Assembly (NCBI GenBank): GCA_942492995.1
Contig: OW818653.1
Coordinates: forward strand, 510,001-542,000
Direction: 5' to 3'
From: an uncultured Erysipelotrichaceae bacterium
GTDB lineage: Bacteria; Bacillota_I; Bacilli_A; Erysipelotrichales; Erysipelotrichaceae
Length of the DNA stretch: 32,000 bases
Shown here: piece by piece, positions 1 through 32,000 of the stretch
Layout of the letters: each line of letters begins with the position of its first letter
How positions within the stretch are numbered: position 1 is the stretch's first letter
The notes under the pieces: generated by a model
Databases searched by the model: none
The model's input: the letters and a program-made list of their open reading frames with translations, nothing else
Told to the model about the DNA's origin: nothing
Program-made: the position numbers and the translations under genes

Positions 1-1
1 A

Positions 2-214
2 GCGGTTTATGGTGGTTATATCGGTATGTTTGACTGGGCAACTATTTGGCCAGTATTCACAGTTATTCTTAAATACGGCGGCTATTTTGGTGTAGCGATC
101 GTTGTAATTGGGATGTTACTTATCCCTCAAATTCAATATGCACGTAATAAAGAAACGTATTTCTTGATCACGGATGATTATGATGCATATGTTAAAAAAG
201 TAAATCAACAATAA
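2..214 (+). CDS. C-terminal fragment of a PTS EIIC permease, ascorbate (SgaT/UlaA) family; 5' end outside window
   Basis: Open frame runs from the window edge (frame of nt 2) to TAA 212-214. It has a hydrophobic TM-like tail (IWPVFTVILKYGGYFGVAIVVIGMLLIP) and sits directly upstream of a UlaB-type EIIB and ulaF/ulaE homologues. The family call is mostly contextual. Confidence 0.55.
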   Translation, partial: AVYGGYIGMFDWATIWPVFTVILKYGGYFGVAIVVIGMLLIPQIQYARNKETYFLITDDYDAYVKKVNQQ

Positions 215-244
215 AATTGTCAGAAATGACATGTGGAGGAAATT

Positions 245-547
245 ATGAAAGTAGTAGTATCGTGTGCAAATGGGGCTGGCACAAGTCTAATGATGAAGAT
301 GCGTGTAGAAAAAGCATTAAAAGAGTTAAATGTTCCAGTAACAAAAATCCATCATTGTTCAATCTCTGAAGGTAAGAGTACTGCGACTACTTACGACGTT
401 GTTTTCTGCCCTGCAAACTTTGTTTCAATGTTTAAAGACGCTGAAGCAAAGGGTGTCATTATTATTGGTATGAGAAACGTATTATCTGACGCTGAAGCGA
501 AAGAAAAAATTATTGCTAGTGGTATAATCGAGAAGTTTTGTGTGTAA
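245..547 (+). CDS. ulaB: PTS EIIB component, ascorbate type (UlaB/SgaB-like)
   Basis: ATG 245 is preceded by GGAGGA (235-240); the track start at 233 is a GTG inside that RBS. VVVSCANGAGTSLMMKMRV resembles the E. coli UlaB phospho-Cys loop (AVCGNGQGSSMIMKMKV as I recall it), and GMRNVLS resembles UlaB GVRNMLS. Confidence 0.85.
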   Translation: MKVVVSCANGAGTSLMMKMRVEKALKELNVPVTKIHHCSISEGKSTATTYDVVFCPANFVSMFKDAEAKGVIIIGMRNVLSDAEAKEKIIASGIIEKFCV

Positions 548-575
548 AATTTACCGGGATTCGTCCCGGTAAATT
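548..575 (+). promoter_or_regulatory. Intra-operon RNA hairpin: perfect 12-bp stem with TTCG loop
   Basis: AATTTACCGGGA (548-559), TTCG (560-563), TCCCGGTAAATT (564-575), starting one nt after the ulaB stop. It is followed by ACTTT rather than a long T-run, so at most a leaky terminator or an mRNA processing/stability element. Confidence 0.45.
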
Positions 576-591
576 ACTTTAAGAGGACGTT

Positions 592-1620
592 ATGGAAATT
601 ACAAAAATTAAATTAGATGATTTATATCGTTGTTATAGTACGATGGCGATGGAACTAGACAAAGACTTGCATTTATTTTATGCAAGTGAAGAAAAGGGAT
701 ATCCATGTTACGCATTTTCAGGAGAGAATTTTAGTGAAAAGAAAGTAGTTTGGGAGAATGGTGGTGGAACCATGTCAATGATTCCAGTTCCTAATCGTAA
801 AAATGAATTCTTTGCGGTGATGGATTTTTATCTAAAAGAAACTCCTAGTCAAGCTAAACTAATATGGGTTAAATACTCAAAAGAAAATGGATTTGTACAA
901 AAAGATCTATTCTATTTACCTTATTTACATCGTTTTGATCTATTTGAAGTTAATGATGAATTGTATTTTCTTGGCGCTACAATCGCAGAGAAAAAAGAAC
1001 ATAAAGAAGATTGGACATATCCAGGAAAAATCTATGTTTCGAAATGTCCGAAAGACTTTAATGATAAATTTGAGTTAGATATTATTTATGAAGGATTAAC
1101 ACGTAATCATGGGTACTGTCGTTCAAAAACACATAATGGTGGATACTTTTCTTCTGATAACGGAATTATGAAAGTAAGTGCTCCATTAACTGAAAAAGAT
1201 GAATGGAAAGTTGAAAAAATACAAGACGGACAATTTAGTGAAATCGCATTTTCGGATATCAATAATGACGGAATAGATGAAATGTTAACGATTGAACCGT
1301 TTCATGGGAATTCAATTAAGTTATATCAATTACAAGATGATGAATATAAAGAAATATACGATTATCCATATGAAATCGACTTTGCGCATACACTAATTGG
1401 GACAAAAATATTTGATCATAATTGCTTTATTGGGGGAATTAGACGAATAAATCCAGATCTATTCTTAATGGAGTATATCGATAACCAAGTTAAATTAACG
1501 ATAATCGATCAAGGTGTAGGTCCAGCAAACTGTAATCTATATTCTAATAAGGATATTACATTAATTCATTCAGCGAATCATACACAAAATCATGCGGCTG
1601 TTTATATAGTGAAAAAGTAG
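592..1620 (+). CDS. Uncharacterised cytosolic protein (342 aa), possibly beta-propeller/FG-GAP-like; function unknown
   Basis: ATG 592 with RBS AAGAGGA (581-587), 342-aa ORF, no signal peptide or TM segment. One clear DxNxDGxD Ca-binding-type motif (SDINNDGIDEM) as in FG-GAP/VCBS repeats. No metallo-beta-lactamase HxHxDH motif. Embedded between ulaB and ulaF. Confidence 0.75.
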   Translation: MEITKIKLDDLYRCYSTMAMELDKDLHLFYASEEKGYPCYAFSGENFSEKKVVWENGGGTMSMIPVPNRKNEFFAVMDFYLKETPSQAKLIWVKYSKENGFVQKDLFYLPYLHRFDLFEVNDELYFLGATIAEKKEHKEDWTYPGKIYVSKCPKDFNDKFELDIIYEGLTRNHGYCRSKTHNGGYFSSDNGIMKVSAPLTEKDEWKVEKIQDGQFSEIAFSDINNDGIDEMLTIEPFHGNSIKLYQLQDDEYKEIYDYPYEIDFAHTLIGTKIFDHNCFIGGIRRINPDLFLMEYIDNQVKLTIIDQGVGPANCNLYSNKDITLIHSANHTQNHAAVYIVKK

Positions 1621-1628
1621 GTGAAATC

Positions 1629-2318
1629 ATGTTAGAGGAACTAAAACAAGCTGTATTAGACGCAAATTTATGTTTACCTAAATTTGGTTTAGTTGTATTT
1701 ACATGGGGAAATGTATCCGCAATTGATGCGAGTGGTAAATATGTTGCGATAAAACCATCAGGTGTTGAATACGATGAACTCAAAAGAGATGATATTGTAA
1801 TTCTTGACCTTGAAGGAAATATTATTGAGGGAACACTTAAACCAAGTAGTGATACTCCAACTCATTTAGAATTGTATCGTAACTTTCCTGAGATTAAAGG
1901 AATTGTACATACACATTCACGATGGGCTACAATCTTTTCTCAAGCAAAACTTGATTTAAACCCAATTGGGACAACCCATGCGGATTATTTTTATGGAAAA
2001 ATCCCTTGTACACGATTAATGAATCAAAATGAAATTGAAAATGATTATGAACTAAATACCGGTAAAGTAATTGTAGAAACATTCAAAAATATAGATCCGA
2101 TGCAAGTTCCAGCTGTACTTGTTGCGAGTCATGGACCATTCACGTGGGGTAAATCTGCGATGGATGCGGTTCATCAAGCGGTCGTATTAGAAGAGATTGC
2201 GATGATGAATTGGCATGCGATGATGGCGAATAATCAATTAGGTTCGATGCAACCAAAATTACTTGATAAACATTTTTTACGTAAACATGGAAAGAATGCT
2301 TATTATGGACAGAAATAA
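1629..2318 (+). CDS. ulaF: L-ribulose-5-phosphate 4-epimerase (class II aldolase fold; UlaF/AraD/SgbE family)
   Basis: RBS AGGTG upstream of ATG 1629. Near-colinear with E. coli UlaF as I recall it: FTWGNVSAID, PSSDTPTHLELYR, GIVHTHS, TTHADYF(Y)G, and an identical C-terminus NAYYGQK. Confidence 0.92.
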   Translation: MLEELKQAVLDANLCLPKFGLVVFTWGNVSAIDASGKYVAIKPSGVEYDELKRDDIVILDLEGNIIEGTLKPSSDTPTHLELYRNFPEIKGIVHTHSRWATIFSQAKLDLNPIGTTHADYFYGKIPCTRLMNQNEIENDYELNTGKVIVETFKNIDPMQVPAVLVASHGPFTWGKSAMDAVHQAVVLEEIAMMNWHAMMANNQLGSMQPKLLDKHFLRKHGKNAYYGQK

Positions 2319-3156
2319 TAAATATTTATTAGGTTGTTACGAAAAGGCGATGCCTAATCAATTGAGTTTAAAAGAGAAACTATATTACGCTAAATCATGT
2401 AACTATGATTATTTTGAAATAAGTATTGATGAAACGGATGAAAAACTAAATCGTTTAGATTATTTGGATGAACAAATCAATCAACTAAAAATGGATATGA
2501 TTGAGTTAAACATTCCAATTTTAACAATGTGTTTAAGTGGTCATCGTAAATATCCGCTTGGTAGTCATGATTTTAATATCCAAAATAAATCACTTGAGAT
2601 AATGGAAAAAGCGTGTATCTTAGCGTTTAAATTGGGCATTAGAATTATTCAACTTGCTGGTTATGATGTATACTATGAAAATCATGATGAACTTACACAG
2701 AAGGCATTTGAATTGAATTTAAAACAATGTGTAAATATTGCGTCGAATTACGGAATACTTCTTGGTTTCGAAACCATGGAAACACCATTTATGGACACTG
2801 TCTCAAAAGCGATGCATTATGTAAACATGATTAATTCGCCTTATTTAAATGTTTATCCAGATTTAGGTAATTTAACAAATGCGAGCAGAATCTATCAAAA
2901 ACCAATCGATTTAGATATTTATACTGGAAATGGTAAGATAATTGCGGCACATTTAAAGGAAGTTATTGAAGGACATTATCGTGAAATTCCATTTGGGACA
3001 GGGGATACACAGTATGATCTTGCGATTAATATTCTGCAAAAAATGGGAGTAAGATTGTATACAGCTGAATTTTGGAATGTTGGGAATGAAAAATGGCAGG
3101 ATGATTTAATTTTTGCGAATCATTATCTTCGTGATAAATTAGCGAGATATTATTAA
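2305..3156 (+). CDS. ulaE: L-xylulose-5-phosphate (L-ribulose-5-P) 3-epimerase, UlaE/SgbU family (xylose-isomerase-like TIM barrel)
   Basis: LGCYEKAMP, ISIDETDEKLNRLD, RIIQLAGYDVYY and YPDLGNL parallel E. coli UlaE (LGIYEKALP, MSVDETDERLSRLD, RVIQLAGYDVYY, YPDIGNL). The track start 2263 is a TTG extension. ATG 2305 gives the homologous N-terminus and overlaps the ulaF stop; 2287 and 2296 are alternative ATGs. Confidence 0.88.
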   Translation: MDRNNKYLLGCYEKAMPNQLSLKEKLYYAKSCNYDYFEISIDETDEKLNRLDYLDEQINQLKMDMIELNIPILTMCLSGHRKYPLGSHDFNIQNKSLEIMEKACILAFKLGIRIIQLAGYDVYYENHDELTQKAFELNLKQCVNIASNYGILLGFETMETPFMDTVSKAMHYVNMINSPYLNVYPDLGNLTNASRIYQKPIDLDIYTGNGKIIAAHLKEVIEGHYREIPFGTGDTQYDLAINILQKMGVRLYTAEFWNVGNEKWQDDLIFANHYLRDKLARYY

Positions 3157-3197
3157 TGCTTTCATATATAATATAAGATGTAAATTAGGAGAGAACT

Positions 3198-4013
3198 ATG
3201 TTATCAAATCAAGAGCTTTCGGTCATCGCTAAACGCATACGTCGAAATGTCATCAAAATGGTTACTGAAGCTAAATCAGGACATATTGGTGGTGCTTTTT
3301 CTGCGACTGAAATAGCGGTTTCGTTATATTTTAATGAAATGAATATAACAAAGGATAATTTAACAGATTTAAATCGTGATAAATTTGTATTATCAAAAGG
3401 ACATGCGTCGGCTTTATTGTTCGCAGTCTTATGTGAAAAAGGATTCTTACCAGAAGAAGAACTTCTAACGTTTAGAAAGATTAATTCACGTTTACAAGGT
3501 CATCCAAATATGAATTATGTTCAAGGTGTAGATATGTCTACAGGATCACTTGGACAAGGTTTATCGACTGCGGTCGGGATGGCGTTATCGTATAAAATTC
3601 ATAAACAAGACTTTAGAGTGTATTCAGTTGTTGGGGATGGTGAAAGTGAAGAAGGCCAAATCTGGGAAGCAGCAATGGCAGCAGCTCACTTTAAATTAGA
3701 CAACTTATGTGCTGTATTAGATATGAATGGTTTACAAATTGATGGAGATGTGACAGTAGTAATGAATCCATTCCCGCTTGATGAAAAGTTTGCGGCATTT
3801 GGATGGCATGTCATTAAAGTTGATGGTCATGATTATGATCAATTACAAAGTGCATATGCTGAAGCGCGTACTGTTAAAGGTAAACCTACAATGATTATTG
3901 CTCGTACGGTTAAAGGTAAGGGTGTCAGCTTTATGGAGAATGATTATATGTGGCATGGTGTTGCGCCAACCCCTGAACAAGCTGCAGCAGCATTAAAGGA
4001 ATTGGAGGACTAA
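3198..4013 (+). CDS. Transketolase, N-terminal (TPP-binding) subunit of a split transketolase
   Basis: RBS AGGAGAG. SGHIGGAFS and GDGESEEGQIWEA (the GDG-x-EG thiamine-diphosphate motif). The 271-aa size is typical of the split form. Confidence 0.92.
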   Translation: MLSNQELSVIAKRIRRNVIKMVTEAKSGHIGGAFSATEIAVSLYFNEMNITKDNLTDLNRDKFVLSKGHASALLFAVLCEKGFLPEEELLTFRKINSRLQGHPNMNYVQGVDMSTGSLGQGLSTAVGMALSYKIHKQDFRVYSVVGDGESEEGQIWEAAMAAAHFKLDNLCAVLDMNGLQIDGDVTVVMNPFPLDEKFAAFGWHVIKVDGHDYDQLQSAYAEARTVKGKPTMIIARTVKGKGVSFMENDYMWHGVAPTPEQAAAALKELED

Positions 4014-4015
4014 TC

Positions 4016-4942
4016 ATGGCAAAAATGGCAACTCGTGAAGCGTATGGTAAAGCACTCGCTCAATTAATATTAGAAGATCCAAAAATTGTTGTATTGGATG
4101 CGGATTTAAGTAAATCTACTAAGACAGCAGACGCTAAAGCTGTTTGTCCTGAACGTCATTATAACGTTGGGATTGCGGAAGGGAATATGATGGGAATAGC
4201 GGCTGGTTTAGCAAGCTGTGGAAATACTGTATTTGCTAGTTCTTTCGCAATGTTCGCAACAGGACGTGCATATGAACAAGTACGTAACTCAATTGGATAC
4301 ACACATTTAAATGTTAAGATTTGTGCGACACATGCTGGGATTACTCTTGGTGAAGATGGTGCAAGTCATCAATCCATTGAAGATATCGCTCTTATGCGTG
4401 CAATTCCAGGAATGACAGTTATCCAACCAAGTGATGATATTGAAACTAAACAAGTTATCCGTGCGATTACTCAATTCAATGGACCTTGTTATGTACGTTT
4501 AGGACGTTCAGCTGTAGATACAGTTAATTCAGAAGATTATGTATTTGAACTAGGTAAAGGTGTTGTATTACGTAAAGGTAACGATATAACCTTAATCGCA
4601 ACAGGTATGATGGTTCAACAAGCTCTTATTGCGGCTAATACATTAAGTGAACAAGGAATTGAAGTAAATGTAATAAACATTCACACAATTAAACCTCTTG
4701 ATGAAGCACTTATTCTTGAATACGCAAAGAAATCTAAACTCGTTGTGACATGTGAAGAACATTCAAAATTCGGTGGATTAGGCTCTGCGGTAGCGGAAAC
4801 ATTAAGTAAAAATCATCCAACAAAAATGGCGATGGTTGCGGTTAATGATACATTCGGCGAAAGTGGAACTCCAAATGCATTGATTGAAAAATATGGCTTA
4901 ACTGGAAAAGATATTGTAAAAACTGTTTTAGAATCAATTTAA
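4016..4942 (+). CDS. Transketolase, C-terminal (pyrimidine-binding/C-terminal domain) subunit
   Basis: GGAGGA RBS, start 3 nt after the N-subunit stop. GIAEGNMMGIAAGLA, EDGASHQSIEDIALMR and the C-terminal domain are typical of TktB-type split transketolase. Confidence 0.92.
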   Translation: MAKMATREAYGKALAQLILEDPKIVVLDADLSKSTKTADAKAVCPERHYNVGIAEGNMMGIAAGLASCGNTVFASSFAMFATGRAYEQVRNSIGYTHLNVKICATHAGITLGEDGASHQSIEDIALMRAIPGMTVIQPSDDIETKQVIRAITQFNGPCYVRLGRSAVDTVNSEDYVFELGKGVVLRKGNDITLIATGMMVQQALIAANTLSEQGIEVNVINIHTIKPLDEALILEYAKKSKLVVTCEEHSKFGGLGSAVAETLSKNHPTKMAMVAVNDTFGESGTPNALIEKYGLTGKDIVKTVLESI

Positions 4943-4966
4943 CCCTGATATTCAGGGTTTTTTATT
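4941..4966 (+). terminator. Rho-independent terminator of the ula-type/transketolase operon
   Basis: AACCCTGA-TAT-TCAGGGTT stem-loop overlapping the stop codon, followed by TTTTT. Confidence 0.75.
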
Positions 4967-5004
4967 GCATAAAAATTGTAAGTTCATTAAATTCAGTTTA
5001 TATT
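4965..5004 (+). promoter_or_regulatory. Candidate sigma-A promoter(s) for the B12-binding/ABC operon
   Basis: Two overlapping candidates: TTGCAT (4965-4970)-17 nt-TAAATT (4988-4993), and TTGTAA (4976-4981)-17 nt-TATATT (4999-5004). AT-rich context, so chance matches are likely. Confidence 0.3.
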
Positions 5005-5025
5005 AATAATAGTTAACATTATTAA
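5003..5025. promoter_or_regulatory. Near-perfect AT-rich palindrome (possible operator) between candidate -10 and RBS
   Basis: TTAATAAT-AGTTAAC-ATTATTAA: 8-bp perfect arms around a centre containing GTTAAC. Confidence 0.25.
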
Positions 5026-5046
5026 TTAAATTAAAAAGGAGAATAT

Positions 5047-5679
5047 ATGGAACTATATACTGAGTTCTATTCAGCGTTTGAGAAACTTGAACAAGAGAAA
5101 TGCATAAAATTGGCGCATGATGCATTAAAAAACGGGGATATTGATGTATATGATTTGTATGAATCTGTATTACGTAAATCATTAGCGAATCTGACAGACA
5201 TTGAAACGGATTTAAATCATAAGATATGGAAAGAACATATTCAATCTGGAATTGTTCGTACTATCATTGAACAAGCAAATCCATATGTATTGAGTAAACG
5301 TAACAATACTTTATTATTAAAAGCCGCAGTTATTTGTCCTGATGGTGAACAACATGAATTAGGTGCACGAATGGTAAGTGATTATATCCGAATGATGGGA
5401 TATGAGACTTTTTTTGTGGGAAGAGATACACCGAGAGATGAAATACATGATCTTATCGAAACACTTAAACTAGATGTAGTTGCGATAAGCGTTACAAATT
5501 ACTACAACTTATCAAAAGCATTACAAATGGTTCAAGATATAAAACAGAATTTTCCAACAATAAAATTAATCGTTGGAGGTAGAGGATTAGATGTCAATTC
5601 TGAAGCGTTTCATGAGATTGGCGTTGATGTGACACGAAGTTTTGAAGACATTCAACGTGTTTTGGGGACTAATCTATGA
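5047..5679 (+). CDS. Stand-alone cobalamin (B12)-binding domain protein (helical cap + Rossmann B12-binding domain), no DNA-binding or catalytic domain
   Basis: RBS AAGGAG. Exact canonical B12 motif spacing: E101-x-H103-x-x-G106, 41 residues, S148-V-T150, 26 residues, G177-G178 (classical DxHxxG-41-SxL-26/28-GG). The preceding ~90 aa helical region matches the B12-binding_2 cap position. The stop overlaps the next ATG (ATGA at 5676-5679). Confidence 0.85.
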   Translation: MELYTEFYSAFEKLEQEKCIKLAHDALKNGDIDVYDLYESVLRKSLANLTDIETDLNHKIWKEHIQSGIVRTIIEQANPYVLSKRNNTLLLKAAVICPDGEQHELGARMVSDYIRMMGYETFFVGRDTPRDEIHDLIETLKLDVVAISVTNYYNLSKALQMVQDIKQNFPTIKLIVGGRGLDVNSEAFHEIGVDVTRSFEDIQRVLGTNL

Positions 5680-6809
5680 AATTAGCGTTTTCGATCGCAA
5701 AGCGATTCATTGGTTACAACAAAGGTCAAACAATAATGATTATGGTTGGTATAGCAATTGGAGTCTCTGTACAAATATTTATCGGATTATTGATTACAGG
5801 ACTACAAGAAAGTTTAATTGATAAGACTGTAGGCAGCACACCACATATCACAATCACACAAGAAGAGGATTTAAACTTCGGTGATTTCGAAGTAAAAAAC
5901 GATTCTTATACAGCGGTTGTTTATCAAGCTGATGGACCAGCATTTGCCATTAGCGATAATGATGATGCGTCTGTTTTATTAAGAGGGTTAAGTTCTGAAG
6001 GGGATAAGATTTACAAATTAAACGAAAAGCTTATTGAAGGGAAACTTCCATCCAATAAAAATGATGTCATTATTGGTTCGGGTTTAGTAGAAAAATTAAA
6101 CGTAAAATTAAATGATACTCTTACACTTAGAACAATCAATAATCAAACGGTTGATGTACGAATTGTAGGAATTGTGGATCTAAAGGTAGATGCGATAAAC
6201 AATACGTGGATACTATCTACTCTACCAACAGCGCAAAGTCTATTCGAGTATGACGATAAGATAACATCAATAGCGATACAAGTAAAAGATGTATTCGAAG
6301 CAGATGTATTAGCTGAAGCGATAAAAGATGAAATTACAGTTAGCGATTTAAATGTTGTGAACTGGAAAGAACAAAATGATGATTTATTGAGTGGATTAAA
6401 TGGTCAAAGTATCTCGAGCATTATGATTCAAGTGTTTGTATTAGTTTCAGTAGTATTAGGTATAGCAAGTGTATTAGCAATTACAGTACTACAAAAATCT
6501 AAACAAATAGGTATCTTAAAAGCAATGGGGATTCCAGATAATACAGCGAGCTGGATATTCTTATTTCAAGGTTTAATTCTAGGATTCTATGGAGCTATCT
6601 TAGGTGTATTGTTTGGATTGGGATTAATTATTTCGTTTACAACATTTGCTAGAAATCCTGATGGGACAGCATTAATCGCAATTAGATATGATATTCCATT
6701 CATTCTATTTTCTGGATCAATCGCTATATTCTCAGCATTAATCGCATCATTTATACCGGCTGCACGTTCTAAGAAACTAAGCCCAATTGAGGTCATTCGC
6801 AATGGATAA
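5676..6809 (+). CDS. ABC transporter permease, FtsX/MacB fold, LolC/E-like (377 aa)
   Basis: N-terminal TM (IMIMVGIAIGVSVQIFIGLLI), ~210-aa extracytoplasmic domain beginning GSTPHITI (LolC/E-like), then three C-terminal TMs (FtsX domain). Confidence 0.88.
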   Translation: MKLAFSIAKRFIGYNKGQTIMIMVGIAIGVSVQIFIGLLITGLQESLIDKTVGSTPHITITQEEDLNFGDFEVKNDSYTAVVYQADGPAFAISDNDDASVLLRGLSSEGDKIYKLNEKLIEGKLPSNKNDVIIGSGLVEKLNVKLNDTLTLRTINNQTVDVRIVGIVDLKVDAINNTWILSTLPTAQSLFEYDDKITSIAIQVKDVFEADVLAEAIKDEITVSDLNVVNWKEQNDDLLSGLNGQSISSIMIQVFVLVSVVLGIASVLAITVLQKSKQIGILKAMGIPDNTASWIFLFQGLILGFYGAILGVLFGLGLIISFTTFARNPDGTALIAIRYDIPFILFSGSIAIFSALIASFIPAARSKKLSPIEVIRNG

Positions 6810-7497
6810 TATTGTTCAACTTAAGAATATTACAAAAGTTTATGGAGATAAGATTAAGACCCAAGTTCTATTTGGTTTGAATCTTGAGTTTGAAAAAGGT
6901 AGTTTTAATTCGATTATCGGACAATCTGGAAGTGGCAAAAGTACATTATTGAATATCTTGGGTACGTTAGATGTTCCGACTGATGGTGAGATAATTATAA
7001 ATGGTGTAAATACGAAATCGATGAATCGTAACCAGTTAGCGAAATTAAGAAATGAATCATTAGGGTTTATATTCCAATTTCATTACTTATTACCTGAATT
7101 TACCGCATTGGAGAATGTTTTGATGCCGTATCGAATATTGGGTAAGAAAATCGATGAGAGTGTACTAGAGCGCGCAAATGAATTGATTGATTTAGTTGGT
7201 TTGACAAAAGTCAAAAACAATCTTGCGACGCAAATGTCTGGTGGTCAACAACAACGTACCGCCATTGCTCGATCACTCATGAATAATCCAAGTATAATTC
7301 TAGCGGATGAACCAACAGGTAATCTTGATTCAGATACAACAGCGCAAATTTATGATTTAATGCGTACCATAAATAAGAAATATAATACAACGTTTATTAT
7401 AATTACACATGATCAACATGTAGCAGAGCGCACAGATCGTATCATTGAAATTAAAGATGGAAGGATATTATTGGATATTAGAAAGAATAATGATTGA
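6802..7497 (+). CDS. ABC transporter ATP-binding protein, LolD/MacB-NBD-like
   Basis: ATG 6802 overlaps the permease stop (ATGGATAA), RBS GAGGT 6788-6792. Walker A GQSGSGKST, signature MSGGQQQR, Walker B IILADEPT, H-loop ITHD. Confidence 0.92.
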   Translation: MDNIVQLKNITKVYGDKIKTQVLFGLNLEFEKGSFNSIIGQSGSGKSTLLNILGTLDVPTDGEIIINGVNTKSMNRNQLAKLRNESLGFIFQFHYLLPEFTALENVLMPYRILGKKIDESVLERANELIDLVGLTKVKNNLATQMSGGQQQRTAIARSLMNNPSIILADEPTGNLDSDTTAQIYDLMRTINKKYNTTFIIITHDQHVAERTDRIIEIKDGRILLDIRKNND

Positions 7498-7520
7498 ATT
7501 TGATTGATATTGATTGAAAT
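7491..7520 (+). repeat. Three tandem 10-bp direct repeats TGATTGAWWT upstream of the fru promoter (candidate FruR/DeoR operator array)
   Basis: TGATTGAATT / TGATTGATAT / TGATTGAAAT at 7491, 7501 and 7511. Exact 10-bp phasing; the first copy overlaps the upstream stop codon. Confidence 0.6.
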
Positions 7521-7533
7521 TTAAAGAATGTGC

Positions 7534-7562
7534 TTGACATATTCTTTTTATTTTGTAATATA
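7534..7562 (+). promoter_or_regulatory. Sigma-A promoter of the fructose PTS operon
   Basis: Perfect -35 TTGACA (7534-7539), 16-nt spacer, TG-adjacent -10 TAATAT (7556-7561). Confidence 0.65.
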
Positions 7563-7570
7563 TAAGTATA

Positions 7571-7610
7571 AACAGTCATAAACAATCATTACCAATCATT
7601 AACAATCAAA
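7571..7610 (+). repeat. Four tandem 10-bp repeats AACAATCATT (inverted relative to the upstream TGATTG repeats) between -10 and RBS
   Basis: AACAGTCATA / AACAATCATT / ACCAATCATT / AACAATCAAA. The core CAATCA (reverse complement TGATTG) sits at 7583, 7593 and 7603, plus CAGTCA at 7573. Confidence 0.6.
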
Positions 7611-7623
7611 TAAAGGAGACTAT

Positions 7624-8070
7624 ATGTTACTCAACGAAGATTCAATCATTCTAGATTGCGAACTAAACGATAAGGAAGAAATTATTCGCTATTTGGCTAA
7701 TGTCGCATTAAATACAAATAAAATTGTACAGTCAGAACCGTACATACTAGCTGTTTTGCACCGCGAGGGTGAATTCAGCACAGGTGTTGGGTATGGAGTC
7801 GCAATACCTCATGGTAAATCATCAGTCGTTAATCATGCATTTGTATTATTTTGTAAAGTAAATGATGTGGATTGGAATTCACTTGATGGAACATCCGTAA
7901 ATATGGTGTTTATGATAGGAGTTCCTGAACAGGATAATACGAATGAACATTTAAAGATACTTGCGATGTTATCACGTAAATTAATGAAGGAAGAATTTAG
8001 ATTGGCTTTAATGAATTCAAAAACAAAGGAAGAAGTACTGTCTATATTTAGACAATATGAGTTAAATTAA
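7624..8070 (+). CDS. PTS EIIA component, fructose/mannitol (EIIA-2) family, free-standing
   Basis: RBS AAGGAG. GVGYGVAIPHGK contains the phospho-His loop typical of the PTS_EIIA_2 family. First gene of the fruR-fruK-fruA cluster. Confidence 0.85.
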   Translation: MLLNEDSIILDCELNDKEEIIRYLANVALNTNKIVQSEPYILAVLHREGEFSTGVGYGVAIPHGKSSVVNHAFVLFCKVNDVDWNSLDGTSVNMVFMIGVPEQDNTNEHLKILAMLSRKLMKEEFRLALMNSKTKEEVLSIFRQYELN

Positions 8071-8071
8071 C

Positions 8072-8839
8072 ATGCTAGTTGGACAAAGAAGAAATCGAAT
8101 TATTGAACTACTAAAAGAAAATCACAGTATTAGTGTTTCGGATCTATGTGAAATTCTTGAAGCATCTGAAGCAACAATCCGTAGAGATTTATCTATTTTA
8201 GAAAACAGTGGGAAATTAGAGAGAACGCATGGTGGTGCGATTTATAACGAATCAAATCGCATTAATATTGAAGATGTTTTATCGTCAAGAGAAGGTAAAT
8301 TTCTTTTAGAAAAACAGTTAATTGCGAAGAAAGCATTTGACTTACTTGAGAACCACGACACGATCGTACTAGATGCTGGTACTACAACATATGAACTAGC
8401 GTATTTAATTGGTCAATCAAATTTACATCTAACAATCGTGACAAACTCGATGATTGTATTCAAAGAACTAGCTAAGAATCCGAATGTAGAACTAATCATA
8501 TTAGGTGGTAAGGTTCGAACAAACACACTCGCATCTGTTGGTAGTGCGGCTGTAGAGCTTATGCAACGATTATTTGTCGATAAAGCATTTCTAGGTACGA
8601 ATGGAATCAGTTTGAATGAAGGATTTACGACAACTGATATGGATGAAGCGGGTATCAAACGTGCCATGATTCAATCTTCTAAACAACGAATTATATTAGC
8701 AGATAACAGTAAATTTAATAAAGTTTACATTAATCAATTTGCACCTGTATCGATGGTAGATGTTATCGTGACAGATAATCAAACGAATCAAGAATTATTG
8801 AATGAATTCATAGAACGATATGACATTAAAGTTATATAA
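8072..8839 (+). CDS. fruR: DeoR-family transcriptional repressor, FruR-type
   Basis: N-terminal HTH (ISVSDLCEILEASEATIRRDL) plus DeoR C-terminal sugar-phosphate sensor domain. Located directly upstream of fruK/fruA. Confidence 0.88.
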   Translation: MLVGQRRNRIIELLKENHSISVSDLCEILEASEATIRRDLSILENSGKLERTHGGAIYNESNRINIEDVLSSREGKFLLEKQLIAKKAFDLLENHDTIVLDAGTTTYELAYLIGQSNLHLTIVTNSMIVFKELAKNPNVELIILGGKVRTNTLASVGSAAVELMQRLFVDKAFLGTNGISLNEGFTTTDMDEAGIKRAMIQSSKQRIILADNSKFNKVYINQFAPVSMVDVIVTDNQTNQELLNEFIERYDIKVI

Positions 8840-8850
8840 GGAGTTACAAC

Positions 8851-9780
8851 ATGATAACTACAGTTACATTAAATCCAGCAATCGATAAAACGATATCAGT
8901 TGAAAATTTCAGATTAAACTCTGTTAATCGTGTAAGTAATGTGTATGAAGATATTGGTGGAAAAGGGATTAATGTCTCGAAGGTTCTTAATTTATTAGGC
9001 GAAAGAAATGTTGCGTTGGGGTTTATTGGAGAAAGAAATTATAGTTTAACTCAAGCTCTAATAAAAAAACAAAACATCGTATCAGATTTTATATTAGTTG
9101 ATGCGTATACACGTATTAATACAAAAATTACAGATCCAGTTAATAAAACAACAACGGATATAAATGAAGCAGGATTTACAGTTCAATCGATACAAGTTGA
9201 ACAAATTAAATTATTGATAAGAACCTATTCTAAGTCGAGTGAATTTGTCGTATTTAGTGGTAGCGTTTGTCAAGGAGTTAGTAATGATGAATTCAAGGAA
9301 ATGCTAACGTTAGCGAATAATAGTAAGTTAGTCCTTGATGCGGATCGTGAAATACTGAAAATTGGCCTAACGTGTTCACCATATTTGATTAAACCTAATA
9401 TTCATGAATTAGAAGATTTATTAGGCATCAAACTTAAAACTACGAATGATGTGATTAATTCAGCTAAAGATTTAATTAAGCAGTATGGAATTACGTATGT
9501 ATTAGTTTCGTTAGGTGAAGAGGGAAGTATTTTAGTTTCTAGTGATATTACCTTAAAAGCAAATTCACTTAAAGTGGATGTTAAATCAACAGTTGGGGCT
9601 GGGGATTCGATGCTAGCTGGTTTCCTATTCGGATTATCTCAGAATAAGGGTTTAGAAGAAGCACTTAAGTATGCGAGTTGTTGCGGTGGTTTTGCAGTAA
9701 GTGGCGAATCGCTTAGTGAATTTAATCGAAAAGATATTAGAGAATCATTGAATCTAATAAGTGTAGAAGTAATCAAATAG
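8851..9780 (+). CDS. fruK: 1-phosphofructokinase (PfkB/ribokinase family)
   Basis: RBS AAGGAG. MITTVTLNPAIDKT N-terminus, GGKGINVS, and the C-terminal GAGDSMLAGF nucleotide-binding motif. fru operon context. Confidence 0.9.
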   Translation: MITTVTLNPAIDKTISVENFRLNSVNRVSNVYEDIGGKGINVSKVLNLLGERNVALGFIGERNYSLTQALIKKQNIVSDFILVDAYTRINTKITDPVNKTTTDINEAGFTVQSIQVEQIKLLIRTYSKSSEFVVFSGSVCQGVSNDEFKEMLTLANNSKLVLDADREILKIGLTCSPYLIKPNIHELEDLLGIKLKTTNDVINSAKDLIKQYGITYVLVSLGEEGSILVSSDITLKANSLKVDVKSTVGAGDSMLAGFLFGLSQNKGLEEALKYASCCGGFAVSGESLSEFNRKDIRESLNLISVEVIK

Positions 9781-9820
9781 GCCTTAATCCAATAGGATTC
9801 AAATAAAGGAGGAAAGAAAG

Positions 9821-11167
9821 ATGAAAATTTGTGCAGTTACTGCATGCCCAACAGGAATAGCTCATACATATATGGCAGCTGAAGCGTTATCTGATGCGGC
9901 AAAAAAATTAGGGTATGAGATTAGTGTTGAGACGAGAGGTTCAGTTGGTGTAGAGGGTGAGTTGAGTAAAGAAGATATCAAAAATGCGGATTTTATCATA
10001 TTAGCATGTGATACTTCAGTCCCAACTGAGAGATTTGCTGGTAAAAAAGTACTTACTGTATCGGTAAGTGAAGCAATTAAAAACTCAAATGATTTATTTG
10101 AAAGGGCAAAAAATGCGCCAGTTCAAAAATCTGATGAAGTTAAAGAAGAATTAAAATCAAATAAAAAACAAAATGATTTCTATAAACATTTAATGAATGG
10201 TGTATCATTCATGATTCCGTTTGTGGTAGCTGGTGGGATTGCGATTGCGTTTAGCTTTGCGTTTGGTTATGACGCATTCCAAACTCCGAATACATTACCT
10301 GCTTACTTAATGACAATTGGAGGATCTGGTGGATTTGGATTAATGGTTCCAATTCTATCTGGATATATTGCGTATTCGATCGCGGATCGTCCGGGCTTAG
10401 CTCCTGGTATGATTGGTGGCGTTGTCGCAAGTAGTATAGGAGCTGGTTTCTTAGGTGGTATGGCTTCAGGTTTCTTAGCTGGTTATGTTGTTAATTTTAT
10501 TAAGAAAACAGTTAAATTACCTAAATCCTTACAAGGTATCATGCCAGTATTAATTATTCCTGTATTTGGTTCATTAATTGTAGGTTTATTGTTCTTCTAC
10601 GTTCTTGGAACACCAATTGCCTTTATTAATACAACAGTTGCGAATTTCTTAACAGGTTTAAGTGGAGGAAGTGCAATTGTATTAGGATTATTATTAGGAT
10701 TAATGATGGCATTCGATATGGGTGGACCAATTAATAAAGCCGCATATGCGTTTGGGACTGCTACATTAGTTGCTGGACAAGGTTCTGCAATTATGGCTGC
10801 TGTAATGGCAGGGGGTATGGTTCCTCCATTAGGTATCGGATTAGCAACACTCGTATTTAAAAAGAAATTCGTTGAAGCAGAATTAGATGCAGGTAAGGCA
10901 AACTTAGTATTAGGTGCAAGTTTCATTACTGAAGGCGCAATACCGTTTGCGGCAGCGGATCCATTACATGTTATGCCATCAATTATGGCAGGTGGTGCTT
11001 TAGCAGGCGCATTATCAATGGCGTTTGGAAGTACATTAGCAGTACCACATGGTGGAATCTTCGTTCTATTTGCGGTTGAAAACCTTGTTGGTTACGTCAT
11101 TGCTATTCTAGCAGGATCAATATTAACAGCTGTATTACTTGGAATATTAAAAAAGGATGTTGAATAA
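9821..11167 (+). CDS. fruA: PTS fructose-specific EIIBC component
   Basis: RBS AAGGAGG. IIB domain with the active-site Cys in VTACPTGIAHTYMAAEAL, followed by a polytopic Gly-rich IIC domain. Confidence 0.92.
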   Translation: MKICAVTACPTGIAHTYMAAEALSDAAKKLGYEISVETRGSVGVEGELSKEDIKNADFIILACDTSVPTERFAGKKVLTVSVSEAIKNSNDLFERAKNAPVQKSDEVKEELKSNKKQNDFYKHLMNGVSFMIPFVVAGGIAIAFSFAFGYDAFQTPNTLPAYLMTIGGSGGFGLMVPILSGYIAYSIADRPGLAPGMIGGVVASSIGAGFLGGMASGFLAGYVVNFIKKTVKLPKSLQGIMPVLIIPVFGSLIVGLLFFYVLGTPIAFINTTVANFLTGLSGGSAIVLGLLLGLMMAFDMGGPINKAAYAFGTATLVAGQGSAIMAAVMAGGMVPPLGIGLATLVFKKKFVEAELDAGKANLVLGASFITEGAIPFAAADPLHVMPSIMAGGALAGALSMAFGSTLAVPHGGIFVLFAVENLVGYVIAILAGSILTAVLLGILKKDVE

Positions 11168-11176
11168 ATTAAACTA

Positions 11177-11206
11177 ATATCTTCCGATTTGGAAGATATT
11201 TTTTTA
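11177..11206 (+). terminator. Rho-independent terminator of the fru operon
   Basis: ATATCTTCC-GATTT-GGAAGATAT perfect 9-10 bp stem followed by TTTTTT. Confidence 0.85.
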
Positions 11207-11207
11207 T

Positions 11208-11241
11208 CTTAATCTAGACTTAATCTAAACTGTGATAAGAT
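11208..11241 (+). promoter_or_regulatory. Direct repeat CTTAATCTA x2 (11-bp register) plus extended -10 TGATAAGAT: candidate activator-dependent promoter of the ABC-PASTA operon
   Basis: CTTAATCTA at 11208-11216 and 11219-11227. TG (11233-34)-A-TAAGAT (11236-41). No good -35 hexamer at 17-nt spacing. Confidence 0.4.
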
Positions 11242-11272
11242 AAAAACGTAATAAATCATAAGGAGGAGTAGT

Positions 11273-12703
11273 ATGAACTTTTTAAAACGTGCATTTCTAA
11301 GTTTAGTTCGAAGAAAAGGTAAATCTTTAATTCTTTTAATCATTATCTTTATTCTAAGTAATGTTATGGCTGGTTCTATCGCAATCGGTCAAGCATCTAA
11401 GAATGTCGAAAAGACGATTAAACTACAATTAGGGGCTAACGCAACCGTTGAACTTGATTGGGAAAAGATGCAAGACTGGAATGAGGATCAATGGAATGCA
11501 TTAGAATATATCACACCAGAAACAGCTGACCAAATTGGTAATTTGTCCTATGTTAAATATTATGATTATAGTTCGGAAACGTATATCAGTTCTTCAACTA
11601 TTACACAATATGATCCAAACATGGTTGAAGTACCTACAGTTAGTTATTTCCCTATAAAAGGTGTTCAATATGCACCAATTTTGGATATTGTGAATGGAAA
11701 TGCGAGCTTAACACAAGGTCGTACATTTAACGATACTGAGATTGCGAATGGTGATTATGTTGGGCTTATTTCTGATAAACTAGCTGAACAAAATAATATA
11801 TTTGTTGGTGATATTGTCTATTTAGTGAATTCATTTCAAATATATAATCCTGATGGAACATTTGAAGAAATTAAACGTGATATCGCGATTGAAGTAATTG
11901 GGATATTTACACCTAAGGTTGAACAATCCACCGAAAACAATGGTGGATGGATTGACTATACTCCATTCAACCGTATTTATGTACCTAATGGAGTCGTTCA
12001 TGCGGAAACTCGTTGGTTAAACGAACAATACGCAATCGCGTATCCTGATTCTAATGTAAGAGTAGATCAAATCTACATTACACCAACATTCGTTTTGAAT
12101 AATCCAGAAGATGTAGAAAGCTTTAGAACTGAAGCTAAGAGCTTATTACCTGATTACTATAAAGTAACAGTATCAAGTGATGCGTATGATTCAGTAGCTG
12201 GTCCGATTAAGTTTATTGGATCATTATCGAACATTATTCTATATGTTGCGATTGGCGCAACAATCCTTATCTTAAGTTTAGTTGTTATATTATTCTTAAG
12301 AGATCGTAAACATGAATTAGGTATCTACTTAGCACTTGGTGAAAAGAAATCTAAAGTTGTTGGTCAAATTCTAATTGAAGTAGTTTCGATTGCTTTAATT
12401 GCGATAACATTATCCTTATTAACCGGTAATTCAATTGCGGAATCTACATCACAATCGATGATTGATTTAAGAAATGAAATCACTGGTAATACTGGTACAG
12501 ATGGTGGCGTTATTTATAAAGATATGGGCTATTATCCTGGCACTGGCGTTACTGAAGATGATGTTATGGAAGCTTACAAAATTCAATTCTCATGGGATTA
12601 TGTTATTATCCTTTATGGAGTAGGGCTTGGAACTGTATTACTTTCAAGTATCGCGCCAATGATTTATATCTTAAGATTAAAACCAAAGAAAATAATGATG
12701 TAA
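11273..12703 (+). CDS. ABC transporter permease, FtsX/MacB fold with large extracytoplasmic domain (476 aa)
   Basis: RBS AAGGAGG. N-terminal TM (SLILLIIIFILSNVMAGSIAI), ~290-aa extracytoplasmic domain, three C-terminal TMs with a ~55-aa insert before the last TM. Single permease gene, implying a homodimer. Confidence 0.88.
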   Translation: MNFLKRAFLSLVRRKGKSLILLIIIFILSNVMAGSIAIGQASKNVEKTIKLQLGANATVELDWEKMQDWNEDQWNALEYITPETADQIGNLSYVKYYDYSSETYISSSTITQYDPNMVEVPTVSYFPIKGVQYAPILDIVNGNASLTQGRTFNDTEIANGDYVGLISDKLAEQNNIFVGDIVYLVNSFQIYNPDGTFEEIKRDIAIEVIGIFTPKVEQSTENNGGWIDYTPFNRIYVPNGVVHAETRWLNEQYAIAYPDSNVRVDQIYITPTFVLNNPEDVESFRTEAKSLLPDYYKVTVSSDAYDSVAGPIKFIGSLSNIILYVAIGATILILSLVVILFLRDRKHELGIYLALGEKKSKVVGQILIEVVSIALIAITLSLLTGNSIAESTSQSMIDLRNEITGNTGTDGGVIYKDMGYYPGTGVTEDDVMEAYKIQFSWDYVIILYGVGLGTVLLSSIAPMIYILRLKPKKIMM

Positions 12704-12713
12704 GAGGTGAACT

Positions 12714-13388
12714 ATGGCAATCCTAAAAGCAAATAATTTAAAGTATTATTATCAAGATGGTGAGAATATAAGAACCATTCTAAAAGATTTAAGTATTGAA
12801 TTTGAAAAAGGTAAATTTTATACGATCTTAGGTCCATCAGGAAGTGGTAAAACAACATTATTATCGTTGTTAGCTGCGTTGGATGAACCTAAAGAAGGTG
12901 TAATTTTGTATAATGATAAAGATATTAAAACCATTGGTTATGAAAAGTATCGTAGAAATATGGTAAGTATCGTATTCCAAAGTTATAACTTAGTACCTTA
13001 TATGACTGCGGTTGAGAACGTAATGATTCCAATGGCGATTACTGAAAATGATATACCTAAGAATTCAAAAGAAGTCGCATATAATTTATTAGATTATATT
13101 GGAATTACTAAAACTAAAGCAGATCGTATTGTAAATAAACTATCAGGTGGTGAGCAACAACGTGTTGCGATTGCTCGATCTCTTGCTAGTAATGTAGATG
13201 TTATCTTTGCGGATGAACCTACTGGTAATTTAGATTCTGAACTTGAAGAAGAGATCATTGGAATCTTTAGAATGCTAGCACATGAACATGGTAAATGTAT
13301 TATTATGGTTACTCACTCCAAAGAAATCGCGGATAAATCCGATGTATCTTACCATTTAAGAAAAGGAGTATTATTACAAAATGAGTGA
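12714..13388 (+). CDS. ABC transporter ATP-binding protein (MacB/FtsE-like NBD)
   Basis: RBS AGAGGTG. Walker [10 protein letters not shown], signature LSGGEQQR, Walker [10 protein letters not shown]-loop VTHS. Confidence 0.92.
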
Positions 13389-14775
13389 TTTTTTGAATAA
13401 ATTTTCTAAACAAGATTACAAAGACGATCAAAAGAAAAAAGCGGAAGAAGTTGTTAAACCAGCTTCTACACCTGAACCAACTCAAACTGTAGTTAGTACT
13501 CCGATTGAGTCAATAAAAACAGTTGAGAAAGTGGAAACTAAAACAATTGAACAAACAGTCAAACATAAACCAAGAGGTTCTCATCAAGAACCTGAAGAAG
13601 TTCACATTGATCCAAGTTATCGTCGTAATCAACGGAATAAATTAATTGGTGGCGTTGTTGCTGTAGTGTTATTAATTGCGATTTCGTTTGGTGCGTATTA
13701 TTTATTGAATCAAGTTCAAGTTCCAGATTATATCAATAAACCTTTCTCAGAACTCAAGACTTGGGCTTCAAGAAATAATGTTGTATTAGAAACTGAGTAC
13801 GCATTCTCATTGGAAGTTTCGCAGGATTATGTCATTGAAATGAATCCACTCGCAAATTCTAACGTTCAAAAAGGTTCGATTATGCGCGTTATCGTAAGTA
13901 GTGGTGCTGATCCAGATGAGCTTATACAAGTTCCTGATTTCACAGGCAACTCATATGGACAAATACAAGATTGGTTAAATTCCAATAAAATAAATAACTT
14001 ACGTATTACATATGAAAACAATGAAGACATTCCTGTCAATGAATATGTAAAGATTGTATTCAATGATAAAACTGTAACGAGTGACAATTATACGCGAAAA
14101 GACTATGGATTAATTTATATCTCAAATGGTCCAATTGTATATGAAAAGAATATCGAAGTACCTGATTGGTCTACGACTAACGCGAATGTTGGAGTTGTGG
14201 AAGCATGGGGCCTTCAAAATGATGTAAGTATCATTGTAAAACTTGTTAATTCATCAACTGTTGCGATGAATGGTGTAATTAACCAAAGTGTTGCGCCTAA
14301 AACAATGGTTTCGAAGAAATCATCGATTACAATTTCTGTATCATTAGGTCAAGTTGTAGTTGTGCCTGATTTCTCTAAGATATCTAAAGAAGAAGCCGCA
14401 TCTGTAACACTTAATAATGCGATTGTTAAATATGTAGAAATGTATCAACCTGCAACTGGCGCTAAGTATGGTAATTATATTTGGCAAGATGTTAAGGCGG
14501 GCACAAATGTAAATCAAAGTAGTACGACTAAGTTAGTTATTACTGTTTATTATTCATTAGGTAGACCGTATTTAAATAGTCTATCTGGACAAAAAGAATC
14601 TGTAATACCTGATATTATTTATAATTTTAACAAGGATACAGCTAATTTTACCTACACAATAAATTATGTAAACAGTAGTGAAGAAAAGGGTAATATCGTA
14701 TCCATGTCGCCTACTAATCAATACGTTGATCCAGGTCAACATATTGTGTTTGAAGTTTCAAACGGAACACCTTGA
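13381..14775 (+). CDS. Single-pass membrane protein with five tandem PASTA-like domains; no kinase or transpeptidase domain
   Basis: ATG 13381 overlaps the ATPase stop (ATGAGTGA), RBS AAAGGAG 13363-69. It has a K/E/T/P-rich ~86-aa N-terminus and a TM at aa 87-109. Five ~65-70-aa repeats follow, each opening VPD[YFW] (or IPD) and closing in a V/I-S-x-G strand (IVSSG, YISNG, SVSLG, YYSLG, EVSNG). Confidence 0.85.
   Translation: MSDFLNKFSKQDYKDDQKKKAEEVVKPASTPEPTQTVVSTPIESIKTVEKVETKTIEQTVKHKPRGSHQEPEEVHIDPSYRRNQRNKLIGGVVAVVLLIAISFGAYYLLNQVQVPDYINKPFSELKTWASRNNVVLETEYAFSLEVSQDYVIEMNPLANSNVQKGSIMRVIVSSGADPDELIQVPDFTGNSYGQIQDWLNSNKINNLRITYENNEDIPVNEYVKIVFNDKTVTSDNYTRKDYGLIYISNGPIVYEKNIEVPDWSTTNANVGVVEAWGLQNDVSIIVKLVNSSTVAMNGVINQSVAPKTMVSKKSSITISVSLGQVVVVPDFSKISKEEAASVTLNNAIVKYVEMYQPATGAKYGNYIWQDVKAGTNVNQSSTTKLVITVYYSLGRPYLNSLSGQKESVIPDIIYNFNKDTANFTYTINYVNSSEEKGNIVSMSPTNQYVDPGQHIVFEVSNGTP
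13714..14766 (+). repeat. Protein-level tandem repeat: five PASTA-like modules (aa ~112-175, 182-250, 258-323, 326-394, 397-462)
   Basis: Recurrent pattern: VPD-x-x-(G/N/S)-x(3-6)-amphipathic helix, then beta strands ending hydrophobic-x-(V/I)S-x-G. Repeats are diverged at the DNA level, with no nucleotide repeat. Confidence 0.7.
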
Positions 14776-14796
14776 TTTAATTCAAGGTGTTTTTTA
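14767..14796 (+). terminator. Rho-independent terminator of the ABC-PASTA operon
   Basis: ACACCTTGA-TTTAAT-TCAAGGTGT perfect 9-bp stem (includes the stop codon) followed by TTTTT. Confidence 0.85.
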
Positions 14797-14815
14797 TATG
14801 TTTAATCGATGTACA

Positions 14816-14824
14816 TGATACAAT
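14816..14824 (+). promoter_or_regulatory. Extended -10 element TGATACAAT upstream of the NmrA-like gene
   Basis: TG-A-TACAAT located 22 nt upstream of ATG 14847 and ahead of RBS AAGGAG. No convincing -35. Confidence 0.35.
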
Positions 14825-14846
14825 TTTGATAGGTTAAGGAGATTAT

Positions 14847-15479
14847 ATGAAAATTGGAGTAATTGCCGCAAGTGGTAAAGTAGGGAAGTTAGTTGTAGAA
14901 GAAGCGTTGAGACGAAACCATGATGTTGTTGGGATCGTGAGAGATGCTAATAAAGTAGATCAAACTATACGTGTTATAGAAAAAGATATTTTTGAAATAA
15001 CAGCTCAAGATATATGTGATTTTGATGTTGTGATTAATGCGTTTGGTTCAAAAGGGGCAGATCCTGTTGTTTATCAAACTTCCACAAAACATCTAATAAA
15101 TGTATTTGAATCATGTTTAAATACACGTTTAATCGTAGTTGGTGGTGCTGGTAGTTTATATACAGATTCAAGTATGACCCAACAAGTTTTTGAAACACCC
15201 GATTTTCCTTCTATGATTTATCCAACGAGTTCTAATATGGCGAAAGGGTTGGATATGTTAAGAAATAGTTCAATTAAATGGACATTTATGACTCCTGCAA
15301 TTAATTTTGATTCTAAAGGACCTAAAACAGGAGAATATCAATTAGGTACAGAGTTTGTGATTTTAAATAAAGCTGGTAATAGCTATGTGAGTTATTTGGA
15401 TTATGTAATCGCATTATTGGATGAAGTCGAAAACCAGAGATTTATCAATAAACGATTTACAGTAGTATCAGAAAACTAA
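14847..15479 (+). CDS. NAD(P)H-binding NmrA/atypical-SDR family protein (YwnB/BVR-B-like)
   Basis: N-terminal Rossmann motif MKIGVIAASGKVGKLVVEEAL; ~210-aa size and overall pattern typical of NAD(P)-binding domain oxidoreductases. Substrate unknown. Confidence 0.8.
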   Translation: MKIGVIAASGKVGKLVVEEALRRNHDVVGIVRDANKVDQTIRVIEKDIFEITAQDICDFDVVINAFGSKGADPVVYQTSTKHLINVFESCLNTRLIVVGGAGSLYTDSSMTQQVFETPDFPSMIYPTSSNMAKGLDMLRNSSIKWTFMTPAINFDSKGPKTGEYQLGTEFVILNKAGNSYVSYLDYVIALLDEVENQRFINKRFTVVSEN

Positions 15480-15504
15480 ACCCAAGGAATTATCCTTGGG
15501 TTTT
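15478..15504. terminator. Bidirectional rho-independent terminator between the convergent NmrA-like gene and proA
   Basis: AAACCCAAGGA-ATTA-TCCTTGGGTTT with T-runs on both strands (TTTTCTTT on +, TTTAGTTTT on -). Confidence 0.85.
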
Positions 15505-15506
15505 CT

Positions 15507-16778
15507 TTATCTTATTTGTCCATTTCCATAAATCAAGTATTTATAACTGGTTAGTTCTTTTAAGCCCATTGGACCACGAGCATGTAGTTTTTGAGTACTT
15601 ATACCAATTTCAGCTTCAAATCCAAACTCATATCCATCGGTAAATCGAGTAGACGCATTATGGTAAAGTGCTGCAGAATCAATTTCATTCATAAATCGAT
15701 CTACATGATTTTGGTTCTGCGTGATGATTGATTCTGAGTGGTGGGTAGAATATTTCTGTATATGTGTTATTGCCTCATCGAAGTTTTTTACTGATTTTAT
15801 CGCAAGGATTAAGTCAAGGAATTCATTTTCCCAGTCAGATTCTTGAGCCAATACCAAGTTTGGATACAACCTTAGAATATCTTCTGATACTCTTAATTCA
15901 ACCTTATTATCTAAAAGAATAGGTACAATTAATTGAGTAAATTCATTAAGAATAGATTCATGAATCAATACAGTTTCAACCGCATTACATACAGAAGGTC
16001 TTTGAATTTTTGCGTTCAAGATTATTGATTTTGCCATAGCTAGATCAGCGCTGTCATCGACATATATATGACAATTTCCAACACCAGTTTCAATGACTGG
16101 TATCGTAGAGTTTTGCATAACTGTATTGATAAGTGATGCGGATCCACGTGGAATTAAGACATCGATAAATTGATTCATATGCATTAGTTCTAATGCGTAT
16201 CTACGATCGGTATTCTCTATGATTTGAACGACATTTGGATTAACATTATTAATTTGTAATGCTTGTTTTATTAATGATGTGAGATAGATATTTGAATTAA
16301 TGGCTTCTTTACCACCTCTCAAAATGACACTGTTACCAGTCTTAATGCATAGAATACTCGCATCGATTGTGACATTTGGGCGTGATTCATAAATAATAGC
16401 GATAACACCAAGTGGTACACGTTTCTTTTGAATTTCCAATCCATTAGGACGTATAAAGGTTTCCATGATTTCGCCGATTGGATCATTGAGCTGAATGATT
16501 TCTAACACAGAACGTGATAGAGCTTCAATACGTTTTGAGTCAAGTGCTAAACGATCTAATTGAGATACCGTATATCCATTCTTCTTTGCGTTGTTAAGAT
16601 CGAGTAAATTAGCTTCTAAAATATCTTCTTGATGTTCAAGAATTAAATTTGAAAGAGTAAGTAAAATCTTATTCTTATCTTGGCTTGAACATAATTGAAA
16701 AGATAAAGAAGCTTCTTTACATGCTTTAGATTTGAGATAAACCTCAGAGAGATTATTTTCTATGAAAGAGTGTTCCAA
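15507..16778 (-). CDS. proA: Gamma-glutamyl phosphate reductase (glutamate-5-semialdehyde dehydrogenase)
   Basis: ALDH-fold with catalytic Cys in PSVCNAVETVLIH and C-terminal HARGPMGLKELTSYK. The start is TTG (16778-16776) with RBS AAAGGAG 7 nt upstream, overlapping the proB 3' end by 26 nt. Confidence 0.92.
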   Translation of the reverse strand: MEHSFIENNLSEVYLKSKACKEASLSFQLCSSQDKNKILLTLSNLILEHQEDILEANLLDLNNAKKNGYTVSQLDRLALDSKRIEALSRSVLEIIQLNDPIGEIMETFIRPNGLEIQKKRVPLGVIAIIYESRPNVTIDASILCIKTGNSVILRGGKEAINSNIYLTSLIKQALQINNVNPNVVQIIENTDRRYALELMHMNQFIDVLIPRGSASLINTVMQNSTIPVIETGVGNCHIYVDDSADLAMAKSIILNAKIQRPSVCNAVETVLIHESILNEFTQLIVPILLDNKVELRVSEDILRLYPNLVLAQESDWENEFLDLILAIKSVKNFDEAITHIQKYSTHHSESIITQNQNHVDRFMNEIDSAALYHNASTRFTDGYEFGFEAEIGISTQKLHARGPMGLKELTSYKYLIYGNGQIR

Positions 16779-17559
16779 TTTGTTCTCCTTTCAATATCTG
16801 ATATAAAATCTGTGGTGATTGACCATGAGCAATTATCATATTTATGTTCCCATCAAAACAAATTTTAGCCGCATTAATCTTTGTGGCCATTCCGCCTGTT
16901 CCTTTAGTACTAACAACACCTTTAGCAGATTGTGTAACTTCATCATTTAATTCGTAAATATCACTAATTAGTTTAGCGTTTTTATTTAAGTTTGGATCAT
17001 CATTATAGAAACCATCAATATCAGATAATAATATTAATAGATCTGCATTTACCAAAACAGATACGATTGCGGATAATGTATCATTATCTCCGAATGTATG
17101 ATTATCTTGAAACTCAAGTTCTTCGGTAGCGACTGAATCATTTTCATTAACGATTGGAATAATTCCTCTTGTAAGGAGCTCTTCAAATGTATTAATAACA
17201 TTCTTTCTAGAATGTTCATATTCCACAACATCCTTAGTTAGTAGTATTTGACCAACAATATGACCGTATTCAGAGAAGAATTTACTGTATAAGTGCATGA
17301 GTTCTGATTGACCAACGGCTGCGGCAGCTTGTCTTTCGCGTACGGATTTTGGACGAGTATTAAGTTTTAATTTACCCATACCAACGCCTACAGCGCCAGA
17401 TGTGACGAGAATGATTTCTAAACCTTGATTCATTAAGTCAGATAAAACTTCTGAGAGTTTATCAACACGTGCTAGATTTATCTTGCCATTTTCATGTGTC
17501 AGTGTACTAGTCCCAACTTTTACAACGATTCTTTTTGCTTGAGTGATATTTTTTCGCAT
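16753..17559 (-). CDS. proB: Glutamate 5-kinase, short form lacking a PUA domain (268 aa)
   Basis: IVVKVGTSTLT, GDNDTLSA and KGTGGMATK are amino-acid-kinase motifs. RBS AAGGTG. Confidence 0.92.
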   Translation of the reverse strand: MRKNITQAKRIVVKVGTSTLTHENGKINLARVDKLSEVLSDLMNQGLEIILVTSGAVGVGMGKLKLNTRPKSVRERQAAAAVGQSELMHLYSKFFSEYGHIVGQILLTKDVVEYEHSRKNVINTFEELLTRGIIPIVNENDSVATEELEFQDNHTFGDNDTLSAIVSVLVNADLLILLSDIDGFYNDDPNLNKNAKLISDIYELNDEVTQSAKGVVSTKGTGGMATKINAAKICFDGNINMIIAHGQSPQILYQILKGEQIGTLFHRK

Positions 17560-17576
17560 ATAAACACCTTTTTCAA

Positions 17577-17584
17577 ATTATACA
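17577..17584 (-). promoter_or_regulatory. Perfect extended -10 (TGTATAAT) just upstream of proB
   Basis: The minus strand reads TGTATAAT-TTGAAAAAGGTGTTTAT-ATG. It would give a leader of only ~15 nt. No good -35. Confidence 0.4.
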
Positions 17585-17592
17585 CGAAAGCT

Positions 17593-17624
17593 AAAATAAA
17601 AACACTCAAGAAATCTTGAGTGTT
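17593..17624 (-). terminator. Rho-independent terminator after the C26 amidotransferase gene
   Basis: The minus strand reads AACACTCAAG-ATTT-CTTGAGTGTT (10-bp perfect stem) followed by TTTATTTT. Confidence 0.85.
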
Positions 17625-17626
17625 AG

Positions 17627-18310
17627 TTATTTGATACAGCTGGATACGAATCCATTAAATAGGTTTTGAAAGGCAGGAATTGAGCACATACGTTCTGGAT
17701 GCCATTGAACTGCTATAATTCGTTCACTTTCAATCGCTTCGATGAGACCATCTTCACTTTTAGCACTAATCTTAAAATTTGGCGCAAGTTTATCAATTGC
17801 TTGATGATGATAACTATTTACTTCAATTGTTTCATCAAGATAATTCGATAGAATTGAGTTCTTAGAAACGATAATTTTATGAGCGTTTAATGGCTTTTTG
17901 TATGTATAACTAAAACTATGATCAAGTGAATCCTTTTTCTGTAGGTTTATATCTTGAATTAATGTTCCGCCAAAAGCGACATTTATGATCTGTAATCCTC
18001 TACATATTCCAAATATCGGTTTATTCATTTTTTGCATTATTTCTATCGCATCAAGATCGAGTTGTTCAATACCTGCATCAATTATATGTGAGTGTTTATT
18101 CTCTTGACCATATAATGTTGGATTTATATCATCTCCACCTGGAATTACTAATCCATCGCATCGAAATAGTTCAATATAGAGGGATTCTTTGGATTGTGGT
18201 AATAATAATGAGATATCTGCGCCTGCATTTAATAGTGCATTTACATAATCTTGATTAACGGTATAACGTTCATCATTTAAGCGAGTTAATAGTGCAATTC
18301 TTGGTTTCAT
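17627..18310 (-). CDS. Class I glutamine amidotransferase-like, peptidase C26 / gamma-glutamyl-GABA hydrolase (PuuD) family
   Basis: Nucleophile elbow GICRGLQIIN and the His/Glu pair in VQWHPE. Substrate not inferable. Confidence 0.82.
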   Translation of the reverse strand: MKPRIALLTRLNDERYTVNQDYVNALLNAGADISLLLPQSKESLYIELFRCDGLVIPGGDDINPTLYGQENKHSHIIDAGIEQLDLDAIEIMQKMNKPIFGICRGLQIINVAFGGTLIQDINLQKKDSLDHSFSYTYKKPLNAHKIIVSKNSILSNYLDETIEVNSYHHQAIDKLAPNFKISAKSEDGLIEAIESERIIAVQWHPERMCSIPAFQNLFNGFVSSCIK

Positions 18311-18433
18311 AACCTTATTATATATAACTTTTAGAATAGTGCATATTATTTCGTTAAAAAGTCTAAATAGTGTTAAAATAACTTTACCGAATATTAAAAA
18401 CAGACATGTTAAGATAATTAAAAAGGGGAAATT

Positions 18434-19354
18434 ATGCGATTAGGTGTAATAGACTTAGGTTCAAATACCATCCGTCTCGTAGTATATCGTTGGGATGGTC
18501 TACATTTAGAGACTTTATATAATATAAAGAGACAAACTCAGAGTATAAAGTATGTTAAGAATGCGATGATGAGTAAAGAAGGTTTAGACTCAGTTGTTTT
18601 ATCTGTTAAAGAATTAATGGTTATTGCGCGTGCGTATGATGTTGAAAAATTAAATATTTTTGCGACTGCGTCACTTAGAAATATTAAGAATTCGGATGAA
18701 GCTGTTTCTTATATTCAGAATGAAATCGATTTTCCATTAGATTTACTTGATGGAAATGAAGAAAGTTTATTTGGATTTGAAGGAATGCGTAGAACGATAA
18801 ATCTTCCTATGGAAGGAATTAGTGTTGATATTGGTGGTGCATCCACTGAGATAACTTATTTCAAGAATAATAAGGCAGTTTTTATGGGTTCATTACCAAT
18901 GGGAAGTTTGAATCTTTTTATTCAACATGTCCATAATGTATTACCTACTGAATCTGAACAGTTCTTAATGCGATTAGAAATTCAGAATCATTTAGATTCA
19001 TTAGTTTGGCTAAAATCAGTTAAAGTAAATACAGTGATTGGGATTGGTGGATCTGCACGTGCGATTATGCGACTACATCAAGCTAAATATGATATTAATA
19101 CTTCAATTTATGATATGCAGTTAAGTGCTAAATTAATTAGTGGTTATGCTAATTTTATTGCGAATCAAAAAGATGAAGAAACACGTCTAATCTTAAAGGC
19201 AATTCCTGATCGTTTATCGACTGTAATTCCTGGTGCTATTATTGTGGATGAAATTATGAAGTTGGTGAATGCACAGGATTATATGTTGTCGTTATATGGT
19301 GTTAGAGAAGGGTATTTGTTTAATCGAATTTTGTCATTGGATACAAACAATTAG
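18434..19354 (+). CDS. Ppx/GppA-family phosphatase (ASKHA fold), short single-module form
   Basis: RBS AAAGGGG. VIDLGSNTIRLVVY phosphate-1 motif, DIGGASTE phosphate-2 motif. Confidence 0.82.
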   Translation: MRLGVIDLGSNTIRLVVYRWDGLHLETLYNIKRQTQSIKYVKNAMMSKEGLDSVVLSVKELMVIARAYDVEKLNIFATASLRNIKNSDEAVSYIQNEIDFPLDLLDGNEESLFGFEGMRRTINLPMEGISVDIGGASTEITYFKNNKAVFMGSLPMGSLNLFIQHVHNVLPTESEQFLMRLEIQNHLDSLVWLKSVKVNTVIGIGGSARAIMRLHQAKYDINTSIYDMQLSAKLISGYANFIANQKDEETRLILKAIPDRLSTVIPGAIIVDEIMKLVNAQDYMLSLYGVREGYLFNRILSLDTNN

Positions 19355-19364
19355 AAAGATCAAA

Positions 19365-20180
19365 ATGAAAACTATATTTTTAGATATTGATGGCACACTT
19401 GTCGCGGATAAAGGTACAGTACCAGAATCTGCGATTGTCGCAATTAAAGAAGCTCAAAAGAATAATCATAAAGTAATATTGTGTACAGGGCGTGCTATGG
19501 CGGAAATCTATCAACCGATACTTGATATAGGGTTTGATGGAATTATCGCGTGTGGTGGCAATTACGTTGAGACTAGAGGCGAAATTTTGTTTGAACGTGC
19601 ATTTAGTAGATATGAATTAGAAGAATTGTATACGTATTTTTATTCACATAACATACCATTTTATGCGGAAGCGAATTCGGGGATATACACAAGTATTGGA
19701 TGTATGGACTTTTTAGGTAATTTAGCGAAACAAATTGAGAGTACATCTACGAAAGAATCAATTGAGCACTTTATGTCTCATCTAATTGATGGGACTGATT
19801 TATATCGAAGTGATGTAAATAAGATTTCATTCTTAGGTTCAAATCATCCATATAATGAAATTGATCAACACTTTAATTCGAAATACGAGTTATTCGATTT
19901 AGTTGTGCCACTTTTTGGAAAGAATAGCGGTGAAATATCGATCAAAGGTACTGATAAAGTAACTGGTATTAAAATGATAATGGATCATTATCAGTGTGAT
20001 CATGAACATACAATTGCGGTTGGGGACGGGAATAATGATATTAGTATGTTAAATTACGTTGAAGTTGGAGTTGCGATGGGTAATGCGACTGATCGTTTAA
20101 AATCAATTGCGACACATATTACAGATGATGTAAATGATGATGGTTTAGCCAAAGCATTTCATTATTTAGAATTGTGTTAA
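19365..20180 (+). CDS. Cof-type HAD-IIB family phosphatase
   Basis: MKTIFLDIDGTLV (motif I DxDGT) and VGDGNNDISM (motif IV). The track start 19269 overlaps ppx by 86 nt and adds a non-homologous Cys-rich extension, so ATG 19365 is preferred. Confidence 0.85.
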   Translation: MKTIFLDIDGTLVADKGTVPESAIVAIKEAQKNNHKVILCTGRAMAEIYQPILDIGFDGIIACGGNYVETRGEILFERAFSRYELEELYTYFYSHNIPFYAEANSGIYTSIGCMDFLGNLAKQIESTSTKESIEHFMSHLIDGTDLYRSDVNKISFLGSNHPYNEIDQHFNSKYELFDLVVPLFGKNSGEISIKGTDKVTGIKMIMDHYQCDHEHTIAVGDGNNDISMLNYVEVGVAMGNATDRLKSIATHITDDVNDDGLAKAFHYLELC

Positions 20181-20190
20181 GGAGGAAAAA

Positions 20191-21000
20191 ATGGAGTATT
20201 TTACATTAGTAAATGGTGTTAAGATCCCGGCATTGGGATTTGGTACATGGCAAGTTAAAGGTGAGGATTGTTTCAATGCGGTAAGCGAAGCATTACGTGT
20301 TGGATATCGACATATTGATACAGCATGGATTTATCGTAATGAAAAAGAAGTGGGTAGAGCCTTAAAGGAAAGTGGTATCAAACGTGAAGAATTATTCATC
20401 ACTACTAAATGTTGGAATGATCATAGAGGATATGAACGAACTCTAAAAGCATTTGAAGAATCGTGTACTAACTTACAACTTGATTATTTAGATTTGTACT
20501 TATTACATTGGCCAAAAGAATTAGATAAAGAGAGTTGGAGAGCGATTGAAGAACTCTATCAATTAGGCAAGATTCGAGCAATTGGTGTTAGTAATTATCA
20601 CCAACATCATTTATTGGATTTATTTAAAACAGCTAAAATTAAACCAATGGTCGATCAAGTAGAATTCCATCCTAAATTGACACAAGCAAGTCTACATCAA
20701 TTTCTTAAATCAGAAAATATTCAAATGGAATCATGGAGTCCATTAATGCGTGGACAAATTCTTGATATTCCAACTTTACAAGAATTATCGAAAAAATATC
20801 AGCGAAGTATTACACAAATTGTATTGCGTTGGAATATCCAAAAGGGAATTGTTGTTATACCTAAATCGATAACCCCATCACGGATTAAAGAAAACTTTGA
20901 GATATTTGATTTCGAATTAGACAAAGAAGACATCTTACTAATTGATGCCCTAAATGAGAATATACGTACTGGAGCAGATCCAGATAATTTCGATTTTTAA
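20191..21000 (+). CDS. Aldo-keto reductase (2,5-diketo-D-gluconate/glyoxal reductase-like, YvgN/YtbE type)
   Basis: RBS AAGGAGG. GFGTWQ, IDTAWIYRNE (Asp/Tyr), TTKCW (Lys), LHWP (His) form the AKR catalytic tetrad. Confidence 0.9.
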   Translation: MEYFTLVNGVKIPALGFGTWQVKGEDCFNAVSEALRVGYRHIDTAWIYRNEKEVGRALKESGIKREELFITTKCWNDHRGYERTLKAFEESCTNLQLDYLDLYLLHWPKELDKESWRAIEELYQLGKIRAIGVSNYHQHHLLDLFKTAKIKPMVDQVEFHPKLTQASLHQFLKSENIQMESWSPLMRGQILDIPTLQELSKKYQRSITQIVLRWNIQKGIVVIPKSITPSRIKENFEIFDFELDKEDILLIDALNENIRTGADPDNFDF

Positions 21001-21022
21001 AAGCCGATTTCTCGGCTTTTTT
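21001..21022 (+). terminator. Rho-independent terminator after the AKR gene (may also serve the convergent hydrogenase gene weakly)
   Basis: AAGCCGA-TTTC-TCGGCTT followed by TTTT. The T-run on the minus strand is poor. Confidence 0.75.
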
Positions 21023-21024
21023 AT

Positions 21025-22494
21025 TTAATGTTCGTGATGTCTATGAACGTTGATATCACTGAAATCATACAGTTCTAATGTTTTCTTAATCGAACGTGTA
21101 ATATCAGGTGCGTTTTCTTTATCAACTTTAACTTTAACTTTTATTGAGTTATCGATTACGGCTGGACCATTTGCACATCCACCCTTACAAGACATACCTT
21201 CACAGATATTAGCAGGATAACGACCAGCTTTAATAATCATCATGGCCTTCTTACATTCATGAATTCCATCTGCGTATTGAGCAGTAAACGGCATATTATC
21301 ATCTTCTTTAAATGCTTGAACAAGTGCTTTTGAAACACCACCACCAAACGCAAAGTTACGTGCAAATATACTTGCTTCAACATTTTTTTCAACGACGAGT
21401 TCTGATAAGTAAATATGTTGCGATACGAGCATTGCGGCGATTTCTTCATAGGTTAAGACATAATCAACTTCATGACCATCCATACCTTCTTGTTTCTTCG
21501 CAACACATGGACCAATGAATACAACTGAATAGTCTGGATAACGTTTTTTAATATAACGTGCCATCGCAACCATTGGAGAAACCATCGTAGACATATTCTT
21601 TTCATAGACTTGAGGGAAATGTTGACGAGCTAGATTAACAAATGCTGGGCAACATGATGTCGTCATAGTTGTATTTTCAGCCATTTTTTCTTTAAGTTCA
21701 TCTTTTTCATACCAAGCTACAATATCAGCCCCAACCGCAACTTCTACAACTTCCGCAAAACCAAGTTTTTTAATTCCAACTTTAATTTGATCGAGTGTTG
21801 CACTATCGAATTGTCCTTGAATGGATGGCGCTATCATCGCAACAGTAGGCTTACCTTGCTTAATACCATCAATGACATTAACAATCCATGATTGATCTTC
21901 AATCGCTCCAAATGGACATGCGGATTGACATGCGGCACAATTAATACATTTTTCTTCATTAATCTGCGCAATATTATGTGCATCTAATGTAATCGCATCG
22001 ACAGCACAGGATGCTTTACAAGGTCTTGGTGTATCGATTATCGCATTGAATGGACATGCTTTAACACATGCACCACATTCAACACATTTTTCATGATCAA
22101 TTACTGCACGATTTGAACCCATTGAAATGGCATCAAACTTACATGCACTACGACAACTCTTTGCCATACATTTACGACAGTTATCAGTAATTTGGATTCT
22201 TTCAATTGTACAACCATCGCATGCGGCTTCTAATACTTTAACAATTTGTTTTGGCTTAATTTCTGAGTTTAATTTTGGGGTAGGGTTTTTGCCCATAGCG
22301 ACACGTACACGTTGACGAATTATTTCACGTTCTTTATACACGCAGCATCTAAATTCCGCATGATTATGTGGAATTAATTTATACGCTAATTCATCATCAA
22401 ATTTATCTGTTAATGTTCCATCAAATGCTTTAATAGATACTTCTCTTAATACATCAAATTTAAACTGTCTAGCTTCATGATCGAATAGTCCCAT
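21025..22494 (-). CDS. [FeFe]-hydrogenase-like protein with N-terminal ferredoxin-type clusters (489 aa)
   Basis: H-cluster signatures TSCCPAF (L1), GPCVAKKQE (L2) and EGMSCKGGCANGP (L3). Two classical CxxCxxCxxxCP motifs (CVECGACVKACP, CINCAACQSACP) plus extra Cys clusters upstream. RBS AAGGGG. Confidence 0.85.
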   Translation of the reverse strand: MGLFDHEARQFKFDVLREVSIKAFDGTLTDKFDDELAYKLIPHNHAEFRCCVYKEREIIRQRVRVAMGKNPTPKLNSEIKPKQIVKVLEAACDGCTIERIQITDNCRKCMAKSCRSACKFDAISMGSNRAVIDHEKCVECGACVKACPFNAIIDTPRPCKASCAVDAITLDAHNIAQINEEKCINCAACQSACPFGAIEDQSWIVNVIDGIKQGKPTVAMIAPSIQGQFDSATLDQIKVGIKKLGFAEVVEVAVGADIVAWYEKDELKEKMAENTTMTTSCCPAFVNLARQHFPQVYEKNMSTMVSPMVAMARYIKKRYPDYSVVFIGPCVAKKQEGMDGHEVDYVLTYEEIAAMLVSQHIYLSELVVEKNVEASIFARNFAFGGGVSKALVQAFKEDDNMPFTAQYADGIHECKKAMMIIKAGRYPANICEGMSCKGGCANGPAVIDNSIKVKVKVDKENAPDITRSIKKTLELYDFSDINVHRHHEH

Positions 22495-22504
22495 TGTTTA
22501 CCCC

Positions 22505-22522
22505 TTGTTAAATGTTTCACAA
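22505..22522. promoter_or_regulatory. Rex-type operator candidate TTGTTAA-ATGT-TTCACAA overlapping the hydrogenase promoter/5' UTR
   Basis: 18-bp site with one arm mismatch from a perfect palindrome. It matches published Rex consensus forms TTGTGAAnnnnTTCACAA / TTGTTAAnnnnTTAACAA. It lies 11-28 nt upstream of the start codon and just downstream of a candidate extended -10 (minus strand TGATATAAA, 22527-22535). Confidence 0.55.
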
Positions 22523-22653
22523 CTATTTTATATCATGATTAAAATATCCAAACAATTAAATAAGGTTATGGAAACGCTAACATTTACATAAGTAATGTAA
22601 AATAATTGAAACAAGAATGAAATTTACTAAATTAATTATAAAATTCACAAGCA

Positions 22654-23508
22654 CTATAATAATGTAGATATTTCTTCATTAAATAAAGTAATTATTGCAT
22701 TATTTTCAAGCTTAACAATCAATTGTCCATTCTTATTAATATCAATGATTTGAACTAATTCTTTGTGATCATTTATTGTGATTTTAACTGAATTTCCTAC
22801 AGGTATCATATGTTGTTTATAGTAATCGATGATATCTATTTTAGTTAGAAAATTATCGATATGATTGAAGAAATGTATGATTAACTTATTACGATCTAAT
22901 TTATTTGTTGATTGTTCTTCAAGGGTTGTGGCAAAGTGTTTTAACGATTCGTTAAATACCTGATTATAAACATTTAAACCCCAACCAATAATAATCGCAT
23001 TTAATGAAGTAGAAGACATATGATAATGTGTTTCGATTAATATACCAGCACATTTTTTCTGACCAATAATTAAATCATTTGGCCATTTAATTTGTGTATC
23101 AATATCAAAACATTCTTTGATACTAAAGTGGAGTGCACATGCTATTTTTAAGTTTATGAGATTTAATACTTCATCTAAGTTATCTTTTAATAGAAACGTA
23201 CAATAAATACCACTATCCGTATTTGATTCAAATGTTCGATCAAATCGACCTCTACCTAAACTTTGATGTTTCGCTAGAATAATTGAACCATGATTTAATT
23301 CATCGATATGTTCTTTTACGTAAGAGTTTGTTGAAGTTATTGTCTCGAAAATAGGGTAAACAATATAACCATTAGTTAGTTTAGAGTTTATTAATTCAGC
23401 ATTCAAAGGGGGTCTATTTTTGATGTTCACGTTGCCATTGTAGTCAAAAAAAGTTGGATTTGCAAACAATGTCACACAAATTTCACAATTACTTTCAACA
23501 AATTTCAA
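22654..23508 (-). CDS. birA: Biotin--[acetyl-CoA-carboxylase] ligase, apparently group I (no recognisable N-terminal HTH)
   Basis: ETITSTNSY, GRGRFDRTF (GRGRxGRxW-type biotin loop) and KWPNDLII. The track start is a TTG without an obvious RBS, and the first ~45 aa are not BPL-like. The true start is uncertain and may be internal. Confidence 0.85.
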   Translation of the reverse strand: MKFVESNCEICVTLFANPTFFDYNGNVNIKNRPPLNAELINSKLTNGYIVYPIFETITSTNSYVKEHIDELNHGSIILAKHQSLGRGRFDRTFESNTDSGIYCTFLLKDNLDEVLNLINLKIACALHFSIKECFDIDTQIKWPNDLIIGQKKCAGILIETHYHMSSTSLNAIIIGWGLNVYNQVFNESLKHFATTLEEQSTNKLDRNKLIIHFFNHIDNFLTKIDIIDYYKQHMIPVGNSVKITINDHKELVQIIDINKNGQLIVKLENNAIITLFNEEISTLL

Positions 23509-23516
23509 TAAAGCAC

Positions 23517-23544
23517 TTTACATTTAATGAACAATGTTTATAAT
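23517..23544 (+). promoter_or_regulatory. Sigma-A promoter candidate for the acpP-acc-fab operon
   Basis: TTTACA (23517-23522)-16 nt-TATAAT (23539-23544), 40 nt upstream of the acpP ATG. Confidence 0.55.
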
Positions 23545-23584
23545 TCAATTTATGTTTCGTTGTGAAACTAAGGAGAAATTTAAA

Positions 23585-23812
23585 ATGTTAGAACAAATCA
23601 AAGAAGTATTAATAAATGCAATTCATGTAGAAGGTGAAAAGATTAAACCAGAAGCTAAATTACGTGAAGATTTGGATATTGATTCATTATCAGCGGTTGA
23701 ATTAGCACTAGAACTTGAAACAAGTTTCGATATACGTATTGAAGATGAAGAATTAGTAAAACTCGTAACTGTTCAAGATGTCGTTGATATCGTTGAGCGT
23801 AAAAAGGCTTAA
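23585..23812 (+). CDS. acpP: Acyl carrier protein
   Basis: ATG 23585 preceded by AAGGAG; the track start 23534 is an upstream extension. LDIDSLSAVELALELE carries the phosphopantetheine Ser (DSL). 75 aa. Confidence 0.92.
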   Translation: MLEQIKEVLINAIHVEGEKIKPEAKLREDLDIDSLSAVELALELETSFDIRIEDEELVKLVTVQDVVDIVERKKA

Positions 23813-23826
23813 TAGCCTTTCTTTTA
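23801..23826 (+). terminator. Weak hairpin plus T-tract straddling the acpP stop (possible attenuating terminator uncoupling acpP from acc/fab)
   Basis: AAAGGCT-TAAT-AGCCTTT (6-7 bp stem) followed by CTTTT. accB starts at 23828 with no recognisable RBS. Confidence 0.35.
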
Positions 23827-23827
23827 T

Positions 23828-24247
23828 ATGGATATCAAAGCATTAGAGAAAATCTTTGAACTTTTTAATCGAAGTCAAGCGACGGAGTTCGAATTAGAAA
23901 CAGAAGAATTCAAAGTTAAATTAAAAAGAGAGTATGAGTTTAACCATCAAGTCGTTAAAGAAGTTAAGATTGCTCAACCTGTAGCGGAAGTTAGTGTTAA
24001 TTCTGGCTTATGGGTTAAAGCACCTTTAGTAGGAACATTCTATTTAAAATCGAATCCTGATGCGAAGCCATATATTGAAGTTGGTCAAAGTGTTATGAAG
24101 GGTCAGGTTCTGTGTTTAATCGAAGCAATGAAAGTTATGAACGAGATAAAAGCGGATCGTAACGGTGTTGTTAGAGAAATAAAGGCGATAAACGGGAAAA
24201 TGGTTGAATTCAATCAAGACATTGTTTTGATTGAGGAAGAGGTATGA
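23828..24247 (+). CDS. accB: Biotin carboxyl carrier protein of acetyl-CoA carboxylase
   Basis: Biotinyl-Lys motif LIEAMKVMNEI. Size and N-terminal segment are typical of AccB. Confidence 0.92.
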   Translation: MDIKALEKIFELFNRSQATEFELETEEFKVKLKREYEFNHQVVKEVKIAQPVAEVSVNSGLWVKAPLVGTFYLKSNPDAKPYIEVGQSVMKGQVLCLIEAMKVMNEIKADRNGVVREIKAINGKMVEFNQDIVLIEEEV

Positions 24248-25611
24248 TTCAAAAGTGTTTAATTGCGAATCGTGGTGAAATCGCTGTAAGAATTATTCGT
24301 GCGTGTAAAGACATGGGTATTAAGACAGTTGCGATTTATTCTACGGCTGATAAAAATGCATTACATGTTCAACTTGCGGATGAATCCGTTTGTGTAGGTG
24401 AACCAAATAGTAAAGATAGTTATTTAAACATTAATAATATTCTTTCTGCAGCACTTGCACTTAATGTGGATGCTATTCATCCTGGGTTTGGATTTCTTGC
24501 AGAAAATGCATCATTTGCGCGATTAGTTACAGCATGTGGGCTTATATTTGTAGGACCAAATGCGAATGTTATTGATCTTATGGGAAATAAGATTAACGCA
24601 AGAAATACGATGTTTAATGCAGGCGTTCCGATTATTCCAGGTTCACTTGAACCGATTCCGAATATTGATGAAGGATTGAAACAAGCACAAGCGATTGGAT
24701 ATCCTATTATCTTAAAAGCTGCGGCAGGTGGCGGTGGTAAGGGAATACGTATGATTGAAGATGATGAGTCTTTCTTACGTGCGTATAATGTATTACGTCA
24801 AGAAGCGAAGAATTATTTTAATGATGATTCGCTGTATATGGAAAAATTATTCGTTAACGCTAAACATATTGAAGTTCAGATTGTGGCGGATCAATTTGGT
24901 AATGTGATTCATCTCTATGAAAGAGATTGTTCATTTCAAAGAAGACATCAAAAGATGATTGAAGAAGCACCGTGTCATGGTTTAAGTCATGAAATACGTA
25001 ATTCGATCTGTCAAGCTGCTGTTACAGCTGCGAAAGCAGTTAAATATGACAGTGTTGGGACAATTGAGTTTTTAATGGATGAAGAGTCAAAATTCTATTT
25101 CATGGAAATGAATACAAGAATACAGGTAGAACATCCTGTGACTGAAATGATTACAGGGATTGATATAGTTAAGCATATGATTCGATCTTCAGATAAACAG
25201 AAATTATCGATTAAACAAAAAGATGTAAAAATAACTGGTCATGCGATTGAATGTCGTATTATCGCAGAAGATTATCGAAATGACTTTAAACCTTCTGTTG
25301 GTAAAATTACTTTTTATCATGCACCAGGCGGTAAAGATGTACGGATCGATAGTGCTCTATATAGCGGATATGAGATTCCACCGTTCTATGATTCGATGAT
25401 GGCAAAGCTTATTACAACCGGTAGTACGCGACTAAATGCGATCAAACGAATGCGTTCAGCTTTAGAAGAATTTATCGTAGAAGGGGTTGAGAATAACTTA
25501 GAGTTTTGTTACTTAACGATGTTTAATTCAAACTTTGTGACAGGACGCTATACAACTCAATTTGCCAATGATTGGATAAAGGAGCTAAACGAACGTGAAC
25601 CAGCACTTTGA
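24244..25611 (+). CDS. accC: Biotin carboxylase subunit of acetyl-CoA carboxylase
   Basis: ATGA overlap with accB. IANRGEIAVRIIRAC, GGGGKGIR and EMNTRIQVEHPVTE are ATP-grasp motifs. Confidence 0.95.
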   Translation: MIQKCLIANRGEIAVRIIRACKDMGIKTVAIYSTADKNALHVQLADESVCVGEPNSKDSYLNINNILSAALALNVDAIHPGFGFLAENASFARLVTACGLIFVGPNANVIDLMGNKINARNTMFNAGVPIIPGSLEPIPNIDEGLKQAQAIGYPIILKAAAGGGGKGIRMIEDDESFLRAYNVLRQEAKNYFNDDSLYMEKLFVNAKHIEVQIVADQFGNVIHLYERDCSFQRRHQKMIEEAPCHGLSHEIRNSICQAAVTAAKAVKYDSVGTIEFLMDEESKFYFMEMNTRIQVEHPVTEMITGIDIVKHMIRSSDKQKLSIKQKDVKITGHAIECRIIAEDYRNDFKPSVGKITFYHAPGGKDVRIDSALYSGYEIPPFYDSMMAKLITTGSTRLNAIKRMRSALEEFIVEGVENNLEFCYLTMFNSNFVTGRYTTQFANDWIKELNEREPAL

Positions 25612-26464
25612 TAAACGAAGAGAACGTTTGAATTTATTTCAAGCCATATTCTCGAAACCAAAAACAATAAAAATTAGTGAAAAAGAATTGGATTTTGTTG
25701 TTTGTCCAAAATGTAATAAAGCAATTGAAACAAATGAGATAAAGAAACACTTATCTGTATGTCCGCAATGTGACTATCATTTTCCATTGTCTGCGTATCA
25801 ACGTGTAGAGACAGTATTTGATCCATCTAGTTTTTATGAAGTTTATGCCAATGCGACAAGTACAGGATTAAATAGTTTTCCTGATTATTTAAATAAACTT
25901 ACGCGTTATCAAAAAGATACGAATCTTAATGAAGCAGTAGTCGTTGGGACCGCAAAAGTAAATGATATTAAAGTAGCGATAGCGATTATGGATTCACGTT
26001 TCATGATGGGAAGTATGGGACAAATCGTAGGCGAGAAAATTACACGCATTATTGAACTTGCGACACGTAGAAAATATCCATTAATAATATTCACCGCTTC
26101 AGGTGGTGCACGTATGCAAGAAGGAATAATTTCTTTGATGCAGATGGCTAAGACGAGTGCAGCACTAGAGCGTTTTAATCAAGCTGGTGGTTTCTACTTA
26201 ACAGTTTTAACACATCCTACTACGGGTGGTGTTAGCGCTAGTTTCGCTATGTTAGGGGATATTATCCTAGCTGAACCGCAAGCATTGATTGGATTCGCGG
26301 GAAGACGTGTTATCGAAAAAACGGTTAAGGAACAATTACCAGATGATTTTCAAACATCCGAATTCTTACATAAAAAAGGGTTTATCGATCAAATCGTTCA
26401 TCGCAGAGATTTGCGAGTTAAAATAGCTCAATGTTTAATGTTTCACCAGGAGATTAAAGTATGA
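25595..26464 (+). CDS. accD: Acetyl-CoA carboxylase carboxyltransferase beta subunit
   Basis: GTG start 25595 with AAGGAG (25579-84), overlapping the accC end. Zn ribbon CPKC...CPQC, and SGGARMQEG. Confidence 0.92.
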   Translation: MNQHFDKRRERLNLFQAIFSKPKTIKISEKELDFVVCPKCNKAIETNEIKKHLSVCPQCDYHFPLSAYQRVETVFDPSSFYEVYANATSTGLNSFPDYLNKLTRYQKDTNLNEAVVVGTAKVNDIKVAIAIMDSRFMMGSMGQIVGEKITRIIELATRRKYPLIIFTASGGARMQEGIISLMQMAKTSAALERFNQAGGFYLTVLTHPTTGGVSASFAMLGDIILAEPQALIGFAGRRVIEKTVKEQLPDDFQTSEFLHKKGFIDQIVHRRDLRVKIAQCLMFHQEIKV

Positions 26465-27261
26465 ATAAAATAAGCGCATGGGATCGTGTTACAACAGCTC
26501 GTAAACAAAATAGACCTAAATCTTTGGATATCATTCCATTGCTTTTCGATCACTTTTTTGAGTGTTCCGGTGATCGCCATTTCGGTGATGATCGTGCACT
26601 TGTGGGTGGTATCGCTATGTTTGAAGGTCAAGCTGTAACGGTTTTAGCGCAATCTAAAGGTCGTACGTTAGAAGAAAATATGAATTGTAACTTTGGGATG
26701 TTACATCCAGAAGGATATCGTAAAGCTTTACGTTTAGCTCAACAAGCTGAGAAATTCAAACGACCAATCATAACAATTGTAGATACAGCGGGTGCATATC
26801 CTGGTCAAATGGCTGAGGAACGTGGACAAGCTGAAGCGATTGCGAAAAGTCTACAGTTCTTTTCACAAATTAAAACACCTGTAATTACCATCGTTCTATC
26901 TGAAGGTGGTAGTGGTGGTGCACTTGCTTTAAGTGTTGCGGATCGTATCTATATGTTTGAAAATGCGATCTATTCAATACTCTCACCAGAGGGATTTGCG
27001 AGTATTTTATGGAAAGATGAATCACGTGTTAAAGAAGCAGCTGAGTTGATGGAATGTACAGCAGATGATTTGTTTGATAAACAAATTGTAGATTGGATTG
27101 TTCCAGAAGCTGAAGAAGGGTTTGAGCATAATATAAGTTATAGTATTTCGTTTATTAAAGATAAAATACGTACTGATTTATTGAAATTAAACAAATTAAA
27201 ATTAAATCATTTACTCGATCAGAGATATGAGAAGTTTAGAAAGATTGGTTCTAAACTATGA
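26461..27261 (+). CDS. accA: Acetyl-CoA carboxylase carboxyltransferase alpha subunit (short, 266 aa)
   Basis: ATGA overlap with accD, RBS GGAG. DTAGAYPG, AEERGQAEAIA and GGSGGALAL motifs. Confidence 0.92.
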   Translation: MNKISAWDRVTTARKQNRPKSLDIIPLLFDHFFECSGDRHFGDDRALVGGIAMFEGQAVTVLAQSKGRTLEENMNCNFGMLHPEGYRKALRLAQQAEKFKRPIITIVDTAGAYPGQMAEERGQAEAIAKSLQFFSQIKTPVITIVLSEGGSGGALALSVADRIYMFENAIYSILSPEGFASILWKDESRVKEAAELMECTADDLFDKQIVDWIVPEAEEGFEHNISYSISFIKDKIRTDLLKLNKLKLNHLLDQRYEKFRKIGSKL

Positions 27262-28235
27262 GTGTAACGGTTGAAATAAAAGGTTATGGCTATTGTAAAG
27301 CAGATAAATGTGTAACAAATACAGATTTAATGAAAATTGTAGATACATCAGATGAATGGATTAAAGAAAGAACAGGCATCGAACAACGTTATTTTAGTAC
27401 GATGGATAATACATCAGATTTAGGTGTAAAAGCAGCGAATATGGCAATCTTAGATGCTTCAATTAATCCAAAAGAGATTGATTTAATTATTGTAGCTACG
27501 ATTACTCCAGATGCGATGATGCCATCGACTGCTAATCTTATACAGGCAAAACTTGGATTGAATAATCAAAAATGTTTAGCCTTTGATGTTAATGCGGCTT
27601 GTAGTGGATTTCTAATCGCATTACAGAATGCGCAGGCAATGATTCAAAGTGGATTTGCGAAAAATGCACTTGTGATTGGATCTGAAACATTGAGTAAGAT
27701 TCTCGATTTTAATGATCGTACAACGTGTATTTTATTTGGTGATGGAGCTGGTGCTGTGGTGTTAGGTCAATCAACTAAACAATCAGTTATGAGCCATTAT
27801 AGTCGTAGTGTTGGTGATTTAGATGAAGTACTAACAACAGATGGATTGAAACTAAATACAGACTATATACGTGATGTTAAACAATCAATATTCCTACATA
27901 TGAAAGGTCAAGCTGTCTTTAGATTCGCGGTTAAAGCGATGGAAGATGCGATTCATGAACTTTGTAAACAAGAAAATCTTGAACTTAATGAAATTGATTG
28001 GATTGTTCCACATCAAGCAAATAGTCGAATCATACATCATGTTGCGTCAAAACTTAATATAAATGTTGAAAAATTCTATCTTAATTTAAATGAATATGGA
28101 AATACATCATCCGCTAGTATTCCTATCGCATTAGCGAATATGAAAGAAAAGGGATTCCTTAAAAAGGACCAAAAGATTATCTTAGTTGGATTTGGGGCAG
28201 GATTAACCTGGGCTAGCAGCTACTTTATCAGCTGA
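27258..28235 (+). CDS. fabH: 3-oxoacyl-ACP synthase III
   Basis: Catalytic Cys in NAACSGF, His in VPHQAN, Asn in YGNTSSAS, and C-terminal GFGAGLTW. Confidence 0.93.
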   Translation: MSVTVEIKGYGYCKADKCVTNTDLMKIVDTSDEWIKERTGIEQRYFSTMDNTSDLGVKAANMAILDASINPKEIDLIIVATITPDAMMPSTANLIQAKLGLNNQKCLAFDVNAACSGFLIALQNAQAMIQSGFAKNALVIGSETLSKILDFNDRTTCILFGDGAGAVVLGQSTKQSVMSHYSRSVGDLDEVLTTDGLKLNTDYIRDVKQSIFLHMKGQAVFRFAVKAMEDAIHELCKQENLELNEIDWIVPHQANSRIIHHVASKLNINVEKFYLNLNEYGNTSSASIPIALANMKEKGFLKKDQKIILVGFGAGLTWASSYFIS

Positions 28236-28246
28236 AGGAGAAAATT

Positions 28247-29191
28247 ATGTTAAATCAAATATTACAAATTAAATATCCGATTATTCAAGGTGCTATGGCG
28301 AATATTGCGACCGCAAAATTCGCAGCTGCTGTTTCTAATAGTGGCGCATTAGGTGTAATTGGGACTGGCGCAATGAATGCGGATCAAGCACGTGCTGCGA
28401 TTTTAGAATGTCGTTCATTAACAGATAAACCGTTCGCAGTAAATGTTATGTTAATGAATCCAAATAGTGATGCGATTATGGAAGTTATATGCGAACTTAA
28501 ACCGCGTGTTGTGACGACTGGTGCAGGTAATCCAGGAAAATATATTGAAAAATTAAAACAAAATGGGATATTTGTTGCGCCAATTGTACCAACAGTTGCT
28601 TTAGCGATTCGTATGGAACAAGCAGGGGCTGATTTCATTATTGTTGAAGGTACAGAAGCTGGAGGACATGTTGGAGAATTAACGACAATGGTACTTGTAC
28701 CTCAAGTAGTTGATGCGGTTAAACTTCCAGTCATTGCGGCAGGTGGTATTGCGGATGGTAGAGGGTATGTTGCCGCATTAGCGTTAGGCGCAATTGGTGT
28801 TCAAGTCGGAACATGTCTATTGGTTGCGGATGAATGTCCAATCCATGATAACTATAAGACTGCAGTTATCAATGCACGTGATACTGATACAGTTGTGACT
28901 GGTAGAAGTGTTTCTGCTCCTGTTCGCATCAAAAAGAATCGTATGAGTCAGAATTATTTAAAACTTGAAAAAGAAGGAGCAGATCGTGAGGAGTTAGAAA
29001 AATTAACCCTTGGATCACTACGTAAAGCTGTATTTGATGGAGATATCGAAAATGGTTCACTAATGATGGGTCAAATCGCTGGAATGATCAAAGAGACGAA
29101 ACCACTAAGTGAAATATTTGAAAATATGGTTCAAGACGCACAAAAACATAATCTAAAACTTCAGTCAAAACTTGGAGTAAATAATGGGTAA
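28247..29191 (+). CDS. fabK: Enoyl-ACP reductase II (FMN-dependent, NMO/TIM-barrel family)
   Basis: Colinear with S. pneumoniae FabK as I recall it: YPIIQGAMA, DKPFAVNVML, VVTTGAGNP, EGTEAGGHVGELTTM, VIAAGGIADGRG, QVGT, MMGQIAG. Confidence 0.9.
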   Translation: MLNQILQIKYPIIQGAMANIATAKFAAAVSNSGALGVIGTGAMNADQARAAILECRSLTDKPFAVNVMLMNPNSDAIMEVICELKPRVVTTGAGNPGKYIEKLKQNGIFVAPIVPTVALAIRMEQAGADFIIVEGTEAGGHVGELTTMVLVPQVVDAVKLPVIAAGGIADGRGYVAALALGAIGVQVGTCLLVADECPIHDNYKTAVINARDTDTVVTGRSVSAPVRIKKNRMSQNYLKLEKEGADREELEKLTLGSLRKAVFDGDIENGSLMMGQIAGMIKETKPLSEIFENMVQDAQKHNLKLQSKLGVNNG

Positions 29192-30245
29192 AATACAAAT
29201 TCGTAATAAAACACTAAACTTACCATTAATTCAAGGTGGTATGGGAATTGGTGTTTCATTAGGAAATTTAGCAGGACATGTGATGAAAGAAGGTGGCTTA
29301 GGTGTCATCTCTGCAGCACAACCTGGATATCGTGAACCAGATTTTAAACAAAATACGATAGAGGCTAATTTAAGAGCACTACGTCAAGAAATCTCAAAAG
29401 CTCGCGAAATTTCGAAGGGTAATGGATTGTTGGGTGTAAATATTATGGTTGCGGCTGAACACTATGATATTTATACGAAGGCAATCTCTGAAATGGATAT
29501 TGATGTCATTATTAGTGGTGCAGGTTTACCGTTAGAATTGCCAACATTATCCGTAAATTCAGATATCGCATTAGCACCGATTGTTTCAAGTGCTAAAGCG
29601 ATGGTATTGCTTGTTAAACGATGGATTAGTCGAGCGAATCGTTTACCTGATCTTGTCATCATTGAAGGTCCTTTAGCAGGTGGTCATTTAGGTTTTTCTT
29701 GGGATCAATTGAACAATAATACATTTCCAACATTAGAAAGTATCTTAAGTGATGTCTTACAAGCATTAAAAGATAATAACTGGGAATTTCCAATCTTTGT
29801 TGCAGGTGGAATCTATACACGTGAAGATATAGAAAAATTTATAGAACTTGGCGCAACAGGTGTTCAAATGGCTACGCGGTTTATCACGACATACGAGTGC
29901 GATGCGGATTTGAAATATAAAGAATATTTCATTCAAGCTAAGGAATCTGATATTCGTTATGTGATTAGTCCATCAGGATATCCTGGTCGTGCAATTGATA
30001 ATGAATTAGTTACTAAATTAATGAATGCAGAAAAAGTTAAAGTAAGACATTGTTATAACTGTTTAAAACCATGTAATCCAGCCACAACACCTTATTGTAT
30101 TACTGAAGCGCTTATTCAAGCAGTTAAAGGTAATATAAGTGAAGGGTTAGTGTTTACAGGTACAAATGGATATCGAAATAAGTCGATTATACATGTATCA
30201 GAATTAATCGACGAATTATTCCCAAATAAGGAGATATATCGATGA
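29184..30245 (+). CDS. Second nitronate-monooxygenase/FabK-like flavoprotein paralog (353 aa) with C-terminal four-Cys cluster
   Basis: LPLIQGGMGIGVS, IIEGPLAGGHLG, VAGGIYT and GVQMATRF indicate the NMO/FabK TIM-barrel fold. It is clearly diverged from the upstream FabK. There is a unique CYNCLKPCNPATTPYC (C-x2-C-x3-C-x7-C) insert. The start overlaps the fabK stop, and the stop overlaps the fabD start. Confidence 0.8.
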   Translation: MGKIQIRNKTLNLPLIQGGMGIGVSLGNLAGHVMKEGGLGVISAAQPGYREPDFKQNTIEANLRALRQEISKAREISKGNGLLGVNIMVAAEHYDIYTKAISEMDIDVIISGAGLPLELPTLSVNSDIALAPIVSSAKAMVLLVKRWISRANRLPDLVIIEGPLAGGHLGFSWDQLNNNTFPTLESILSDVLQALKDNNWEFPIFVAGGIYTREDIEKFIELGATGVQMATRFITTYECDADLKYKEYFIQAKESDIRYVISPSGYPGRAIDNELVTKLMNAEKVKVRHCYNCLKPCNPATTPYCITEALIQAVKGNISEGLVFTGTNGYRNKSIIHVSELIDELFPNKEIYR

Positions 30246-31162
30246 AAATAGGATTTCTATTTGTTGGTCAAGGATCACAAACAGTAGGGATGGGACTTGA
30301 TGTTTATACAAATTATCAAAGTTCGAAAGATTTATTTGATTCAGTAAAATTAGATTTTGATGTAAAAGATGTTTGTTTTAATGGACCAAAAGAAGTACTG
30401 GATCAAACATACTATACACAACCAAGTTTACTCATCACTTCACTTGCGATAGCGAATGCTTTAAATGAAGAAGGTATTCGTGCAGATGTTGTGGCTGGTT
30501 TGAGCTTAGGTGAATACAGTGCACTTTGTTATGCGAATGGCTTGGATGTAAATCAAGCGATTAAGTTAGTTTCTAAACGTGCTGAAATTATGAGCAATGC
30601 ATTACCATTAAACGTAAGTGGAATGGTAGCCGTACTAAGCGATAGAATTGATTTAATAAAAGAAGTTGTAAATCAAGTTCGAAGCGAAGGGGTTGGTTTA
30701 GTTGAAATTGCAAATTATAATAGTCCTTCACAAACGGTTATTAGTGGTGAAAATAAAGCATTAGAAATATCAGTTAATCGTTTAAAAGAGTTGAAAATTC
30801 GTTGTATTCCGTTAGCTGTTAGTGGTGCGTTTCATACCTCATTATTAAATGAGGCAAGTATGCAATTATCGAAAGAACTCGAAAATTATACATTTATTCA
30901 ACTAAGTTGTTCGATGTTATTTAATATTAGTGGAATAGAAGAATTAGATGTAAAACAAGCACTCACAAACCAGATTTGTTCATCAGTACAATGGGTTAAA
31001 ACGATTGAGAGAATGAATGAATTAGGCGTTGATTGTTTTATCGAAATAGGACCAAAGAATAGTTTACAGAAATTAGTCAAACAAATAGTACCAGAAGCGC
31101 GAGTATTCTCGGTTGATTCGAAAGAGAGTATTAAGCAACTCATAGGAGAACTCAATGGATAA
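30242..31162 (+). CDS. fabD: Malonyl-CoA:ACP transacylase
   Basis: FVGQGSQ and active-site GLSLGEYSA; AFHT motif. Confidence 0.93.
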   Translation: MKIGFLFVGQGSQTVGMGLDVYTNYQSSKDLFDSVKLDFDVKDVCFNGPKEVLDQTYYTQPSLLITSLAIANALNEEGIRADVVAGLSLGEYSALCYANGLDVNQAIKLVSKRAEIMSNALPLNVSGMVAVLSDRIDLIKEVVNQVRSEGVGLVEIANYNSPSQTVISGENKALEISVNRLKELKIRCIPLAVSGAFHTSLLNEASMQLSKELENYTFIQLSCSMLFNISGIEELDVKQALTNQICSSVQWVKTIERMNELGVDCFIEIGPKNSLQKLVKQIVPEARVFSVDSKESIKQLIGELNG

Positions 31163-31892
31163 ATTAGTATGTCTAGTGACAGGCGCATCAAGTGGAATTG
31201 GTCGTCAAATAGCACTTGATTTTGCGAAAGAGGGATATGATTTAGTCTTGAACTATAGCTCAAATGCGGTAAGTGCAATGGAAGTAGCGAAAGAATGTGA
31301 ATCGTTTGGAAGTAAAACACTTGTCCTTGGATTTGATGTATCAAAAGGGGATGAAGTAGAAAAGAATATTCAAACAGTAATTAGTACATTCGGAAAGATT
31401 GATGTATTAATTAATAATTCTGGAATTACACGAGATGGTTTAGTTCTTCGTATGAAGGAAAGTGATTTTGAGGATGTGATTGATATTAATCTTAAAGGTG
31501 CATTTAATTGTTCAAAAGCTGTTTTGAAGTATATGTTTAAAGCGCGTTCTGGGAAAATTATCAATATGACAAGTGTTATTGGTTTAATCGGTAATGCAGG
31601 ACAAGCGAATTATGCGGCATCTAAAGCTGGACTTATTGGTTTGACGAAGTCTTTGGCAAAAGAGTGTGCAACACGAAATATTAATGTTAATGCGATTGCG
31701 CCAGGGTTTATTCAAACACGTATGACGGATCAATTAAGCGATGATTTAAAACAATCTATCCTTAAACAGATACCAAATGGTCGATTTGGATCTTGTGAAG
31801 ATATCTCTAACTGTGCTCTATTTCTTGCGAGTAATAAAGCAAACTATATAAATGGACAAGTCATTCAAGTGGATGGCGGAATGGTGATGTAA
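31155..31892 (+). CDS. fabG: 3-oxoacyl-ACP reductase (SDR)
   Basis: TGASSGIG cofactor motif, NNSGIT, catalytic YAASKAG, and C-terminal GQVIQVDGGM. Confidence 0.93.
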   Translation: MDKLVCLVTGASSGIGRQIALDFAKEGYDLVLNYSSNAVSAMEVAKECESFGSKTLVLGFDVSKGDEVEKNIQTVISTFGKIDVLINNSGITRDGLVLRMKESDFEDVIDINLKGAFNCSKAVLKYMFKARSGKIINMTSVIGLIGNAGQANYAASKAGLIGLTKSLAKECATRNINVNAIAPGFIQTRMTDQLSDDLKQSILKQIPNGRFGSCEDISNCALFLASNKANYINGQVIQVDGGMVM

Positions 31893-31893
31893 T

Positions 31894-32000
31894 ATGAAAC
31901 GAAGAGTCGTAATTACGGGTATGGGTGTTGTTAGTCCGATTGGGAATGATTTAGATACATTTTGGAAGAGTATTTTAAATCAAGAATGTGGGATTGATGA
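31894..32000 (+). CDS. fabF: 3-oxoacyl-ACP synthase II, N-terminal fragment (continues beyond window)
   Basis: MKRRVVITGMGVVSPIGN is the typical KAS II N-terminus. ATG lies 1 nt after the fabG stop. Confidence 0.85.
   Translation, partial: MKRRVVITGMGVVSPIGNDLDTFWKSILNQECGID

Follow-up and report, generated by a model that had tools for sequence, protein, structure and literature searches.

A three-gene module joining a predicted cobalamin-binding sensor to a type VII ABC transporter is conserved across phyla and may respond to light

The window (the whole 32,000-nt stretch of DNA that was analysed, from an uncultured Erysipelotrichaceae bacterium) contains a compact operon encoding a stand-alone protein with a cobalamin-binding domain (the CBD protein), the permease of a type VII ABC system and an ABC ATPase. 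The genes and associated features are as follows:

4941-4959, + strand: terminator-like hairpin and T-run (8-bp stem, 4 GC pairs), closing the upstream transketolase operon
4976-5004, + strand: promoter-like TTGTAA-17-TATATT for the three-gene operon (consensus match only)
5002-5026, no strand assigned: perfect 9-nt inverted repeat ATTAATAAT-N7-ATTATTAAT, 100% complementary, between the -10-like hexamer and the RBS
5047-5679, + strand: CBD protein gene, 210 aa, stand-alone, with an N-terminal helical bundle and a Rossmann B12-binding domain
5227-5238, + strand: codons of W61-K62-E63-H64, the EH pair corresponding to the photoreceptor signature E141/H142 of TtCarH
5347-5364, + strand: codons of the ExHxxG loop E101-Q-H103-E-L-G106, with the predicted lower axial His ligand (E101, H103 and G106 invariant)
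5676-6809, + strand: type VII ABC permease gene, 377 aa, MacB_PCD/FtsX
6802-7497, + strand, from the ATG: LolD/MacB-class ABC ATPase gene, 231 aa
7534-7561, + strand: promoter-like TTGACA-16-TAATAT of the downstream fructose-PTS operon (10/12 match)

Successive genes of the trio overlap, the CBD stop and permease start through ATGA at 5676-5679 and the permease stop and ATPase start through ATGGATAA at 6802-6809, in agreement, in both coordinates and letters, with the three coupled open reading frames described in a first-pass annotation of this DNA. That annotation had also bounded the trio by an upstream terminator and a downstream fru promoter, and both sites were recovered: the hairpin at 4941-4959 is the left border of the module, and the promoter-like site at 7534-7561 its right border. 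In relatives, the upstream regions keep this hairpin through compensatory changes. For the module's own promoter candidate, the -35-like hexamer is kept as TTGTAA or TTGAAT in 8 aligned upstream regions; promoter-like matches around 4976-5004 are not above shuffled sequences in number, and TTGTAA-17-TATATT is weak taken alone. The inverted repeat, whose core (TAATnGTTAAYA) is kept in 7 relatives, represents a possible operator, in an AT-rich region where chance may explain the repeat. The operon 3' of the module comprises PTS_EIIA_2, DeoR, PfkB and PTS EIIBC (fructose-type; genes as read in the syntenic locus L001), and is missing in another locus (L087) in which the trio is otherwise the same. 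The window also encodes an Fe-only hydrogenase.

The CBD protein possesses a B12-binding motif composed of E101-x-H103-x-x-G106, 41 residues, S148-V-T150, 26 residues and G177-G178, with CAT at 5353-5355 as the His103 codon. This spacing, the position of His103 and the string W61-K-E63-H64 all read as first annotated. Pfam searches identified the expected B12-binding domain at residues 92-195 (PF02310, 6.9e-16); PF02607, which had also been anticipated, gave no score at E<=0.1, even though a helical bundle is present in the AF2 model. Neither Pfam nor NCBIfam detected an HTH, methyltransferase or mutase domain, as the annotation had stated. At E<=1e-30, the CBD family comprises 201 clusters (50% identity), nearly all of 205-230 aa. 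Among its best 150 representatives, longer proteins correspond to HTH_3-CBD or globin-like-CBD architectures or carry unannotated extensions, and no fusion of a CBD to a permease/FtsX or ABC ATPase domain was found. Database names for the family include "methanogenic corrinoid protein MtbC1", given by JGI to several members, and "MerR light-induced regulator".

Across the family, residues E63, H64, E101, H103, G106 and G178 are invariant (82/82 members), and W61 is kept in all members except one (81/82). C97, beside the His loop, is almost invariant, and about 25/82 members have a variable Cys pair in the loop of the bundle. When aligned by profile with CtMerR (8jbs), the window's IWKEH falls on NIWEEH. 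Ten positions before EH, where CarH has the Trp of its Wx9EH motif, the window has Glu53. The absence of this motif, reported at first pass, holds for the window, while some family members keep W, Y or F at this position (W 3/82, Y 16, F 3, E 30); an aromatic residue or His is found there in only 25/82. The nearest other architectures in profile space, HTH-CBD and globin-like-CBD proteins, do carry Wx9EH.

The AF2 model of the CBD protein (pLDDT 90.5) starts directly with an N-terminal helical bundle, positioned over the Rossmann domain. Its top Foldseek matches were all photoreceptor CBDs, with TM-scores of 0.85-0.86 for photocobilins (8j2x/8j2w), 0.77-0.82 for CtMerR (8jbs/8jbt) and 0.72-0.77 for TtCarH (5c8a/5c8d), and the model shares with these CarH/LitR-class proteins both the bundle-capped Rossmann domain and its closed arrangement. 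CtMerR was also the best PDB profile match (2.9e-14), extending across bundle and Rossmann domain; the CarH family NF052513 matched only at profile positions 137-267 (39.6 bits vs a cut-off of 400). Four light-response signature elements have been described for CBDs, namely GxxW, EH, GxxH and GxxxP (SignatureFinder; PMC11796333). Three of these occur in the window CBD, EH (E63-H64), GxxH (G100-H103) and GxxxP (G125-P129); GxxW is absent, with T50-x-x-E53 aligned at that place, and the GxxH glycine is variable in the family (kept in 26/82 members). CarH needs the Wx9EH Trp for AdoCbl binding. Given that the canonical Trp is not conserved and that the GxxH glycine varies, the upper ligand may not be adenosyl.

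In its ExHxxG lower-ligand His, its EH and GxxxP elements, and the IWxEH string in common with CtMerR, the window protein resembles CarH/LitR-class CBDs, from which it differs in lacking a MerR/HTH, globin-like or enzyme output domain, in having Glu53 in place of the canonical Trp, in its undetected PF02607, and in that its invariant partner is neither DNA nor a fused enzyme but an ABC transporter. AerR/PpaA proteins are likewise stand-alone CBDs without an output domain and of similar size (AerR 7te2, 213 aa), and are thought to act on a partner protein, as proposed here for the window CBD. In contrast to AerR/PpaA, to which sequence likeness is weak (27 bits for 7te2), the hosts of the module are not phototrophs and no CrtJ/PpsR-type gene is among the conserved or frequent neighbours; we also take the upper-ligand N-terminal His of AerR to have no evident counterpart in the window CBD. 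From the fold model and motifs, we infer that the CBD protein belongs to the CarH/CtMerR/photocobilin structural class, as a cytoplasmic His-on sensor that binds cobalamin and has no output domain of its own, and its sequence predicts that it very probably binds a corrinoid.

Pfam assigned the permease to both MacB_PCD (5.1e-14) and FtsX (4.3e-13), and its AF2 secondary structure (a long TM1 helix at residues 16-50, a beta-rich domain at 57-229 and three long helices at 248-359) describes a protein built from TM1, an extracytoplasmic domain of ~200 aa (MacB_PCD) and an FtsX-type three-helix C-terminal bundle. Its closest solved sequences are LolF and LolE (best PDB sequence match LolF, 4.5e-18), and Foldseek matched the model to LolE (TM 0.78), as well as to LolC, MacB, YtrF, HrtB (TM 0.5) and YbbP. 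The ATPase (ABC_tran, 6.3e-31) matches LolD structures at 1.8e-61 and retains 60-97% identity from phylum to phylum. With TM1, a large extracytoplasmic domain, TM2-4 and a cytoplasmic NBD, the pair has the layout of type VII (MacB/FtsX-fold) systems, sharing with LolCDE/LolDF, MacB, FtsEX, YtrEF, YbbAP and HrtBA the four-TM permease with its extracytoplasmic domain between TM1 and TM2, the FtsX C-terminal bundle and the LolD-class NBD. The description "LolCDE-like" applied at first pass is apt only at the level of fold, both curated cut-offs having been missed (TIGR02212 lolCE, 133 vs 362; TIGR02211 LolD, 268 bits vs 307.75). By analogy to LolDF or MacB, the single permease gene implies a homodimer. 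Unlike LolCDE, the module resides in hosts taken, by their names, as monoderm bacteria or archaea without an outer membrane or LolA/LolB, and unlike other type VII systems it has no conserved adaptor or hydrolase partner gene. No extra docking domain was visible on the ATPase or permease (Pfam; permease AF2 model), which, like the lack of fusion proteins, counts against direct contact with the CBD protein. Assignment to a defence system was rejected, PADLOC having returned no match to the CBD protein and otherwise only generic ABC-ATPase likeness and a weak match to CARF_LolE_TM.

Comparison of related loci revealed that the trio is a self-contained, strictly conserved module, linked across phyla and domains. 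The permease gene lies directly 3' of the CBD gene in 83/83 loci extending past the CBD gene, and the ATPase gene is next in 77/77 loci extending past the permease, in hosts that, by their names, span Erysipelotrichaceae, Carnobacteriaceae, Clostridia, Thermotogota, Chloroflexota, Thermoplasmata and Asgard archaea. Coupling is also conserved: a 4-nt overlap joins the CBD stop to the permease start in 44/76 loci, and in almost all loci the two overlap or are no more than 4 nt apart; for the permease stop and ATPase start, the overlap is 8 nt in 64/77. Linkage also held when loci were reached through the permease, since three loci (56-71% identity), checked from among the 120 best homologs of the permease, none of which falls below 55% identity to the window's own, each carry the CBD gene upstream; three further loci reached through the CBD protein all carry the ABC pair. 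Clustering of 841 flanking ORFs identified the CBD protein, permease and ATPase as the only gene families common to the loci, with no fourth conserved family (adaptor, hydrolase, methyltransferase or binding protein), and module flanks vary from lineage to lineage. With the same genes, order and tight coupling in every related locus examined, this arrangement is far beyond chance, and the association first noted at a single locus extends to all relatives, across phyla and domains.

Also identified were recurrent UV/light-protection genes (uvdE-DUF1722, photolyase, RudS, crtM/crtN) beside the module in at least 6 lineages. For example, three Carnobacteriaceae loci (L018, L019 and L031) possess the order crtN-crtM-tetR-CBD-permease-ATPase-uvdE::DUF1722 on one strand, and further loci of this family hold parts of the crt/uvdE cluster (L021, L027, L066) or a rearranged order (L035). 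Elsewhere, uvdE is close to the module in L036, L045, L048 and L074, CBD-permease-ATPase-RudS-photolyase lie on one strand in L050, and a photolyase gene adjoins the trio in L085. Together, uvdE and photolyase account for 10 occurrences, spread over at least 6 lineages, between which CBD identity is 34-56%, against an estimated expectation of ~0.3 occurrences for one single-copy gene in about 0.9 Mb of flanks, these neighbourhood themes being partly non-independent in that they include clades of related MAGs. DUF1722/RudS genes have been reported in light-responsive operons (PMC11417400). No light-related neighbour was found in most loci, nor in the window's own 32 kb. Many hosts are anaerobes, in keeping with the Fe-only hydrogenase encoded in the window; methanogen relatives are included, and digester communities are probably among them, judged by MAG and isolate names only. 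Such anaerobe and digester settings rarely meet light. The case for light as the signal is weakened by these many anaerobic hosts, together with the loci that have no light-related neighbour.

Stand-alone photocobilins are reported to regulate a partner enzyme in trans through protein-protein contact (PMC10979010). For the module described here, we give an even chance to the reading that a CarH-class B12 sensor, most likely of light, regulates a homodimeric type VII ABC machine as its cytoplasmic subunit. The co-translated LolF/LolE-like permease and LolD-like ATPase, as a mechanotransmission machine, would be the dedicated partner of the CBD protein. Depending on the state of its bound cobalamin, and as in CarH and photocobilins, the CBD protein would either move its helical bundle against the Rossmann domain or alter its oligomeric state, with photolysis of an upper-ligand Co-C bond by light the most likely trigger. 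This change would in turn switch on or off the binding of the CBD to the transporter on its cytoplasmic side, at the NBD dimer or the permease, which would gate ATP hydrolysis and so control the mechanical work of the extracytoplasmic domain. Physiologically, the machine may be part of photoprotection or a UV response, for instance extracting from the membrane a hydrophobic compound that is photosensitising or photodamaged, or alternatively activating an envelope factor. Cobalamin binding, the light signal, direct contact with the transporter, the direction of regulation and the substrate are all putative elements of this scheme. Given the photoreceptor-class fold and motifs, and the recurrent uvdE, photolyase, RudS and carotenoid neighbours, a light-related regulatory subunit gains support; the first-pass proposal of a cobalamin-, light- or redox-gated subunit is accordingly favoured in its specifically light-related form, and as an interpretation overall is partly supported.

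A serious if unlikely alternative is a dark sensor of B12 status or redox, in which the CBD would report cobalamin availability or the oxidation or ligand state of Co and tune the ABC machine, analogous to AerR, which acts on a partner protein by way of a particular cobalamin form. Consistent with this are the absence of the adenosyl-capping Trp from most members, the largely anaerobic hosts, the near-invariant C97 by the His loop together with the Cys pair in about 25/82 members, and the peroxiredoxin, glutathione-peroxidase and flavodoxin genes that neighbour the trio in several loci. However, a CarH-type pocket is the better fit to the invariant EH and to domains arranged in the closed form seen in photoreceptors, and the recurrent neighbours are UV/light-repair and carotenoid genes, not B12 metabolism genes, with no link to B12 riboswitches or cob/cbi/btu genes seen.

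It is improbable that the main role of the CBD protein is to partner a transcription factor (the adjacent TetR of Carnobacteriaceae, or the Crp-like protein of L048) in a light-dependent way, as an AerR-like antirepressor with the ABC system only a co-regulated effector. A TetR gene lies immediately 5' of the CBD gene in 9 Carnobacteriaceae loci, most within or beside the crt/uvdE clusters, a Crp/FNR-type gene adjoins the trio in L048, and AerR-CrtJ, to whose AerR (7te2) the window protein is a weak match, offers a precedent for a cobalamin-binding antirepressor acting on a transcription factor. These TetR and Crp genes are, however, confined to particular lineages, in contrast to the ABC pair, which is present throughout and overlaps the CBD gene, and most loci have no regulator gene adjoining the trio.

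We likewise regard as improbable that the CBD protein is a cytoplasmic carrier passing cobalamin to or from an ABC system that exports, imports or detoxifies corrinoids or tetrapyrroles. The very probable corrinoid binding predicted from sequence would suit such a role, and the type VII heme exporter HrtBA, whose HrtB matches the permease at TM 0.5, handles a tetrapyrrole; MacAB-TolC exports protoporphyrin. Conversely, no cobalamin riboswitch was detected in the window (Rfam), and scans of 13 diverse loci gave a single match, 6 kb off and pointing away from the module; B12-importer logic was rejected on this basis. Further, no substrate-binding protein or B12-pathway (cob/cbi/btu) gene is conserved near the module, the permease is closer to LolE/LolF than to HrtB, and by Foldseek the CBD resembles sensors, not carriers. 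Published structures of the type VII fold also show no transmembrane channel by which substrates could leave the cytoplasm. The corrinoid handling or export module that the first-pass annotation offered as its second option is disfavoured on these grounds.

A methyl-transfer corrinoid protein of MtaC/MtbC/MttC type, its methyltransferases encoded elsewhere and its ABC adjacency incidental, is scarcely credible: despite a two-domain cap and Rossmann build of about 210 aa in both, a profile match to MttC (7xcn, 3.8e-10), a TIGR02370 score of 30.1 bits and the role implied by the JGI label, that score is far under its cut-off (215.3), the motif is ExHxxG rather than DxHxxG, the inter-domain geometry is unlike that of MttC (TM only about 0.5, Foldseek), no methyltransferase neighbour is conserved or recurrent in about 89 loci while the ABC pair is constant and translationally coupled, and many hosts are non-methylotrophs. 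Grouping with methyltransferase corrinoid proteins, raised at first pass, thus gives way to structural grouping with sensory/photoreceptor CBDs.

The targets controlled by known B12-based sensors are DNA binding and fused or partner enzymes. In the literature searched, we found no description of a CBD/type VII ABC pairing and no known cytoplasmic cofactor-binding accessory subunit of a type VII system (LolCDE, MacB, FtsEX, YbbAP), and the pairing suggests a membrane machine, not described before, under the control of B12 or light. More tentatively, and at somewhat less than an even chance, the trio may constitute a widespread, horizontally mobile "photo-ABC" module, in which a B12 photoreceptor, instead of addressing transcription or a fused enzyme, acts as a detachable cytoplasmic subunit, light-switching a type VII ABC ATPase for photoprotection in non-phototrophs, including anaerobes. 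If true, a light-sensing regulatory subunit of this kind, occurring from Erysipelotrichaceae to Asgard archaea, would be the first case of a cobalamin photoreceptor coupled to a transporter, and also of a regulatory subunit through which a MacB/Lol/FtsEX-type machine senses a cofactor. The pairing suggests a new output class for B12 photobiology, with optogenetic appeal as a green-light-switchable ATPase or membrane machine, and corrects the inconsistent family names in databases ("MtbC1 corrinoid protein"; "MerR light-induced regulator"). It also provides a handle on the poorly understood job of Lol-like ABC systems in organisms without an outer membrane, and suggests a response to light or UV in anaerobic Bacillota and archaea, for which the usual assumption is that light is not sensed.

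The three overlapping same-strand genes that the first-pass annotation had placed at 5047-7497 of the window, encoding a stand-alone cobalamin-binding-domain (CBD) protein, a permease and an ATPase, were recovered with the same coordinates and both overlaps. Terminator-like and promoter-like sites matching the bounding terminator and fructose promoter described there were also located, and the observation of this trio is confirmed. The features of the region are as follows:

4941-4959: terminator-like hairpin, bracketing the trio on the left
5002-5026: perfect 9-nt inverted repeat, ATTAATAAT-N7-ATTATTAAT, between the -10 of a promoter-like site and the CBD-gene RBS
5047-5679, + strand: CBD gene, 210 aa
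5676-6809, + strand: permease gene, 377 aa
6802-7497 (from ATG), + strand: ATPase gene, 231 aa
7534-7561: strong promoter-like site before the fructose-PTS operon, bracketing the trio on the right

The stop of the CBD gene overlaps the permease start as ATGA (5676-5679), and the permease stop overlaps the ATPase start as ATGGATAA (6802-6809). The inverted repeat, whose core TAATnGTTAAYA is kept upstream of the trio in seven relatives, may be an operator, chance occurrence being possible in this AT-rich region.

Searches with the CBD protein identified 285 homologous clusters, essentially all of ~210 aa with PF02310 alone. Scanning GTDB with a single genome for each species yielded 217 relatives, of which the best 80 loci were retained, and hosts among these 80 of 217 comprise Erysipelotrichaceae, Carnobacteriaceae, many Clostridia, Kosmotogaceae/Thermotogota and Chloroflexota, together with the archaeal Thermoplasmata/Methanomassiliicoccales and one Promethearchaeota MAG. 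Cultured organisms with an orthologue of the CBD protein include Jeotgalibaca sp. A122, Fundicoccus ignavus DSM 109652, Clostridium punense DSM 28650, Pseudobacteroides cellulosolvens and Senegalia massiliensis. The co-occurrence of CBD genes with lolC/E- and lolD-like pairs in relatives, on which the first-pass annotation had made its reading depend, is borne out by tblastn with the three proteins of the window: the CBD gene leads straight into the permease gene in 83 of 84 loci, the sole exception (L027) being a sequence that ends 11 nt past the CBD match, and the ATPase follows the permease in all 77 loci extending far enough. Identity to the window proteins across loci is 60-97% for the ATPase, 38-94% for the permease and 35-94% for the CBD protein, with the closest genome, MAG "Erysipelotrichaceae bacterium SMAG_U955", sharing 94-97% for the trio. 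A 4-nt overlap joins CBD and permease genes in 44/76 loci, and an 8-nt overlap joins permease and ATPase genes in 64/77. Conversely, each of three permease homologs (56-71% identical) picked regardless of CBD is immediately preceded by a gene with PF02310 alone and followed by an ATPase gene, and three further CBD-based look-ups returned the same trio each time. Clustering of 841 flanking ORFs revealed no family common to the loci beyond these three, the remainder being lineage-specific. The three genes form a module complete in itself that has spread horizontally.

Re-reading of the CBD protein agreed with the earlier description of its B12 motif (E101-x-H103-x-x-G106, 41 residues, S148-x-T150, 26 residues, G177-G178; His103 codon at 5353-5355) and of W61-K-E63-H64. 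Both PF02310 and PF02607 had been expected; the former, the B12-binding domain, was the sole Pfam match (6.9e-16, residues 92-195), while the latter was undetected. An AF2 model (pLDDT 90.5, pTM 0.88) places an N-terminal helical bundle above a Rossmann domain. Among 82 trio-linked CBDs, Y38, E63, H64, E75, E101, H103, G106, A107, G125 and G178 are invariant, and W61 (81/82) and C97 (80/82) nearly so. C97 lies shortly before the His loop. A separate Cys pair, C-x7-C (positions 51 and 59 in the numbering of the window protein), occurs in ~25 of the 82 within a low-confidence loop preceding IWKEH; its carriers are mostly Clostridia, with some archaea and Thermotogota, and the clade of the window has Asp and Lys there.

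Family-profile matches of the CBD protein to solved structures were as follows:

8jbs, CtMerR: 2.9e-14, spanning the bundle and the Rossmann domain
8j2w/8j2x, photocobilins: 2.5e-12
7xcn, MttC: 3.8e-10
7te2, AerR: 2.5e-5
5c8a, TtCarH: 5.8e-5

Given that these matches span several classes, sequence alone leaves the placement unsettled, and it is the predicted structure that settles it. The top Foldseek matches of the model are photocobilins (TM 0.85-0.86) and CtMerR (0.77-0.82), whose role as an AdoCbl receptor for green light has been validated by experiment (PMC11796333), with some forty TtCarH chains also top-ranked (0.72-0.77); MttC, owing to a different inter-domain arrangement, reaches only ~0.5. 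Identity as a methyltransferase corrinoid protein was rejected, TIGR02370 scoring 30 bits where its cut-off is 215. Database names within the family conflict, ranging from "methanogenic corrinoid protein MtbC1" and "MerR family light-induced transcriptional regulator" to "cobalamin B12-binding domain-containing protein".

From the published light-response signature of CBDs, GxxW, EH, GxxH and GxxxP (PMC11796333), the window protein has the last three, and T50-x-x-E53 aligns at the GxxW position. Ten positions ahead of EH, family members have E (30), Y (16), L (8), D (7) or W, F or H (3 each), and this predominance of other residues over W shows that the adenosyl-capping Trp is no family feature. 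An exhaustive profile search at E<=1e-30 returned 201 CBD clusters (50% identity), with lengths of 205-230 aa in nearly all of them; the next architectures, XRE-HTH-CBD and globin-like-CBD proteins, both carry the canonical Wx9EH. The family therefore stands apart within the sensory CBD group as a branch that has no output domain.

For the transporter pair, Pfam assigns MacB_PCD and FtsX to the permease and ABC_tran to the third protein. The closest solved sequences of the permease are LolF (4.5e-18) and LolE, with MacB, LolC and FtsX next, and its AF2 model (pLDDT 74.7), in which a long TM1 leads to a beta-rich extracytoplasmic domain and then to three long helices at the C-terminus, matches LolE at TM 0.78, with LolC, MacB, YtrF, HrtB and YbbP ranking lower. 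Matches of the ATPase to LolD structures reach ~1e-61. However, both proteins score below the LolCE and LolD NCBIfam cut-offs, and unlike LolCDE the trio has a single permease gene and monoderm or archaeal hosts. Taken together, these features predict a homodimeric type VII ABC machine distinct from LolCDE itself. A second type VII system lies at window 11273-14775 (476-aa MacB_PCD/FtsX permease, 224-aa ABC ATPase and 464-aa PASTA-domain protein); in a relative (L087) it comes directly after the trio, the fructose-PTS operon being absent there.

Two findings argue against B12 uptake as the role of the transporter: no cobalamin riboswitch precedes the module in the window or in 13 diverse loci, and the clustered flanking ORFs show no linkage of the module to genes for the B12 pathway or a binding protein. 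In Senegalia massiliensis, a cobalamin riboswitch scoring 100.8 bits (L004 1-156, minus strand) lies 6 kb from the trio; it faces away from the trio, serves genes beyond the locus end and is unlinked to the module.

A Pfam scan of 123 immediate neighbours of the trio identified TetR (8) and UvdE (6) as the most frequent families, with AhpC, glutathione peroxidase, flavodoxin and amine-oxidase-type desaturases rarer. In Carnobacteriaceae, crtN (desaturase), crtM (SQS_PSY), tetR, the trio and uvdE::DUF1722 lie on one strand (L018 2008-8759, also L019 and L031; partial or rearranged in L021, L027, L035 and L066), and this clade has Tyr ten positions before EH. uvdE::DUF1722 also adjoins the trio in Clostridium (L036), L045, L074 and an Anaerovoracaceae MAG (L048 3518-8089), where it is divergent upstream and a cNMP-binding/HTH_Crp_2 (Crp/FNR-type) regulator is convergent downstream, an arrangement recalling LdrP of the Thermus light regulon, as cited in PMC11417400. 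In a Clostridiaceae MAG (L050 2761-7625), two further genes continue the strand of the trio downstream, at gaps of 34 and 11 nt: RudS, a TudS desulfidase (2-thiouracil desulfurase) joined to DUF1722, and then a DNA photolyase; this is the gene content of LitR-controlled light operons, with the trio in LitR's place. A photolyase also adjoins the trio in L085, whose permease is 59% identical to that of the window. RudS/DUF1722, photolyase and carotenoid genes are typical of light-responsive operons (PMC11417400). uvdE and photolyase together were seen 10 times, against an estimate of ~0.3 for a given single-copy gene in the ~0.9 Mb of flanks. The CBDs of these loci are mutually 34-56% identical, except L036 and L050 at 82%, and this low identity points to several independent associations. 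The window itself has no light-related neighbour of the trio.

Other neighbours include a DUF6512 protein in two unrelated loci that also have uvdE (L036 4292-4864, L045 4372-4995), and, as the first gene downstream of the trio in two different loci, one for a large PAS-GGDEF-HD(-GYP) signalling protein (L086 7614-9152, L088 7755-10439). L088 also carries, two genes ahead of the CBD gene on its upstream side, a radical SAM gene of the PA0069/Rv2578c family, which COG names "DNA repair photolyase".

The evidence best supports a cobalamin sensor of the CarH class in which a non-covalent type VII ABC partner replaces the DNA-binding output, with light most likely the signal. The sensor would contact and regulate the machine, stand-alone photocobilins being examples of CBDs that do control a partner in trans (PMC10979010), and the machine might extract photosensitising or damaged hydrophobic molecules or activate an envelope factor. 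The chief rival is a sensor of B12 or redox state that works in the dark. In its favour are the lack of the Trp, the conservation of a Cys and the anaerobic lifestyle of the hosts; the host of the window looks anaerobic or fermentative, given the Fe-only hydrogenase with ferredoxin-type clusters encoded at 21028-22494 (minus strand). A corrinoid or tetrapyrrole handling system is a further rival. The Carnobacteriaceae TetR encoded immediately upstream of the CBD gene is a possible second partner, and the CBD protein might instead be an AerR-like partner of this lineage-specific regulator. A methyl-transfer corrinoid protein is essentially excluded, with cut-offs, geometry and neighbourhood all against it. 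Within the literature searched, the coverage of which is incomplete, no account was found of a pairing between a CBD protein and a transporter of the MacB/FtsX/Lol type. For the sensor-transporter reading, both parts are of known kinds, and what appears to be new is the combination of a B12 sensory module with a type VII ABC system.

Follow-up and report, generated by a model that had tools for sequence, protein, structure and literature searches.

We found that positions 11273-14775 of the window, the 32,000-nucleotide stretch of DNA from an uncultured Erysipelotrichaceae bacterium analysed here, hold a three-gene unit encoding a MacB/FtsX-type permease, an ABC ATPase and a PASTA-only membrane protein, and that this trio is kept together in more than 150 bacterial species. 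On our best reading, a type VII ABC mechanotransducer works on the cell envelope and has the PASTA protein as its dedicated subunit for targeting or regulation; the physical contact, the ligand and the phenotype are inferred. We are moderately inclined to regard the three proteins as one machine, in which a homodimeric type VII ABC mechanotransducer resembling MacB, LolC and HrtB has a single-pass, kinase-less PASTA protein as its dedicated third subunit.

All three genes lie on the forward strand, and their extents agree exactly with those given in a preliminary description of this DNA: the permease (476 aa) at 11273-12703, the ATPase (224 aa) at 12714-13388 and the PASTA protein (464 aa) at 13381-14775. 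The terminators which that description placed on either side of the unit are also found. A hairpin with an 11-bp stem followed by a T-run (11176-11200) is the intrinsic terminator of the upstream PTS fructose IIBC gene and sets the 5' boundary, and one with a 12-bp stem followed by a T-run (14764-14793) overlaps the stop codon of the PASTA gene and sets the 3' boundary. In a scan of the region, terminator-like hairpins were found at 8 sites compared with 2.0 expected.

The ATPase and PASTA genes are translationally coupled. The start codon of the PASTA gene overlaps the ATPase stop codon within ATGAGTGA at 13381-13388, as had been noted before, and AAAGGAG lies 12 nt upstream. This overlap is exactly 8 nt long in 54 of 73 loci. 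The genes run permease-ATPase-PASTA at 73 of 80 species loci and ATPase-permease-PASTA at one more; at three others tblastn recovers the whole trio, interrupted by an additional called ORF. The trio is together in 77 of the 80, with the remaining three contig-truncated, so that the synteny in related genomes on which the preliminary description had staked its proposal was borne out. Linkage persists in distant members of the PASTA family of 417-796 aa that differ in the number of PASTA repeats, and the pairwise identities of the three proteins correlate with each other (r=0.87). At one locus (L085) a PASTA-only pair without the N-terminal motif described below is likewise without the ABC genes. 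In none of the matches listed was PASTA fused to the permease or the ATPase, which counts against our best reading.

The 80 loci span Erysipelotrichaceae, Bacillaceae, Enterococcus, Vagococcus, Streptococcus, Clostridia and high-GC MAGs; none of those listed is from B. subtilis, S. aureus or S. pneumoniae. Beyond the trio itself, the commonest neighbouring gene is found at no more than 9 of 80 loci, the genes upstream vary in function, and no regulator, PBP, hydrolase or antibiotic gene recurs among the neighbours as a pointer to the output, which also counts against our best reading. An ECF sigma factor gene lies directly upstream in one lineage. The three genes are inherited together in more than 150 species, and no further neighbour is conserved. 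We take the patchy distribution and varying genomic positions, with the ECF sigma factor gene of that one lineage and the tandem-repeat site described below for the clade of the window, as signs of an accessory or stress function. Full-text literature searches revealed no characterised equivalent, and the database names are generic ("PASTA domain-containing protein", "ABC transporter permease"), in keeping with the earlier remark that no characterised example was known to its author.

The Pfam families predicted for the three proteins (PASTA x4-5, FtsX, MacB_PCD and ABC_tran) were all matched. In the permease, FtsX (PF02687) scored 40.2 bits against a cut-off of 25.5 (E=4e-10) and MacB_PCD (PF12704) 35.3 bits against 27 (E=2e-8, residues 22-289). 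The AF2 model (pLDDT 79) has four TM helices, with long helices at 17-53 and 301-354 and an extended TM3-TM4 loop (406-440). This agrees with the four-TM FtsX fold proposed earlier, and the extracytoplasmic domain between TM1 and TM2, which has Porter and Sabre subdomains and lies at approximately residues 54-300 of the model, comes to about 250-280 aa rather than the proposed 290 or so. By Foldseek the model matched LolE, MacB, Spr0695, YbbP, HrtB, YtrF and BceB (E=5e-14 to 1e-6), the best being LolE (9rld, E=5e-14), and the ectodomain alone also matched structures of the YknZ, MacB and LolC ectodomains. As modelled, then, the permease ectodomain is of the MacB/LolC/HrtB kind and not of the FtsX kind. 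Sequence similarity to any solved member is marginal.

The ATPase (ABC_tran, E=5e-33) has intact Walker A, Q-loop, LSGGEQQR signature, Walker B (DEPT) and H-loop motifs, and of 74 orthologues all 74 keep the signature and Walker B. Its median pairwise identity across orthologues is unusually high, at 0.72 compared with 0.42 for the permease and 0.40 for the PASTA protein. The closest PDB sequences are MJ0796, LolD and YtrE (approximately 1e-40) and YbbA (4e-38). The best NCBIfam matches each fall below their own cut-off: 182.8 bits against 254.85 for the L_ocin_972_ABC subfamily (TIGR03608), 179.1 against 307.75 for the LolD equivalog (TIGR02211) and 171.1 against 264.85 for the FtsE equivalog (TIGR02673). 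We therefore rejected a lactococcin 972-type bacteriocin exporter, LolCDE and, on further grounds given below, FtsEX as identities for the system. With an FtsX-type TM domain, a Porter and Sabre ectodomain on long stalk helices and an intact cognate NBD, the pair shares these structural features with the type VII ABC superfamily, and may likewise work by mechanotransmission, in which ATP moves the ectodomain and nothing is carried across the bilayer.

Several known systems resemble this pair in part. MacB of MacAB-TolC and the MacB-like pumps of Gram-positive bacteria (S. pneumoniae Spr0693-0695, B. subtilis YknXYZ) likewise have a four-TM permease of the FtsX fold, in which long stalk helices carry a Porter and Sabre ectodomain inserted after TM1 and before TM2. 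Their NBD, too, is of the MacB type, and a third gene specifies a single-pass extracytoplasmic partner. That partner is an HlyD/MacA membrane-fusion protein in the pumps whereas here it is a five-PASTA array, and the NBD of the trio is a separate polypeptide. No MacA/HlyD-type membrane-fusion protein is a conserved neighbour of the trio and the third gene product matches PASTA only, so a MacAB-type tripartite efflux pump was rejected. LolCDE, HrtBA, YtrEF and YbbAP include the best structural matches of the permease, but none has a PASTA partner, and nothing evident connects their known substrates (lipoproteins, haem) with PASTA domains. FtsX-domain ABC systems of Bacillota also include BceAB-BceS and related modules of resistance to peptide antibiotics, and BceB is a structural match. 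BceAB-type systems act on lipid II-cycle intermediates at the outer leaflet in complex with a membrane sensor. However, BceB has 10 TM helices, carries its ectodomain after TM7 and before TM8, and has a two-component system for a partner, while the permease of the trio has four TM helices and a PASTA partner. No two-component system is present in the window or recurs in the upstream flanks of related loci. A BceAB-type resistance transporter was rejected on the four TM helices of the model and the lack of an adjacent two-component system.

The closest parallel in logic is FtsEX with PcsB, CwlO, EnvC or RipC, in which a type VII ABC ATPase performs no transport and instead moves a cell-wall-related extracytoplasmic partner, as we propose for the trio. 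This raises the alternative of FtsEX-like control, in which the ABC transporter would move the PASTA array and the array would recruit or activate a peptidoglycan hydrolase or synthase encoded elsewhere, as the PASTA domains of StkP act with LytB and PBP2x. In its favour, StkP-type kinases use their PASTA arrays to position cell-wall enzymes, and the permease shares a superfamily with FtsX, which is also its best, if weak, PDB match by sequence profile (8idb, E=1.6e-4). In addition, the surroundings of the trio in Vagococcus and Enterococcus are a housekeeping region, with glyQS on one side and dnaG-rpoD on the other. We nevertheless consider this account unlikely. The permease carries MacB_PCD and a full MacB-type Porter and Sabre ectodomain, whereas Sabre is missing from the ectodomain of FtsX; as partners, FtsEX has coiled-coil hydrolases or activators of hydrolases rather than a membrane-anchored PASTA array; and a hydrolase, synthase or division gene is never a conserved neighbour. 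The ATPase score below the FtsE cut-off and the patchy distribution, with the three species named above missing from the loci listed, also count against it. The cut-off, the MacB_PCD domain and the lack of a division-gene neighbourhood together exclude FtsEX identity.

The PASTA protein is single-pass and matches PASTA (PF03793) in 5 stretches (83.1 bits, E=1.4e-23) and no other Pfam family. The five extracytoplasmic modules, assigned by Pfam, AF2 and Foldseek, lie at approximately residues 111-175, 181-250, 256-323, 325-394 and 397-462 (13711-14772). When scored singly they gave 35.9, 18.8, 22.6, 20.8 and 19.6 bits against a cut-off of 23.2; modules 2-5 are each just below the Pfam threshold when scanned alone, which we count against our best reading. 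The AF2 model (pLDDT 84) shows a TM helix at 79-109 and then five alpha/beta modules. Its top Foldseek matches are all PASTA structures: the S. aureus PrkC/Stk1 ectodomain (3py9, E=4e-13), the M. tuberculosis PknB PASTA domains and PBP2x. Profile and fold comparison thus both uphold the identification of the repeats as PASTA.

Like the PASTA kinases PknB, PrkC, StkP, Stk1 and IreK, the protein has a low-complexity juxtamembrane linker, one TM helix and a linear PASTA array, and its ectodomain is closest in sequence and fold to those of Stk1/PrkC and PknB. It differs in that it has no kinase domain, carries a 13-residue N-terminal motif in its cytoplasmic part and is encoded by a gene coupled to an ABC ATPase gene. 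No Pkinase match was found by Pfam, and the PASTA kinase model PknB_PASTA_kin (NF033483) scored 105.5 bits against a cut-off of 450, with the alignment confined to model positions 271-506. A Stk1/PknB-family Ser/Thr kinase was rejected on these results, and an alignment that begins only at position 271 fits the earlier description of a kinase minus its kinase domain. Neither a transpeptidase nor a PBP-dimer domain was matched by Pfam, which rejects a PBP2x-class penicillin-binding protein. In the 101 closest homologues (to E=4e-17) PASTA is the sole domain family except for one incidental match (P0054, PF05795), and a kinase domain is absent from all of them. PADLOC gave only generic ABC-ATPase matches and matches of the PASTA region to PD-T4-6 kinase models, with no match for the permease, and a known anti-phage defence system was rejected.

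The likeness to kinase ectodomains (3py9, 3m9g, 2kui) could also mean that the PASTA protein mainly modulates or decoys a canonical PASTA kinase pathway, by heterodimerising with the kinase ectodomain or through phosphorylation of its own Thr/Ser/Pro-rich linker, with the ABC transporter doing a separate job. Enterococcus, Streptococcus and Bacillaceae, which carry the trio, also have IreK, StkP or PrkC. We find this account very doubtful, since it leaves unexplained the near-universal linkage to the ATPase, the 8-nt overlap and the co-variation of the three proteins. Moreover, the conserved part of the cytoplasmic head is the N-terminal motif and not the Thr-rich linker.

That motif, MSDFL[SN][KNQ]F....Y, is near-invariant in an alignment of 79 species and takes up codons 1-13 (13381-13419), the first 8 nt of which overlap the ATPase stop. 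Residues 1-10 have a mean column identity of 0.81, the highest of any 10-residue block of the protein, and in broader PASTA-only relatives the N-terminus commonly carries a looser version, S/D-F-L-x-x-hydrophobic. A variable K/E/T/P-rich low-complexity linker follows (residues 14-71, 13420-13593), conserved in neither sequence nor length; among species the head measures 83 to 161 aa to the end of the TM helix. Residues 72-82 then form a second conserved motif just before the membrane, EExxIDP[ST]YxK, which together with the single TM helix (approximately 88-110) takes up 13594-13710. The preliminary description had taken the first 86 or so residues as a disordered head. Disorder is indicated for residues 14-74, where pLDDT is below 50, but not for the conserved first 13, and given their conservation the head is more than a linker. 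It is also improbable that the genes are merely co-transcribed for independently working proteins, or that the PASTA protein is a client extracted or turned over by the transporter, as type VII ABC systems such as LolCDE extract membrane-anchored proteins: under independent function an identical 8-nt overlap and gene order are rarely kept across Bacillota classes and into high-GC MAGs at 26-40% PASTA protein identity, and no other neighbour is conserved, while the client version leaves the N-terminal motif unexplained.

The preliminary description also gave the unit its own promoter region. A promoter scan found no consensus sigma-70 promoter between 11200 and 11272; what we could read from the sequence is a probable extended -10 element, TGaTAAGAT (11233-11241), that the scan had missed, and a ribosome-binding site, AAGGAGG (11260-11266), for the permease gene. 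The -10 element is preceded by a tandem direct repeat, CTTAATC-N4-CTTAATC, with an 11-bp period (11208-11225) that overlaps the -35 position, and both are kept in close relatives. The -10 counterpart is TGaTAGAAT in L004 and L011 and ATGATAGAAT, without TG, in L005 and L007. The repeat is kept in these four loci and L001, whose proteins are 53-98% identical to those of the window and in which the adjoining terminator sequence has diverged; in L003 it is reduced to a degenerate second copy. It occurs once in the window compared with 0.7 matches expected by chance, and is absent from the other lineages among the related loci compared. We regard it as a candidate site at which a transcription activator, for instance a response regulator, would bind. 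Regulation of the trio is apparently lineage-specific, which we also count against our best reading.

Our reading of the trio as one machine suggests how it may work. The PASTA protein would sit beside the permease dimer through its TM helix and juxtamembrane motif, and its N-terminal SDFLxxF peptide, in the place held by the kinase domain in PknB/StkP-type proteins, would contact the cytoplasmic side of the transporter, at the NBD or coupling region. Outside, the array would read un-crosslinked peptidoglycan, lipid II or muropeptides and thereby target or gate, or both, the ATP-powered motions that the Porter/Sabre ectodomain makes on the outer side of the membrane. Some PASTA domains, such as those of M. 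tuberculosis PonA2, do not bind muropeptides, so ligand binding by this array cannot be assumed. Most likely the machine would protect or clear lipid-linked intermediates of the cell wall, or compounds bound to these, and the trio would then be an accessory module for envelope stress or resistance and not a core machine of division. The preliminary description had proposed a PASTA array as the partner or sensor of a mechanotransmitting ABC ATPase, and we find this idea, which we also draw from sequence, strengthened by the conserved coupling, the inheritance as a unit, the lack of any other conserved neighbour and the conserved N-terminal motif. We put forward more tentatively, as a possibility, a ligand-gated mechanotransducer in which occupancy of the array by lipid II, muropeptide or nascent glycan is passed through the TM helix and SDFLxxF to the NBDs, so that ATP-driven mechanical work at the outer leaflet begins only at sites where cell-wall precursors build up or come under attack. 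Such a system would be a third, kinase-independent PASTA output and an unrecognised envelope-defence module.

PASTA domains are understood mainly through PBP2x-type transpeptidases and PknB/StkP-type kinases, and their way of sensing the wall is still under debate. What is understood of type VII ABC systems comes from few partners: MacA, LolA, EnvC, PcsB, CwlO and BceS. A widely conserved module that joins the two offers a new experimental handle on both: a PASTA array whose read-out, ATPase activity instead of phosphorylation, is measurable in vitro, and a MacB-type machine with a partner predicted to bind cell-wall material. The trio is present in culturable and partly clinically relevant bacteria (Enterococcus casseliflavus, E. 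gallinarum, Vagococcus, Granulicatella, Streptococcus and Oceanobacillus), and knock-outs and antibiotic susceptibility tests are therefore feasible. Our data suggest a third way of using PASTA domains, in an ATP-driven machine instead of a kinase or penicillin-binding protein. If the trio does protect lipid II-cycle intermediates, it would be an unrecognised intrinsic resistance determinant.

The unit consists of three genes read from the same strand. The first ORF (11273-12703) encodes a 476 aa permease with Pfam FtsX and MacB_PCD matches above threshold, the second (12714-13388) a 224 aa ATPase matching ABC_tran, and the third (13381-14775) a 464 aa protein whose Pfam match is PASTA only, in five stretches with a total of 83 bits. 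The permease and ATPase genes are spaced by 10 nt, the ATPase stop and PASTA start overlap in ATGAGTGA (13381-13388), and an RBS, AAAGGAG, lies 12 nt 5' of this overlap. Terminator-like hairpins with a T-run were found on the 5' side (11176-11200) and the 3' side (14764-14793) of the trio, and the genes beyond them are metabolic and unrelated: fruK and a PTS fructose IIBC gene 5', and a gene for an NAD(P)-binding protein and proA/proB 3'. The ORFs, domains, overlap, hairpins and unrelated flanks thus bear out the preliminary description of a three-gene unit with overlapping stop and start and terminators on both sides. The window has a low GC content, about 33%, and its nearest public matches are uncultured Erysipelotrichaceae MAGs.

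We found that an AF2 model of the permease (pLDDT 79) has four long helices, an ectodomain at residues 54-300 and a low-confidence TM3-TM4 loop. The whole model can be aligned with LolE/LolC, MacB, pneumococcal Spr0695, YbbP, HrtB, YtrF and BceB, and the ectodomain alone matches the ectodomain structures of YknZ, MacB and LolC. By these structural matches the modelled permease is of the Porter + Sabre (MacB/Lol/Hrt) kind; its sequence is far from all solved members. The extracytoplasmic domain described earlier is present, although at about 250-280 aa by the model rather than ~290 aa. The catalytic motifs of the ATPase are complete and its nearest PDB sequences are MJ0796, LolD and YtrE.

The PASTA protein was modelled from a 69-sequence alignment (AF2, pLDDT 84), and in the model residues 14-74 are disordered, 79-109 form a TM helix, and five alpha/beta modules follow. 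When this model was compared to the PDB with Foldseek the top matches were PASTA structures only, namely the S. aureus PrkC/Stk1 ectodomain (3py9, E=4e-13), M. tuberculosis PknB PASTA and PBP2x, and a PDB sequence search returned the same kinases. Together with the 83-bit Pfam match this confirms that the repeats are PASTA, as had been proposed. Scanned singly, module 1 is above the Pfam PASTA threshold and modules 2-5 score 18.8-22.6 bits against a cut-off of 23.2; modules 2-5 are divergent PASTA modules, an assignment backed by the modelled fold.

To follow the trio across species, one genome per GTDB species was scanned with a pattern from an 8-sequence alignment. We found a relative in at least 155 species, a lower bound since the scan is limited by its pattern. 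Eighty loci were retrieved, and tblastn with the three window proteins as queries found the complete trio in 77 of them; the contigs of the other three end at or just before the PASTA gene. The trio is therefore syntenic in related genomes, as the preliminary description had required. ORF calling on the 80 loci gave the order permease-ATPase-PASTA in 73, and the overlap between ATPase stop and PASTA start is exactly 8 nt in 54 of these 73. In locus L055 the order is ATPase-permease-PASTA. Trio-bearing taxa include Erysipelotrichaceae, many halo- or alkaliphilic Bacillaceae, Enterococcus, Vagococcus, Granulicatella, Isobaculum, Oscillospiraceae, Tissierellia and three Streptococcus species (henryi, porci and rupicaprae), as well as two MAGs labelled Actinomycetes and Coriobacteriales, on contigs of 54-57% GC. 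No B. subtilis genome is among the 80 listed loci. Median pairwise identity is 0.72 for the ATPase, 0.42 for the permease and 0.40 for the PASTA protein. The ABC pair is also retained beside distant relatives with other PASTA numbers (417 aa, 669 aa and, in Vallitalea, 796 aa), one of which (L086) has the order PASTA-permease-ATPase. We consider it likely that the three proteins function together.

Two loci hold related genes in other arrangements. In Streptococcus henryi (L070, 9392-11576) the PASTA trio is followed, 0.9 kb downstream, by a second FtsX-type permease and ATPase without a PASTA gene. This permease (505 aa) is 23% identical and its ATPase 50% identical, and the pair is the nearest PASTA-less paralogue seen. 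Locus L085 (574-4098) encodes two tandem PASTA-only membrane proteins of 595 and 548 aa, without the N-terminal motif described below and without ABC genes, with a MatE transporter gene 3' of the pair. These represent a different kind of kinase-less PASTA protein and mark the family boundary.

The features tested as defining the type VII ABC superfamily and the PASTA domain family are all present in the trio. In contrast to MacAB it has no membrane-fusion protein; it falls under the equivalog cut-off for LolCDE; and it differs from BceAB in having a permease of 4 rather than 10 TM helices and no two-component system. A further possibility is that the trio exerts FtsEX-like control over a hydrolase or synthase. 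FtsE is among the best NCBIfam matches of the ATPase, with the Lcn972-type, LolD and DevA models, each scoring under its own cut-off. The trio is under the equivalog cut-off for FtsEX, and its ectodomain is of a different type. When all ORFs of the 80 loci were clustered we found no conserved neighbour (two-component system, sigma factor, PBP or hydrolase) beyond lineage-level synteny, the commonest non-trio cluster occurring in 9 of 80 loci, and a Pfam scan of the 123 upstream neighbours found no recurrent regulator, PBP or hydrolase. We regard FtsEX-like control as unlikely.

Similarly, the PASTA protein differs from PASTA kinases in lacking a kinase domain and from PBP2x-class PBPs in lacking a transpeptidase domain. 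Among its homologues to E ~1e-17 PASTA is the sole domain family, save for an incidental PF05795 in the homologue P0054, and a kinase domain occurs in none of them; kinases are reached only at E above 1e-9. The longer members of the family, at 620-890 aa, hold extra PASTA repeats only, with no fusion to a catalytic domain or permease. That the protein modulates a canonical PASTA kinase, none of which is encoded within the window, seems quite improbable. Pairwise identities across the three proteins correlate (r=0.87), and mere co-transcription, or a client relationship, is an equally poor prospect.

We found that the most conserved segment of the PASTA protein is its N-terminus. Residues 1-13, MSDFL[SN][KNQ]F....Y, are near-invariant in 79 species, and mean column identity over residues 1-10 is 0.81. 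The linker that follows varies in sequence and length and gives way to a conserved acidic/basic pre-TM motif, EExEIDP[ST]YxKKKRR; the whole head, TM helix included, spans 83-161 aa. The preliminary description of a disordered head thus holds for residues 14-74 of the model but not uniformly, and the 13-residue motif is a feature that it overlooked. An exhaustive profile search returned 989 cluster representatives at E <=1e-30. Among the best 143 of these 989, 96 proteins are no longer than 650 aa, and 62 of them have the strict motif at the N-terminus. A relaxed S/D-F-L-x-x-hydrophobic form is seen in many of the rest. The N-terminal motif is missing from the giant secreted multi-PASTA proteins. 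A profile of the head only (motif to TM helix), run against 5.8 billion proteins to look for this head on other ectodomains, returned two fragments and also missed known members. Since the peptide is short, invariant and cytoplasmic, and its gene is translationally coupled to that of a highly conserved ATPase, we infer that the simplest explanation of SDFLxxF is an element that docks on, or regulates, the transporter at its cytoplasmic face.

The giant proteins (P0268, P0269, P0270, P0276, P0350, P0379 and others) are 1,400-3,300 aa long with 8-30 PASTA-like stretches, and those with an intact N-terminus mostly open with a signal-peptide-like sequence.

The trio had been credited with its own promoter. 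A consensus scan found no sigma-70 promoter in the 72-nt leader of the permease gene, but the leader does contain an extended -10, TGaTAAGAT (11233-11241), preceded at the -35 position by a tandem repeat, CTTAATC-N4-CTTAATC (11208-11225). Together these look like an activator-dependent promoter of the response-regulator type; no regulator gene lies within the window. The repeat occurs once in the window and is retained in the related loci L001, L004, L005, L007 and L011 and degenerate in L003, while the adjoining terminator sequence has diverged in the same relatives. The -10 has kept its TG in L001, L004 and L011; in L005 and L007 it is conserved but lacks the TG. Conservation of both the repeat and the -10 is limited to the window's Erysipelotrichaceae clade, and we therefore rejected the repeat as a family-wide regulatory signal.

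Other lineages have other signals. Seven Oceanobacillus and Pseudogracilibacillus loci (L028, L033, L035, L038, L042, L045 and L047) carry an inverted repeat, ATCCAAG-N6-8-CTTGGAT, ~90-110 nt 5' of the permease start, which is probably a lineage-specific operator. In one metagenomic lineage (L083, 1167-2325; L084, 2739-3897) a gene for an ECF-type sigma factor (Sigma70_r2) lies directly 5' of the trio on the same strand, accompanied by that of a 206-aa protein which matches no family and may be an anti-sigma factor. The arrangement suggests that the trio is under envelope-stress control in that lineage.

Plasmid carriage was restricted to Enterococcus raffinosus megaplasmids, with one copy disrupted beside an IS110 element, and we therefore rejected the idea that the module is a typical mobile resistance cassette. 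In the disrupted copy (L087; NZ_CP081847.1, 952693-963549) the degraded PASTA gene is annotated as two fragments and adjoins a truncated response-regulator gene, and IS110 transposase genes flank the region.

The window also holds a second MacB/FtsX-type module (5047-7497), in which the stop of a gene for a cytoplasmic protein of 210 aa that carries a B12-binding domain (PF02310, E=7e-16) overlaps the start of a 377-aa MacB_PCD+FtsX permease gene, followed by that of a 236-aa ABC ATPase. It is unusual for a cobalamin-binding-domain protein to be coupled to a type VII ABC pair. The paralogous ATPase has an equivalent relative position in L001, L004, L005, L007 and L011. A [FeFe]-hydrogenase-like gene (21025-22494, - strand) and a complete acc/fab fatty-acid cluster (23828-31892; accB, accC, accD, accA, fabH, two NMO-type enoyl reductases, fabD and fabG) are unremarkable and have no connection with the trio.

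In type VII ABC systems the NBD cycle moves stalk helices and the ectodomain rather than driving transport across the membrane, and Porter + Sabre members handle molecules at or beyond the outer leaflet. MacB pumps out periplasmic substrates, LolCDE and HrtBA extract lipoproteins and haem, respectively, and BceAB releases lipid II-cycle intermediates from antibiotics. The PASTA arrays found in kinases and in PBP2x bind lipid II, muropeptides or un-crosslinked peptidoglycan, and they localise to synthesis sites. We propose that the PASTA protein would be a dedicated third subunit of the ABC machine, which it would target to, or gate at, sites rich in cell-wall precursors, and that the SDFLxxF peptide would take the place of the kinase domain as cytoplasmic output. 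This model, as stated, is somewhat favoured. The earlier interpretation, that a PASTA array could be the partner or sensor of a mechanotransmitting ABC ATPase, is supported by our data; mechanism, ligand and phenotype are inferred. The patchy distribution, variable genomic location, ECF sigma gene in one lineage and activator-type repeat at -35 in the window's clade fit better with an accessory envelope-stress or resistance module than with a core division machine. That its role is specifically to protect against cell-wall-targeting antimicrobials is a tentative suggestion.

In source databases the proteins bear only the names 'PASTA domain-containing protein', 'ABC transporter permease' or, incorrectly, 'serine/threonine-protein kinase', and PADLOC defence models gave nothing specific for the trio components. 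We found no description of a PASTA-only protein paired with an ABC transporter in the full-text literature, where most subscription-journal papers are outside reach and absence is not proof. Nor did the preliminary description know of a characterised example. Our data indicate that the module is real, occurs widely and is apparently uncharacterised. It can be viewed from two sides, as a predicted type VII ABC mechanotransducer whose partner is of a new class and, just as much, as a third architectural class of PASTA protein. Its conserved association and invariant motif lead to directly testable hypotheses in culturable bacteria.
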